A program made the translations under genes and the position numbers. 64,000 nucleotides of DNA from an uncultured delta proteobacterium (GTDB taxonomy: Bacteria; Desulfobacterota; WTBG01; CAIYCZ01; CAIRTM01): NCBI GenBank assembly GCA_963804955.1, contig CAWDSQ010000032.1, forward strand, positions 98,900-162,899, in the 5' to 3' direction. The notes under the pieces were generated by a model that was given only the letters and a program-made list of their open reading frames with translations, had not been told where the DNA came from and did no database searches. Of this stretch, positions 1 to 64,000 are shown piece after piece (position 1 is the stretch's first letter; every line of letters begins with the position of its first letter).

Positions 1-576
1 GCTCCTGAAAGCAATCGCTGAGTATGCGTCGAGGCGCATGGCAGACTGCAGGTCAGAGCCGAAAGGCTTCTCCACAATGATGCGCCGCCAGGCGCCGGCT
101 GGCTCGGCGGCAAGGCCTGCCTGCCCGAGAAGCGTTATGACCGTTTCAAATAAAAAGGGCGGCAATGCCAGATAATAGAGGCAATTTGCACCTGTCTTGT
201 GCGTGCCGCTTATGCGGGAAATGGCCTCAGCAAGGGCATCAAATGATGCCTTCTCCTCATACAGAAGCTGCTGATAATAGAGCTTTTCGGAAAACTCCTG
301 CCACCGTGACATATCGGCCCCTGCCTGCTCCACGGACTGCTGCAGGCGGCTGCGAAACGCAGGCGAGTCAAGCTGCGTGCGGCTGCAGCCCAGAACGGCG
401 AAATCACGCGGCAGCGAACCAAGCAGATACAAACGGTACAGTGAAGGGATTATTTTCCGGGTTGTCAGATCTCCCGATGCGCCGAGAATGACGATCAGGC
501 AGGGATCGGTCGGCGGGTCAAACCTGCAGGCATCTGCCGCAGGCAGGAGTGTTGTGCTGAAAACAGTATCGGTCAT
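1..576 (-). CDS. zwf: Glucose-6-phosphate 1-dehydrogenase, N-terminal part (runs off the left edge)
   Basis: Manual minus-strand translation from the ATG at 576: MTDTVFST...PCLIVILGASGDLTTRKIIPSLYRL...; near position 90, WRRIIVEKPFGSDL. GASGDL and EKPFG are G6PD signatures. Not in the ORF track because there is no stop inside the window. Confidence 0.93.
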   Translation of the reverse strand, partial: MTDTVFSTTLLPAADACRFDPPTDPCLIVILGASGDLTTRKIIPSLYRLYLLGSLPRDFAVLGCSRTQLDSPAFRSRLQQSVEQAGADMSRWQEFSEKLYYQQLLYEEKASFDALAEAISRISGTHKTGANCLYYLALPPFLFETVITLLGQAGLAAEPAGAWRRIIVEKPFGSDLQSAMRLDAYSAIAFRS

Positions 577-614
577 GCAGAGCCCTCATAAAAAACATTA
601 TTATTTTTTGACCC

Positions 615-798
615 GTAGGGGCGCACCTGGGCGTGCGCCCTCTTTCCGTTACCCTTTTTTATAGCATGTTTTGTATTCTATACAAGCAAAACGACACACA
701 CCAGCGGACTACATGCCGCTACCTGCAAGAACCGTAGGGAGCGCACTGCGCACCGCTTTATTCCAGATTTAACTTTCGGTGCGCGCGGTGTACCCTAC
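615..798. repeat. GTAG-type REP palindromes (single copy 615-641; inverted pair 734-798)
   Basis: GTAGGGGCGCACCTGGGCGTGCGCCCT, and GTAGGGAGCGCACTGCGCACCG...CGGTGCGCGCGGTGTACCCTAC. Related half-copies near 8537 and 10203. Confidence 0.7.
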
Positions 799-802
799 AA
801 AG

Positions 803-872
803 TGTCATCTCGACCAAAGGGAGAGATCTTTAAAGATTTCTCATCCCGCCTGCTTCGGGATTCGAAATGACA
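803..872. repeat. GTCAT...ATGAC-type palindromic repeat
   Basis: TGTCATCTCGA...GAGAGATCTTTAAAGATTTCTC...TCGAAATGACA. Related copies at 7370-7434, about 16812-16868 and 30245-30320. Confidence 0.7.
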
Positions 873-891
873 ATCCGGCTACATTATTTAG

Positions 892-1188
892 TTAAATGCT
901 CACGGCAAGAAGATCAAGGGGGCTTTTCGGCGCATTCGCCATACTGCGCATGACATGGGTATAGATCATGGTGGTCTCGACATTTTTATGCCCGAGAAGG
1001 TCCTGCACTTCCCGGATATTCACTCCGTTCATGAGCAGGCGCGTTGCAAAGCTGTGCCGCAGGGTATGGACGCTTGCATGCTTCTCAATCCCCGCTTTTC
1101 TCACCGCCTGCTGTACGGCGAGCTGAACCAGCTTTTCGTTTAAGTGATGCCGCCGCACTGCGCCGCTGCGGGGGTCGATTGAAAGCTT
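892..1188 (-). pseudogene. intI: Integron integrase IntI, C-terminal fragment
   Basis: Reads [16 protein letters not shown]...[12 protein letters not shown]...[16 protein letters not shown] (DPRSG..RRHH IntI motif, HxxR, LGH, catalytic Y). An in-frame TAG lies immediately upstream at 1189-1191. Confidence 0.92.
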
Positions 1189-1192
1189 CTAT

Positions 1193-1216
1193 TTGTAAAT
1201 ACAATTGTAATGACAA
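1193..1216 (+). promoter_or_regulatory. Tandem imperfect palindromes, probable antitoxin operator
   Basis: TTGTAAATACAA followed directly by TTGTAATGACAA, 23 bp upstream of the toxin ATG. Confidence 0.55.
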
Positions 1217-1239
1217 TATATGTGTGCTACGATTAAAGC

Positions 1240-1503
1240 ATGAAAAAATTTACCTGGAACGAAGAAAAGAATACACTTCTGAAAAAAGAAAGAGGCGTGT
1301 CTTTTGAAGAAATTTTAAATTCCACATTTTTAGGAGCCGAAGAACACAGGGCAAAAAGTAATCAGATCGTTTTGTTATTTGAACATGAAAAATATGTTTG
1401 GGTAGTACCATGTGTTATTGACGAGACATATATTTTCCTGAAAACCATGTTCCCCAGCAGAAAATATACGAAAATGCTGAAAAGCAAAAAAGGTGCAAAA
1501 TGA
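1240..1503 (+). CDS. BrnT-like type II toxin
   Basis: FTWNEEKNTLLKKERGVSFEEI...YVWVVPCV...IFLKTMFPSRK matches the W..EKN..L...RG.SF and FLKT..PSRK pattern of this family. Confidence 0.8.
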   Translation: MKKFTWNEEKNTLLKKERGVSFEEILNSTFLGAEEHRAKSNQIVLLFEHEKYVWVVPCVIDETYIFLKTMFPSRKYTKMLKSKKGAK

Positions 1504-1748
1504 AAACAACACGATTATCTCAAGAAGAAAAAGAAGTTGAAACCGCCTTGTTAAAAGGTGAATTCAAACCTTTACAGGGAAAGAAGCTTAAAAAAATTGA
1601 AAGCGCTCTCGGAGCAAGGAAGAAAGATGTAACTATGACCATCAGGGTTAACAGTCAAGACATTGAAAAAATCAAGAATAAAGCGAATAAGCTGGGGATA
1701 AAGTATCAATCATATATTTCTGAAATACTACATCAGGTCGCGCAATAG
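1500..1748 (+). CDS. CopG/BrnA-like ribbon-helix-helix antitoxin
   Basis: Overlaps the toxin stop (ATGA). The C-terminal KKDVTMTIRVNSQDIEKIKNKANKLGIKYQSYISEILH fits an RHH antitoxin. Confidence 0.82.
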   Translation: MKTTRLSQEEKEVETALLKGEFKPLQGKKLKKIESALGARKKDVTMTIRVNSQDIEKIKNKANKLGIKYQSYISEILHQVAQ

Positions 1749-1863
1749 GTTACTGATTTGATCCACAAAACCACGGACTCTACGCGGGCTATGCTCAGTA
1801 GACGTGAATAGTATTGTGAGACCGTTAAAATGCTTTCCCATGCTTTCCCAGCAAACAGCCGCG

Positions 1864-2388
1864 TTTACCGCCCCGGATAAACAAAAGGCCCTGCCCGGAA
1901 TCAACATCCTGTACGCGCAAACGAATGCACTCCATCAAGCGCAGGCCGCCGCCATAGAGCAGTTTAGCCATCAGGGCATGATTGCCCGTCATTGTTGCAA
2001 GCAGCCGTTGCACCTCGGCCTGCGTGAGCACGGTAGGTGGCCGTTGATGGCGCTTGCTGCGGGCCGGTTCAATGTCGCCGTCCAGGGGCTTGTCAAGCAC
2101 GTCCCGATAGAGAAACACCAGGGCGTTCAGCGCCTGCTTCTGTGTTGAGGCTGAAACCTTGCCCTCTGTTGCCAGATGGGAAAGAAATCGTTCAATATCC
2201 TTCGTTCCGAGGCTGTTCGGATGGGTTTTCCCGCCGAAATGATGGATATAGCGCAGTATCCACTGGCAATAACTTTGTTCCGTGCGGTATGCATAATGAT
2301 GATAGCGGAGCACCTCCCGGACCTGATCCATGAGTTTGAGGCCGGGATTCGGGTGGAACTTCGGTTTGTTTTTATTTTGACTTTCCAT
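1864..2388 (-). pseudogene. intI: Integron integrase IntI, N-terminal 175 aa
   Basis: KLMDQVREVLRYHHYAYRTEQSY...SASTQKQALNALVFLYRDVL...LLYGGGLRLMECIRLRVQDVD...IRGGK. Similarity stops after RGGK, where G(G/S)KDR is expected. Confidence 0.95.
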
Positions 2389-2437
2389 GATTCATCACAT
2401 ACTATCGCGATAAATGGAAATTAACTAGAAAAAAATC

Positions 2438-2561
2438 AATAAGTGGAAAACAACAGAATTAATTTTTCATCTTTTAAGATTAATATGATAATAAGTGGAA
2501 AATCCGTCCACCTATAGGGGGTGATATGACGGACAAGTTTCCACTTATTGCACTGTTGGTG
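2438..2561 (+). other. Putative attI region of the integron
   Basis: Lies between the intI start and the first cassette. Core GTTGGTG at 2555-2561 nearly complements R'' CTCCAAC of attC1. AATAAGTGGAAA occurs at 2438 and 2490, and inverted at 2538-2549. Confidence 0.6.
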
Positions 2562-2569
2562 AAACAATA

Positions 2570-2857
2570 ATGAAAGAAAAACCAATTTATTTTGTTTACC
2601 TTAATCCGGTGGTCGAAGACAAAAGATGGTTTTTCCTGAAAGAATTTTTTAACCCTGGATTTATGGAGCGCGACAAATCTCCGGTACTTGTTTGTTTTTC
2701 ACTGGACACATCTTTTCATGCTCTTCTTGCGTTAAAGGCCCGAAACTTCTCAGACAATAAGAACAAAACAATCCATATCCCATATTCAATAGTTGATGGT
2801 ATTCAGGAGATACCTTTTTTGAAAAGCCAAGCTGGATTCCTTGGCTTAAAAGACTAG
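2570..2857 (+). CDS. Cassette 1: hypothetical protein, 95 aa
   Basis: AT-rich ORF between the attI core and attC1; no recognisable family. Confidence 0.65.
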   Translation: MKEKPIYFVYLNPVVEDKRWFFLKEFFNPGFMERDKSPVLVCFSLDTSFHALLALKARNFSDNKNKTIHIPYSIVDGIQEIPFLKSQAGFLGLKD

Positions 2858-2904
2858 CCCTATACTGAAATCCCTATGCTGGTGCATGTCCATAGAACTA
2901 AGAC

Positions 2905-2993
2905 CTCCAACAAGGCGCTTCACTGGACGGCATGAAGCACCGGTTTTTTATGGTTTAGTCACCGGCTGCCGCCAGTGAGCTTTATCCTTAGCA
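2905..2993 (+). other. attC1 (R' core mutated, CTTAGCA)
   Basis: CTCCAAC-AAGGC-GCTTCACTGG...CCAGTGAGC-TTTATC-CTTAGCA: R''/L''/L'/R' layout with 5- and 6-nt spacers. Confidence 0.8.
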
Positions 2994-3020
2994 GCACAAT
3001 ATAGAAAAAAGGCGATTGAT

Positions 3021-3224
3021 ATGGCGAATCTTCCCGGTCAACAGCCAGATATAAAATTTTGTCCTGTCTACAAATCTGATTTAAAAAACATACCAAGAAC
3101 AAAAATGAAGTCAAAGGGGTATGTAAGGAAAGACGGCACAGTGTCTGAATACACACATACGTATGAATGTAATAATTGCAAAAACCGTTTTGAAATTAAC
3201 CAAGATAGGAATGCATTTAGCTAA
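3021..3224 (+). CDS. Cassette 2: small zinc-ribbon-like hypothetical protein
   Basis: CPVY...CNNC (first CxxC apparently broken). The stop falls in AGCTAAC (3219-3225), an R''-like remnant with no downstream attC body. Confidence 0.55.
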   Translation: MANLPGQQPDIKFCPVYKSDLKNIPRTKMKSKGYVRKDGTVSEYTHTYECNNCKNRFEINQDRNAFS

Positions 3225-3285
3225 CTATGTTTCCTTATGGGCTATTTTCTGCCGGTACTGATCAACAATTTTGCCAAGAACAGCT

Positions 3286-4108
3286 ATGCGCAGAGAAATT
3301 CCATCTACTATAATCGCAGTGGTGGCGGATGTCGCATCAACTGCTGAGACGCACGCAACCTTAGACAGTTTATTTATGTATGCGGGCACACCAGGTGATC
3401 CACCCGTAGGCAGCAAGCATGCTAAGGCACTCGAATGGCTGAGAAAAGCCAACCGTGATGAAACCGTTGATCCAATGAAAATTCTCGGTAAACTCATCGA
3501 AGGATATATGGAAGCCGTAGATGATCCATCCGCTTGGAACAAGGAAGCAGTTCAGGAACGAAAAGAAAAAATTGGGAAAGCGTTAGGTTCTTGTAATCTT
3601 CAGGTATATAAAAGGAGGAAAGGTGTATCGGCAGGCACTAGCAACGCCGCTCGCGGACGTCTAGAGCAGTTTACAGTCAAGAAAAGAGATTTCGTTTCAA
3701 TTAATGATGAGTTTGACAGAGCATTAAAGTCTGTTGAATCATCACCGCGTGAAGCTATTTCCGCAGCATGCAATATCCTCGAGTCGCTTTTTAAGACTTA
3801 CATAGAGGAAGAAAAACTCGAAGTGCCGCGAAGCAAGACTTGCAGCCAGTCTGGTCCGTAGTCCGCAAACATCTTGGGCTTGATCCAAGCCGTATTGAGG
3901 ATAGAGACATACAAGAGATTATGAGCGGTATATTCGCAGTTGCTAACGGCATCGGTGCGCTTCGTACACATGCCAGTTCGGCACATGGTGCTGGCGAAAG
4001 CGAAAGTATAAAATCGAACCACGTCACGCGCGGCTAGCAGTTCATTCTGCTCACACATTAGCACTGTTTATTTTGGCGTAATCGTGGGAAAAGAAAAAGA
4101 ATGGGTAA
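3286..4108 (+). CDS. Cassette 3: abortive-infection family protein (Abi_C-like), frameshifted
   Basis: Joined ORFs 3271..3861 and 3840..4037 plus a tail: EFDRALKSVESSPREAISAACNILES...GIGALRTHASSAHG...PRHARLAVHSAHTL. The stop overlaps attC R''. Confidence 0.75.
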
Positions 4109-4173
4109 CTTCGCACTGTACTGGGCGTGGTTCCGCTGGCGCTCCACCACGCCTGTAACCTTTCGCGTTAGCC
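4103..4173 (+). other. attC after the Abi cassette (degenerate L boxes)
   Basis: GGGTAAC-TTCGC-ACTGTACTGGGCGTGG...CCACGCCTGTAACC-TTTCGC-GTTAGCC. Confidence 0.75.
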
Positions 4174-4194
4174 ACAAAGTTAAGGCATAATTTT

Positions 4195-5066
4195 ATGACA
4201 AAACAAATGCCGACGTTTGATTCGACTGATGAATCCACTCCTACAAGCCTTATTTGCCCTTGGTGGTTCTGGATCAATAGATGAGATTTACGAAAAAGTT
4301 CTTGAACAGGAAGAAATTGATGAATCAATCTCATCTATTCCTCATAATCCGGATAAAACCAATCAAACGGAAGTTGCATATCGACTGGCATGGGCAAGAA
4401 CGTATCTAAAAAAATATGGGTTTCTTGAAAATTCAAGTAGGGGTGTATGGGCTTTAACCAAACTTGCAAAAGATAAAAAATTTGTAGAACAACACATAGT
4501 TGTTAAAGAAGTAAGAGAAGCTGATAAGGCGGAATCAAAGCATAAAAATAAAAAAGCAAAAAATGAGCAAATCGAGTTAATCGATTCCGATACGCCAGAA
4601 GCCCAAGATTGGCGTGAAGAACTTTATCATCTTCTTACGAAAGATATTTCTCCTGATGCTTTTGAAAGACTTACGCAACGTTTATTAAGGGAATCAGGTT
4701 TCGTGCAAGTAGAAGTAACCGGCCGCACAGGTGACGGTGGTATTGATGGAAAAGGGATTGCTAAAATCCATGGATTCATGAGTTTTCATGTTATTTTCCA
4801 ATGCAAGAAGTATCAAGGTTCAATATCTGCTAGTGATATTCGAGATTTTCGGGGCGCAATGGTTGGAAGAGCTGACAAGGGTTTATTTATAACCACAGGT
4901 TCATTTGACACCCGCTGCCGTGAAAGAAGCAACACGTGATGGTGCGCCACCAATTGATCTTGTAGATGGAGATCAATTGGCAGATAAATTAAAAGAATTT
5001 CAATTAGGCTTAAAAACTGAAATGATAGAACAAGTAACAGTAGATAAAAATTGGTTTAAAAATTGA
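4195..5066 (+). CDS. mrr: Cassette 4: Mrr-family type IV restriction endonuclease, frameshifted
   Basis: Mrr_N wHTH (YRLAWARTYLKKYGFLENSSRGVWALT) plus catalytic domain (FERLTQRLLRESGF...GDGGIDG...QCKKY...IRDFRGAM...GLFITTGSF); C-terminus continues in another frame (PIDLVDGDQLADKLKE). Confidence 0.92.
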
Positions 5067-5073
5067 CAACTAC

Positions 5074-5143
5074 GGCCAACGATTCCTTTCACCTGACTTC
5101 ACTCCGCTGCGCTTCGTTTCGCGGGTGAAGTCTAGCGTTATGT
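5074..5143 (+). other. attC after the mrr cassette
   Basis: GGCCAAC-GATTC-CTTTCACCTG...GCGGGTGAAG-TCTAGC-GTTATGT. Confidence 0.85.
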
Positions 5144-5227
5144 CCAAACAAGGCTTCGATCGGGATAAACGATACCATCACCAACAAGACTCTTAGAGTT
5201 CAGCACAAACGATTTTGGAGGTGAAAC

Positions 5228-5531
5228 ATGAAGAGGATTTTGGTTGCATTGTTTCCTTGCGGGCGTATTCGTAGCTTTTGCTTTTCTAACCGGCAATGTT
5301 CTTTCAGCCCAGGAGAAGGGGCCACCTACTGAGGTAATCAAAGGCGCCTATCGACAGATTCTTTCCAGTGCGGACAAGGACGGCGATGGCAAGCTCAGTC
5401 TGGCTGAGTGCATGTCCATTTCGAGCAATAAAAGCAAGATTGAAAAGGACTGCAAGTACTGGGATGCCAACGGTGACGGGTATATTACTGAAGAGGAATA
5501 CGTCAAACAGGCCAAAGGCATCATGCGATAG
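5228..5531 (+). CDS. Cassette 5: secreted EF-hand protein
   Basis: Signal-peptide-like N-terminus (ATG 5228 after a GGAGG RBS, probably one indel) and two EF-hand loops, DKDGDGKLSLAE and DANGDGYITEEE. Confidence 0.8.
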
Positions 5532-5544
5532 AAAAGAAAATTTG

Positions 5545-5608
5545 CCATAACAAGCGGCTCCACCGGATCGCCGATAAATCCGGCTCCCGGTGAGCCGCTG
5601 CGTTAGGC
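5545..5608 (+). other. attC after the EF-hand cassette (canonical, 64 bp)
   Basis: CCATAAC-AAGCG-GCTCCACCGG...CCGGTGAGC-CGCTGC-GTTAGGC, with the expected extra base in L''. Confidence 0.92.
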
Positions 5609-5633
5609 AAATTAACGAAAAGGAAAAATCACA

Positions 5634-6002
5634 ATGAAGACTATCTTTATTGCTATGGTAGCCCTGATCGTTGTAATGGTTTGTGGGTGCGCCGGCACCA
5701 CACCGATCAAGAACCTGGGATTACCGCCTGTAACTACAATCGAGGGGATGGTCACGCAACTTGACGAAAATGGTTTTAACCTTATGGACAACTCTGGTTC
5801 AATCTTTGTTCGGGCCAGGCTGCCAGACAGCAAAAAACTAGATGTATCTCTTAATGAGAAACTCAAAGTATATGGCAATCTACAAGGCGGCCAGAAAAAG
5901 GTGTTTGATGGATATGTTATTAAGAAGTCAACGGGGGAGCAGATAATTATCACCGATCCAACACCTCACTTCGGATTCATTATTCAAAGTCGCTTTAAGT
6001 AA
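5634..6002 (+). CDS. Cassette 6: putative lipoprotein, OB-fold-like
   Basis: Hydrophobic leader ending VCGC (lipobox-like); VTTIEGMVTQLDENGFNLMDNSGSIFV resembles the bacterial OB-fold pattern. Confidence 0.65.
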   Translation: MKTIFIAMVALIVVMVCGCAGTTPIKNLGLPPVTTIEGMVTQLDENGFNLMDNSGSIFVRARLPDSKKLDVSLNEKLKVYGNLQGGQKKVFDGYVIKKSTGEQIIITDPTPHFGFIIQSRFK

Positions 6003-6044
6003 TTCAGCAACGCGAATAAAGGAATAAGGGGTCAGGTTGCAGAG

Positions 6045-6067
6045 GCGGCTGACCTTTAGCGTTAGGC
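6045..6067 (+). other. Partial attC (right arm only)
   Basis: GCGGCTGACC-TTTAGC-GTTAGGC = L'-spacer-R'. No R''/L'' upstream; GGGGTCAGG is present instead. Confidence 0.6.
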
Positions 6068-6229
6068 AACCAGGTCTTCGCCCGGCCGGAGTGCTCGGCT
6101 GGTGTTCGTTTGCGTCCCCTGCGTTGAAGCCGGCAACCGGGAAACGCATAATAGCAGGCGAATCCCGTCCTTCCTGCTTCGTAGGTTACGTCACTATCAA
6201 CCGGGAGGCCTGCGGGAAAGGGGGAAAAG

Positions 6230-7168
6230 ATGAAGCGTTCGTGCCTCGTTTACCTCGGAATCTTCGTCGGCGCCGGCATCCTCGCCGGCATTGGGCTTGT
6301 GCTAACGATTCCCCCGGCTCCGCCGGGTTTTTCTGCACCGTTCGTGATGAAACTCGGCTCCGCGCTAGGCGTTGGCTTTGCTGCCTCCGGCCTGCTCACC
6401 GTGGCACTCTTCGGGCTGAGGGATACTATGCAGCGGCTCAGTGATCGCGCATGCCTCGGCATGACGCGCATGACGATCCCTCTCGATGGCGAGAGGATTG
6501 TCGCGTTCGGAACGGTGGCAGCCGACGGTCCGCTCCTCGAGTCTCCGTTCACTGGCACTCGCTGCGCGTGCTACTCATACGAGGTGCGCTGCACCACCCG
6601 GGGACGCAGCTCAACCGACGTTCTATGCGCCTGGGGGTACGCGCTGACGCCTTCGCACGTAGAGACGCCATGGGGATCGGTCCGGCTGCTGAGCTACACG
6701 AACATCGATGAATGTCCGCCGCAGCTGGTCGATCCCGCCGTGCGGCGAAAGGCCGCAGCATATTTTGCAGCGACGCAGCTCGAGCCGACCGGCTACGGTG
6801 CGCCGGGCCTCGGCATCGCCGCCGTCAAGCAATTGCACTCGGACCAGGATGGCAGCATCAAGGGAGACTTTGGCCCCCTTCCCTCCGACTTCCTCGAGGG
6901 AGACTATAGGCTTTACGAAAAAATTGTAGTCAATCGTGAGCCGATCACCGCGATCGGCACATGGGACTCGAAGCTCGGCGGAGTGAAGGCTGAACCGGGA
7001 GCCGAAATCCTCGCACCCGTCGTCATCCGCCGGGGGCCCGTGGAGAAGGCGCGCCGAACGCTGCTCAGGCAGGCAATTATAAGCGCCATTTTCGCTTTCG
7101 TTCCATTCGCGATTGCAGCGGCCATCGTGTGGTGGTTTTTCCGGAACGGGGAGCGGCTGTTCTACTAA
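6230..7168 (+). CDS. Cassette 7: membrane protein, 2 N-terminal + 1 C-terminal TM, GIDE-like middle region
   Basis: Follows GTTAGGC; visibly GC-richer than earlier cassettes; G.V....LESPFTG..C..Y pattern; TACTAAC at the stop. Confidence 0.7.
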   Translation: MKRSCLVYLGIFVGAGILAGIGLVLTIPPAPPGFSAPFVMKLGSALGVGFAASGLLTVALFGLRDTMQRLSDRACLGMTRMTIPLDGERIVAFGTVAADGPLLESPFTGTRCACYSYEVRCTTRGRSSTDVLCAWGYALTPSHVETPWGSVRLLSYTNIDECPPQLVDPAVRRKAAAYFAATQLEPTGYGAPGLGIAAVKQLHSDQDGSIKGDFGPLPSDFLEGDYRLYEKIVVNREPITAIGTWDSKLGGVKAEPGAEILAPVVIRRGPVEKARRTLLRQAIISAIFAFVPFAIAAAIVWWFFRNGERLFY

Positions 7169-7369
7169 CATCGTCAGCTCAAAGGGGCAGGGAGATGTTC
7201 TGATGCCGTTCAACGGGCCGTCGTGTCCATCAAATCCGTCTCTGCAGCCGCAGGCAAAGCCTGCCCAGGCTGGTGCGGCGCAAACCGTGATTGAATAGCA
7301 GACACTAGTGGGCCTTCACATTTGATTTTGTTGGATGAGATACAATCTCTCGTACTTAAGACAAGTCCT

Positions 7370-7434
7370 GTCATTCCGGCTTGTCCGGAATCTTTTCCAC
7401 CGCAGAAGAAGGATTCCGGACAAGCCGGAATGAC
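7370..7434. repeat. GTCATTCC...GGAATGAC hairpin repeat
   Basis: GTCATTCCGGCTTGTCCGGAATC and GATTCCGGACAAGCCGGAATGAC form perfect 23-bp arms. Confidence 0.85.
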
Positions 7435-7565
7435 GCTGGGATTTTCTTATTCAATTAACATTTACCCCTGATTATCATATATTGGCATTAAGAAAAAAGT
7501 GACTAAAACAGTTAATTTCAAATGTGAAGGGACACTAGCAGCATAGAAAAAAGGAGGCAAACTGC

Positions 7566-8118
7566 ATGAAGCGAGCACTGCTGGTCATCGATGTTCAGAA
7601 TGAATATTTTTCCGGCCTGCTGCCAATCACACACCCACAAGGTCACCTGGCCAATATACTGAGGGTCATGGATGCGGCGGCGGCCCATGACATTCCTGTC
7701 GTGGTGGTGCAGCACACCTCTACCGAGCCCGACAGGCCGTTCTTCAAGCGCGGCACACCCAAGTGGGAACTGCACCCTGAGGTACATGGCTCGGCCGCAT
7801 AGCCTCTTGATAGAAAAAAATCTGCCGGGGAGTTTTACCGGGACCGTGCTTGAGCCATGGCTGCGCGAGCGGAGTATTGACACCGTCGTTATTGCGGGCT
7901 ATATGACGCATATGTGCTGCGATACCACGGCGCGGCAGGCAGTACACCGGGGCTTTACCGTCGAGTTTCTGAGCGATGCAACGGGCACCCTGCCCCTGAG
8001 CAATGCCGCAGGCGAGGTCAGCGCCGAGGAATTGCAGCGAGCCATTTTATGCGCGCAGCAGATGCTGCTCAGCGAAGTCATCAGCACGGACGCGTGGTGC
8101 CGGCGTATTGCCGGTTAG
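7566..8118 (+). CDS. Isochorismatase/cysteine hydrolase family protein (one frameshift)
   Basis: [12 protein letters not shown]...[12 protein letters not shown]...[16 protein letters not shown]...FLSDAT. Confidence 0.9.
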
Positions 8119-8161
8119 AGTGGATAAAAGGAGATTACAAACATATAGAAGGGTTTAGAAA

Positions 8162-8536
8162 GTGACAATCTCTACTTCATATGACCGTTTAAGGAATTTG
8201 ACCATTTTCACCGCAAAAGGAGAGCTGACATACGCAGAGCAATTAGCAACTCTTAAAGAGTTTTACGATGGACACCCCACCGTCAATGTAATTTGGGATT
8301 TCCGTTCTATAGAAGGAAGCCGGATCACCTCTGAAGAACTGAATAGAATTATATCATTTATTAAAAGCCAGGAGAGCAATCGCCCTCAAGGAAAAACGGC
8401 CCTGGTGGCCACAACCGATTTAGATTTCGGCCTGTCAAGAATGGGCCAGGCCTATGCCGATATACAGGAGTTGCCCTGGCAAATCCAGGCATATCGTTCA
8501 ATGGATGAGGCCATAAAATGGATTGAAGAAGTCTAG
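8162..8536 (+). CDS. Hypothetical protein (STAS/SEC14-like)
   Basis: VIWDFR...KTALVATTDLDFGLSRM...FRS/YRSMDEAIKWI pattern. Confidence 0.6.
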   Translation: MTISTSYDRLRNLTIFTAKGELTYAEQLATLKEFYDGHPTVNVIWDFRSIEGSRITSEELNRIISFIKSQESNRPQGKTALVATTDLDFGLSRMGQAYADIQELPWQIQAYRSMDEAIKWIEEV

Positions 8537-8769
8537 CGCTATGCGCACCCTGCGAGCCTTTCCCCGGAACTCCAATGCTTAAAAAATCCATCAGCCGCGA
8601 TTAAAGACCACAAAGACCCTTTATTGTTGCCTGCCCCTGCCCTGCTAAAATGCCGCTGGTATGCTTGTACACATTTTAGAACAGAGCCGCTCATCTGTTC
8701 GGCTGTTTTTTTATGGCCGTCGCACATGATGTACATTTTGCTTGCACCTCAGAAGTTTTCAAGGGTGCT

Positions 8770-10008
8770 TTATGCGGACCGGCGCAGGCTTTGAATGCGC
8801 TCAAGCACCGGCGGGTGGCTGTATTCGAGAAAGACCTTTGCCGGGTGGGGCGTGAGGTTGGAAAGATTATCGACGCTCAGTTTTTTCAGCGCTGTAACAA
8901 GTGTCTCGGGGCTTTTGACGGTTCGGGCCGCAAAATCGTCGGCCTCGAATTCATGCCGGCGGGAAAGGATGTTTGCGCCGATGCCGAGGAGCATTTCTAT
9001 GGGAGTATAGAGGAACCCAAAAAAGAAAAGAGTAGCATAAAGAGACGTATGCTCCATCCCGAAAGCAGCGCTTAAGGAAGGGTTGTTGAGAAACAGCGAT
9101 AAAATATAAAACATGATGCCGCTGGTTACTATGGACATGGCGAGCATCCGGATGATATGCCGCTTTTTGTAATGCCCTACTTCGTGGGCAAGAATGGCCA
9201 CCAGCTCGTCGGCGCTGTGTTGCGCAATAAGAGTATCAAAAAGCACGATACGGCGGAAGCGGCCAAAGCCGGTAAAAAAGGCATTTGACTTTGTGGAGCG
9301 CCGCGACCCGTCCATGGTAAATATCCCCTGCATTTTGAACTGCTGCTCGCGGGCGTAGCGCTCGATGGCCTCTTTCAGCTCTCCGTCGGCCAGGGGTGTG
9401 AACTTGTTAAAGAGCGGCATGATCACAGCCGGGGCAAAAAACATGAGCACTATCTGAATGACCGTCACAGCTGCCCAGCACCAGAGCCAGGCCAGGGGCC
9501 CTGTTTTTTGAAAAAACCAGAGCACCAGCGCCAGCACGGGGCCGCCGATGGCAGCGGCAAGCAGCCAGCCTTTGAGATGATCGACTATAAAGACTTGAAG
9601 CGTGGTTTTATTGAAACCGTAGCGCTCTTCGATGACAAAGGTTGCATAGGCTGAAAAGGGTATATGGATACTATCTGCTGCCAGCAGCAGGATGCCTGCA
9701 AAGAAGAGCCCTGTGGGTATTTCCCCGAAACCCGCAGACCGTGCAATGCCATCGACAGCATTGAACCCGCCAAGCAGGATGAAAGCAACCGTGAGGATCA
9801 AAAAAAACGTATCGGCAATGCAGCCGAATATGGTGGTGTCGCGCAGGTACTGCTGGGAGGTTGCATATTTTCCGGCATCATACCAGCCCTGAAATTCCGC
9901 AGGCAGGTCAGGCTTGAGAGCGCGCAGGTTCAAAATCTCAATTGCTAGATCAAGAATCCAGCTCAGTATGAGCACAGCCAGAATAAAAATCAGGTAACCG
10001 TTCAACAC
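8770..10008 (-). CDS. M48 family metallopeptidase (Ste24-like)
   Basis: Multiple TM segments; DGSRRSTKSNAFFTG, HEVGH, EFEAD, YSHPP. Confidence 0.95.
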   Translation of the reverse strand: MLNGYLIFILAVLILSWILDLAIEILNLRALKPDLPAEFQGWYDAGKYATSQQYLRDTTIFGCIADTFFLILTVAFILLGGFNAVDGIARSAGFGEIPTGLFFAGILLLAADSIHIPFSAYATFVIEERYGFNKTTLQVFIVDHLKGWLLAAAIGGPVLALVLWFFQKTGPLAWLWCWAAVTVIQIVLMFFAPAVIMPLFNKFTPLADGELKEAIERYAREQQFKMQGIFTMDGSRRSTKSNAFFTGFGRFRRIVLFDTLIAQHSADELVAILAHEVGHYKKRHIIRMLAMSIVTSGIMFYILSLFLNNPSLSAAFGMEHTSLYATLFFFGFLYTPIEMLLGIGANILSRRHEFEADDFAARTVKSPETLVTALKKLSVDNLSNLTPHPAKVFLEYSHPPVLERIQSLRRSA

Positions 10009-10382
10009 TGCATCCTTCCTGAGGCGGCCCTTCTCCAGCTGTGAATAGATTAAACTGGAAGATTTAACAAAATGCTATAGCCATTAGTCCTGCGAGTATC
10101 TTGAATACTGATCCCGGTTATTCCGGCTTGCTCGTAATCGTTTTTCTGCACGCTCAAAAAGAATTCCCCTGAAGCGGAAAGGACACGGAATGCTGCCTGC
10201 AATGGTGCGCGCAGCGCACCCTGCAGCTGTGCAGGGATACGTGCATACATGAAACTCTGTGCGGCGCCTGGGCGGCACGTATCCTGTCCCTCATGGCTGA
10301 AACGGGATTGTATCCAGCCCCTTCTTTATGTGGTGCAGCAGCTTACCCAACAGGGGGGGCGGAAAAGAAAATCCGGGCGCCT

Positions 10383-10910
10383 CTACTGCGGCAAATAAGG
10401 CTTGTTGCAGCCTTCGGGCAGAATCTTTTTGATTATGTCCTCGATTTTATCGAAATCATGAACCCCCAGCAGCCTCTTTTCGATGCCGCCCTGGGTATTG
10501 ACGATAAGCGTTGTGGGCAGGGTAAAAACCCTGTTCTGCCTGGCGACCTTGATCGTGTCGATAAGGTACAGATGCCGTATCTGGTGATCTTTGATAAACT
10601 GGCTGATTTTCTGATCATCACAGCTCACATCAATGTCGATGCCGACAACGACAAGCCCTGCCTGCTCATATTTATCCCTGAGCCGGCGCACCACGGGCAG
10701 CATCTCAACGCAGGGCTTGCAGTAAATCGAGCCGAAAATAATCAGCATGGTCCTGCCGCGGAATGACGAGGTGGAAATCTGCTGCTTGGTCGTAAAATCG
10801 TTCAGCGTGAAATCAACCAGGTCGTCTGCCTGCGCGGAAACGCCAATCGCACCGGACAGGGCAAGGCATGCCAGGGAACACCAAATAAACAGAGGCCGTG
10901 ATCTTTTCAT
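10383..10910 (-). CDS. Exported TlpA-like thiol-disulfide oxidoreductase
   Basis: Signal peptide; FGSIYCKPC; cis-Pro motif LPTT. Confidence 0.88.
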   Translation of the reverse strand: MKRSRPLFIWCSLACLALSGAIGVSAQADDLVDFTLNDFTTKQQISTSSFRGRTMLIIFGSIYCKPCVEMLPVVRRLRDKYEQAGLVVVGIDIDVSCDDQKISQFIKDHQIRHLYLIDTIKVARQNRVFTLPTTLIVNTQGGIEKRLLGVHDFDKIEDIIKKILPEGCNKPYLPQ

Positions 10911-10935
10911 AGAGCTCTTTCTCGAAAACAACTTT

Positions 10936-12621
10936 TTATTTGCAGATATTCGGCACCATCCCGTGATTGCTGCACATGATGGTGTTGTCTAAAAATAAAT
11001 ATGTTCCGTCAAGCGGGCATGTGGCTTTTAATTCTTTTGCGGTGCTCTGCAGAAAGGCGTCGTCCACTGCAAGATCCGGCTGCTTGTGTTTCATGTCGGA
11101 AAGCTTCGCCCTGACCGTGCACATATTATTCACGCACTGCTCCTTCCAGTGCTCATAGCGGAACTTATAGGTCTTCAGCTCACCGAACACCTTTTTGCCG
11201 GCATTCAGCGACTCGTAGAGAAGACTGGAAGACATGGTTGCCGTGGTAATCGCATCGGCTTTCGGGTCGAAGGGAAAATCGCCAAAAATACTTTTCCCGA
11301 CAATCTGTTTTTTGATTTTTTCCACGTCTTCATCGGTCCACGGAATATTGCCCAGTTTTGTCAGTTGCAGAAAGAAAAAGTCCTGTATAACGCCATCCTG
11401 ATCCAGAACATAAAAGAAATGGCTGTCATGACAGATATCACAGAGGCTTGATTTGCTCTCAAGACGCGCAAAAAGAAACACGCCATCACGCCGGGGCTCC
11501 AGGGTGACCACATAGACGGCATTGCCGTTATCAAGCACTTCCTTTTCAACGGCTGCGGCCTTTTTACCATCTTTCTCAACATGGTTTTGTATGAGTTTGA
11601 CGATTTCTTCTTCTTTTGCCTCCGGCACAGCCTTATATTCACCTTTGCCCTGAATAATGGCCTGAGCATTGTAGAGCGTTATACCCTCGTCCTTGAAGGC
11701 GATGCGGCCGTACTCATTAATGAAATAGACTGTCGGGCCTTCTTTGGACCTGAATTGCGCCATGGCTTTTGCATCGACGGGATCGCCGGCATAAAAGCCC
11801 TCGGCTGTCAGTACCTTCGGCAGGGTAAAGCCCTTATACTGCACGATAAGAACCGGAATGTCGGGAAACTGCTTTTTCATATCCATAAGAATTTTTATCT
11901 GGTTTTTCCGGTTGCGCGTATCGTTTGCAACAGGGTAGCGCTTGTCGGAAGGGAAATAGAGCAGAAACTTTTTCCCCTGCAGCTTCTTGTCGTCAATAAT
12001 GCCCTGGGCTGTCTTGATCGCAAATGCCGGCACCCTGTTGCCGGGTGTTGTTCCGGCAAAAGACCCGCGCAGGGCGAACCTGACGGTGTTGAGATAGCGG
12101 TCCTTGGAGGTAACCCCGCCTGCGTGATAGTCGATTATAAAGCGCTGGTCCTCTTTGCGGAGAATATAGGTATGCGGCGTTCCCTGCACATTGCCCGTCA
12201 TATTGAAAATATCTTTTTTCCTGTCGGAAAAAATGGGGTACAGCGCGCCGAAATTTTTCTTGAAATCCCGTATTTCCTCAGGGCTGTTGCCCACGGCAAT
12301 GCCCAGCATGCAGACACGGCTGCTCAGCTCGGGGTCTTTCTGAATGGTCGTGAACAGGTCATTGAAAATTTCGACCTGCAGGCGGCAGGTATGGCAGTAC
12401 ACATTAAGAAACTCAATGATGATGATATCGTGAGACAGCTCACTTAATGAAAACTCCCTGTCCGCTGGAATGCGCAGGTACGAGCACTCCTGCGGGGTCA
12501 GAATATTTTCCCGGGAAAACGGGGGAAAGGGATCTCCCACATTGATTGCAGAGGCGCGTTCAACACCTGCGCACAATGACGCCAGACACAGAATGACATA
12601 CAAAAACATGGTTCTTTTCAT
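10936..12621 (-). CDS. Exported multidomain redox protein: TlpA (CHTC) + degenerate redoxin + CxxCH + FMN-bind-like + Cys-rich C-terminus
   Basis: EFLNVYCHTC...GTPHT; second redoxin-like region with no CxxC; CDICH; DAITTATMSS; CVNNMC...CPLDGTY...CSNHG. Confidence 0.8.
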   Translation of the reverse strand: MKRTMFLYVILCLASLCAGVERASAINVGDPFPPFSRENILTPQECSYLRIPADREFSLSELSHDIIIIEFLNVYCHTCRLQVEIFNDLFTTIQKDPELSSRVCMLGIAVGNSPEEIRDFKKNFGALYPIFSDRKKDIFNMTGNVQGTPHTYILRKEDQRFIIDYHAGGVTSKDRYLNTVRFALRGSFAGTTPGNRVPAFAIKTAQGIIDDKKLQGKKFLLYFPSDKRYPVANDTRNRKNQIKILMDMKKQFPDIPVLIVQYKGFTLPKVLTAEGFYAGDPVDAKAMAQFRSKEGPTVYFINEYGRIAFKDEGITLYNAQAIIQGKGEYKAVPEAKEEEIVKLIQNHVEKDGKKAAAVEKEVLDNGNAVYVVTLEPRRDGVFLFARLESKSSLCDICHDSHFFYVLDQDGVIQDFFFLQLTKLGNIPWTDEDVEKIKKQIVGKSIFGDFPFDPKADAITTATMSSSLLYESLNAGKKVFGELKTYKFRYEHWKEQCVNNMCTVRAKLSDMKHKQPDLAVDDAFLQSTAKELKATCPLDGTYLFLDNTIMCSNHGMVPNICK

Positions 12622-12794
12622 TGCCCCATCCTCCCCCTGTTTAGTAATAGTTTTACTCTATTTAATAACAGATATACTATGACCCTGCAAGAACAACAAC
12701 CATCTAAATACGGCCCGAATTGCCGGCGGATACCCGGCCCCGGGTTTTTCTTTTACCTTGACCTCTCCGTGGACATTATTTTACTATATAATTA

Positions 12795-13007
12795 ATGGAA
12801 AAAGCGAAAAAGCCTCAATGCCCGGACTGCTCCTTCTGCCAATTCTGCTCGGAAACCCGCTGCCGGGCCTGCCGCGGACATGGCGCCGGGCCGCGTAAGC
12901 TGAGCATGAAAGAACAGATTGCCATTCACGAATTGCTTAACAGGGCTGCCGGCGCGCCTGATCAACCCATATTTTATGTACCAAAAAAACGAAAGGAACC
13001 GTCATGA
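12795..13007 (+). CDS. Small Cys-rich hypothetical protein
   Basis: CPDCSFCQFCSETRCRACRG (6 Cys); its stop overlaps the next start. Confidence 0.65.
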   Translation: MEKAKKPQCPDCSFCQFCSETRCRACRGHGAGPRKLSMKEQIAIHELLNRAAGAPDQPIFYVPKKRKEPS

Positions 13008-14127
13008 TAAACCGATCCGCAAGCCTTGCCGTTCTTGTGTGCCTGCTCATATGCATACCCGCATATGCAGAGCGGCAAAAAATTATAGCTGTCGGCGACA
13101 TTTTCCCGGCTGTAACAACAGACTATGCTTTCCCGGCGGAACAGCTTGCCTATTTTGGCATTGACCGCGGGCTGCTTTCCCTGTTCACGAAAAACAGCTT
13201 CTCCATAGCCGACATAAACGCCGAAATTATTTTCGTCGAGTTTTTCAATAATTACTGCAGCTCCTGTCAGGCGCAGGCCCCTGTTCATGAATGATGTCTA
13301 CAAAGCCGTTCAAAAAGACCCGGTGCTTCGCAGCAAGGTGCGCTTCATCGGCATCGGAGCCGGCAATAATGAACGTGAGGTGGCCCAGTTCAAGGAGCGG
13401 CACGAGGTGCCCTTCCCCCTGATTCCGGACCAGCGGTTTTCCTTCTATGATGCCATTGGAGAGCCGGGAGGCACGCCGTTCATGCTGATTCTCAAAAAGC
13501 GCGCTCATGAGGCTGTGGTCGTGGGCACGCATAAGGGGCTGACTCAAAATGCATCGTTTTTTATCAAAAGCCTCACAACAGCCGTTGAACAGGACATCAG
13601 CACACTCACCAAACGCGTCACGGAACAGGATATACCCCGTGACGATACGCGTCAGCTGGCTCTGAATTTGACGCCGAAGCAAACCCTTGACGCTGTATCA
13701 AAAAGCATGGCTGATGCCTGCCCCGACTGCGGGCCAGCATCAGACATCAAACAGATACACAACATCCTCCGGCGAAAGCCTCTATACCGCGACCGTCGAT
13801 GCCGCAGGCAAGCCCCTGACCCTGTACAGCAGCCTGCGCAGCGAGCAGCCTGTCTGCGATGTATGCCACGGCATTCATTTTATCATCACCTTTGATGGAA
13901 GCGGCATCATACGCGACTTTACGCCGCTGCATATAACAAAATACGGCAATGTCGACTGGAATGAATACGACATTGAAAATATGCGCAAGCAGCTTATGGG
14001 CAAAAAGCTCAAAAAAGAACTGATTTTTGATCCTGCCATGGACGCCATATCAACTGCCACCATGAGCTCGGCCCTTATTTATAAGGGTGTCAATGAGCTG
14101 CGGGCGGTGTATAAGGAGCTCAACTAG
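13004..14127 (+). CDS. Exported TlpA (CSSC) + CxxCH + FMN-bind-like protein (two frameshifts)
   Basis: Joined ORFs 13004..13294, 13287..13895 and 13687..14127: EFFNNYCSSC, GGTPF, CDVCHGIHF, ITKYGN..W, DAISTATMSS. Paralogous to 10936..12621. Confidence 0.8.
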
Positions 14128-14170
14128 GAGAGGCGTCGGCGCATGAACATCAATGAAGCGAGGTGCGGCT

Positions 14171-15874
14171 ATGGGCATTGATATCACGATTCAAATCGGC
14201 GGCGAGGCAGGCCAGGGCATACAGACCGTCGGCCAGCTGCTTGCGGCTGTCTGCCGGGAGGCCGGCCTGTATGTTTTCGGCATCAACGATTTCGAGTCGC
14301 GCATCCGGGGAGGCCACAGCTTTTATCAGCTGCGCATTGCCGACCATCAGGTTCGCGCTCCGCACCACCGGGTCAGCCTCCTGATCGCCATGGACGACGC
14401 CACGCTGCGGATCCACCGCGACCAGCTGCTGCCCGGCGGCCTGTGCCTGCTCAACTCAGAAAACACCGTGGCCGAGGGGCCGGTTCGGCCCATTGCATTT
14501 CTTAAGCTTGCCCGTGATGCAGGCGGGGACATACTGGCCAATACCGTGGCAACGGCCGCCGCTCTTGCCCTGCTTGGCGCGCCCGGCGAGCTTCTTGAAA
14601 AAGTCCTGCACACGCAATTTGCCGGCAAAAGCAGCAAGGTCCTTGAGAATAATCTCACAGCCGCCCGCCTGGGCTGCACCGCGGTTAAGGGCATAGAGTT
14701 TAGCTGCATCAGCGCATGGCCTGCCTGCGACAAACACCGCATGATCATGGAAGGCACTGCAGCGCTGTCGCTCGGGGCGCTTGCCGGCGATTGCCGCTTT
14801 GCGAGCCTTTTACCCCATGTCGCCTGCCACGGGCATCATGATGAATCTTGCAGCCTGGCAGGACCGCTTCCCCCTTGTCGTGGAGCAGGCGGAAGACGAA
14901 ATTGCCGCCGCAAACATGATTATCGGGGCATCATATGCAGGCGTCCGTGCGCTTACCGCAACCTCCGGCGGCGGCTTCTGCCTCATGACCGAAGCGGTCG
15001 GGCTTGCCGGCATCTCGGAAACCCCCATCGTCGTTATAAATGCGCAGCGGCCCGGCCCGGCAACAGGCCTTGCAACCCGCACGGCCCAGGCTGATCTGCG
15101 ACAGGTCATGCATGCCGGGCAGGATGAATTTCCCCGCTTTGTCTTTGCGCCAGGCTCTCCCGAGCAGGCCTACGAAACCACAGCCCGTGCCTTTGACCTT
15201 GCTGACACCTATCAGGTGCCGGCTCTTATCCTTGTTGACCAGTATTTCAATGATTCGCTCTACACGCTTGAGGATGACCTTCAGGCGCCTGAAACGGTCA
15301 GACAGCCACACCATTGACGATGCCTCTCAGAAAAATCCGGCAGACTATCAGCGCTACGCCCTGACCGATTCGGGCATATCGCCCCGCGCTGTTCCCTGCG
15401 CCGGCGAAACTCTTGTCATGGTCTGCGGCAATGAGCACAAGCCCGACGGGCACTCAACCGAGAATGCCGGGCTGCGCACTGCCATGGTCGACAAGCGGGC
15501 GCGAAAGCTGCACGGCATGGCTAGCTGACATGCGGCCGCCGACTGTTGCTTACCCGGCTGCAAAAATCCGCCTCATCTGCTGGGGCTCAACGCTGGGAGT
15601 TGTTGCCGAGGCAGTTGAGCTGCTGCGCGCAGGCGGCACCGATGCCGGTTATGCGCACTTCTGCGATATCTGGCCTTTTCCCCGCACGGCAGCCGAAGCA
15701 GCCCTTGCCGGCGCAGAGCGCCTGATTTGCGTTGAACAGAACAGCACTGCCCAGTTTGCCGGCCTCCTGCGGCAGGAAACCGGCATTGTCGTCACGCAGG
15801 CAGTTCTTAAATACGACGGCAGGCCCCTGTATCCGGTTGAAATCGTCAATGCCGTCATGAAAGAAGGGAGGTAG
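14171..15874 (+). CDS. korA: 2-oxoacid:ferredoxin oxidoreductase alpha subunit (frameshifted)
   Basis: IGGEAGQGIQT, SRIRGGHSF, YPMSPAT, EQAEDEIAA, TATSGGGF, QRPGPATG, VEQNSTAQF, KYDGRP. Confidence 0.92.
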
Positions 15875-15877
15875 GAC

Positions 15878-16733
15878 ATGGCATGCCCGAAGGATTTCGA
15901 CAATAGCGTTGAAAACAAATGGTGCCCCGGCTGCGGCAACCACCCGATCTTAAAATCCATGAAAGACGCCCTTGCGCAGCTCGGGCTCGAGCCCCGCGAT
16001 GTGCTCATAGTATCGGGCATCGGCCAGGCTGCAAAAACGCCCCATTACCTGAACTGCAATTTTTTCCACGGCCTGCACGGCCGGGCCCTGCCGGTTGCTA
16101 CCGGAGCAAAGGCGGCAAACCACAGCCTCACGATTCTTGTCAATTCCGGCGACGGCGACTGCTATGGCGAGGGCGGCAACCATTTCATGAATGCCATACG
16201 CCGCAACCTGGATATTACGCTGCTGGTGCATGACAATAAAGTCTACGGCCTCACCAAGGGGCAGGCATCGCCCACATCCGATCTGCACATGATTACCCGT
16301 GCCCAGCCCCACGGCGTCATACTCGAGCCGTTCAATCCCCTGGCCGTGGCGCTGGCTCTCAAGGCAGGCTTTGTGGCCCGGGGCTATGCCGGCAATACGG
16401 AGCATGTTAAGCATGCTCATTCAGGAAGGAGTGCGGCACAAGGGGTTCAGCCTTATTGATATTCTGCAGCCCTGCGTATCGTTCAACCATGTGAACACCT
16501 ACCAGTGGTATGCGGAGCGCGTGTATGATCTGGCAAAGGAGGGCCATGACAGCTCCGACTTTATGGCCGCCATGGTAAAAGCCCGCCAGTGGGGCGATAA
16601 AATTCCTGTGGGCATACTGTACCGGGAAGAAAGCCCGTCATTCACCGACCGCATCGACGGGCTCAAAGACGGGCCCCTTACGGGCCGGACATACGATCCG
16701 GCGCGGCTGCAAAAACTGCTGGCTGAATTTTAG
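15878..16733 (+). CDS. korB: 2-oxoacid:ferredoxin oxidoreductase beta subunit (frameshifted)
   Basis: [45 protein letters not shown]. Confidence 0.93.
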
Positions 16734-16907
16734 AGCATTTTTCTAAATACTGTAGCCGAATTTTCATTTCGGGCGCAGCGAGTCCGAAGGTTGCGCAACC
16801 GCATCAATCTTTAAAGATCTCTCCCTTCGGAGGCTGTGTTGAGCGAAGTCGTCTCGGTCGAGATGACAGAATGGATACGGTTATAGAAAAAGAAAAATGC
16901 TCTAAAA
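16728..16907. mobile_element. Putative MITE with 17-bp terminal inverted repeats
   Basis: TTTTAGAGCATTTTTCT (16728-16744) and AGAAAAATGCTCTAAAA (16891-16907); no ORF; contains part of a GTCAT-type repeat. Confidence 0.6.
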
Positions 16908-16909
16908 AC

Positions 16910-16935
16910 AAAGGCGCGCTCACTAGCGCGCCTTT
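16910..16935. terminator. Hairpin between convergent korB and batE
   Basis: AAAGGCGCGCT-CACT-AGCGCGCCTTT. Confidence 0.7.
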
Positions 16936-16964
16936 CTGCTGAGGAAATATTTTTCCAGCTCGCC

Positions 16965-17732
16965 TTATGTTCCGTTCACGATGCCGATGGATGATTTCTG
17001 GACCCAGCCCTTCTTGCCGTCGCACAGGGTGATTTTGAGCCACTCATTTTCTTCGCCGGTAACAGCCAGCTCCGCTCCTTCATGCAGCTTGAACAGAACG
17101 GTATCGCTCAGGCTGCTGCCCGACCTGACCATGACCTCCCCTGCCAGCACCACGCCGGTGCGGCTGTATGCCGCGCTGTACAGTTTCACCCCAAGGCTCG
17201 CGCCCAGCAGCAGGGCAAGAAATAAAAACACATACAGGCCGATGTTCAGCAGATCGGCGCGCAGAAAAAGCCGCACAATGAACAGGAGCCAGAAAACGGC
17301 ATTGACGGCGAGAAACACAAAGCACAGCTCCCGGCAGCTGAGCTTTGCATACCAGAAGCAGACCGTTTTCAGAAGGCTTTCGCCTTCGCCGCAGTCGATT
17401 TTATCCTGTGCCTGACCCAGCGCATACTGCAGGTTGGCTTCCAAATCCGCATCGCGGGGCATAAACAGCTCTGCCTTGCGGTAATTGAGTATGGCCCTGC
17501 CGGTGTCGCCTTTTTTCAAACAGGCATTGCCGAGATTATACAGAATTTCGCCGTTGCGCACACCTGCTGCAATCAGCTTTTCATAGCCTGCTGCCGCGCC
17601 TGCAAAATCTCCGCTTTTATAGGCCTGATTAGCCTGCAGAAACAGCGTAGATATGTCGGGCTGACCGTCATCGGCATGGACGACGGCACCAAGGCATAAG
17701 CAACATGCGATAATGCACAGCAGGCTTTTCAT
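16965..17732 (-). CDS. BatE-like TPR + SH3 protein
   Basis: Signal peptide, TPR (LYNLGNA...GRAILNYRKA), two TM, C-terminal SH3b (FKLHEG...GKKGWV). Confidence 0.82.
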   Translation of the reverse strand: MKSLLCIIACCLCLGAVVHADDGQPDISTLFLQANQAYKSGDFAGAAAGYEKLIAAGVRNGEILYNLGNACLKKGDTGRAILNYRKAELFMPRDADLEANLQYALGQAQDKIDCGEGESLLKTVCFWYAKLSCRELCFVFLAVNAVFWLLFIVRLFLRADLLNIGLYVFLFLALLLGASLGVKLYSAAYSRTGVVLAGEVMVRSGSSLSDTVLFKLHEGAELAVTGEENEWLKITLCDGKKGWVQKSSIGIVNGT

Positions 17733-19514
17733 TTTCGCAAATTCCTGTTGAGATGCTGCGCAACCTTCTGCAGTCTGTTCAACACTGCTCTCCGCTCCTG
17801 GCTGCTGCATATCCTGAACCCGAACTGGCCCGAATCAAAAAAGTCCATAATGCTCTTCAGCTCGTCGAGCATTTCGACAGACACCGAACCGCCCAGAATC
17901 CCGTCGAGGTCCTTGACCGTCAGGGCCTGTCCGGCAATATTAAGCCTGTCGCCGATGAAGTCTTTCAGGGCCTTTGAGCCGGTTTGGTAGAAGCGGTCAT
18001 CAGGGCCGTCGAGCGCCTTCTGTGCTTCGGCAAAGTTCTTCGTAAAATTTTTATACGCGCTTTTCAAGCGTGCGCTGCCTGGATCGCCTGAAGAGCGGTC
18101 ATGGGCCCTCTTTATAAAAAAAACCGTAAAAAAACAGGCGGCCGGCGCAAGCGCAAGCAGCAGCATCAAGGCCCGAGGACGGATACAGCAGCTCTGCGCT
18201 CAGCGCCTCATGCGTCGTGTGAACAGGCAGAATATCCTTCCCCAGCAGCTGTACCTCCTGCTTATTTGAAGAAGCCTGACCGGCTGCCTGGACCAGATCA
18301 ATTTTTTCCTTGTCCGCAGCCGGGCTTACCTGCACAACTATAGGAAGGCCCGGTTGCCGTTTTGTAGCTGCCGGCTGCCGGGTCAAAAAACGATATGCTT
18401 ATCTGCAGGAACAGTGAGCTCTCCGTGCAACCAGGGGCACAAGAGCTTTTTTTATCACCAGCTTTCCGCCGATTTTACCGTTTACCAGAGACGGTTCAAA
18501 AACAGGCTTATCGTCATAGACCTTGAAATTCTGCAGCAGCCCCATATCTATAGTCTGAAGATTTTTCAGGTTGCCCGAGCCCGATATGCTCAGCGTCAGG
18601 GTCAGGGATTCGCCGGCCAGCACCCTGGTTTTGTTCAGCTGTGAGGTAACCGTGAAATAACCGACAAGATTTTTAAAATCAGCAGGTCTGCCTTCTGCAG
18701 GAAGGGGTTTCACCGTGACCGTAAGGGGGTTGGTTCTGAAGGATTTAGGAACGGTTTCGGTGAATCCGAAAAAGGAGTCATCAAAAAAAGGATCGCCGCC
18801 GCGGCGGGAGCGCTTCTGCGATACAACGGCAGCCTGCAGGGTCGAGGGAGTTATCTCAAACATGCCGGTTTTTACGGGAAAAAGGGCCTGACGGATTTCA
18901 GTAACCGCATACTGCTGCCCATTTATAACCTTCTGATACTCCCTTTCTTTGCCGAGATTCTCGACAAGAAATCCGTCAAATGAAGGCTGGTCGGTCAGGC
19001 TTGCGCTGGCAATCTTCACCCGGCGGCAGAACTGAAGCGTATAGATAATCTGCTCATTCAGGTACGGGTTTTCATTATCGACCGAGGCGGCAACAAAAAC
19101 TTCGTCACTCTGTCTGGCTTGCGGGTCTGATTGTGCAATAGTAATGGTCAGGGGGCTGCTCTGAGCCTGTTTCCCGTCTACATCGAGCATAAAGGGGCCA
19201 ATGGTAAAGGAGCCGGTTTTTTGAGGATAGAGTATATAGTTATATTCGAGCCGGGATGTCATTCTGCCGTTGATGATGCTTACCTGGCTGGAGGTCCCGC
19301 GGGACTGAAATTTAAAAGCGCTCAGATCGGGCATCATCGGCTCTTCGCGCGTTCCCGAAACCGTTACTTTCAGGACAATATAATCATCAAGTGACGCATG
19401 GCTTTTATCAACGGAGGCGCTGATGCTTACCTCGGCCGCGCTTCCTGCCGAAACGAAAAACCCGGGGGTCAGCAGACAGATACAAACAAGCGCCCATCGC
19501 GTCATAGCCTTCAT
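17729..19514 (-). CDS. BatD family protein (frameshifted)
   Basis: SSQVSIINGR, YILYPQKTGSFTIGP, YLNEQIIYTL, VKPLP...VGYF, ISGSGNL; C-terminal TM and helical domain. Confidence 0.85.
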
Positions 19515-19529
19515 GGCAGCCCCCGCATC

Positions 19530-20421
19530 CTACCAGTCCTTGCCGGAACGCGCACCGCCCTGCGTCCTGGCCGGCTGCTTGCCTTCTTTAAGATTATCGC
19601 GGTTTTCCCTGACGCTGTCGAGCCACTGCTGGGCCTCTTCTTTGCTCATCTCACGGATATCATCCGAAGCACCCTGCTGCCTGTCATCCTGCGGCTTCTC
19701 CCCGCCTTCTGCCGGGGACAGCTGCCGGCCTTCCTGCTTCTGCTGTTCCTGTTGCTGCTTGTCTTTGTCCTGCTGCGCCTGCTGCCCTTCCTGCTTTTCC
19801 TGCTTTTGCCCCTGCTGCTCCTTCTGCTGTCCGCCGCTCTGCGTCTGATTATCCTGCTGAGGGTTTTTGCAGGTTCTGGTCTTTTTTCTGCTCCTGTTGC
19901 TGCTGCTTCTGCTGCGTATCTTTTGCTTCGTTCATGCGCCTTTTTATCTCTTCGCGCACGAACTCGATATTTTGCTGCGCATCCTTATCAGCCGGGTCAA
20001 GTTCAAGGGCTTTTTTATAATACTCTATGGCTTCCTCAAGCTTCCCCTGCCGGTACAGGGCATTGCCGGCATTAAACAGGGCCTTTTCTTCAAGGCGGGC
20101 ATCCCGGGCAGTTGCTGCCACATCGAGATAGCCTTTCAGCGCCTCTTCATAGTTCTTCATCATGTACTTTGATGAAGCTATATTATACTTAAGCTGAGCA
20201 TCCTCGGGGTGCTCGATCTGGCCGTCGACAAAAACATTGAGAGCTTCATCGTACTTTTCCCGGGCATACAGATCAGCGCCTTTTTTCACCGTTTCGTGAA
20301 GGGTTGCAGCCTGGCAGCATACGGGCACAAGCAGCACCCATGCGCATAAGCCGATTGCGCCTTTCACACAAGGCCGGAAAACTCTGTGATAGTGATGTTT
20401 GATGCTGGCAACCATGCTCAT
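19530..20421 (-). CDS. BatC-like TPR protein with Q/E/K-rich tail (frameshifted)
   Basis: ALFNAGNALYRQGKLEEAIEYYKKALELDP; low-complexity linker; ends with KDW. Confidence 0.78.
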
Positions 20422-20792
20422 TGGTCGGATTGCGAAGATAAAGATGTTTCAAGAGACGAAATTATCCGCTGAGCCCGATCGAGGAACTCTTTTGGCACAA
20501 GTATCAGTCCCCAGCCTTTTTGCGGAATAAAAATACCGTCAAAGGAGGTATCGGCAAAGCTGCGCACGAGCACGGGTATGCCCTCTTTTTCCAGCGCATC
20601 CCGCATGACATCGGCTGCAAAACTGTCGTGAAGGGTCAGAACGGGCACAAACTCCTCGTCAGCCTCTCGCTCCCGGGCGCGGCAGACGGCATCCCATTCA
20701 ACCTGCCCAACAAGCGCAAAACCGCAGTCGGCGCATATGCTGATAGTATCGTGGTATTCAGTCGAGCATTTTGTGCAGTATTTCATAACCAT
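20418..20792 (-). CDS. Zn-ribbon + DUF2007-like protein
   Basis: YCTKC...CADCG; LEKEGIPVLV...ILVP. Confidence 0.7.
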   Translation of the reverse strand: MVMKYCTKCSTEYHDTISICADCGFALVGQVEWDAVCRAREREADEEFVPVLTLHDSFAADVMRDALEKEGIPVLVRSFADTSFDGIFIPQKGWGLILVPKEFLDRAQRIISSLETSLSSQSDQ

Positions 20793-20808
20793 CCCCCATG
20801 CGCTGAAT

Positions 20809-21282
20809 TTATTTAAAACTGATCTCAGTTATTGAATAATTTCTTAACCCGCCCGGAGTTTTAACGGCAACGCTGTCGCCCTCCTCTTTGCCGATAAGTG
20901 CGCGCGCTATAGGTGAACTGATGGAAACTTTGCCCAGCGTCACATCGGCCTCATCGACGCCGACAATCGTATAGGAGACCTCCTCTCCCTTGTCTTCATC
21001 CTGCAGCAGCACCGTGGCCCCGAACACGACCCTGTCGGATGACAGTGTGCTCGTATCAATCACCTTGGCACCTGAAAGGCGCTGTTCCATCTCGCGGATC
21101 CGGGTCTCGATAAAGGCCTTTTTTTCTTTAGCAGCCGTATATTCGGCATTCTCGGAAAGATCACCATGAGCCGCTGCAACCATGACCTCCTTGATGATAT
21201 CCTGAAGGTCATAGACCGTCATGCGCCTGAGTTTTTCCTTCAGATCCTCATACCCCTGTTTGGTCATTATATTGTCGCTCAT
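20809..21282 (-). CDS. greA: Transcription elongation factor GreA
   Basis: HGDLSENAEYTAAKE; ISSPIARALIGK. Confidence 0.96.
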   Translation of the reverse strand: MSDNIMTKQGYEDLKEKLRRMTVYDLQDIIKEVMVAAAHGDLSENAEYTAAKEKKAFIETRIREMEQRLSGAKVIDTSTLSSDRVVFGATVLLQDEDKGEEVSYTIVGVDEADVTLGKVSISSPIARALIGKEEGDSVAVKTPGGLRNYSITEISFK

Positions 21283-21455
21283 ACCGCTTCAGCCTTTATG
21301 CATGTCTTAAAAAACAGAAAGGATGACTGCCCGCAGCCATCCACCCGAAAAGATTCATCTAAATTCTCTAATACATCACGCATTCATCCTTGTCAACTGC
21401 AAACAAACCTGCAAGAGGACATGATAATTTAATCATTTTATGATACTCTGCCCGC

Positions 21456-23204
21456 ATGAAAGAATTCCTGACCCTGCGCGATTATATTATTCGTGACCGC
21501 TGGTATCTGGCGGGCGGCTTTGCAGCGCTGATCGGCGTCGATCTGCTCCAGCTCCTGATACCCCTGGTGCTAAAATCCGCCGTTGACGATCTCACCCTTG
21601 CCTCCTTTTCGGAAAACACCCTCCTGCAGCACGGGCTGCTCATTGTGGCCATCGGGGCTGCGGCCGCAGTGCTGCGTTTCTTCTGGCGCTATTGCATTAT
21701 AGGAGCTTCCCGCAGAATTGAGACCGCCCTGCGCGACCGCCTCTTTACTCATGCCATCCACCTGCCCCTTGCAGGGCTGGTGAACACCAGGACCGGCGAT
21801 CTCATGTCGCGCATGACCAATGATATTGACGCCGTCAGAATGTGCACCGGCATCGGCATTGTGGCCATGATCGACACGGTCGTGCTCGGCCTGGCCTCGG
21901 TCATTTTCATGGCCTGTCTCAGCATGAAGCTCGCCCTGCTGTGCCTTATGCCCATGCTGATCATCATTCTGGCCACATGGCGCATGGGAGGGCTGCTGCA
22001 CAAACGGTTCTCGCAGGTGCAGGCCTCTTTTTCCCGCATGACCGAAATGGTACGCGAAACCCTTGCCGGCATGGCTGTCATACGTGCTTTTGCACGCGAG
22101 CCTGATAATGCCAGGAGCTTCACAACGGTCAGCGCGGATTACATCGACAAAAACATGGCCCTTGTAAAAATCTGGGGATCCCTGTTCCCGTTCATTGTTT
22201 TTATTTCAAACATAAGCGTTTGCGTGCTCATCTTCTTCGGCGGCCGCTACACCATCGAGGGGGCGATAACGCCCGGCGATTTTGTGGCCTTTGCCAATTA
22301 TATCTGGATACTTATCTGGCCCATGATTGCCCTGGGCTGGATCGTGAACCTTTTTCAGCGTGGCGCTGCGTCCATGGCCAGAATTAATGCCGTGCTCGCC
22401 ATGCCCGCTGAGCCCCTGGAAAATGGCCGCCCGGGGCCCTGCGCCGCTGCGGGAAGCATAGAGGTGCGCAATCTCAGCTTTACCTATGCTGCAGCGGCAA
22501 GGCCGGCCCTGAACGATATTTCACTGGCCATACCGGCGGGCAGCACCATCGGCATTACCGGCACGACCGGTTCGGGCAAATCAACACTGTGCAGCCTGCT
22601 GCTGCGTTTTTTCGACCCGCCCCGGGGCTCGATTTTTATTGACGGCACGGATATATGCGATATCACCCTGCGGGACATCCGGTCCTGCATGGCCTATGTC
22701 CCCCAGGACAGCTTTCTGTTTTCCGACACGATTATGGCCAATATCGTCTATGGCAGGCCTGATGCCTCAGCAGGTGAAGCTGAGGCTCAGGCAGACCTGG
22801 CGCGTATGACGGATGAAATCCTGTCTTTCAGCAATGGCTTTAAAACCCTCATCGGCGAAAAAGGCATTACCCTCTCGGGAGGCCAGAAACAGCGCCTCTG
22901 CATAGCACGGGCGCTGCTCATGAAAACGCCGGTGCTGATTTTTGACGATGCTCTTTCATCCCTTGATGCCGCAACGACTCAGCAGCTGATTGCAAAGCTC
23001 AAGGCTCAGGCCGGCACCAGGACCAGCATCATTGTTTCAAACCGTATCGCGTCAATCCAGCATGCAGATGCTATCTATGTGTTTGACGGCGGCCGCATTG
23101 CGGCACAGGGAACCCACGGAGGGCTGCTTGCCGGCGGAGGGCTCTACTATCAGCTCTACCAGCGGCAGAAGCTCGAAGAAGCAGAGGCGCCGTCCCATGT
23201 ATAA
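21456..23204 (+). CDS. ABC exporter, fused TM + ATPase (heterodimer subunit 1)
   Basis: GTTGSGKST, LSGGQKQR, degenerate Walker B DDALS. Confidence 0.93.
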   Translation: MKEFLTLRDYIIRDRWYLAGGFAALIGVDLLQLLIPLVLKSAVDDLTLASFSENTLLQHGLLIVAIGAAAAVLRFFWRYCIIGASRRIETALRDRLFTHAIHLPLAGLVNTRTGDLMSRMTNDIDAVRMCTGIGIVAMIDTVVLGLASVIFMACLSMKLALLCLMPMLIIILATWRMGGLLHKRFSQVQASFSRMTEMVRETLAGMAVIRAFAREPDNARSFTTVSADYIDKNMALVKIWGSLFPFIVFISNISVCVLIFFGGRYTIEGAITPGDFVAFANYIWILIWPMIALGWIVNLFQRGAASMARINAVLAMPAEPLENGRPGPCAAAGSIEVRNLSFTYAAAARPALNDISLAIPAGSTIGITGTTGSGKSTLCSLLLRFFDPPRGSIFIDGTDICDITLRDIRSCMAYVPQDSFLFSDTIMANIVYGRPDASAGEAEAQADLARMTDEILSFSNGFKTLIGEKGITLSGGQKQRLCIARALLMKTPVLIFDDALSSLDAATTQQLIAKLKAQAGTRTSIIVSNRIASIQHADAIYVFDGGRIAAQGTHGGLLAGGGLYYQLYQRQKLEEAEAPSHV

Positions 23205-23213
23205 CCGGGGTCA

Positions 23214-25325
23214 TTGACTATGCGCGGCGAGGCCATACATCACGAAGAATCACATGCGTCAAAAGTAGCACTTTCAAAGCTGCTGCTTTTTTTCATGCAT
23301 TATTTCATACCCTATAAAAAGGCCGTTGCCCTCACAACGCTGCTTGCCCTTATGGTCATCGCCACGGAGCTCCTGCTGCCGCAGCTCTTGAGGACAGCCC
23401 TTGACCGATGCATTGCTCCCACCGCCCGCATGATCGCCGATCAGCCCGGCCGCTCTGCTGCTGCCCGGCTGCAGTCTGTGGATCGCAGGCTCCTTCTGCC
23501 GGCCGGCCGCCCGGGCTGCTTCTTCATCCTTCCCGGGCAGTTGCGCCGTCTGGGGGATGCCGAAATCAAACTCATGGAGAATTCAGGGCTTCTGCTGCCG
23601 GAAAAATATTATGCGGCTCCGGCAACTGCCGGCACCAATGCTGTTGCCGCAAAATACCCGGACCTTTTTCAAACTGCAGACGCTTTCAACCTGATCGCCT
23701 ATGACAAGCTCGGCGGCCTTGAAAAGCCCGATCTCATGGCCCTGCGCAGCCATGACCTGCAGGGGCTATCCGGCATTTGCCTTGCCTTTATCGGAATACT
23801 CCTTACCGGCTTTATACTCAATTTCATCCAGATTTTTTTGGTGGAGCGCACGAGTCAGCGCATCATGCACGACCTTCGGTGCAGCATATTCAGCCACCTG
23901 CAGGGAAGGGATATGTCGTTTTTCACAAAAAACCCCGTAGGCCGGCTGGTCACGCGCGCAACCAGCGATGTGCAGAACCTGCATGAAATGTTCAGCGCCC
24001 TGTTCTCCAGTATTTTTAAAGATATTTTTCTCATACTGGGCATTATGGCGGCTCTGTTTATTCTGAGCTGGAAGCTTTCCCTTGTCTGCTTTGCTCTGCT
24101 GCCCCTGCTGATCGCGGGAGCAGCAGCCTTCAGCTACACCTCGCACAATGCCTTCCGGGAGGTGCGCCTCAAGATTGCAGCCCTCAACTCCATGATTCAG
24201 GAAAACCTCGGAGGCATAACGGTAGTGAAGGCCTTCTGCCGCGAATGGCGCACGGCGGCCAGGTTCAGCGGCGTGAATCATGAAACCTACCTCGCCAATA
24301 TGAAGCAGACCGTCGTCTTTGCCATATTCACACCGCTGGTTGATTTTACCCGCGTCTGCGCCTTTGCCCTGATCATATGGTACGGCGGCGGACAGACCCT
24401 TCGGGAGGCCATATCCATTGGCACGCTGGTTATTTTCCTGTATTATATGCGCATGTTTTTTACGCCTATTCAGGACCTGGCGGAAAAATACAATATAGTC
24501 CAGTCTGCCTGCGCCTCCCTTGAGCGATTGTACCTGCTGTTTGAAGAAAAAACCGTCATTGCAGACTGCCCCGAAGCGATGGTCCCCGGCATGCCGGCAG
24601 GTGCTGTCGAGTTTCGCAATGTCACCTTCGGCTACAATGAGCACGAAACCGTGCTCCATGACATATCCTTCACGGTCAAGCCGGGCGAAACAGTTGCCAT
24701 TGTAGGGCTTACCGGAGCAGGCAAGACCACCATCATCAATCTGCTTGAACGATTCTATGACGTGCAGGCAGGCTCGATTCTCATCGATTCTCGTGATATA
24801 CGCACCATGCCGCAGCCCTTTCTGCGAAGCAGCATCGGCCTTGTGCTGCAGGATGTATTTTTGTTTGCCGGCACGATCAGATCGAATATAACACTGGGCT
24901 GCGAGGGCTTCACCGATGAGCAGATACTGCAGGCCCTGGCGGTTGCCAATGCAGACCGCCTGGTTGCAAAACTGCCCGGCGGGCTTGATGAGATGGTTAC
25001 CGAAGGCGGCAAAACGCTCTCTGCAGGCGAGCGGCAGCTGCTCTCATTTGCCCGGGCCGTGCTCATCGACCCGAAAATACTGGTCCTCGACGAAGCCACC
25101 TCCAATATCGACCCCGTCACCGAGGGGCTCATTCAGGATGCTCTTGACAGAATGCTGCGGGGTCGAACCTGCATCGTCATCGCCCACCGGTTCTCAACCA
25201 TCAAAAAGGCAGACCGCATCATTGTGCTGCACAAGGGCAAAGTCGCCGAATCAGGCTCTCATGATGAGCTCATGGCATCAAGCATCCTGTACAAACAGCT
25301 CTATGAGCTGCAGTATAAAAAATAA
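23214..25325 (+). CDS. ABC exporter, fused TM + ATPase (heterodimer subunit 2)
   Basis: GLTGAGKTT, LSAGERQ, LDEATS, IAHR; long insertion after TM1. Confidence 0.93.
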   Translation: MTMRGEAIHHEESHASKVALSKLLLFFMHYFIPYKKAVALTTLLALMVIATELLLPQLLRTALDRCIAPTARMIADQPGRSAAARLQSVDRRLLLPAGRPGCFFILPGQLRRLGDAEIKLMENSGLLLPEKYYAAPATAGTNAVAAKYPDLFQTADAFNLIAYDKLGGLEKPDLMALRSHDLQGLSGICLAFIGILLTGFILNFIQIFLVERTSQRIMHDLRCSIFSHLQGRDMSFFTKNPVGRLVTRATSDVQNLHEMFSALFSSIFKDIFLILGIMAALFILSWKLSLVCFALLPLLIAGAAAFSYTSHNAFREVRLKIAALNSMIQENLGGITVVKAFCREWRTAARFSGVNHETYLANMKQTVVFAIFTPLVDFTRVCAFALIIWYGGGQTLREAISIGTLVIFLYYMRMFFTPIQDLAEKYNIVQSACASLERLYLLFEEKTVIADCPEAMVPGMPAGAVEFRNVTFGYNEHETVLHDISFTVKPGETVAIVGLTGAGKTTIINLLERFYDVQAGSILIDSRDIRTMPQPFLRSSIGLVLQDVFLFAGTIRSNITLGCEGFTDEQILQALAVANADRLVAKLPGGLDEMVTEGGKTLSAGERQLLSFARAVLIDPKILVLDEATSNIDPVTEGLIQDALDRMLRGRTCIVIAHRFSTIKKADRIIVLHKGKVAESGSHDELMASSILYKQLYELQYKK

Positions 25326-25459
25326 GAGTGCTTCAGTAAAGGGCGCAGGATCCACATCTCACAGTCCCAAATTCCCTAAAATTTCTCTAAATAAAGTTGA
25401 CACATTTTTTTTAAAAATGTACACTTTTATAAAGTGCATATAGTTGCGAGGTGTTTCTC

Positions 25460-25696
25460 ATGATTGTAACCAGCATCAAAGAGGCCAGAGGGAATTTAAG
25501 CTCTCTGCTGCAAAAAGTAGAGCGTGGCGAGGAAGTGGTTATAACACGCCATGGCAAACGCATTGCGCGAATCACGTCGCCGACAGGTCAGACAAAACAC
25601 CTTCCAGGTCTTTCTGATTTCAGATCAGCCATTGCGGTCCAAGGGAAACCACTCAGTCAGGCAGTCATTGATGTGCGCAGCACAGAGAAATACTGA
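25460..25696 (+). CDS. Phd/YefM family antitoxin
   Basis: SIKEARGNLSSLLQKVERGEEVVITRHGKRIARI. Confidence 0.9.
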   Translation: MIVTSIKEARGNLSSLLQKVERGEEVVITRHGKRIARITSPTGQTKHLPGLSDFRSAIAVQGKPLSQAVIDVRSTEKY

Positions 25697-26133
25697 TGGA
25701 CTACTTTGACACAAGCGTTTTAGCGGCATACTACTGCCCGGAGCCCAACAGCCCTGCGGCAGAGAAAATCATACTGCATTCTAAGAGCCCTGCAATCAGC
25801 GACCTTACGGAACTTGAGCTTGCATCGGCCCTATCACGAAAAATCAGGGAAAAGTCTATCACGCGGGAAGACGGCCGTAAAATTATTGCCCTGTTTCAAT
25901 CGCATGTTTCGCAGGGGCTGTTTCAAAAAATAGCTGTCGAGCAGGAACACTTTCAGATTGCGCGAGCCTGGATAGCTCAATTCACAACGCCACTCAGAAC
26001 TCTTGATGCCCTTCATCTTGCCATCGCGCATACGCAGAAAGCATTATTTTTCACTTCCGATCTGCTTCTTGTGAAAGCTGCCCGTCACTTTGGAATCAGC
26101 GTGAAACTTGTCAGCAATAGCCTTAAGCCGTAG
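25696..26133 (+). CDS. VapC/PIN-domain toxin
   Basis: YFDTSVL...ELASAL...LRTLDALHLA...TSD. Confidence 0.9.
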   Translation: MDYFDTSVLAAYYCPEPNSPAAEKIILHSKSPAISDLTELELASALSRKIREKSITREDGRKIIALFQSHVSQGLFQKIAVEQEHFQIARAWIAQFTTPLRTLDALHLAIAHTQKALFFTSDLLLVKAARHFGISVKLVSNSLKP

Positions 26134-26200
26134 CTTTGAAGCTTACGGCCCACTTGTGCCCCATGTGTTTGTGTAATCCCCTTCACATATTTCCCTTTTT

Positions 26201-26249
26201 ATTAAGTCAACTATTTTAAGTTGACTTAATATATTTAACAAGCTATATA
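26201..26249 (+). promoter_or_regulatory. 12-bp perfect inverted repeat overlapping a sigma70-like promoter
   Basis: ATTAAGTCAACT-ATTTTA-AGTTGACTTAAT; -35 TTGACT 26221-26226, 17-bp spacer, -10 TATATA 26244-26249; ATG at 26256 with no RBS. Confidence 0.7.
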
Positions 26250-26255
26250 AAGCTT

Positions 26256-26681
26256 ATGAATGCATCATATAATAACATAATGAGGCGTTTCGCCTGCTAT
26301 GGAGTGCTGCACCGGGAGGCTGTAAAGAACGACCGTACGGCGTTAGGTCAGCTTATCCGACGGGGCTTCGCCCAAAAGGCTTACAGGAGCGGGCGCCTTT
26401 TTTACGAGCTAACTGAAAAGGCTCTGCCTCTGCTGGAGTGTCAGCGCATAAAGCTCCTTGAAGATGCTCAGATGCACTTGCTCATCGAGGATGGTTCTGC
26501 TTTTTTTCGCGCGCTTTTCGATGACGTGCGGTTTTTGGATGAAACAAGCCCCGAGGCCCAGGACTTCATCTTTCTCGGGGACTGGCAGCTAAGGAGGCCT
26601 GTTGTTCCGTCGCAGCTTTTGCTCTCTCAGCTGCGCTTTTATCGCGACTGCATCCCTAGGCGCACCAGGAAGGCAGCATGA
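26256..26681 (+). CDS. Hypothetical protein with wHTH-like N-terminus
   Basis: ALGQLIRRGFAQKAYRSGRLFYELTEKA resembles a winged-helix wing; overlaps the next start (ATGA). Confidence 0.65.
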   Translation: MNASYNNIMRRFACYGVLHREAVKNDRTALGQLIRRGFAQKAYRSGRLFYELTEKALPLLECQRIKLLEDAQMHLLIEDGSAFFRALFDDVRFLDETSPEAQDFIFLGDWQLRRPVVPSQLLLSQLRFYRDCIPRRTRKAA

Positions 26682-27244
26682 AGAAGACAAAACACTATAG
26701 CGCGGTAACGCGCGAAGACTTGGTCAGGATTCTGGCACAGATAGACGATCTGCTGGTAAAGCAAAAAAGGAAGATCTCCGTCACGACGATCGGCGGGGTT
26801 TCAATCATACTCCAGGGCTTCCGCGATCGTTCGACGACGGATATTGACATCGCCAATGTTGAAGATGCGGCTGCGTTTCAGGAAACCTGTGCAGGCAAGG
26901 GTATTCCTGTCGATATTGTTACCATCTCTTCAACCGTGGACTTCCTGCATGCACCGAAGGTCGTTCTTTTTAGCGGCAGGGCACTGGTGGTGAACTCGGT
27001 AACAGCGCAGGATTTGATAAAACTCAAGCTCGAACGGTTCTACAAGCAGGATCCGGAAGACATCTATGCGATAATCGAAAAAACCTCACTGCCCTACGAA
27101 CGATATAAGGCCATTGTCTCTGACATGATCACAGACTTCATCGGCAACCCCCGCGCCCTGCTCCTCTCTGCGATGGTTATCGTCGAAACGGTGTATCCTG
27201 AGAATAAGGCGGATTTTGGGACCCTGCTGACAGAGTGCAGCTAA
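26678..27244 (+). CDS. DUF6036/AbiEii-like nucleotidyltransferase
   Basis: IGGVSI...RSTTDIDI (GG and DxD) and DLIKLKLERFYKQDPEDI. Confidence 0.75.
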   Translation: MKKTKHYSAVTREDLVRILAQIDDLLVKQKRKISVTTIGGVSIILQGFRDRSTTDIDIANVEDAAAFQETCAGKGIPVDIVTISSTVDFLHAPKVVLFSGRALVVNSVTAQDLIKLKLERFYKQDPEDIYAIIEKTSLPYERYKAIVSDMITDFIGNPRALLLSAMVIVETVYPENKADFGTLLTECS

Positions 27245-27416
27245 GTGAGAGGCAGAACAGAGCACCGCCCCCTGTGTTTCCACCGGCCTGCTACTTCTGC
27301 TGTGCCACAATACTGAGCAACAAAACAATTGCGAAAATCAGCCGGTTCTGATATTTTTTATACATGACAAGCGCGCCTGTTTGCGGGCGCGTATTCTATT
27401 TTCAGGACCCGGGTTT

Positions 27417-28768
27417 ATGAAACGAATTCTCACCATTGCAGCCTCCGACAGCGGCGGCGGCGCAGGCATACAGGCCGACATAAAAACCATCACCGTCCTG
27501 GGCGGCTACGGCCTCTCGCGCCCTCACAGCCCTGACCGCGCAGAATACTCGTGAGCGTCACGGCTATTCATGCCGTTCCGCCTGAATTTCTGCAGGCTCA
27601 GCTTGATGCCGTGCTCACGCGATATCGGCGTTGATGCGGCAAAAACCGGCATGCTGCACAACAGCCGAAACCATCGCTGTTGTGGCCCGGGCCGCAGAGC
27701 AGTATAAAATCCCCAATCTCGTTGTCGATCCGGTCATGCGCTCAAAAGGCGGCAGCTGCCTGCTGGAAGACGCGGCAATCGAAGCGCTCAAGCGTGAGCT
27801 TCTGCCCCGGGCAGCGCTGGTCACGCCCAATCTCGATGAGGCGGCCCTGCTGTGCGGATTTCCGGTCGACGGACTTGAAGCCATGAAAGCCGCCGCAAAA
27901 AGCATCCATGCTCTGGGCCCGAAAAACGTGCTGATTAAAGGCGGGCATCTTGCCGGCGACTGCATTGACCTGCTCTTTGACGGCAAGGAATTCACGACAT
28001 TTGCCGGCCCGCGTTTTGACACCAAAAACACGCATGGCACGGGCTGCACCCTGTCGGCTGCGATTGCAACCGGCCTTGGCCAGGGGCTATGCCTTGCGCA
28101 GATGCCGTCCGCCGCGCAAAAGACTATGTCACGACAGCCATCCGGTTTGCCCTGCCCTTTGGCAGCGGCCACGGCCCCACCAATCACCTTGCCTGGACAG
28201 ACCGCAATGCACAGTTCTACACCTGCGGCCTTGATCTTGAGGCAGCGGTTGCCACGCTTCAAGCAAGCGCGCATCGGCAGGCTCATACCGGAGATACAGT
28301 CAAATCTCGGCTTTGCCCTTGCAGCGGCCGAAACGCCCGACGATGTCATGGCATACCCGGGCCGCATCATACGCCTTGACGACAGCATAACAACGGTTTC
28401 ACCGCCGCGGCCCGGCGGCTCGCGCCATATTGCAAAAATAATTCTTACCGCCATGAGATACAATCCGGCATACCGCTCAGCCATGGCACTGTGCTACGAG
28501 CCTCAGCTGATTGACTGCATCAGATCGCTTGGCTTTACGGTTGGAGAATTCGACCGCCGCCAGGAGCCGGCAAATGTTAAAGAAATTGAGGGATCATCCC
28601 TTGAATGGGGAACAAAAAGCGCCATTGAAACAGCCGGGGGCACAGTGCCCGATATCATATTCGACCGGGGCGATGTGGGCAAAGAGCCTGTCACGCGAGT
28701 TCTGGGCGCCAGCCCGGCTGGACGTGGCCGGCAAAATCATAAAAATTGCACAGGAGTACAAAGGATAA
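27417..28768 (+). CDS. thiD: HMP/HMP-P kinase fused to a ThiN-type thiamine-phosphate synthase domain (frameshifted)
   Basis: [47 protein letters not shown]; then LIPEIQSNL...PGRI...GGSRHIA...[10 protein letters not shown] (ThiN). Confidence 0.88.
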
Positions 28769-30055
28769 TGCTTATCCAACAGGCCCGCAAGGGCATCGTG
28801 ACACCGGAGATGGAAAAAGTGGCAGCCGCAGAGGGCGTGACCACGCAGTACCTGCTTGAAGAAATAGCCCTCGGGCATGTCATCATCCCGGTCAACAAAA
28901 ACCACCGCACCATCACCCCCATGGGCATCGGCCGTGGCCTTTCCACAAAAATAAATGCAAATATCGGCACCTCCAAGGATTGTTCAAACCTTGACGAAGA
29001 GCTCAAAAAGCTCGATGTTGCCATTGCAGCAGGCGCCCACACCGTCATGGATCTGAGCACCGGCGGCGACATCAATGCCATCCGCCGCGAAGTGCTCAAG
29101 CGCTCCACCGTGCCGGTGGGAACCGTGCCTCTCTATCAGGCAGCAATCGAGGCTACCAAGAACAATAAAAAAATCGTTGATATGACAGCCGATGACATGT
29201 TCCGCGTCATCGAGCAGCAGGCAGAAGACGGCGTCGACTTTGTGACCGTGCACTGCGGCCTGACGCGCGAGGCTGCTCTGCGGCTCAAAAACCAGGGCAG
29301 GATCATGAGTGTCGTGAGCCGGGGCGGCTCTTTTACCGTTGCCTGGATGATTCACAATAAAAAAGAAAACCCCCTCTATGAGCAGTATGACCGGCTGCTT
29401 GACATTGCAGCGGCCTATGACATGACGCTGAGCCTGGGCGACGGGATGCGGCCCGGCTGCATAGCCGATGCCACGGACCGGTGCCAGATACAGGAGCTCA
29501 TCACCCTTGGCGAGCTTGCGCAGCGTGCCATGGAGCGCGGTGTGCAGGTCATGATCGAAGGGCCCGGCCATGTGCCCTATCGACCAGATTATCACCAACA
29601 TGCAGCTGCAGAAACGGCTCTGCAACGGTGCGCCTTTTTATGTGCTCGGCCCCCTTGTGACCGATTCGGCCCCCGGCTATGACCATATCACCTCAGCCAT
29701 CGGCGGCGCCATTGCCGCCATGCACGGAGCCGACTATCTCTGCTATGTCACGCCGGCCGAACATCTGCGCCTGCCCACGATTGAAGATGTGCGCGAAGGC
29801 GTCATCGCTTCCAAAATTGCGGCCCATGCAGCAGACATTGCCAAGGGAAACAAACGCGCCCTTGAGCGCGACATCACCATGGCAAAATACCGCAAGGCGC
29901 TTGACTGGGAAGGCCAGATAAAAACCTCCCTTGACCCTGAAAGGGCCCGCGCCATGCGCGACAGCCGCAAGCCGACCGACAGCGATGTGTGCACCATGTG
30001 CGGCGAATTCTGCGCTATAAAGGTTTTGAACCAGGAAGAAAACTGGGATTTTTAG
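28768..30055 (+). CDS. thiC: Phosphomethylpyrimidine synthase (frameshifted)
   Basis: [50 protein letters not shown]. Confidence 0.95.
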
Positions 30056-30108
30056 GGCTGCCGGAACATGATGTACGACAGTTCGCTCGCATGAGATCAT
30101 ACAAAAGA

Positions 30109-30143
30109 CAAAGGCCGGACCCTTTCCAGGACCGGCCTTTTTT
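30109..30143 (+). terminator. Rho-independent terminator after thiC
   Basis: AAAGGCCGG...CCGGCCTTTTTT. Confidence 0.65.
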
Positions 30144-30407
30144 ACTCTCTTTTCTTATTCATCTCAGGAGTTAAAGGTTCGTACAAACTACGTAAACAAA
30201 AAAGGATAAAAAATTCCCCCTTTAAGCTGTATGCAAGATTTATTGTCATTTCGACCGCGCAGGCGGTGGAATCTAAGCCTTGATTTGACTTAAAAAGATC
30301 TCTCCCGCAGTCGGGATGACTGCAAAGTTAGTTGCGACGCAGACTCATGCAATAGTGGTTATTATACAATTTTTTACATACTTTCCCCATTTTTATCGGA
30401 CGCTACA

Positions 30408-31364
30408 CTACATCGCACAAGCCGCCTCGCAGGCAGCCTGACCGCAGCCGCCGCAGCCGGGCGTTGTGTCGCATGCATCACCGATTCCGTCCCCGTCGGC
30501 ATCAAGTTGCTGAGTGTTGCAGCTGTCCGGACAGTTATCAGCTGCATTCAAAATGCCGTCATTGTCCAAATCACATGACTGCTCACAGGCAGACTGACCG
30601 CAGCCGCCACAGCCGGGCGTCGTGTCGCAGACATCACCCTGCCCATCACCATCGGCATCTGTCTGCTGGCTGTTACAGGCATTCGGACAGTTGTCCAGCT
30701 CATCAGGAATACCATCACCATCGGAGTCCTGGCTATGTCCGAACAGAATCTCGATCTTGTTGGTTTCCGAAGACGTGGGCTGAGTGCCGCCTAAAATGAT
30801 ATCTCCCTCAATGGTAAAGCCCGAACTGAGGTCACTGCATCCGACTTTCCAGTTTTGACCCGTAGAATCGTCACTGTCGGTAAAATTGCCCAGGAGCCTC
30901 CCATTAACCGTGACATTATTGAAATCGACGATCGAGCCCGCATACCTGTTGATAACATTGATCTCAAGGTAATTTACTCCAGGGCCAAGATTTCCAACGG
31001 TATATTCCAGGCAGTAATTAAAGTCACCGACGGCAGCTCGTGAAAAAATTTTTCCGGCAGCAGGGTCGTAGCTGAACATCACATGATTCAATGGCTTCCA
31101 GGAATTAGTGGGAGTCTGGCCATCACAAGTGATGCCTCTGGAAAACGTATTCTCAACACGACCCCCGCTGGCGCCCAGATTCGTACCCAGATAAATCCTT
31201 CCTCCTGTCCCGCTGCCAAAATTTCTGTATCTTATCGCGCCCATTTTAACAGCAGCAGCATCAGAGCCGCTTACCACATCTGAACATTGTGCTCGTACGA
31301 TTTCTGTATTCAATAAAGCCAGCATAGCTAAAACAATTGCTAAAAATATATTTTCTTTCTTCAT
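30408..31364 (-). CDS. Secreted protein with C-terminal TSP3-like, Cys-rich repeats
   Basis: MKKENIFLAIVLAMLALL leader; two DNCP..CN.QQ.DADGDG.GD.CDTTPGCGGCGQ.ACE units. Confidence 0.8.
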   Translation of the reverse strand: MKKENIFLAIVLAMLALLNTEIVRAQCSDVVSGSDAAAVKMGAIRYRNFGSGTGGRIYLGTNLGASGGRVENTFSRGITCDGQTPTNSWKPLNHVMFSYDPAAGKIFSRAAVGDFNYCLEYTVGNLGPGVNYLEINVINRYAGSIVDFNNVTVNGRLLGNFTDSDDSTGQNWKVGCSDLSSGFTIEGDIILGGTQPTSSETNKIEILFGHSQDSDGDGIPDELDNCPNACNSQQTDADGDGQGDVCDTTPGCGGCGQSACEQSCDLDNDGILNAADNCPDSCNTQQLDADGDGIGDACDTTPGCGGCGQAACEAACAM

Positions 31365-31389
31365 TTTATACCGTCCTTTTCTTGAAAGC

Positions 31390-32878
31390 CTAAGGCATGC
31401 AAACCGTCTCGCACTCCTGCTGACCGCAGCCGCCGCAGCCCGGCGTTGTATCGCATGTATCACCGATTCCGTCCCCGTCGGCATCAAGCTGCTGAGTGTT
31501 GCAGCTGTCCGGACAGGTATCAACATTATCAATAATGCTGTCATTGTCTCTATCAACATTCTCACACGCAGGCTGCCCGCAGCCGCCGCAGCCGGGCGTC
31601 CGTGTCGCAGACGTCACCTGTGCTGTCCTCATCGGCATCAAGATGCAGAGGATTATAGTTATTCGGACAGTTGTCATTGGAATTTGTAGCGCCATCAATA
31701 TCGATATCGCCAATTTCAACTTGAGAAAAAGGTGCAAAACTCACCCCTGCAGTCACATTGTCGCCAGTGCCCGGACCCTCGCCGTTTGGACCGCTTGCAT
31801 CGCCCCACCAGTTGCCGGAAGCATCAATAACTTCATTATTATCGGTATAGTTAATAAGCCCGTAGTGATTAATATTATTAAAAATATCTGAAGCATGTAT
31901 TTCAATGCCAGTTACATTATTACCGATTGATATGCCGCTTTGGTTGCCTGCGAACGTACCGCCGGTAATGATAAGGTTTGACAGGTAGGCAGGATACTTG
32001 CTGTAGGTGGCGCCATCATTGCGGGCTTTAACCGTAAAACCGACTCCATATTGTGCATTAAGCGCGTTGCCGGTAACCGTGCAGTTTGTAAATATAATAT
32101 TGTTGTAGATTTCCAGCCCTTTCAGGTTTATATCGACGCCGGCATTGCGGCCCCAGTTCCAAAAGGTGGTATTTAGACCATTATTATTGAATGTGCAATT
32201 ATTGAATGTTGTTTCGGAAAGCTTCTCAAGATAGAGCCCCTTTGCGCCGTTATTGCTGAAACTGGTATTGGTTACCGTGATATTTGTAGCCTCGGTTCCA
32301 CCAGGCCCCCAGTTACCCTGTTTGGCAAAATACCATCCATAGGTCACATGATCAAAAGCGCAGTTAACAATTTCAAGTTGAGAAGCACTGCCTGTTGCTG
32401 AAATCCAGATGCCGGCTTCATTTTCAGGACCCTGCGTTGTGCCATATACAAAAACATTATCAAGCTTTATGTTTGAAATTGCTGCATTATCAATATAAAA
32501 ACCTGCTACGAGCACCGGGTTTACCCGAAGATTCTTTATCAGGATCGGATCCACAGCGGAATTCCCCGAAGCGGCCAGGCGAAAGACCGGGTTGGAAGCC
32601 TGGGTAACAATCGTGTTTGCTGCAGGATCATTACCGCTGCCTGCGCCAATAAGAGATACCCTCTTGTTAAGGGTTATATTTCCAGCATAGGCGCCTGCAG
32701 CAATATTAATTGTATCGCCTGCAGCAGCCAGATTAATTGCGGCCTGAATGCTGCTGGAACAACCGTCCGTCCCACCGGGGTTCACGCACACTGCAGCTGC
32801 GTTTGCTACTGCCCCGGAGAGAAGAACCAACCCCACAATCAAAAGCAGAGCTGTACGTATTGTTTTTTTGTTACACAT
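31390..32878 (-). CDS. Secreted parallel beta-helix protein with the same TSP3-like, Cys-rich tail (frameshifted)
   Basis: Signal peptide; SIQAAINLAAAGDTINIAAGAY; Asn/Thr-rich repeats; DASGNWWGDASGP; tail continues in the 31390..31737 frame. Confidence 0.8.
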
Positions 32879-33352
32879 AATTACTTCCTTTCGCTTAGGC
32901 GATTCATCATCTGTTGACACACGACATAATAGTAATACAAGTAGTGTGCCAAATCGGATTCTTTAATTAAAAGCTGTTTTATCAGCTAGTTAGACTCATG
33001 CTCAGGTATTGCACTTGTTAAAAGTGTACCACAATAATACATAAACGCATCATTCAAAAGTGTTCCACGACAGAACACTTACCTGTACCCATAATTACGC
33101 AAGCTCGAAGTAAAGAGATTTTAAGATTCCGGATTCAAATTAAAGACCGCCTCAATTGCGGTCGTCGCCCCCGGTGTATGGCGTCGGGGCAAGTTGCTAA
33201 CCTGCCCGTCGTTCGGGGCACACAGCATGAGCTGCGCCCGCCATTTTAACCTGTGGGCATAACCAATCCGGCAAACTAAATGTTAAAAACACCTTCAACA
33301 GACACAACTTCAACTAGTTGACGAAAAGAACACGATAGTATACGTTTGCCCA

Positions 33353-33809
33353 ATGAAAACAACAGATACAGCCGGGACTTGCCTGCGTTCGTTTCTCGCC
33401 CCGCTGCGCTACGGGCATGACATGCTTGAAGAAGTCATGCGGATTATTCAGGAGCACGGCATCAAACATGCCGCTATTTCCATCATCGGCGCGGTACGCA
33501 GCGCCACCTTCGGCTACTATGACCAGGAGGCACAAAAGTACCTGAAAATCAAACGCGACGGGGCGTTTTGAGGTGATATCCTGCACGGGAAATGTTACAT
33601 TAAAACAAGGCGCTCCATTCGTGCATGCCCATGCCCTGTTCGGCGACAGGAACGGAGGCGCCTTCGGAGGGCATCTCATGTCGCCATCAATTGTTTTTGC
33701 CGCTGAAATCCATATACTGGAGCTTGCGGGTCAGCCGCCCGAGAGGATACATGATGCAGCCACAGGCCTGTATCTGTGGCCGGCAGGAAAAACGGCACCG
33801 GAAAATTAA
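33353..33809 (+). CDS. PPC domain (DUF296) protein (frameshifted)
   Basis: IIGAV..ATFGYYD; SCTGNV...PFVHAHALFGD...FGGHL...FAAE. Confidence 0.85.
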
Positions 33810-33815
33810 CATTAT

Positions 33816-35667
33816 GTGAAGGGAACTACATCAGTGAAACTGATAAACTGGACTTTGAGAAAAAATTTTCTTATCCCGACCCTGGTGCTCATCGTTCTCG
33901 GCATGGGCATTTCGACTATCATTTCCTATGTGCAGACCCGCGCCATGATGAATGAAAGCGCCATGGCACAGATGACCCAGATGAGCGCCATGGCGACCAA
34001 GAACATAGGGTTCTGGATTGACAGCAGAAAAATCGAAGTGGGGAACTGGGCCACGGAGCAGATTTTTGCAGAGGCTTTAAACGACACGGATCTCGGCCGC
34101 GAAACGCGCTTTATCGCCGACGAGCAGTTCGAGGCTTTCAAAAAAAACGCCACCTATTATGAAGTTATAGCCCTTGCCAACAAAAATGGAGAACTTGTCG
34201 CATCAATAAACAGGGATGCGCTGATCGGAAAAATAAATGTTTCCGAACATCCTTTTTTCAAGCAGGCACTGGCGGGCAAGCAGGCAATTTCCGATGCCAT
34301 GATATCAAAAACAAGCGGCAAGCCATATTTTGCCATCGCAAGCCCTGTTTTTTCGCTGGACAAAACTGAAACGCTCGGGGCGCTTATAGGAGTTATCAAT
34401 ATAGAGTATATGAGCAGCCAGCTCGTCGAGCCCATCAAGGTCGGCAACACAGGCTATGCCTATATATTAAACAGCGCGGGCCTGACTATTGCGCACCCTG
34501 AAAAAAGCAAAGTCATGCAAAACGAACTACGGCGCAACGGACTTCGGCCGGGATATTATCAGCAAAAAAAGCGGCAGTCTTGAGTATACGTTTGAGGCAA
34601 AGCCCGCAATTGCCATATTTGACGAAATACAAGAGCCCAGCTGGATCGTGGTGGTAACGGTATCGACTGAGGAGCTTTTTGCCGCTGCAAAAAAAATGCG
34701 CGTCATAAATTTCATGATAACCACCATAACGATCCTCATCATCGGTCTCATGCTTACCTTGTTTACTCACAAAATAAACACGAACTTAAGCCGCATTATC
34801 AAGGGCCTCTCCGGCGCCTCCGATCAGGTTGAGTCGGGAGCCGATCAGGTTGCCTCCTCAAGCCATTCGCTTGCACAGGGTTCAAACGAGCAGGCTTCAT
34901 CCATTGAAGAAACATCGGCATCCCTTGAAGAGCTCACCGCCATGACCAGGCATAACGCAGCCAATGCCACACAGGCAACCGCCATGGCCGAGAACGCTTT
35001 CACGGCTGCAGAGAGGGGCTCTGCGGCGATGGAACGAATGTCGGGTTCGATGCGCAATATAAAAACCTCATCAGACCAGACAGCAAAAATACTCAGAACA
35101 ATCAATGAAATAGCCTTTCAGACCAATTTGCTGGCACTCAATGCGGCTGTTGAAGCGGCCAGAGCCGGTGAAGCAGGACGGAGCTTTGCCGTAGTTGCGG
35201 AGGAAGTGCGCAACCTTGCCAGGCGCTCTGCCGAAGCTGCCCAAAACACAGCAGAGCTTATCGAGGAAGCCCAGCAGTATGCCGACTCAGGCGTTACGGC
35301 AATGGAGGAAACCGCTACGATCCTTACCGACATCGTCGCGAGCATCCAGCACGTCAAGCAGCTCAATAGCGAAGTGGCGGAGGGAAGCAGGGATCAAGCC
35401 GAAGGCATCAGCCAGATCAGCAAGGCCATTTCACAGATGGAAAATGTTACCCAGGGAAATGCGGCCCATTCCGAGGAATCGGCATCGGCGAGCCAGGAAC
35501 TCTCCAATCAGGCCCACAAGCTCAATCAGATGATCGATGAATTAATCGGCATGATCCATGGCTCAACTGCCATCCGGGCACGGTCGGGCTCAGACAGTCT
35601 GCCTTCCACCCCGCAGAAACGGGAAACGCTGCCTGCCCTGCAGGCCCGCCAAATGAGCAAACGGTAA
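33816..35667 (+). CDS. Methyl-accepting chemotaxis protein with dCache domain (frameshifted)
   Basis: Two TM, Cache (GYAYI...IAHP), [37 protein letters not shown]. Confidence 0.93.
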
Positions 35668-35668
35668 C

Positions 35669-35728
35669 AGGCTGAGGGGGCAAGGTCGAGGGTCAGGGTT
35701 CAGGGGTAAGGGGTTCAGGTTCAAGGAG
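35669..35728. repeat. Degenerate 7-bp tandem repeat array
   Basis: AGGCTGA GGGGGCA AGGTCGA GGGTCAG GGTTCAG GGGTAAG GGGTTCA GGTTCAA. Confidence 0.55.
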
Positions 35729-35733
35729 GGGCA

Positions 35734-37615
35734 TCAGCCCTGAGCAGCCTCCAGCTGCTCGATCTCTGCAAGGCGGGCATCGAACACGGACTGCTGCGAT
35801 TCAAGCTCCACGGTCAGGCGGTCAAGCTCTTCATACATTTCATCTATCGCCTGCCGGCAGGGCTGCAGGGCCTGCGATATTTCGGTAATCCGGGCCCCAT
35901 TCTGGGCTTGCGCGGCATCCTGCATAGCGGCATATAAGCCGTTCAGCTCGGCCTCCTTCGTCTCGATGTCAGCTTCAACATCCCCCATCCGCTCCTCCAG
36001 AGGACGCAGCACCCGGCCTCGTTCGGTAAAAAAATCCGAACGGATCCGACGGAGCTCTTTTTTATTAAATTTTTCGGGCTGCGCCGGAGCCGTTCCCGTA
36101 TTCACGTCGAGCCGGCGCGGGATAGTCTCATCATCGCCCCAGCCGCCCTTTTCAAGGAACCACTGGTAGGTGCCCTCAAAAACAGAAGGCATCTCATCCT
36201 GAAACACAATAAGCCGCTGAGCAAGAGCATGCAGAAACATTTCATTATGCGTGACGATGACAACTGCGCCCTCAAAGCTGTCAAGGGCGGAAACAAGAGC
36301 GTCGCATGATTCCATATCAAGATGATTGGTGGGCTCGTCAAGCAGCAGCAGGTTTACGGGCGTGGCAAGAATTTTTGCCAGCAGCACGCGGCTCCGCTCC
36401 CCGCCTGACAGAACGCTGATCTTCTTGAGCGCAGCATCGCCCTCGAACATCATGGAGCCGCAGAGATTGCGTGCGAGCTGGCTGTCCACATCGGGTGCGG
36501 AATAAAGGACCTCCTGCTCGACCGTGCGGGAATCCACAAGCGTTTTAATATTGGTCTGCTCGAAACAACCAGCCGTCACATTGGGATTGGCGGTGATCTC
36601 GCCTGCCTGCGGAACAAGCGCGCCTGCGAGCAGTTTCAGCAGCGTTGTTTTGCCCTTGCCGTTTCTGCCGACAACGCATATCCTGTCACCGGCGGCAATG
36701 CTGATGGAAAAATTCCTGATAAGGGTCTGGCCGGCAGCATAGCCGAAGGCCATGTCCCGCACCGACATCATGTACTTGCCGCTGAAGGGCTTTTCCCGGA
36801 AGGAAAAATCAAGGTCCTTGATCTCTTCCAGCCGGTCGCGCTTGCCCATTTTTGCAAGACTTTTTACGCGCGACTGCACCATGCCGGCAAGACGGGCCTT
36901 GGCACGGAAGCGGGAGATGAAAAGCTCTATTTCTTTTTTGCGCCGCTCGTCATTGATGCGGGTCTTTTCATACACCTCCTCCTCCAGTGCAAGCTGAGAA
37001 TAATAGGTTTCCGTATTGCCCGGTATCTTGCGGACGCGACGGCGGTGAATGCCAACGACATGGGTCACGATTTTATCCATGAAACCGCGGTCATGCGTAA
37101 TCAGCATCAGCTCATGGGGCCATGCCAGCAGAAAGCTTTCTATCCAGCGTATCGAGGTGATATCCAGATAGTTGGTCGGCTCGTCCAGAAGCAGCAGGTC
37201 GGGCTCAGACACCAGCACCTTTGTCAGGTTCAGCCGCACCTGGTAGCCGCCGGAAAACTCTTCAGGCGGCCGCTGAAAATCGCTCGCAGAAAAACCCAGG
37301 CCTGCTAGAATCTTCTCGACCTTCCAGTGATTATGCTTGTCTTCTTCGCGACAGCCCCCTGCAGCCTTCACGCAGCACCGTCCTCTCGGTAAAGTCCAGA
37401 TGCTGCCGTACATAGCCTATGCGATAGCCCCTGGGTATGACCACCGACCCTTCATCGGCATGCTCATCACCCGTGATAATGCGAAAAATCGTGGTCTTGC
37501 CATGGCCGTTGCGCCCGACAAGCCCCACGCGTTCTCGCTGCCCGAGTTTGAAGCATGCCTCTTCAAACAAAGCCTGACCGCCGTAGCTTTTTGAAAGATT
37601 TTCAATGCTGATCAT
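35734..37615 (-). CDS. ABC-F family ATPase (frameshifted)
   Basis: Two NBDs (GRNGHGKTT; GRNGKGKTT), LDEPTN twice, no TM. Confidence 0.92.
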
Positions 37616-37638
37616 AGATTTTTATAAACATTTAGAAA

Positions 37639-37862
37639 AGAAGTCAGAATTCAGTAGTCAGAATTCAGAATAGAAGACATACAGGATTCAAATAATTGAC
37701 GTGTTTCTTTCATGGAATAAACAAGTAAACATTTTTAGTTTTTGTTTTTTCTACTCAATTCCGGTTTCGGGATTTTGATCTCTAACTACTGGATTCTGGC
37801 TACTGGCTTCTGTATTCTGTATTCTGGCTGCTGAATTCTGAGTTCTGGCTCCTGAATTCTGA
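37639..37862. repeat. Two oppositely oriented 7-bp tandem arrays
   Basis: AGAAGTC AGAATTC AGTAGTC AGAATTC (37639-37673) and TGGATTC TGGCTAC TGGCTTC TGTATTC TGTATTC TGGCTGC TGAATTC TGAGTTC TGGCTCC TGAATTC (about 37790-37860). Confidence 0.75.
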
Positions 37863-39120
37863 TTTTTTATCACATACACTTTATCGCCGCGCCGGATCCG
37901 GCTGCCGGTTTTAATTGCAACGGAAGTTCCCTTGAGCGCCCGGTCAACCTGTATGCGGTTTATTTCTATGGATTCGACTTTTTGAGAAAATACGCCCGTG
38001 GTCGCGCCCTGAAACATGATCTCGTCGCCCGGCGCAAACCCGGTGCTCTCGACCCGTATCTCGGCGGCAGCGTGCTGCTTATAAAAATTGGTCACCACGC
38101 CGCAATATTCCTTGCGCGTTGTTGCAAGGCTTCCTTCAACCTCATGCCACTGGTCGATAGGCTTGCCAAGATAGAACCCGGAAGAAAAACCCCGGTTATA
38201 AACCCTTGCAAGCTCTCCCATGAGCTCGCTTTTTAAAGCATCGAAGCGGAATTTAAAATCAGGCTCGCGCCTGTGCTCAACGTAAAAATCAACCGCCCTG
38301 CGGTAGGCTGCAGTAGCGGTTGAAACATATTCGGGGCTGCGGCTGCGGCCCTCTATCTTGAAGCTTGCCGCTCCCGCCTCGATAAGCTTTTCGATAAACG
38401 GCAGCACGCAGAGATCTTTGGGACTCAATATATAATTATTGCCAAGGGTCAGCTCATGGCCCCGCAGCACATCATGCACGACAAACTCCCGCCTGCAGGT
38501 CTGAAGACACTCCCCGCGATTGGCTGATTTGCCGTGCTCGAACTGCGACAGGAAGCAGCGGCCGCTCACCGACACGCACATGGCGCCGTGCGCAAACACC
38601 TCGATGTCTATCTCCGTGCGCCTTCGAGCCGAGTGCTGTGACCAGGCTCTTCCTGATTTTCTTCATATCATCAAGAGAGCATTCACGGGCAAGTACAAAG
38701 CGCTTTATGCCAAAGCGCCGATACAGAGCCAGTAGCCCGGAGCTGTTTGATACCGACATTTGCGTGGAGGCAAACACAGGCAGACCGAGGCTGCGAGCCG
38801 CCTCGATTACGGCAAAGTCCCAGCAGATGACCGCGTCGATCCCCGCCGTTCGGGCCCGTGCAAGAAGCGCCCTGATTTTCCCGAGCTCGGATTCATAGGC
38901 AATCGTGTTGAGAGCAAGATAGGCGCGCGCACCTGCGCCGTGGCACAGCCGGGCAATTTTGCCCAAAGAGGCTGCGGTGAAATTATCGGCTCCTGGCCCG
39001 CATATTGAAACCCTGAACGCCGAAATAGACGGCGTCGCATCCTGCGTCAAGCGCGGCGCGCAGACTGATCCAGTCGCCTGCGGGCGACATGATTTCAGGT
39101 TTTGGAAGAGTTCGTTTCAT
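37751..39120 (-). CDS. U32 family peptidase-like protein (frameshifted)
   Basis: [55 protein letters not shown]. Confidence 0.9.
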
Positions 39121-39226
39121 ACCGGTGGCGCAAAAAAATATTCTCTTTACAGACGTAATAAATAAAGATAATTTAACGCACTGCGCAAGTCAATGCAAAG
39201 CTTGAAAAATATGGAGGCTGAAAACT

Positions 39227-40146
39227 ATGAGCGTACTTGATGCCATCGGCAATACACCCCTTGTTGAACTCAAACGGATATGGAACCCCGACACAACCGG
39301 CGTGCGCATACTCGCAAAGCTTGAAGGATCAAATCCCGGCGGCTCAGTAAAAGACCGGCCCGCATACTACATGCTCAAGCAGGCCATTGAATCAGGGCAG
39401 CTCACGCCTGATAAAACGATTCTTGAGCCGACCTCGGGCAATACCGGCATCGGCATGGCCATGATAGCAACCGCCATGGGCTTTCACATCAAGCTCACCA
39501 TGCCCGCCTGCGTGAGCGAAGAGCGGCGCTCCATACTCACCGCCCTGGGCGCAGAGCTCGAGCTCACCCCCGGCTGCGACAAGACCGACGGCGCCATCAT
39601 GCGCGCCCATCATATTATGGAAAAATTCGGCGACACCTATTATATGCCCAACCAGTTTGCAAATCCGGCCAACTGGCTGTCGCACTATGAGACGACGGCC
39701 CCTGAGATCGTGCGGGACACCAAAGGCGAGGCAGATGCCTTCGTTGCCGGCATGGGCACCACGGGCACGCTCATGGGCTGCTCGCGGTATTTCCGTGAAA
39801 AACATCCGCGCACAAAAGTCGTCGGTATCGAGCCGGTGCTGAATCACCGCATTCAGGGCCTGAAGAATATGCAGGAATCGATTGTGCCGCCCATCTATGA
39901 GCCCGGCCTGCTTGACAGAAAAACTCGTCTGCCAGGATGACGATGCCTTTGAATTATTCCGCGATCTGGCCCTGCGGGAAGGCCTGTTCTGCGGCCTGAG
40001 CAGCGGCGCAGCCCTGTGGGGCGCCATGGAGGCCGCCAAAGGACATGGCGCGCGGCTCGACTGTGGTGGTGCTGTTTGCCGACCGCGGCGACCGCTATCT
40101 CTCAACCGAGGCGTTCCGGTCTGTCTGCGCCCTGTGCCCGCCGTAA
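39227..40146 (+). CDS. cysM: Cysteine synthase (CysM-like, frameshifted)
   Basis: IGNTPLV, NPGGSVKDR, TSGNTG, GMGTTGT, DRGDRYLS; C-terminal FRSVCALCPP. Confidence 0.85.
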
Positions 40147-40214
40147 GCGTACCTGCCTAATTACACCCCACAAACAAAGTGACTATTGAAGTCATACGCA
40201 AAACAAACCTGTTT

Positions 40215-40291
40215 AATCCCTCTTTGAAAAAGGGGATACAGGGGATTTATCATCCTGACAAATCCCCCTACCCCTTGCTAAAGGGGGAATT
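40215..40291. repeat. CCCCTTT...AAAGGGG double-hairpin intergenic repeat
   Basis: Near-identical reverse-complement copy at 50565-50647; partial copy at 47656-47695. Confidence 0.75.
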
Positions 40292-40297
40292 CTGCGT

Positions 40298-41635
40298 TCA
40301 GGTTCGTGACGGCATTTTTTCGGAACCCAGCGATTCCTTCCATGCCCGCATCTCACGAAGCGCCCTCTCGGCATGCAGCCGCTTGCGATCTGCTTTGCGG
40401 GCTTTGACGCCAAGCGCGGGCAGGATGCCGAAGTTGGCATTCATGGGCTGAAAATCCTGATTGGCAGGATCTGTAATATAGGCTGCAAGCGCGCCGGTAA
40501 TTGCTGCTGCAGGTGGAATCACGAGAGGACGGCCGGCTGCATGCCTCGCCGCATTGATACCTGCGATAAGCCCCATCGCTATCGACTCAACATACCCTTC
40601 AACACCCGTAATCTGGCCGGCAAAGAAGATTCGCTGATCCGACTTCAGCTGCAGCGACGGCGCAAGCAGCGACGGTGAGTGAATATAGGTGTTTCGGTGC
40701 ATGCTGCCGTGACGGACAAATACGGCATGCTCAAGTCCCGGGATAAGGCCGAATACCCGCTTCTGTTCGGGCCATTTGAGGCGCGTCTGAAATCCGACAA
40801 TATTATAGAGTGTGCCTCGCTGATTTTCCTGCCGCAACTGGACAACGGCATATGGCTGCCGGCCCGTGCGCGGATCAATAAGACCCACCGGCTTCATGGG
40901 ACCGAAAGCAAGCGTTTCCACACCACGTTCAGCCATGACTTCAACCGGCATGCACCCTTCAAAGGGTGTAAGCGTCTCAAACTCCCGCAGCGGCACCTTC
41001 TCGGACGCAAGCAGCTCGTGCACGAATGTATAATATTCTTCCTGCGTGAGCGGACAGTTGATGTAATCGGCCTCTCCCTTGTCATAGCGCGATGCGCGGT
41101 AGGTTTTATCCGGATCAATGGAGTCGGCCTCGATAATGGGCGCTATGGCATCATGAAAAAAAAGAAATTGTCCGCCAAGAAGACCTTTTAAATTTTCGGC
41201 AAAGGCATCCGAAGTAAGGGGGCCGGTTGCAACTATGACAATGCCTTCCAGCGGTACGGCCGTAATCTCATCCCGAACAAGGGTAATATGGGGATGCTGT
41301 TCAATGGCCTTCGTAATACTGCTTGAAAACTGCTCGCGGTCAACGGCAAGGGCTGAGCCGGCAGGTACGCGGCTGGCATCGGCTTGCCTGACAATCAATG
41401 AATCAAGCATGCGCAGCTCTTCTTTCAAAACGCCGGAAGCATTTTCAAGGCCTTCGGCTTTCAGCGAATTGCTGCACACAAGCTCGGCAAGACATGGGCT
41501 TGTATGGGCTGGAGAAAACCGCCGCGGCTTCATTTCATACAGTGTCACCCGGCAGCCGCTCTGCGCAGCCTGCCAGGCCGCCTCGCAGCCGGCAAGCCCC
41601 GCACCGATAATGGTTATTTCATTCTGTGCCGGCAT
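40298..41635 (-). CDS. trmFO: tRNA (uracil-54) methyltransferase TrmFO
   Basis: [56 protein letters not shown]. Confidence 0.96.
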
Positions 41636-41713
41636 AGTCCCTGCATGTCCTTATAAAAAAAGCGGGCAAGCCGCTGCCTGCGGTTTGCCCACCCTGCTCT
41701 CTTGCGATAAAAA

Positions 41714-44034
41714 TCATTCTTCTGTCGGAGCTTCCTCAGTCTTCACCGTGCGTTTATATTTACACGTCTCGCTCGGGCATTTGATCGTGTGGCCGTAGCG
41801 CTTGGTTATTTTCTCAACAAGGTAGGCCGATCCGCAGTCGGGGCAGGCTTCGGCCAGACGGCTTGTCCCATGTGGCGAACTTGCACTTGGGGTAGTTGGA
41901 GCAGCTGAAAAAAATCTTGCCGCGGCGGCTCTTCTTCTCCATGATCTTGCCGCTGCCGCAGTCAGGGCAGGCAACATCAAGCGTCACGGGTTTTTTCAGC
42001 GGCCTGATAAATTTGCAGGCCGGGTAGCCCGAGCAGCCGAAGAACGTGCCGTAGCGGCCCTGCTTCACCACCAGCGGCTTGCCGCACTGCTCGCACTTCT
42101 CATCGGTGAGCTGCGGCTCCTCAGGCGCGTCCACGCCGTCGGAGTTCTTAAGGTTGCGCACATGGCGGCACTCGGGAAAGCCGCTGCAGGCATAAAACCG
42201 CCCGTACTTGCCCAGGCGGATAAGCAGGGGCTTGCCGCAATCAGGGCAAATTTCCTCTGTTTTCTCCGTTGTCACATCGGCCTTCTGGACTTCGGCCTCC
42301 TTATTTTTGATCAGCTCGATAAAGGGCGTCCAGAACTCCTTGATCGCCGGCTTCCAGGATGCTTCGCCGCGTGATATCTGGTCGAGACGGTCCTCCATAT
42401 AGGAGGTAAAACCGTAGTCGACATACTTTGTAAAATGCTTGACCAGCAGGTCGCTCACGATCATGCCGATATCTTCGGGGTGAAACCGCTTTTTGATGAG
42501 CTTCACATATTCGCGGTCCTGCAGGATGCTGATGATGCTTGCATAGGTCGAGGGTCTGCCGATGCCCAGTTCCTCAAGCGCTTTCACCAGTGAGGCCTCG
42601 GTGAAGCGGGGCGGCGGCTGGGTGAAGTGCTGCTCGGGTTTCAGCTCGATGAGATCAAGCCCTGCACCCTCTTCAAGCTGGGGCAGCATGCCCTCTTCCT
42701 CCTTCTGCTCATCCTCTGAAGTATCGTCGCCCTCAATATAGAGCTTCATAAAGCCGGGGAAACCGCACTGAAGAACCGGTGGCGCGGAAGACAAACTGCT
42801 GTTTCGCATCAATATCGATTGATACGGAATCAAGCAGCGCCACGGCCATCTGGCTTGCCACGGCCCGTTTCCAAATGAGATTATACAGCTTGTATTCATC
42901 GGGGCTGAGAGCCTGCCTGATCTCGTCGGGGATGAGACGGGCATCGGTGGGGCGTATGGCCTCATGGGCCTCCTGCGCATTCTTCGACTTTTTGGCAAAC
43001 TGCCGGGGATGCTTGAGTGCGTACTCGCTGCCATAGATCTTCACGATCACATCATGCAGGTCCCTGAGCGCGCCTTCTGAAAGGTTGACGCTGTCGGTGC
43101 GCATATAGGTAATGAGGCCCGTTGTGCCCGATCCCACATCAATACCCTCGTAGAGCTTCTGCGCGATAGACATGGTCTTTCTGGCTGAAAATCCGAGCTT
43201 GCGGGATGACTCCTGCTGCAGGGTGCTGGTGATGAACGGAGGGGGCGGCGTGCGCCTGATTTCCTTTTTCTGGACCGATGAAACGCTATAGGCGGCGCCT
43301 TGCAGATTTTCAACAATACGCTGAGCTTCACCCTCATCGGGTATGGCAAGCTTGTCGAGCTTTTTCCCTTCAATCTGAACAAGCTGGGCCTCAAAAGGGC
43401 TCTGCCTGTCCTGCGGCGTCAGGCGGGCCTCGATACTCCAGTACTCATCCTGCTTAAAGGCGCGTATCTCAAGCTCGCGGTCGCAGATAAGGCGCAGTGA
43501 AACAGACTGAACGCGGCCGGCAGACAGGCCGTAGCGAACTTTTTTCCAGAGAAACGGGCTCAGGTTGAAACCGACCAGATAGTCGAGCACCACACGGGCC
43601 TGCTGCGCATCGACAAGATCGACGGCAATTTCGCGGGGCGCTTTGATCGCCTCGGCAATGGCGTCTTTCGTTATCTCGTGAAATGCGATACGCTTGACGT
43701 CATAGTGGGCTGCCTTACCCCGGGCGGGCTTATCGAGCTTGAGGGCCGACACCAGATGCCAGGCAATGGCTTCACCCTCGCGGTCGGGGTCTGTGGCGAG
43801 GTACACGGTGGAGCAGTCTTTGAGTGACTTGCTTATTTCGGTCAGAAACTTTTTGCTGTCGGCAATAATATCGTATTTGGGGACCACATCTTCCCCGATT
43901 TCAACCGACCCCTGTTTGCTTGGAAGCGCCCGCACATGACCCTTGCACGCAAGGACCGTAAAGTCTTTGCCGAGAAACTTCGTGATGGTCCTTGCCTTTG
44001 CAGGCGACTCGACGATTACCAGAGATTTTTCCAT
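41714..44034 (-). CDS. topA: DNA topoisomerase I (frameshifted)
   Basis: LVIVESPAK, ATDPDREGE, SAGRVQS, ITYMRTDS, QEAHEAIRPT, GIGRPSTY, C-terminal Zn ribbons. Confidence 0.96.
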
Positions 44035-44125
44035 AAAACACGCTGAATTCTAAATTATTATATATTGTGGCCCAAAACATCTTCAGCAGGGACAGGTTTC
44101 AAAACTCTCTCTGCTTTTTATGTAT

Positions 44126-45233
44126 CTATACATGTGCTTTCGCAAACCGCTTGCCCGGCAGCTGCTGCACAAAACCGGCAAGTTCAAGCTCAAGCAGAAG
44201 TGATGAAAGCTGCCCCGAGGGCAAATGTGAGCGGACTATGAGATCATCGATATGCACCGGCGATTCCTGCAGCATGCCATACAGATTTTGAAGCGCAGGC
44301 TCAAGCTCAGCGATCCAGTCAACGTCCTGCTCAACTTTTTTATGCTGCGGCTCGCCGGGCTGTCAGCTCCTCGAGAATATCTCCAGCTCCTTCAACGAGT
44401 TTGGCTCCGTTGCGCAGCAGGCTGTGCACGCCCTTGGTTTTAAAAGAGTAGATGCTGCCGGGAACGGAAAAAACGTCGCGCCCCTGCTCAAGGGCCATGC
44501 GGGCCGTAATCAGCGACCCGCTTTTCATACCGGCCTCAACCACCAGCACCCCGAGGGCAAGGCCGCTGATGATCCTGTTGCGTGCCGGAAAGTTATAGGC
44601 ATTGGGCTTGGTGCCCATGCTGTACTCCGACACAACGGCGCCGTTTTCTACGATCCTGTCATACAGCTTTTTGTTTTCAAGTGGATACACAATGTCCACG
44701 CCGCAGCCCAGCACCGCAATGGTGCGGCCCTGCCCTGACAGTGCTGCAGCATGCGCAACCGAATCAATGCCGCGGGCCATGCCGCTCACGACGGTAAGGC
44801 CGGCAGCTGCCATTTCGCGGCAGATATCAAGGGCTACTTTGCGGCCGTAGTCCGATGAACTGCGGGAGCCGACAACGGCAAGAGCTCTCTGATCCTGAGG
44901 CTTCAGGCTGCCCTTAACATACAGAAGCGGCGGCGGGTCGTAAATATTCCTGAGATTATCAGGATACTCCGGAGAAGCAATGGTGAGCGCCTGCACACCT
45001 GCAGCCTCGATCCGTTCTATCTCGCGGTCTATGGCATCGCTGTGCCTGAACTGCCCGATGGCCTCAACCGTCTGCGGCCCCATGCCCTCGACCTGCGCAA
45101 GGTCATCGCGCCCGGCATGAAACACGCTCTCGGGAGAACCGAACCTCGCCAGGAGATTCTTGCAGGTGACATTCCCGATGCCGGCAATAAGGCGAAGGGC
45201 GATCCAGTAATAGAGCTCATGCACAGGCTGCAT
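44126..45233 (-). CDS. dprA: DNA processing protein DprA (frameshifted near the C-terminus)
   Basis: AVVGSR, VSGMARGIDS, FPARNRIISG, VVEAG..SGSLITA; wHTH tail ELELAGFVQQLPGKRF. Confidence 0.95.
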
Positions 45234-45377
45234 CCTTTGCGGTTTGAAAGTAAGCAAGATTGATAGCCGCGGGGCTTTTAAATGTCAAGCTCAAAGTTAG
45301 CCGTAAAGCATGCGTCTGCGGCCTGCAAATATGCTGCAGGCTATCGGGCATAGCGACGGGCCCGGGGTACAAAGTGA

Positions 45378-46145
45378 TTAAAGCCTGAAAACCTTTCGCG
45401 TATTTGCCATCGTCACCTGAGCCACTTCATCAATATGCAGCTGTTTTAACTGCGCTATTTTTTCAGCAACCAGGCGCACATAGGACGGCTCGTTTCGCTT
45501 ACCCCGGTGAGGCACAGGCGTAAGAAACGGGCAGTCGGTCTCAATAAGGAGATGTTCAATAGGCACATTTCTCACGACATCCTGGATAAGCTGGGCGCTC
45601 TTAAATGTTACGGTGCCGGGAATGGATATATAAAACCCCATATCGATGCAGGCAAAAGCCATGGCTGTGTCACCCGAGAAACAGTGCAGCACCCCGCCCA
45701 TGTCATGGGCATGTTCCTCGCGCAGTATCTCAACTGTTTCATCATGGGCATCGCGGTCATGAATGACCACGGGCATTTTCAGGCTCCGGGCAAGGCCGAG
45801 CTGGTCGCGGAAGCAGCTGCGCTGGGCATCCCTGGGCGAAAGGTTACGAAAATAATCAAGGCCCATCTCTCCTAAAGCTACTACTTTGGCATTGGCGGCA
45901 TTCTGTTCTATAAAATCAATGGCCGCGCGATCAAACTCTGCTGCATTATGCGGATGCATGCCGAGGGTTGCGTAAATGAAAGGATAGCGGGAGGCTATTT
46001 CAAGGGCCTTTCTGCATTCGTCCATGCCGATCCCCACGGTGATGATCGAATCAATGCCGTTATCCAGAGCGCGCTGTATAACGGCCTCAAGGTCATGGGT
46101 GAATTCCGGCAAATCAAGATGAGCGTGTGAGTCTATAAGGGGCAT
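45378..46145 (-). CDS. tatD: TatD family hydrolase
   Basis: IDSHAHL, GMHPH, GEMGLDY, IHDRDAH, LHCFSG, ETDCPFL. Confidence 0.93.
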   Translation of the reverse strand: MPLIDSHAHLDLPEFTHDLEAVIQRALDNGIDSIITVGIGMDECRKALEIASRYPFIYATLGMHPHNAAEFDRAAIDFIEQNAANAKVVALGEMGLDYFRNLSPRDAQRSCFRDQLGLARSLKMPVVIHDRDAHDETVEILREEHAHDMGGVLHCFSGDTAMAFACIDMGFYISIPGTVTFKSAQLIQDVVRNVPIEHLLIETDCPFLTPVPHRGKRNEPSYVRLVAEKIAQLKQLHIDEVAQVTMANTRKVFRL

Positions 46146-46167
46146 ATGTTGTTTTGATGTAATGCAA

Positions 46168-46268
46168 GTTCGAATTTTGGATTTCGAATTGCGGATTTTG
46201 GATTTAAAACATTGAACCTTGAACTTTCAACCTTGAACCCAGAGCCCCGTTTCCTTGACCCCGAATCT
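46168..46268. repeat. Two adjacent 7-bp tandem arrays
   Basis: Minus strand AAATCCA AAATCCG CAATTCG AAATCCA AAATTCG, then plus strand CATTGAA CCTTGAA CTTTCAA CCTTGAA CCCAGAG. Confidence 0.65.
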
Positions 46269-46676
46269 TCACGCCCCCAGCACCTGCACCCAAACCGTAC
46301 GGTTGCGCGGGCCATCGAATTCGCAAAAGAAAATAGACTGCCAGGTGCCGAGCTGCAAACTGCCGCCTTCAACAATAACGTTAAGCGAGCAGCCGAAAAG
46401 GGATGATTTGATATGGGCTGCCGAGTTGCCCTCACTGTGAGCATAGCCGTCGGTAAACGGGATGACCTTATTCATCTCCATGAGCATATCGCGGATCACA
46501 TCAGGATCAGCATTTTCATTTATGGTCACCCCAGCCGTGGTATGCGGGACAAAGACGGTGCAGATGCCGCTTTGAATGCCCGCTGCATGCACTGCGGCCT
46601 GCACCTGGGCGGTAATGTTAACCATGTTGGTCTGCTTCTGTGTTTTAACGGTGAAGTCTTTCATGATGGACTCCAT
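46269..46676 (-). CDS. yjbQ: YjbQ/UPF0047 family protein
   Basis: VPHTTAGVTINENADPDV, HSEGNSAAHIK, LGTWQSIFFCEFDGPR. Confidence 0.92.
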   Translation of the reverse strand: MESIMKDFTVKTQKQTNMVNITAQVQAAVHAAGIQSGICTVFVPHTTAGVTINENADPDVIRDMLMEMNKVIPFTDGYAHSEGNSAAHIKSSLFGCSLNVIVEGGSLQLGTWQSIFFCEFDGPRNRTVWVQVLGA

Positions 46677-46851
46677 TTACAATGATCTATTAAAAATTAT
46701 AATTATAACCGCCTAAGCGGACAGAGTCAACCGCCGCAATCACATAAGACATGCGCTGGCAACGTGTTGACATGCTGCGCAATGGCTGTTATGGTAATCT
46801 CCACCATTTACCATATGAGAGCAGTTATGCCTTCAGCATTACATATAAGCA

Positions 46852-47642
46852 GTGGCCTTTCTCCCCGTTTTTCGAAAATGCATCCGCACGGCGTCATTAC
46901 TGCTGGCGCTCATGCTGCTGGCGCCTGCATCGGCGCCGGGTGCAGACAAACAGAAATTTCCGCGGCCCACGGGGGCTGTCAATGACTTTGCCGGAGTTAT
47001 CCCCGCGGACATCAAAACCCGCATGGAAAACCTCGGCAGCGAAATTCTGGAAAAAACCGGCACCGCCGTTGTGGTTGCCGCCTTCTCCTCCCTTAATGGA
47101 GAAGAACCCGACATGTACGCCACCGATCTGTATGCAGCCTGGGGCATCGGCAAAAAAGGTGAAGATAAAGGCGTGCTCATCTTTCTCGCCGTGCAGGAGC
47201 GCAAAATACGCATTGAAATCGGCTATGGCGTTGAAGGCATACTGCCTGACGGTCTTGTCGGCAGCATTCTCGACCAGTATGTGATGCCCGTATCTTAAAA
47301 CCGGCGATTACGGCCAGGGGCTTTTCAGCGGCATGCTTGCCGTGGGAACCGTTATTGCCCGGGATGCCGGCGTGACCATCGGCGAGGGCTATCAGCTGAA
47401 ACGCCCCGTTCAGCAAAGAAGGCCGCAGCGCGGCTCAGGTCTCGGGGGACTGCTGCTGCTTGTGCTGCTGGCTCATATTTGCGATGACGCCGGTTGGCAG
47501 GGCTATGCTGCCCTGGCTGCTGCTGTCTGCTCTCTCGGGCGGACGAGGAGGCGGCGGCGGTTTCGGCAGCTTCGGCGGCGGCGGATTTGGCGGCTTCGGC
47601 GGCGGCATGAGCGGCGGCGGCGGAGCCGGGAGAAGTTTTTAA
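46852..47642 (+). CDS. TPM domain protein with Gly-rich tail (frameshifted)
   Basis: VNDFAGVI, WGIGKKGEDKGVL, RIEIGYGVEGILPD, FGGFGGGMSGGGGAGRSF. Confidence 0.9.
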
Positions 47643-47718
47643 TCACGGGACTTAAAATCCCCTGCCCTCTTTGGAAAAGGGGAAAAAGGGGGATTAAAAA
47701 AAACTTAAAGGATTAAAA

Positions 47719-48454
47719 ATGACAAAAATACCGCACAAGCCTGAAGACATTTTCGAGCCCTTCACGGACGATTACCGGGCTGCGTTCGGCGCAGACCTTG
47801 AAAGCATCATTCTCTACGGCAGCGCAGCCCGCAGCGAATACGTGCCGAAAGTCTCGGACATCAACTTCATGATCATGCTGAGCCCGGAAGGGATGAAGCG
47901 GCTGGCCGCTGCCATGCCGCTGGTTGACAGATGGGGCAAAGCGCGGGTCGCCACGCCGCTGTTTCTCACGCAGGATTATATTTTTTCATCCATTGATGTT
48001 TTTCCCATAGAGTTTCTCAATATGAAGGCATCCTACCGGCTCGTCTGGGGCAAGGATGTGCTGAAAAATCTTGAATTCGATAAGCGGCTTGTCCGCTTGC
48101 AGGCCGAGCGGGAGATCAAGGCAAAGCTTCTGCACCTGCGGGAGCGCTTTGTGGAAACCGGCGGCAACGCGAAAAAAATTACCCAGCTCATCAGCATATC
48201 GCTGCCGGCATTTTTTTCGATCTTTCAGGCCGTGCTTTTCCTCAACGATCAGCAACCCAGCACAAAAATGAGTGAGCTGCTTGCACATGCCTCACGTTCT
48301 TCCGGGCTGAATACCTCTCTGTTTGAAACGCTTGCAGCCGTGCGCAATAAAACCAGAAAGCTCAAGCCAGACGAGTCGCTGAGCCTTATGGATGTCCTAT
48401 CTTGAAGAAGTACACAGACTCGCCATGCATATCGATTCTTTCATTCATCGCTAG
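47719..48454 (+). CDS. Nucleotidyltransferase-domain protein
   Basis: SIILYGSAARSEY...SDINFMI; SIDVFPIEFL. Confidence 0.75.
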
Positions 48455-48465
48455 GAGGCACACTT

Positions 48466-49034
48466 ATGAAAAAAACACGTCGATCACTGGTTTTTATCTC
48501 TCTGCTGTTCTTTGCGGGGTACCTGCTGCCGGGCTGCAGCACCTACAACAGCCTTGTTGCTCTTGATGAGGGCGTCAAGGAGTCCTGGGCGCAGATCGAT
48601 ACGCAGCTGCAGCGCCGCATGGACCTGATACCCAATTATGTCGAGACGGTGAAGGGCTATGCCGCACAGGAAAAAGATGTGCTGGTGAAGGTGACCGAAG
48701 CGCGGTCAAAGGTGGCGGGAGCCGGCACAATACCGGAGAAAATCGATGCCAACAACCAGCTCACTTCAGCCCTCAGCAGGCTCATGGTGGTCGTGGAAAA
48801 ATACCCGGACCTCAAGTCGAATCAGAACTTCCTGCGCCTGCAGGACGAGCTGGCCGGCACTGAGAACCGCATTGCCGTTGCCCGCAAGCGCTACAACGAG
48901 GCGGTCAAGCAATACAATACCACCATGCGCTCGTTTCCGGCAAATATGATCGCAAGCTCGTTTCAAGTTCAAGGAAGCAGACCTATTTCGATGCTCCGGA
49001 ATCAGCCGCCACCCCGCCGCCGGTGAAGTTTTAA
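48466..49034 (+). CDS. lemA: LemA family protein
   Basis: QRRMDLIPN.VETVKGYA, YPDLKSNQNFL.LQDELAGTENRIAVAR. Confidence 0.93.
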
Positions 49035-49062
49035 CGATACCATCATTAAACGGATACAGTAA

Positions 49063-49096
49063 AAAGACCGGAGGAATTATTAATCCTCCGGTCTTT
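49063..49096. terminator. Hairpin terminator between convergent lemA and M16 genes
   Basis: AAAGACCGGAGGA...TCCTCCGGTCTTT. Confidence 0.75.
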
Positions 49097-49229
49097 CTTA
49101 TTCTACCAGGAACGCGATAACTGTGCCACGGACCTGATTCCCAATCCCGTATGGGCAGCCGGCCGGTCAACCTTACGATTCGAACACAGAGTTTACAGAG
49201 TTGCCACGCAGATCATGGTCGCTGGACCA

Positions 49230-50498
49230 TCAACCAAGCAGCAGCAGGTCGCGGGGCAGGTCCTTATTTCTCAGTGGCCCTAAAAAGGTGCAGGTAAGCT
49301 GATCATCTCTGAAAAGCCCGCGGGCCAGCTCGCGCACATCTTCCTCCGTGACAGCATCGATGTCTTTGAGAATCCGGGAAAGAGGAATGTACTGGTCATA
49401 ATACATTTCGCACTTTGCCAGCCGGCTCATGCGGCTGTCGGTGCCCTCCATGGCAAGCAGCATATTGCCCTTGAGCTGCTCCTTGGCGGCAGACAGCTCG
49501 GCGGCAGTGACCGGCTTTTCACGAAGGCTGCGCATTTCATCAAACACAATGCGCAGAGCCTCCTCCACCGTGTCCTTCACAACTCCCATGTAGACGCCGA
49601 ACACGCCCGTATCGAAAAAAGATGCCGTAAATGACGTGACGGAATAGGCAAGCCCCCGGTTTTCCCGTATTTCCTGAAACAGCCGCGAGCTCATGCCGCC
49701 CCCGAGAATGGCATTGAGCACATACAGCGCGTAGCGCTCACGGGCAAGATGCGAACAGCCGGGCGTGCCAAGGCAGACATGCACCTGCTCAAGGCTGCGG
49801 AAATTGCAGGAAATGCTGCGTGAAGGGTGAAACGAGGCCTGTGCCGGAGAGAGTTTTTTCCTCTTGATATCGTCAAACTTTTTTGCCAGCCGGTCGACAA
49901 CGGCCTCATGTTCCATATTGCCCGCCACCGCAATAACAATCCGCTCTGGCACAAGATACTCGCGGCGGTAAAAACCGGTTATGTCAGGGCGCCGGAAATT
50001 CTGAACCGTGTCAAGCTCACCCAGGATATTGTACCCCAGGGGATGATCAGTGAAAAAATCATGATTGAACATATCCTGGATATAGTCATCCGGGGTGTCC
50101 TTCACCATGTTGATTTCCTGCAGAATGACATTGCGCTCTTTTTCAATATCATCCTGCAGAAACAGGGAGTGAAAAAAAATGTCGCACAGCAGATTAACCG
50201 CCAGGTCAACATGCTGCTTGAGAACCTTCACGTAAAAACAGGTGTACTCCTTTGAGGTGAAGGCGTTAAAAACTCCTCCGACCGAGTCGATCATGCGGGC
50301 GATTTCGCCGGCAGAGTACTTTTGTGTGCCCTTGAACAGCATATGCTCAATGAAATGGGCTATGCCCGACTCGGCTTTATGCTCATGGCGCGAGCCCGAG
50401 CGTATCCAGATGCCTATTGAAACGGAGTGCACATGCGTTACCCGCTCGCTCACTATCCGCACGCCGCTGTCAAGAACGGTTTTATTAATTTTTGCCAT
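49230..50498 (-). CDS. M16 family zinc peptidase
   Basis: GIAHFIEHMLFKGT, NAFTSKE, GGGMSSRLFQEIRE. Confidence 0.94.
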   Translation of the reverse strand: MAKINKTVLDSGVRIVSERVTHVHSVSIGIWIRSGSRHEHKAESGIAHFIEHMLFKGTQKYSAGEIARMIDSVGGVFNAFTSKEYTCFYVKVLKQHVDLAVNLLCDIFFHSLFLQDDIEKERNVILQEINMVKDTPDDYIQDMFNHDFFTDHPLGYNILGELDTVQNFRRPDITGFYRREYLVPERIVIAVAGNMEHEAVVDRLAKKFDDIKRKKLSPAQASFHPSRSISCNFRSLEQVHVCLGTPGCSHLARERYALYVLNAILGGGMSSRLFQEIRENRGLAYSVTSFTASFFDTGVFGVYMGVVKDTVEEALRIVFDEMRSLREKPVTAAELSAAKEQLKGNMLLAMEGTDSRMSRLAKCEMYYDQYIPLSRILKDIDAVTEEDVRELARGLFRDDQLTCTFLGPLRNKDLPRDLLLLG

Positions 50499-50794
50499 TC
50501 TTATTTTTCTTTTAAATTTTTTCAGACGCCTTTAGTACAAAGCCCCCCCAAGGAGGGGGGGAACGATTCCCCCTTTAGCAAAGGGGGTTAGGGGGATTTG
50601 TCAGGCTGCAAAAAATCCCCCTGTATCCCCCTTTTTCAAAGGGGGATGAAATATGAATGTTTTTATGTATAAAATAAATAGCGCCCTCTTTTTTATGTGC
50701 CACTGCCCTAGACGACGAAGGCACGGGGAAACATTGTTTCCCTGTGCCTCCATGCAGGAACCATCGTTATACAAGCAGGCTGTACTCAGTCGGC

Positions 50795-52887
50795 CTAATC
50801 CTGGTCACTGAGAGCAGCCTTGCGGCTGAGCCTGATCTTTCCCTGCGAATCGATCTCGAGAACCTTGACCATGACCTCATCGCCCTCGTTAAGAACGTCG
50901 CGCACATTGGCTACACGCTCATTGGCAAGCTGGGAGATATGCACAAGGCCGTCACAGCCGGGAATGATCTCAACAAAAGCGCCGAAATCCATAATCTTGC
51001 GAACCTTGCCCTTATAAATCTTGCCGATTTCGGCCTCGGCCACAAGTCCGCGAATCAGATCAAGAGCCTTCTCGATGGATGCCTGATCAGCCGATGCCAC
51101 CGATACCTTGCCGTCGTCCGCAACATCTATCTTACACCCGGTCTGGGCTATGATGCCCTTGATATTCTTGCCGCCGGGGCCGATGACGGCGCTGATCTTG
51201 TCGGGCCGAACCTGAATGGTAACGATGCGCGGCGCGCGCGGCGAAATGTCGGGCCGCGGCTCACTGATCGTCTTCTGCATGATGTCAAGGATATGGAGCC
51301 GTCCCTCGCGGGCCTGCTCAAGCGCCTGCAGACAGAATCTCCTTCGGCAGCCCCTTGATCTTGATGTCCATCTGGATGGCGGTCACGCCGTTGCGCGTGC
51401 CTGCAACCTTGAAGTCCATATCGCCGACATGATCCTCGTCGCCCAGAATATCGGAAAGCACCACGAAGGTGTCGCCTTCCTTGATGAGCCCCATGGCGAT
51501 GCCCGCAACAGGGTCCTTGATCGGCACGCCCGCATCCATCAGCGACAGCGTGCTGCCGCAGACCGTTGCCATGGAGGATGAGCCGTTTGACTCAAGCACT
51601 TCGGACACGATCCGGATGGTGTACGGAAAAACTTCAGCCGTCGGCAGGACATAGCTGATTGCGCGCTCGGCAAGATTTCCGTGGCCGATGTCGCGGCGGC
51701 TGGCCGACCGGAGGGGTCGGGCCTCGCCAACGGAAAACGGCGGAAAATTGTAGTGCAGCATGAACGCCTTGGTGCTCTCGCCGATGAGCGCATCAACCCG
51801 CTGCTCATCATCTGCCCGTACCAAGGGTTGTCGCCACCAGCGCCTGGGTCTCGCCGCGGGTAAACAGGCCCGATCCATGCGTTCTGGGCAGTAGCGCCAC
51901 ATCGCAGCTGATGGCCCGTATATCTTTATTGGTGCGGCCGTCAATGCGGCGGCCGTCCCTGGTGATGGCGCTGCGGATAATCTCCCCCTCAAGGCTCTCA
52001 AGAGCGGCGGCAATATCATTTTCCGCCTCAGGGAGCTCAGCTTTAAGCTCGGTGAGCGCCTGCGAAAAAACATCGCTCACGGCGGCATTGCGCTCAAGCT
52101 TCACCGGAAGCGCCAGTGCGGCCTTCATGGGCTCAAAAGCCCTCTGCCGAACCTTATCCGTGATCTCGGGGGCGATGCTGCGGTCGGCAATGTTCATCTT
52201 GGGCTTGCCGACGCGCTCGCGCAGTTCGCGCTGCATGTCCAGCACGTCCTGAAGGCCGCTGTGGCCGAACATGATGGCATCAAGCAGAACCTGCTCGGAT
52301 ACGCACTGAGCCGATCCTTCGACCATGACCACCGCGTCCCGGCTGCCGGCAACAACGATGTCGAGCTCGCTGTCCGCCATTTTGGCGGTGGGCGGATTGA
52401 TTTCAAACTGGCCGTCAAAACGGCCGACGCGCACACCGGCGATAGGCCCGTGAAAGGGAATATCGGAAAGCTCAAGGGCTGCCGAAGCGCCGATCATGGC
52501 CGCCATATCGGGATCGTTCTCGCCATCGGCGGAAAGAACTGTTGCGATAATCTGAACGTCGTTGCGAAACCCCTTGGGGAAAAGAGGCCGCAGGGGCCGG
52601 TCGATGAACCGGGAGGTCAGTATTTCATGTTCGCTGAGCCGGCCTTCACGCTTGAAAAATCCGCCCGGAATTTTGCCCGCAGCATAGGTCTTTTCAACAT
52701 AATCAACTGAGAGGGGGAAAAAATCCACGCCCTCCCGCTGCTTGCTTGAGACGACTGCGGTAACGAGCACCACGGTTTCACCATAGCGCACCAGCACCGA
52801 ACCGTTTGCCTGCTTGGCCAGCAGCCCTGTCTCAATCGTCAACGGACGTCCGCCCAAATCAATAGTTACTTTTTCTTGTACTGTCAT
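50795..52887 (-). CDS. pnp: Polyribonucleotide nucleotidyltransferase (frameshifted)
   Basis: [46 protein letters not shown] and S1 domains. Confidence 0.97.
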
Positions 52888-52978
52888 TATTTTTTCCTCA
52901 TAGTGTGGGCAGAAATCTCGGATGGGCCTGCATCTGCAGGCCTCTTTTACCACCTGTTTCCGCCCGTGTAGTGTACGC

Positions 52979-53248
52979 TTACTTTCTCAGATTCAGTGAT
53001 ACCAGAATCTCTTTGTACTTATCGACATTTCTGCTCTTCAGATAATCAAGCAGCCGTCTGCGCTGATTAACCATTTTGATAAGCCCGCGCCGGGTATTGA
53101 AATCCTTGACATGGCTCTTCATATGCCCGGTCAGATACGTTATGCGCTCGGAAAGCAGCGCAATCTGGACTTCGCTGGAGCCGGTGTCCTTCTCGTGAGT
53201 TCTGAATTTTCCGATAATCTCCTGTTTCTGTTCGTTCTGTAATGCCAT
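52979..53248 (-). CDS. rpsO: 30S ribosomal protein S15
   Basis: DTGSSEVQIALL...RRGLIKMVNQRRRLLDYL. Confidence 0.97.
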   Translation of the reverse strand: MALQNEQKQEIIGKFRTHEKDTGSSEVQIALLSERITYLTGHMKSHVKDFNTRRGLIKMVNQRRRLLDYLKSRNVDKYKEILVSLNLRK

Positions 53249-53346
53249 ACTTCTAACCTCTCTCATTACATAGTGTTTCTCGTTTATTACTTCTGCCTTT
53301 TATTTTTTATTCTGTTGTGTATTGACTGCTCCCTGACGCCTCTGCA

Positions 53347-54286
53347 TCACGGGGGAAATACCCGCACGGTCTTCCAGGCCGGAGCGCTGTGGTCGCTGAA
53401 AACAGCCGGGTCACAGGCTGCAATCGTCTGCACCACGCCGACCAGGCCGCCGCCGGAAAGGCGGATTTTCAGCAGCTGGCCATCGGCTAGTTGCCGGTGC
53501 GTCGAAGTGGCGCATCTCGCACGGCCGTTATGCTCAGTCCGTTGCGAAGCCTTGCAGCCATTGAGTCATCCACGACCACCTCGGGCAATCCGTGCAGGGC
53601 ATCACTCAGCGCAATCAGGTGGTCCCGGCAAATATCATCCGCCGAAAGCATCTCAAGAGCGTCATAGGTCAGCGCGTCACGCACATGAAAACCGCCGGTG
53701 CGCACCCGTTCAAGGCGGGAAAGCACTCCTCCGCAGCCAAGCATGCCTGCCGATATCATGGCACAGTGTCCGCATATAGGTCCCATGCGAACACACCACG
53801 CGAAACGCTGCGTCAGGCGGCTCATAGTCAAGCACATCAAGCTCGTAGACGGTTACCCGCCGCGGCTCACGCTCAACGGTTTTGCCCTCCCGCGCCAAGC
53901 GGTACAGCGGAACGCCATCGCGCTTTAAGTGCCGAATACATGGGCGGCATCTGCAGTATGTCGCCCCTGAACGCTGCGCAGGCATCTTCCAGTGCCTGCC
54001 GGTCCTGGGCAGCAGCATCACAGGCGCTGAGCACCGCGCCTTCTATATCCTGCGTATCGGTCTCCATGCCGAGGCGCATGCGCCCCGCATATTCTTTTTC
54101 ACCGAACATTAAAAACTGCACGAGCCGGGTGGCGCCGTTAATGCACAGCGGCAGCACGCCGGTCGCCATGGGATCAAGCGTTCCCGTATGGCCGACTTTA
54201 GCGGCCTTCAGTTTCCGCTTAACCCGCTGGCAGACATCATGGGATGTGCAGCCTGCGGGCTTATTGACTAAAAGTACGCCGTCCAT
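53347..54286 (-). CDS. truB: tRNA pseudouridine(55) synthase (frameshifted)
   Basis: NKPAGCTSHD, GHTGTLDPMATG, QMPPMYSA, CSHGTYMR; end position approximate. Confidence 0.93.
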
Positions 54287-54295
54287 CCCGCAGGT

Positions 54296-54673
54296 CTATT
54301 CCTTTTCCTGACCCGACGCCAGCTCATCTTCGATGCCGCGCAGAATTCTGTCCATTCTGGCGCCGTTTTCAAATGAGCTGTCATAGGCAAAGGTTATATG
54401 CGGCGTACACCGCAGCTGCAGACGGCCGCCGACCTTGCGCTGAACAAAGCCTGCAGCATGCCGCAGGCCATCCATCACCTCTTCCAGCAGCTGCCCGTCC
54501 TGAAGCAGCGTGGTAAAAAAAACCCTGGCGTTTCTCAGATCTTTTGACAGGCGCACATCGGTTATGGTAACGAAGCGCACCCGCGGATCCTTCACCTCGC
54601 GCAGCAGAACCTCGGCTATATCGCGCCGCATAAGATCCGCAACACGATCCGTTCGCTGAAATGTTCCGCTCAT
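54296..54673 (-). CDS. rbfA: Ribosome-binding factor A
   Basis: RTDRVAD...KDPRV..VTITDV.LSKDL...TPHITFAYD. Confidence 0.93.
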   Translation of the reverse strand: MSGTFQRTDRVADLMRRDIAEVLLREVKDPRVRFVTITDVRLSKDLRNARVFFTTLLQDGQLLEEVMDGLRHAAGFVQRKVGGRLQLRCTPHITFAYDSSFENGARMDRILRGIEDELASGQEKE

Positions 54674-54678
54674 AGCCG

Positions 54679-54971
54679 TCACCAGTTAATACTCATTATT
54701 TCCATCTGCTGATCGACAATCTCTGCAAGATACAGGCTTTCCACATAGTCGATAACCTTATCGAGGCAGGAGTTTATATAGGCCCTGTCATTGCCGACCA
54801 TGCTGAACCCGATCTGCGCGCTTTGCCATATGTCATTATCGCCGACTTCTGCAATGGAAACCGGGAACCTGTTGCGAACCCGCCGGTGATCTTTTTTACT
54901 ATGCTGCGCTTGTCCTTCAAAGAGAAGACATCATGCAGCGCCAGCCGGAGGCAGCATACACCGACAACCAT
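54679..54971 (-). CDS. DUF503 (YlxP-like) protein (frameshifted)
   Basis: MVVGVC.L.L...FSLKDKRSIVK; typical position between infB and rbfA. Confidence 0.8.
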
Positions 54972-54974
54972 GGC

Positions 54975-57636
54975 TTACAGCTTGCGCTCCAGCTCTTCAA
55001 CGATAAAAGACTCGATGATGTCGCCCTCCTGGAAATCCTTATATGCACCCAGAGCGATACCGCAGTCCTGGCCGGAGGACAGCCTCGCGCACATCATCCT
55101 TGAAACGTTTAAGCGAGCTTATATCGCCTTCGTACACCGCCTCGCCGCCGCGCAGCACGCGTCCCTTGGAACGGCTCAGTATGCGTCCCTCAACGACATA
55201 ACAGCCGGCGATTGTGCCCAGCTTTGAAATCTCAAACACCTGCCGCACTTCGGCCCTGCCCGAAGACTTTTCCGCATACTTGGGCGCCAGCATGCCCAGC
55301 ATGGCCTTTTTAACTTCGTCCATCACGTCGTAGATGATCTGGTAGTTGCGCACGTCAACCTTTTCCTGCTCGGCCGTTTCATTCACCTTGGGTTCTGTCT
55401 TCACGTTGAACCCGATGATAATGGCCTTTGATGCCGCAGCGAGCATAACGTCGTTCTGGCTGATAGCGCCCACGCTTGAATGAATTATCTGAACCTTGAC
55501 TTCATCGGTGCTCAGGTTTTCAAGAGACTGTTTGAGCGCCTCAAATGATCCCTGGACATCGGCTTTGAGAACAATCCGCAGCACCTTGGCATCAGCCTCG
55601 GCAACGGAACTCATAAAATTTTCAAGCGAAATACGGGCATCCTTACGCAAATCGCCCTCGCGCAGCTTCGTCAGCCAGTATTCGCTGGTCTGGCGCGCTT
55701 TCTTCTCATCAACCACCAGGAACATATCCCCGGCCTCGGGCACGGCTGAAAAGCCGATAATCTCAACCGGTGTCGAAGGCCCGGCCTCCTTCATCGTCCT
55801 GCCATGGGCATCGATGAGCGCGCGCACTTTGCCGAAGTGCTGCTTGGACGCAAACGAATCGCCTACCCGCAGCGTGCCTTCCTGCACAAGCACGGTTGCC
55901 ATAGGGCCGCGGCCCTTATCAAGCCGCGCCTCAATAATTGATCCTTTGGCCGGCTTGTCGGGATTTGCCCTGAGATCAAGCATTTCAGCCTGCAGCAGCA
56001 CCATTTCAAGCAGCTTATCGATATTTATGTTCTTCTTTGCCGACACTTCAACAAAAATCGTGTCGCCGCCCCACTCCTCTGAAAGCAGGCCGTAGTTACT
56101 CAACTCCTGGCGCACTTTTTCGGGATTGGCCTCGGGCTTGTCGATCTTGTTGATGGCCACAATAATCGGAACCTGTGCGGCGCGGGCGTGATTGATCGCC
56201 TCTATGGTCTGGGGCTTGGCGCCCTCTTCTGCTGCAACGACAAGAATGACAATATCGGTAACCTGAGCGCCGCGGGCGCGCATGGACGTAAATGCTTCAT
56301 GGCCCGGCGTATCGACAAAAGCTATATCGCCGCGCGGCGTGGTCACTTTATAGGCGCCGATATGCTGGGTAATGCCGCCTTTTTCACCGTCGGCAACATT
56401 TGCATTTCGTATGGTGTCCAGAAGACTGGTCTTGCCGTGATCGACATGCCCCATGACCGTCACAACCGGGCAGCGTGGCAGCATATTTTCATCGGCATCA
56501 TCGGACTTCACTTCAAACATGGCTTCCGGCTCATTGGAAACGCTTTCAATTTCATAGCTGAAATCCGTAGCAACCAGCGTCGCCGTATCAATATCAAGCA
56601 TCTGGTTAATTGTCGCCATCATGCCCAGTGCGATGAGCTTCCTGATGATATCGCTGGCTTTCACGCCCATGCGCTTTGCCAGTTCGCCGACCGTTATGCC
56701 GTCCTGCACCCTGATTTTACGCTTGATCGCCTTGGGTACGGTCTTTTCAGTTCCTTTTTTGGCCGCAGGAGCAGCTTCGCCTTTGCGTCTGACTTTGACG
56801 GGCAGCCTGTCTTTGACTTTATACCGCACACGGCGGCTCTGCGCTGCCCCCTGATCGGCCTCTTCGACTACTTCTTCGCTCAGGGGCACCTGCTGCCAGC
56901 GGAATTTCTGGCGCTTGATTTTGTCTTTTACCGGGTCCTTGGCGCGCTTTTCGCGCTCCCGCGCCTCTTCTTCGGCCGAGGGCTTTCGCACACCACCCGG
57001 CTGATCGGCAGCAGCCGGAACAGGCTGCACGACAGGTGCGGGACGCACCGGCTGCTCCGGCTCAGGGACCTGCCGGGGCTTCAGGTCGATTCGGCCGATA
57101 ATACTGGCGGGAGTAGACTCCTTGCCTTTAAAATTCAGTTTTTTGAAAACAGGTTTCGCCTCAACGGGCTCCGCAGCCGGCGGCGCGTCAGCACTGACGG
57201 TTTCCGCCTCCGCTGCAGGCTCATGCAGCTTCTGTTCGGGCTCATCCGGCGCCGCAAGCCCGGCTGCCTGCTGATGCTCCGTCGCCTGTGCTCCTGCGGC
57301 AGCAGCCAGGGGCTCTTCAGTCAGGGGTTCAGCAGCCTCGGGCTCGGCTTCAGCTTTCTTGCGGCGCCGGATAACTGTCTGCCCGATGCGCCGCTCCATA
57401 AGTTTCTCACCCGATGCCACATCAATCTTTTCAACTTCCTTTACAGGCTCACGGCCTTTGGCAGAACCCGCATCTTTGCCGGGCCTGCCCGCACGAACCC
57501 GACGCCGCACATCATCGACCTGATAGTCGAGCAGGCCGCTTGAATGGGTCTTGACCTCGATGCCCAGCTCCTTGAGCAGGGGCATTATATCCTTGGTCTC
57601 TATCTGTAACTCTTTGGCTAATTCGTGAACTCTCAT
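54975..57636 (-). CDS. infB: Translation initiation factor IF-2 (frameshift near the C-terminus)
   Basis: MRVHELAKEL, GHVDHGKTS, GGITQHIG, DTPGHEAF, NKID, SLKRFKDD. Confidence 0.98.
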
Positions 57637-57685
57637 CTGCTCCGCCTGTAATCGATGCACGAGGCTGCAGGCCTCATGCAGCCCG

Positions 57686-58954
57686 TTATTGGTCTGTCGC
57701 CTCAGGCGCCTGCTCGTGTCCCGCGCTGAGAAGAACCTGTGCCTGTGCCTTCACTTCCTCGGCAGCATCCTGGTCGACACCGAGCATGCCGGCAAGATCT
57801 TCGGCAGATGCGGCCGCAACGGCATCGATGGACGTACAGTCGGCATCGATCAGCTTGTCGGCAAGAGCCGTGTCGATCCCCGGAATGCAGGTAAGATCAT
57901 CGCGGTACTTCTTTGAAATCTTATCCGCCTTTGATTTGCTGCGGATGTCGATTCTCCAGCCCGTGAGCTTGGCCGCAAGCCGTACATTCTGCCCCTTCTT
58001 GCCGATGGCAAGAGCCAGCTGGCTGTCATCCACAATAATTTCCATGCTGTGCGCCTGCTCGTCGATCAGTATCTCCGAAATCTCTGCGGGCTGCATGGCT
58101 GAACGCACAAAATCAACAGGGTCCTCACTCCATGGAATAATATCGATCTTTTCGCCATGAAGTTCATGGATAATATTTTGAACCCGGGAACCGCGATTGC
58201 CCACGCAGGCACCCACAGGATCAACCTTGGAATCAAACGACTCAACGGCTATCTTGGCGCGGTTGCCCGGCTCGCGGGCAACGCAGTGCACTTTGACAAT
58301 GCCCTCGGCGATCTCGGGAACCTCAAGCTCGAACAGCTTCAGAAGGAAGCCCGGATGGGTGCGGGAAATAATCACCTGCGGCCCCTTGGCGTTTTTCTTC
58401 ACATCAAGCACATAGCCTCTGACGCGATCGCGCATCGAGTAAATTTCGCCGGGGACCTGCTCAGCCGCCGGCATGAGTGCCTCATGCTTGCCGAGCATCA
58501 CCACGACATTGCCCTTTTCAAAGCGATGCACGAAACCGGTCACCAAATCGGCCTTTTTATCTTTATAATCGCTGTAAATAGTTTCGCGTTCGGCCTCGCG
58601 GATATTCTGCATAATGACCTGCTTGGCCGTCTGCGCGGCAATGCGGCCGAATTGCGCCGTATCCATCTTTACACCGATCTCATCGCCGGCCTGAGCCTCG
58701 GGGTCGATTTTTGCGGCTTCGGCAAGCCCGATCTCCTTGGTAATATTCTGTACCTCCTCGGCCACCGTCTTAAACTGAAAGAGCTCTATCTCGCCGAGAT
58801 CTTCATTGTAGTGAGCTTCGATGTCCAGGCCGTGGCCGTACTTGTTGTGCGCCGCCTTCACCAGCGCTGTCTCAAGCGCATGTACAAGCACGTCCCTGTC
58901 GATACCCTTGTCCTTGCGGATTTCCTCCAGCACCTTGTCGAGTTCTGAAAGCAT
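57686..58954 (-). CDS. nusA: Transcription termination factor NusA
   Basis: FGRIAAQTAKQV, AREPG.RAKIAV, DPVGACVG.RGSR, LAIGKKGQNVRLA. Confidence 0.97.
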   Translation of the reverse strand: MLSELDKVLEEIRKDKGIDRDVLVHALETALVKAAHNKYGHGLDIEAHYNEDLGEIELFQFKTVAEEVQNITKEIGLAEAAKIDPEAQAGDEIGVKMDTAQFGRIAAQTAKQVIMQNIREAERETIYSDYKDKKADLVTGFVHRFEKGNVVVMLGKHEALMPAAEQVPGEIYSMRDRVRGYVLDVKKNAKGPQVIISRTHPGFLLKLFELEVPEIAEGIVKVHCVAREPGNRAKIAVESFDSKVDPVGACVGNRGSRVQNIIHELHGEKIDIIPWSEDPVDFVRSAMQPAEISEILIDEQAHSMEIIVDDSQLALAIGKKGQNVRLAAKLTGWRIDIRSKSKADKISKKYRDDLTCIPGIDTALADKLIDADCTSIDAVAAASAEDLAGMLGVDQDAAEEVKAQAQVLLSAGHEQAPEATDQ

Positions 58955-59045
58955 TGTCGTTTCCTTGTGATGATTCAACTATTAATTGTAAAGTATAGTC
59001 TGGAATTGCCCGGCTGAAAACCCGTCAATTTCAAACCCCTTAATT

Positions 59046-59546
59046 TCACGAATGCTTCTTTTTCGGCTGTTTAAGCCTGCTGAAATCGTATTCTACATGA
59101 GCCTTTTTAACAGCCGCCAGCGGCACGGAAAAGCACCGTCCGTCAATCTCTATGCCGATAACGCCATCCTCCAGCCGGGTAAGCCGCCCCTTAAAATGCT
59201 TTCTGCCGTCAAGGGGCTCAATCGTGGTGATGTTCACCGTCTCTCCCATCCTCGTTTCAAAGTCACGGGGCTTTTTAAGCGGCCGGTTCACGCCCGGTGA
59301 AGACACTTCAAGGCGATAGGGAAACGGAAGTATATCCTTTACCTCAAGCACGTCACCGATCTGCCGGCTTATGCCGGCACAGATATCAATGGTCACGCCG
59401 CCCGGCTGCCTGTCGATAAGCACCCGCAGCACGCATCCGCCGGGCTCCCGCTGGCACTCCACATCCACCAGCTCAAGCCCCTCGTGCCCGGCAATCTCAT
59501 GAATGACTGCCTCTGCTTCGGCCAGTAACGACTCATGCGACTTCAT
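59046..59546 (-). CDS. rimP: Ribosome maturation factor RimP
   Basis: LRVLID..GGVTIDIC...YRLEVSSPGVNRPL. Confidence 0.95.
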   Translation of the reverse strand: MKSHESLLAEAEAVIHEIAGHEGLELVDVECQREPGGCVLRVLIDRQPGGVTIDICAGISRQIGDVLEVKDILPFPYRLEVSSPGVNRPLKKPRDFETRMGETVNITTIEPLDGRKHFKGRLTRLEDGVIGIEIDGRCFSVPLAAVKKAHVEYDFSRLKQPKKKHS

Positions 59547-59565
59547 CTCGTTTCCCGTCGGTGTA

Positions 59566-59590
59566 AAATAAAAAAGTGGGCAATGCCCAC
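59566..59590 (-). promoter_or_regulatory. rimP leader hairpin (attenuator-like)
   Basis: Minus strand GTGGGCATTGCCCAC followed by a T-run just upstream of rimP, resembling the conserved rimP leader. Confidence 0.65.
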
Positions 59591-59643
59591 CTTCGACTAC
59601 TCAACCACACAGAATTGCTGCCACATCCTGCGAAATCAGACAG

Positions 59644-59719
59644 TGGAGCGGGCAACGGGATTCGAACCCGCGACACCAAGCTTGGGAAGCTTGTACTCTA
59701 CCAGCTGAGCTATGCCCGC
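59644..59719 (-). tRNA. tRNA-Gly (CCC)
   Basis: GCGGGCATAGCTCAGCTGGTAGAGTACAAGCTTCCCAAGCTTGGTGTCGCGGGTTCGAATCCCGTTGCCCGCTCCA; 76 nt, CCA end, anticodon CCC. Confidence 0.97.
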
Positions 59720-59858
59720 ATTGATGCTCTAAAACATTAAAATTATACTAACTATTTGATAGGTGTCAATCTTTTTTTGCATTGTAATAAAATTGTGATA
59801 TAAATATTCTTTCATTTAGCATCTAAAAACGCTCTCAGAAAGGGTTGGAACTATACAT

Positions 59859-60545
59859 ATGAAGGATAAAAAAGCAGCTAATGCAAGAAATACACAAAAT
59901 TCGGTCCAAAGCCCGGCGCAATCCGGACTAGTCAAAAAAACGTTCAACCGCGAAAACATCGAAGCCATAGTTATCGCCATCGTGCTGGCCCTGGCAATCA
60001 GAACCTTTGTTGTGCAGGCCTTCAAAATCCCTTCAGGCTCCATGGAGCCCACACTGCTCATCGGCGACCATATCCTTGTCAACAAATTCATTTACGGCAT
60101 TTCTATCCCTTTCATCGATAAAAAATTTTTTCAGTTCAAAACTCCCGCGCGGGGAGATGTTGTGGTATTCATCTATCCGATGGATGAAAGCAAGGATTTC
60201 ATCAAACGCGTTGTTGCTGTTGCGGGCGACACCGTCGAGGTCCGTCAAAAAAAGGTCTACCTCAATGGCGCCCCTGTTGAGGACCCCCATGCCCATTTCA
60301 CCGACAGCACCCTGTACAGCGGCCCTGACTCAACAGCCCGGCAGCGCGACAACTTCGGCCCGAAAACCATACCGCCAGGCAATGTTTTTGTTATGGGCGA
60401 CAACCGTGATCGAAGCCTCGACAGCCGCTTCTGGGGTTTTGTCGACATTAATAAGGTCCGGGGCAAAGCGTTCTTGATCTACTGGTCCTGGGAGAGTTTT
60501 TTCAACAACTTCCGCTGGCGCAGGCTCGGACAGCTAATCGAATAA
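59859..60545 (+). CDS. lepB: Signal peptidase I
   Basis: IPSGSMEPTL, FIKRVV, MGDNRDRSLDSRFWG. Confidence 0.96.
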   Translation: MKDKKAANARNTQNSVQSPAQSGLVKKTFNRENIEAIVIAIVLALAIRTFVVQAFKIPSGSMEPTLLIGDHILVNKFIYGISIPFIDKKFFQFKTPARGDVVVFIYPMDESKDFIKRVVAVAGDTVEVRQKKVYLNGAPVEDPHAHFTDSTLYSGPDSTARQRDNFGPKTIPPGNVFVMGDNRDRSLDSRFWGFVDINKVRGKAFLIYWSWESFFNNFRWRRLGQLIE

Positions 60546-61050
60546 GCAGCCTCGAACCCATACTGTACACTCTTTCAGGGGCACTCCCTGGACCGATGGA
60601 ATTTTAACCACATAGACGGCGGCGACACCGCTTTCAGCTATATATTTTTTGTCTACAATCAGCTGTTGCCGGCTGATCAGCCCGTCCAGGCCGCGGCGTG
60701 CGATGAAGTCGCGATAATTCTCAAAATGCCTCCTCCCCGCGCTCAGCTCCATAGCCATAACCACCATCTTCCACAGCCAGCCCCGGGGCAGCGGATACGG
60801 TCCGAAATGATAGTCCATCAGCATGATTCCGCCATCTGGTTTCACAACGCGCCTGCACTCCTGCAACACGGCAGAGCGAAGCAGGGGGGGCATCTCATGC
60901 AGCACCAGAACAATCGTGACAAGATCGAACACTGCCCCCGGGAAAGGCATATGCGCAGCGTCAGCCTCATGCAGTTCGGCGGCTGCGCCAAGCTTCCGCC
61001 GTGCACCAGCGAGCATGGCAGGCGAAAGGTCAAGGCCTGTCAGCGAGCAG
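60534..61050 (-). pseudogene. 5'-truncated class I SAM-dependent methyltransferase
   Basis: Reads LTGLDLSPAML...DAAHMPFPGAVFDLV...LHEM...ECRRVVKPDG, but no upstream motif I (GCGTG) was found. Confidence 0.6.
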
Positions 61051-61242
61051 CATGGATATTTCCGGGGGGAGGCCGGTCGGCAGTCATGTTTTAGGGCCGG
61101 CAGGCTGCAAACACTATCCTGAAGCTCGAAAAGAAAAAATGGCGGTGTTTGGTTATATTTAGAAACAACTATTCCGAAAATTGTTTTAATATGATATTAT
61201 TCTATTAATAAACAATGCACTGTTTAATTAAAAGGAGCTGCC

Positions 61243-63049
61243 ATGAAAAAACTGTTTGCCGGTAAAAAATGGTTCACCCTCTGTCTGTGTATTTTGCTTG
61301 CCGCCACAGGCCTGTATCTGGGCTGTAAATCCTCGATTTTACGGGGGAAAGATGGCTCCAGATGGAAACTGGCAAACGCCCCCGGCTTCGGCAACGACAA
61401 TAATTCCTCAGTCGTCGCCATGGCAGAATACAAAGACTATCTCTATGCCATGACCCGCAACAAAGACGGGGCCGAGGTCTGGCGCATGAGTGAGGATGGC
61501 CAGTGGGAGCAGGTCATGTTCCCGAACAGCCAGACGAGGGGATTTTACGGCAACAAGTTGATCAACAATATCTGGGGCCGGATGATCGTTTTCAAGGACA
61601 AGCTCTATTTCGGCGCCTCATCGGGATTCCAGGGTACCTATCTCTACTCATCGGCCTGTGAAATATGGCGCTATGACGGTTCAAGCTGGGAGGCTGTCAT
61701 ATCCGACCGCAAAGACGCTGATGAAAGCGGCTCAATTACTGCAATCGCAGGATGCGCAGCCAGTGACAACAACACGGCAGCACAGATTACCGACAGCACA
61801 AAAACCTGGACGCCCGACCAGTGGAAAGGCGCCATGCTGCAGATTACCTCGGGCAGCGGCAAACAGAGAAAATTCTATATCCTCGGCAATGACAACACGA
61901 CGCTCAGCATCCAGCAGGACGAAATTGCAGGCACGGGCCGCAATCAGGACAATGAGACGGAATTCACCGTGTGCAGCGAAACAAATATTACAAACCCTTT
62001 CCCCGCCTACACCTATACCCTCGGCGAGATTGCTGCCGGCGACTCCTATGAAATCGGCGCGGGCTCAGATGAAAGCGGATTCGGCGATTTCTGGAATAAA
62101 ACCATTACCGGCATGGATATTTTAGACGGCAGGCTGTATGTAAGCACCGGGCTGAATTATGCCCGCGGCTCACAGGTATGGTACACCGATGACGGCGACG
62201 CCTGGACGGTCACAACGCCGCCCAACAGCTTCGGCAATTATCATGTTGACCCCAATGATCCATTCATCAGCGCTTTTCCTGACGGCAAAAAACCCATCTC
62301 CAGCAGCCTGCCGTCGATGGCTGTTTCATCCTGCTCGGGCACGCCGACCCTGTACGCAACCGGAACAGGAACATCAGGGCCCATGGGCAGCTGCGCTCGC
62401 GTTGCAAAACTGACGGATGCCGGCTGGGAGCTGATCGTAGACAGTAAGGTAGATGCCAATGATACCGGCACCAATGAAAACGGCATCGGCGACTGCCCCG
62501 GCGCGCAGGCAGGGCAATTTCATGGTCTGGAGCATGACCGAATTCAACGGCAAACTCTTTGGCATCACCAATTCACCTATCGGCGGCATCCGTATCCTGT
62601 ACACCAATGACGGTGGATCAGCCGACGACAGCTGGCACTACGCTGTCGGGTGCCCCAACGGCACAGATGAGGATGACTGCGAATCCCCGTATCCCAACGG
62701 TTTTGACGGTGAGCTCTACCCGATTACGACGCTGCTTGGAGATGTCTATCAAAATATAGCCGGCTATCTGTTTGTCTTCAACGATACGCTGTATTGCGGC
62801 ACGCTCCAGTATTTCGATTCCACGGTCGAGCCCAGGGTTCCCAACAATGCCAATATATGGAAATCAAAAGACGGGCTCACCTGGGACAAGATAACGGTCA
62901 GCGGGTTCGGCGACGATCAAATCATCATGTTTGAAAGCTTCGCTTCATTCAAAAACAAGCTCTATGTATCAGGCAGCAAAAGCGCCAATACCGAACTCTT
63001 CGGACTCGGCGGCGCGAAAGTGTACTGCCAGGTCAGAGAAGGCCGGTAA
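61243..63049 (+). CDS. Secreted or lipoprotein-like protein with repeated GFG..N...F...LY units (propeller-like; frameshifted)
   Basis: Leader ending YLGC; repeats such as GFGNDNN...YKDYLY, FKDKLYFG, FNGKLFG, FKNKLYV. Confidence 0.7.
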
Positions 63050-63072
63050 TTCCTCCCGGCATACCAGCAATA

Positions 63073-63105
63073 AAAAGCCCCGAAGCATAATGCTTCGGGG
63101 CTTTT
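63073..63105. terminator. Bidirectional terminator
   Basis: AAAAGCCCCGAAGCAT-A-ATGCTTCGGGGCTTTT. Confidence 0.85.
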
Positions 63106-63229
63106 ATTTCAAGCCAATCACGCAAACCCTTCACGCTGTCACCATCAGGTACAAAAGCAGCATCAGGCGGATAATGTGCCGGATATTTCCTTAGGCGCAG
63201 GCAGCAGCCCTTCCTTACCTGCAATCTGT

Positions 63230-63544
63230 TTATTTAATATACGAACAGCAGTAATCGGTAACGGTCTTGACCTTCAGCTTGAATTTTGATTTTGCCGGCA
63301 CTTCAAAGGACCTGCCTTGCGTAAAACTTTGCCACTCGGCAGAATCCGGCAGAAGAACATCAAGGTCGCCTGCGAGAATCTCCATGATCTCTTTGTCAGC
63401 CGTGCTGAATTCATAGTCGCCGGGCAGCATGATGCCCAGCGTCTTTTTGGTTCCGTCAGGAAAAAGCACCGTGCGGCTGGTGACCTTCCCGTCAAAATAC
63501 ATATTTGCCTTTTTTACAACCGTAACATTGCTGAACTCAGACAT
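63230..63544 (-). CDS. ppnP: Pyrimidine/purine nucleoside phosphorylase (DUF1255)
   Basis: [12 protein letters not shown]...[20 protein letters not shown]...DYCCSY. Confidence 0.92.
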
Positions 63545-63605
63545 GGCGGCCTTTCTGTGTAAGATAAAAAAAGCGGCAGGCGCATGCTGCGCCCCCGCGG
63601 CACAA

Positions 63606-64000
63606 TCACTTCCCCGTATTCCAAAACCCCTGAAGCCTGACAAGCCCGCTGTTCTTCCAGTAGCGGGCGTGCTTGCCCGCGAATCCCGCAGCATACACGT
63701 CGGCGCCGGACACAAAAACAGACTCGGCGAAAGAAACCCAGGAAAGCCTTACCGCCTCGCCGTTTTTCCAGTACGTTGCTGCCAGGCCTTCATACCCCGC
63801 TATATACACATCATCGCCGGAGATAAAAATCGACTGCGCCGATGAATCTTTTCTGCCGTCGGTCAACTCAACCTGCTCGCCGTTTTTCCAGTACCGCGCT
63901 GTTAAAACCCGGCCGCGCTTCCGCTCATACCCGACCACATGCACATCATCTCCGGCAACACAGATTCCCTGTGCAGCAGCATCACGGGTGCCATCGGTAA
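63606..64000 (-). CDS. C-terminal part of a repeat protein (V.G.DVY.AG...A.YWKNG units)
   Basis: Three YWKN repeats; runs off the right edge. Confidence 0.7.

Follow-up and report, generated by a model that had tools for sequence, protein, structure and literature searches.

The 64,000-nucleotide stretch of DNA analysed here (the window) carries two genes, A and B, whose products belong to one unnamed family: A encodes its long form (~560 aa) and B its short form (~370 aa). In each protein, a TlpA/ResA-like CxxC domain at the N-terminus is joined to a divergent FMN_bind-like (RnfG/NqrC-like) domain at the C-terminus. The genes and their features are arranged as follows:

10383..10931, minus strand: small TlpA/ResA-like thiol:disulfide oxidoreductase, predicted to be exported, 182 aa, with CKPC at 10710..10721
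10936..12621, minus strand: gene A, long form of the family, intact ORF of 561 aa (from the ORF list)
12547..12621, minus strand: gene A signal peptide
12052..12546, minus strand: gene A TlpA-like domain, with CHTC at 12385..12396
11626..12048, minus strand: gene A middle alpha/beta domain, Cys-free
11176..11622, minus strand: gene A FMN_bind-like domain (residues 334-482), RnfG/NqrC-like, divergent
11428..11442, minus strand: CDICH within the gene A FMN_bind-like domain
11236..11256, minus strand: gene A candidate flavinylation site DAITTAT, target Thr T462
10939..11175, minus strand: gene A Cys-rich C-terminal tail, long form only
12795..13007, plus strand: mini-protein of 70 aa with six Cys (CPDCSFCQFCSETRCRAC), from the ORF list
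13004..14127, plus strand: gene B, short form of the family, broken into three frames (from the ORFs and a homologue alignment)
13256..13267, plus strand: CSSC of the gene B TlpA-like domain, which follows a signal peptide
13855..13869 and 14041..14061, plus strand: CDVCH and DAISTAT of the gene B FMN_bind-like domain
14153..16733, plus strand: 2-oxoacid:ferredoxin oxidoreductase genes (gamma/alpha fusion and beta subunit), from Pfam

The two fusion genes had been described as back to back; they are in fact divergent, head to head. Since only 4 nt separate the start of the small TlpA gene from the gene A stop, the two are probably co-transcribed, as judged from their spacing, and a homologue of the small gene is found 3′ of the long form in 12 loci, window included. 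The small TlpA matches Pfam AhpC-TSA (E 1.5e-12, 48 bits) and Redoxin (E 1.9e-9); against the NCBIfam ResA subfamily it scores 69 bits, short of the cut-off of 170. On the other strand, the stop of the mini-protein overlaps the start of gene B (ATGA), and the mini-protein is kept 5′ of the short form in 9 loci, window included. Its cysteines, arranged as CxxCxxCxxCxxxxCxxC, are invariant at all six positions; it has no match in Pfam or NCBIfam, and its Atlas entries are only ‘hypothetical protein’ clusters of Thermodesulfobacteriota. The original prediction placed an exported TlpA and a six-Cys mini-protein at the flanks. Both ORFs and the CKPC motif are there, but export does not extend to the mini-protein, which, as read directly from its sequence, is cytoplasmic because its N-terminus has no hydrophobic stretch.

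The 2-oxoacid:ferredoxin oxidoreductase genes begin 25 nt past gene B. Frameshifts break these genes as well, and five ORF pieces carry Pfam POR, POR_N, PFOR_II, TPP_enzyme_C and PFO_beta_C. Intact KorA/KorB homologues adjoin the gene pair in 7 loci, window included. We treat this oxidoreductase simply as a conserved neighbour.

Gene B spans 1124 nt, which is no multiple of 3, and under table 11 it yields three ORFs that overlap and lie in different frames (13004..13294, 13287..13895 and 13687..14127). DNA alignment against the intact 373-aa homologues L001, L003 and L004 placed two 1-nt insertions, one near 13282 and the other within about 13754..13766; the earlier reading of gene B as a single ORF had passed through both unnoticed. 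At least nine conserved genes in the 64-kb window are split likewise, among them topA and pnp, which are normally essential. Errors in the assembly are thus the most likely source of the frameshifts. That two insertions disrupt the frame while all three homologues compared are intact could also mean that gene B is a true pseudogene and that gene A alone functions in the organism. We consider this unlikely, given that topA, pnp and the other conserved genes are broken in the same way and that, indels aside, the gene B frames retain every family motif.

Among 1.84 billion representatives, the family comprises 342 clusters at E<=1e-3; its 63 genomic loci all come from MAGs, mostly of Desulfobacterota. 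Both paralogues share the block CD[IV]CH..HF...TK.GN..W...FDP..DAI[TS]TATMSS. There are ~96 full-length homologues of gene A (35-90% identity), and an alignment of 51 long forms with 34-90% identity to gene A (A1) has C76, C79, C394, C397, D399, T421, K422, N425, D456, A457 and T462 as invariant positions. Public names for members are only ‘TlpA’, ‘peroxiredoxin’ or ‘redoxin’. The data support the proposal of two exported paralogues, each with a TlpA-type CxxC domain fused to an FMN_bind-like domain bearing an ApbE-type site, and nothing that we found in Pfam, NCBIfam or the literature matches this architecture, which had been put forward as undescribed. We read the members of the family as Sec-exported redox proteins.

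The thioredoxin part of gene A is of the TlpA/ResA type: its Pfam AhpC-TSA score (35.1 bits) is above the cut-off of 26, it has the thioredoxin fold with CxxC at the N-terminus of helix 1, and CHTC is invariant. The NCBIfam ResA score of 32 bits is far under the cut-off of 170. The AF2 model of gene A has a mean pLDDT of 87.4 (92.8 for residues 333-561 modelled separately), and the best fold matches of the thioredoxin domain are ResA and CcmG (TM to target 0.84-0.86). The C-terminal tail, missing from short forms, is predicted to fold into two helices and a small hairpin and has no family match in Pfam or NCBIfam. It keeps five Cys and one His in A1 (C496, C501, C535, C550, H553 and C560) and may be a metal-binding or disulfide-rich module.

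Pfam FMN_bind (PF04205) matches the FMN_bind-like domain of gene A at E 0.048 (14.7 bits) and the last piece of gene B at E 0.011 (16.8 bits), both below the gathering score of 22 bits. Matches at E<=1 were obtained for 59 of 65 family domains, the best at 2.2e-5. Chain G of five Rnf entries, which from its chain letter and length we take to be RnfG, holds ranks 1, 2, 3, 6 and 8 of the top eight fold matches to the C-terminal model. It accounts for all high-probability matches (prob 0.84-0.97, TM to target 0.36-0.55), but with E values of 0.09-0.22; no match at E<=0.001 was returned by this fold search, and PDB sequence profile searches found no FMN_bind chain. For the FMN_bind assignment made earlier, the top fold match to RnfG speaks in favour and the scores of the window copies under the Pfam cut-off against. 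The G-[FY]-G-G loop of canonical domains is replaced in the family by a CD[VI]C(H) pair, an equivalence read by eye from the canonical repeats of P0237.

The flavinylation motif is D-x-x-[S/T]-G-A-[S/T] (PMC12052999, PMC8238504); its counterpart in the family reads D-A-[VI]-[ST]-x-[AG]-[TS]. In an alignment of 65 family domains with 27-90% identity (A3), D121 is present in 65/65 and the motif A in 59/65. The second Thr, expected to be conserved among homologues, proved to be so, with Thr or Ser in 65/65 domains (T in 59, S in 6). The position of the canonical Gly is occupied by S in 23 domains, T in 13, Q in 10, R in 7, M in 4, A in 4, G in 3 and L in 1, and by T in both gene A and gene B; canonical DAVSGAT is found in L049, L053, L063, P0199, P0211 and P0215. 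According to a review, about 50% of flavinylation remains when the motif G is changed to A (PMC12052999).

An apbE gene (PF02424, E 3.5e-65 to 4.8e-67 for the three scanned) lies directly 5′ of the short form in 9 of the 63 loci, the ends overlapping or near-abutting, and is itself preceded there by a small conserved exported protein. These nine loci form a single short-form clade (60-95% identity within, <=54% to other members) and so represent roughly one evolutionary observation. A narrow HMM made from this ApbE subgroup found no apbE in the remaining 54 loci, nor anywhere in the 64-kb window. Co-occurrence with apbE, as envisaged in the original prediction, is thus seen in one clade, but not in the window or near long forms. 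With ccm/ccs and dsbD/ccdA no co-occurrence was seen at the loci covered: none of these recurs beside the family, and neither ccm/ccs nor dsbD/ccdA genes are found among the 62 window ORFs or the recurrent neighbours. Nor does any membrane electron-transfer partner (DsbD/CcdA, NapH-, MsrQ- or PepSY-like) recur nearby.

These data bear on whether the domain still holds a flavin. The lineage of genes A and B could have lost it, which would leave oxidoreductases of the ordinary TlpA type whose C-terminal module is structural or binds substrate. The replaced motif Gly, the Pfam FMN_bind scores under the cut-off, the lack of apbE both in the 64-kb window and in the 10 kb around every long form, and public names that recognise the redoxin part alone all point this way. 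We nevertheless judge such a loss improbable: not one of the 65 domains lacks D121 or the target Thr/Ser, which is unexpected for a dead site, and the motif variants grade toward canonical SGAT. Moreover, genomes often have apbE at another locus, such as beside rnf or nqr (PMC8238504).

CxxCH stands at the same place in 98 of 100 word-index homologues, the two exceptions being one truncated protein and one protein with CDVCS. When domain instances were anchored on the flavin motif, CxxC was found in 220 of 234, followed by H in 208 of the 220 and by E, Q, S, G, Y, A or D in the remaining 12. Since these 12 domains, which come from separate 50%-identity clusters, keep both Cys and lose the His, the Cys are better conserved than the His. 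Of the CxxCH conservation anticipated, the Cys pair (220/234) is borne out, but the His fails in 12/220. The His after the CxxC and the conserved D-x-H next to it call for an explanation, and heme or a metal would also fit their conservation.

We predicted a complex between the gene A thioredoxin domain (26-190) and the FMN_bind-like domain (334-482) with FMN included. The docking score was 0.65, and the best of three controls scored 0.00; the score mark, which 116 of 157 solved complexes and 2 of 215 mismatched pairs reach, is a rough guide here owing to the custom alignment and the ligand. Contacts agreed by at least 92% between runs, with a partner pLDDT of at least 88. The interface comprises residues 73, 75-79 (CHTC) and 145-150 (read as the cis-Pro loop) on the thioredoxin side and 391-396 (the C394 loop), 462-463 (T462) and 466 on the other. 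Because the docked domains belong to one chain, we take the model as support for docking, short of a demonstration. The predicted docking of the thioredoxin active site on the CxxC loop fits a redox disulfide.

Alternatively, CxxCH could carry a c-type heme beside covalent FMN, in which case electrons would be carried by thiol, heme and flavin in one protein, and its ResA/CcmG-like domain would either hold the motif in the reduced state that heme ligation needs or hand electrons on. This would agree with the presence of CxxCH in 98/100 homologues and 208/220 anchored domains, with ResA and CcmG as best matches of the thioredoxin domain (by structure and NCBIfam), and with the host phyla, which generally produce c-type cytochromes. 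The natural substrate of ResA and CcmG is the CxxCH of apocytochrome c, so heme maturation also predicts the modelled docking of the thioredoxin active site onto the CxxCH loop. However, 12/220 domains have the Cys pair without the His that a c-type cytochrome family would keep throughout, and neither a cytochrome match in Pfam or NCBIfam nor a cytochrome fold was detected for the family. The sole PDB sequence match is a multiheme subunit (E=2), aligned through the bare motif; no ccm/ccs neighbour recurs, and the motif loop lies in a small beta-sheet domain that would also have to hold FMN. Heme at CxxCH is therefore not favoured; we assign a flavocytochrome a small chance, and members of the His-bearing majority may still bind heme. 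Of the thiol, heme (or metal) and flavin centres once proposed for a single chain, thiol and flavin gain support and heme does not.

The same loop could also be a metal site, with C394, C397, H398, D399 and H401 binding Zn, Fe or Cu in a structural or sensor role; the Cys-rich tail of the long form might contribute, and the thioredoxin domain would serve other substrates. These residues are clustered and highly conserved, the long form has five further conserved Cys and one His, and loop confidence falls to block means of 77-78 in both models, as a missing ligand would cause. Yet neither His position is fixed across members, and those that differ there still have the Cys; the motif is kept in short forms without the tail, and the predicted thioredoxin contact with C394 suits thiol-disulfide exchange better than a buried metal, so that we give a metal site little credence.

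Our preferred reading is a periplasmic flavin-disulfide-thioredoxin relay, to which we assign a probability of roughly 0.5. ApbE would attach FMN at T462, and the CxxC(H) beside the flavin would be a redox-active disulfide, trading electrons both with the flavin and with the fused thioredoxin CxxC (C76/C79). The thioredoxin domain would then swing out onto periplasmic thiols or disulfides, with the co-encoded small TlpA (CKPC) as a likely client or relay. Running reductively, the protein would be an extracytoplasmic FMN-based counterpart of a thioredoxin reductase-thioredoxin fusion, and running oxidatively, of QSOX. In the products of genes A and B we thus probably have an enzyme, as yet uncharacterised, with which anaerobic bacteria drive disulfide exchange by flavin outside the cytoplasm. 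More tentatively, and at somewhat less than even odds, they may define a new class of flavoprotein disulfide oxidoreductases in which covalent FMN on an RnfG-like fold lies beside a CxxC serviced by a tethered thioredoxin.

The family resembles RnfG/NqrC FMN_bind domains (PF04205) in its predicted fold, for which Rnf chain G is the best match, and in its weak but consistent Pfam matches, extracytoplasmic location, D-x-x-[ST]-x-A-[TS] at the same place and, in one clade, apbE adjacency. It differs in scoring under the Pfam cut-off, in the mostly replaced canonical Gly, in having CD[VI]C(H) with an invariant Cys pair instead of the G-[FY]-G-G loop, and in the fusion to a thioredoxin domain outside any membrane complex. 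With TlpA/ResA/CcmG proteins it has in common the fold, the CxxC position, an apparent cis-Pro loop and AhpC-TSA scores above the cut-off. Known members of that group are single-domain proteins reduced through DsbD/CcdA, whereas the family has it joined to a flavin domain, with no recurrent dsbD/ccdA gene in the neighbourhood.

ApbE flavinylation and extracytoplasmic thioredoxin-like chemistry also meet in a hypothesised DsbD-DUF3570-thioredoxin-like hybrid system, described by Meheust et al. 2021 (PMC8238504) as separate proteins with DUF3570 as flavin carrier, DsbD and DUF4266. DsbD (PF02683), DUF3570 (PF12094) and DUF4266 were all absent from the 62 window ORFs, 15 representatives and 50 recurrent-neighbour representatives; the family instead puts both chemistries in one polypeptide on an FMN_bind scaffold. 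QSOX/Erv and NTRC tether a thioredoxin CxxC to a flavin domain with its own flavin-adjacent CxxC, which is the logic proposed for the family, and they use non-covalent FAD on Erv or pyridine-nucleotide-disulfide folds. The likeness is one of functional analogy only, with no homology; in the family the flavin would be covalent FMN, held by an RnfG-like fold in the periplasm of anaerobes.

The routes known to lead into or out of periplasmic thiol-disulfide systems all pass through membrane proteins (DsbD/CcdA, DsbB/VKOR), and ApbE-flavinylated domains are known as one-cofactor electron carriers. If the relay exists, covalent FMN, a flavin-proximal Cys pair and a thioredoxin site sharing one interface would directly link two extracytoplasmic redox currencies, and anaerobes could supply reducing equivalents to periplasmic thiols, or withdraw them, without DsbD. 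The family would then act in the periplasm either as a kind of ‘thioredoxin reductase’ or as a sulfhydryl oxidase that resembles QSOX but has a non-oxygen acceptor, and the few flavin-disulfide enzymes on record would be joined by one with a new scaffold. Current annotation does not reveal the family: because its flavin domain scores under the Pfam FMN_bind cut-off, surveys relying on that model would miss it.

The locus comprises two exported thioredoxin-FMN_bind-like fusions, a long form (gene A) and a short form (gene B), together with two smaller genes:

10383..10931, minus strand: TlpA-like gene with CKPC, intact ORF of 182 aa, beginning 4 nt past the gene A stop
10936..12621, minus strand: gene A, intact ORF of 561 aa by ORF listing and direct reading
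12795..13007, plus strand: mini-protein, intact ORF of 70 aa, six cysteines spaced CxxCxxCxxCxxxxCxxC
13004..14127, plus strand: gene B, 1124 nt holding three overlapping ORFs in three frames

Translation bore out the positions of all the predicted motifs (CHTC, CDICH, DAITTAT, CSSC, CDVCH, DAISTAT and CKPC). At the N-terminus of each of the three redox proteins a basic stretch leads into a hydrophobic segment and A-x-A, which we read as a Sec signal peptide; no signal-type N-terminal segment was seen in the sequence of the 70-aa mini-protein. Promoter and terminator counts in 10200..14300 did not exceed the shuffled expectation, and the lone promoter-like site (12758..12787, closely upstream of the mini-gene) is a consensus match only.

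Gene B, taken as a single gene in the original prediction, is not an ORF in this assembly. When its DNA was aligned with the intact genes of three 373-aa homologues (L001, L003 and L004), the window copy proved to have two 1-base insertions, one near 13282 and the other inside about 13754..13766. Other genes were called split where adjoining, overlapping ORFs match halves of the same Pfam family.

Genes of the window broken up into ORFs that overlap in different frames
7566..8118: isochorismatase
14153..16733: Kor/POR alpha and beta (korA/korB)
27631..30055: thiC
33816..35667: chemoreceptor
37751..39050: U32 peptidase
41814..44034: topA
51318..52953: pnp

These breaks, about one indel per 5 kb, suggest an error-prone assembly. 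Since normally indispensable genes are broken as well, indel-prone assembly is the likeliest cause of the frame breaks, and we consider it improbable that gene B is a true pseudogene. Programmed frameshifting was rejected because close homologues run uninterrupted.

In gene A, Pfam detects AhpC-TSA/Redoxin only, and the best fold matches of the N-terminal domain in the AF2 model (pLDDT 87.4) are ResA and CcmG. Residues 192-332 form an unassigned alpha/beta domain free of cysteines; a second, Cys-free thioredoxin-like domain, suspected here from the strand and helix order, found no support in hhalign against domain 1 (probability 0.24%). Residues 483-561, found in long forms only, carry five conserved cysteines and one histidine. 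When residues 333-561 were modelled separately (pLDDT 92.8), the sole high-probability neighbours were chain G of five Rnf entries (probability 0.84-0.97, TM to target 0.36-0.55). Scanned singly, 59 of 65 family domains match Pfam FMN_bind at E <= 1 (best 2.2e-5). This gives partial support to the FMN_bind assignment of the original prediction: Rnf chain G provides the best neighbours, but none of the fold matches reaches E <= 0.001, and the two copies in the window, at 14.7 and 16.8 bits, stay below the cut-off of 22. For these reasons we call the C-terminal domain divergent FMN_bind-like, not a certified FMN_bind member. Profile searches of PDB sequences with A1 (an alignment of 51 long forms) and A3 (65 C-terminal domains) returned thioredoxin-like chains only, plus an insignificant multiheme match (E = 2); ESM Atlas gave no usable match to residues 334-561. 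No NCBIfam family fits the fusion, the mini-protein or the recurrent neighbours c8 and c11, ResA-like matches being sub-threshold only.

A word-index search with gene A gave 100 proteins, about 96 of them full-length at 35-90% identity. Those that bear a name in their source are called simply 'TlpA family protein disulfide reductase', 'peroxiredoxin' or 'redoxin domain-containing protein'. Four shorter matches (322-370 aa) have the gene B architecture. CxxCH, whose conservation had been put forward as a check, lies at the same site in 98 of the 100. Across the 51 long forms, in gene A numbering, C76, C79, C394, C397, D399, T421, K422, N425, D456, A457, T462, C496, C535 and C550 are invariant, and H398, H401, C501, H553 and C560 nearly so. 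Against 1.84 billion cluster representatives, the A3 profile matched 342 proteins at E <= 1e-3; a threshold of 1e-10 left 202 of them and one of 1e-30 left 112, which marks the family as small and distinct. All 63 genomic loci recovered come from MAGs, 48 of them titled delta-proteobacterial, Thermodesulfobacteriota or one of their orders, with one locus each from NC10, Gemmatimonadota, SAR324 and candidate division B38.

The flavinylation motif is given as D-x-x-[S/T]-G-A-[S/T] in two publications (PMC8238504, PMC12052999). The domains of A3 were picked by C[DN][VIL]CH, a choice that fixes their Cys and His columns in advance and leaves the flavin-motif columns free. Asp is present in 65/65; the Ala position has A in 59, G in 5 and S in 1, and the target residue is T in 59 and S in 6. 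The canonical Gly position is variable (S 23, T 13, Q 10, R 7, M 4, A 4, G 3, L 1). A fully canonical DAVSGAT occurs in L049, L053, L063, P0199, P0211 and P0215, and a G-to-A change in the motif is reported in a review to retain about 50% of flavinylation (PMC12052999).

With the flavin motif as anchor, all the proteins retrieved together yielded 234 domain instances, 220 of which have a CxxC 55-70 residues upstream. The residue that follows is His in 208 of these and E, Q, S, G, Y, A or D in 12; the downstream His is likewise variable. Ten of the 14 instances lacking CxxC are canonical repeats of P0237, a 1636-aa protein of the multi-flavinylated type with at least ten D-A-[LV]-[ST]-G-A-T repeats. 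No other canonical FMN_bind protein occurs in the top 150 profile matches, and the repeats of P0237, with G-F-G-G or G-Y-x-x, reveal the loop displaced by CxxC(H). Because CxxC is kept while both His vary, the cysteine pair, as judged from sequence, is the constant feature, in place of the canonical glycine loop.

At 9 of the 63 loci (L031-L036, L041, L044 and L062) the end of apbE overlaps the short-form gene start or lies within a few bases of it; three examples scanned match PF02424 (E 3.5e-65 to 4.8e-67). Upstream of this pair stands c8, a conserved exported protein of ~130 aa with C-x6-C and no family match (e.g. L041:8393-8785). The nine loci belong to a single clade whose proteins share 60-95% identity with one another and no more than 54% with other members, so the linkage, strong as it is, amounts to roughly one independent observation. 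An HMM built from these ApbE proteins found no match in the whole window or the other 54 loci. PAS histidine kinase and receiver-GAF regulators adjoin the c8-apbE-short-form operon.

A complex was predicted between the thioredoxin domain (26-190) and the FMN_bind-like domain (334-482), FMN being included as a ligand. It scored 0.65 (best of three controls, 0.00), with at least 92% contact agreement between runs and partner pLDDT of at least 88; among solved complexes 116 of 157 attain this mark, as do 2 of 215 mismatched pairs, counts that are a rough guide because we supplied the alignment ourselves and added a ligand. In the confident part of the interface, residues 73, 75-79 (CHTC) and 145-150, presumably the cis-Pro loop, meet 391-396, 423, 453, 462-463 and 466. 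Given these residues, the model supports a geometry in which the thioredoxin active site contacts both C394 and the candidate flavinylation Thr, T462, without showing it, as the two domains belong to the same chain.

Most simply, the protein would be a relay of three centres, with the C394/C397 disulfide placed between covalent FMN and C76/C79 and electrons moving in either the reductive or the oxidative direction. The tethered thioredoxin domain might then serve external substrates, the adjoining small TlpA, conserved in 12 loci, being a candidate client. Thioredoxin reductase-thioredoxin fusions and QSOX follow a similar logic with an unrelated fold. Heme at CxxCH is the less probable reading for the His-bearing majority, and the docking result is compatible with it, since ResA-like proteins act on CxxCH motifs; against it stand the members with no His after CxxC, the absence of any sign of a cytochrome and the tight fit that heme and FMN would have in a single small domain. 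As for partners of the relay, no DsbD/CcdA, Ccm, DUF3570, NapH-, MsrQ- or PepSY-like gene recurs nearby among the window ORFs and recurrent-neighbour representatives, and the suggested co-occurrence with ccm/ccs and dsbD/ccdA did not emerge in the neighbourhoods.

A full-text literature search turned up nothing on a thioredoxin-FMN_bind fusion, in agreement with the original remark that no characterised protein is known to have this architecture. The word thioredoxin is absent from the 2025 ApbE review (PMC12052999). The nearest published idea, in Meheust et al. (PMC8238504), is a hypothesised DsbD-DUF3570-thioredoxin-like system, and PF00578/PF08534 beside apbE has zero occurrences in 5,406 characters of its supplements. 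We rate the building blocks as already known, and the fusion and flavin-proximal cysteine pair as undescribed in the literature found.

The mini-protein (~70 aa, cytoplasmic, six invariant Cys) occurs at 12795..13007 and in L001-L006, L009 and L021, invariably directly upstream of the short-form gene and overlapping it. In L037, L042, L047, L050 and L058 its position is taken by an FdhE-like Cys-rich protein (PF24859), so that cytoplasmic Cys-rich proteins accompany an exported one. A relationship between the two was rejected for lack of meaningful similarity (5/10 residues identical, E 0.047, single comparison). Near long-form genes, c11, an exported ~150-aa protein with two conserved Cys and no family match, is often tandem (L002, L007-L011, L014, L016, L021; e.g. 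L008:8794-9255) and found with 6-phosphogluconate and glucose-6-phosphate dehydrogenase genes; a G6PD fragment lies at 1..576 of the window. In three loci, L021 (12501-14468, 656 aa) and two more, a protein with a thioredoxin-like domain and NHL repeats is encoded downstream of the long-form gene and its small TlpA neighbour.

Elsewhere in the window, phosphomethylpyrimidine kinase, ThiN and ThiC share one frame at 27631..30055, an unusual triple thiamine-biosynthesis fusion with a frameshift near its end. A PIN-domain protein, an unassigned 141-aa ORF and a DUF6036 nucleotidyltransferase-like protein are grouped at 25696..27244 and may form a toxin-antitoxin type module. The region 1825..4939, with a truncated phage-type integrase ORF, an Mrr-like restriction endonuclease and a G+C of 0.43-0.48 versus 0.51-0.60 elsewhere, may be a mobile-element remnant.
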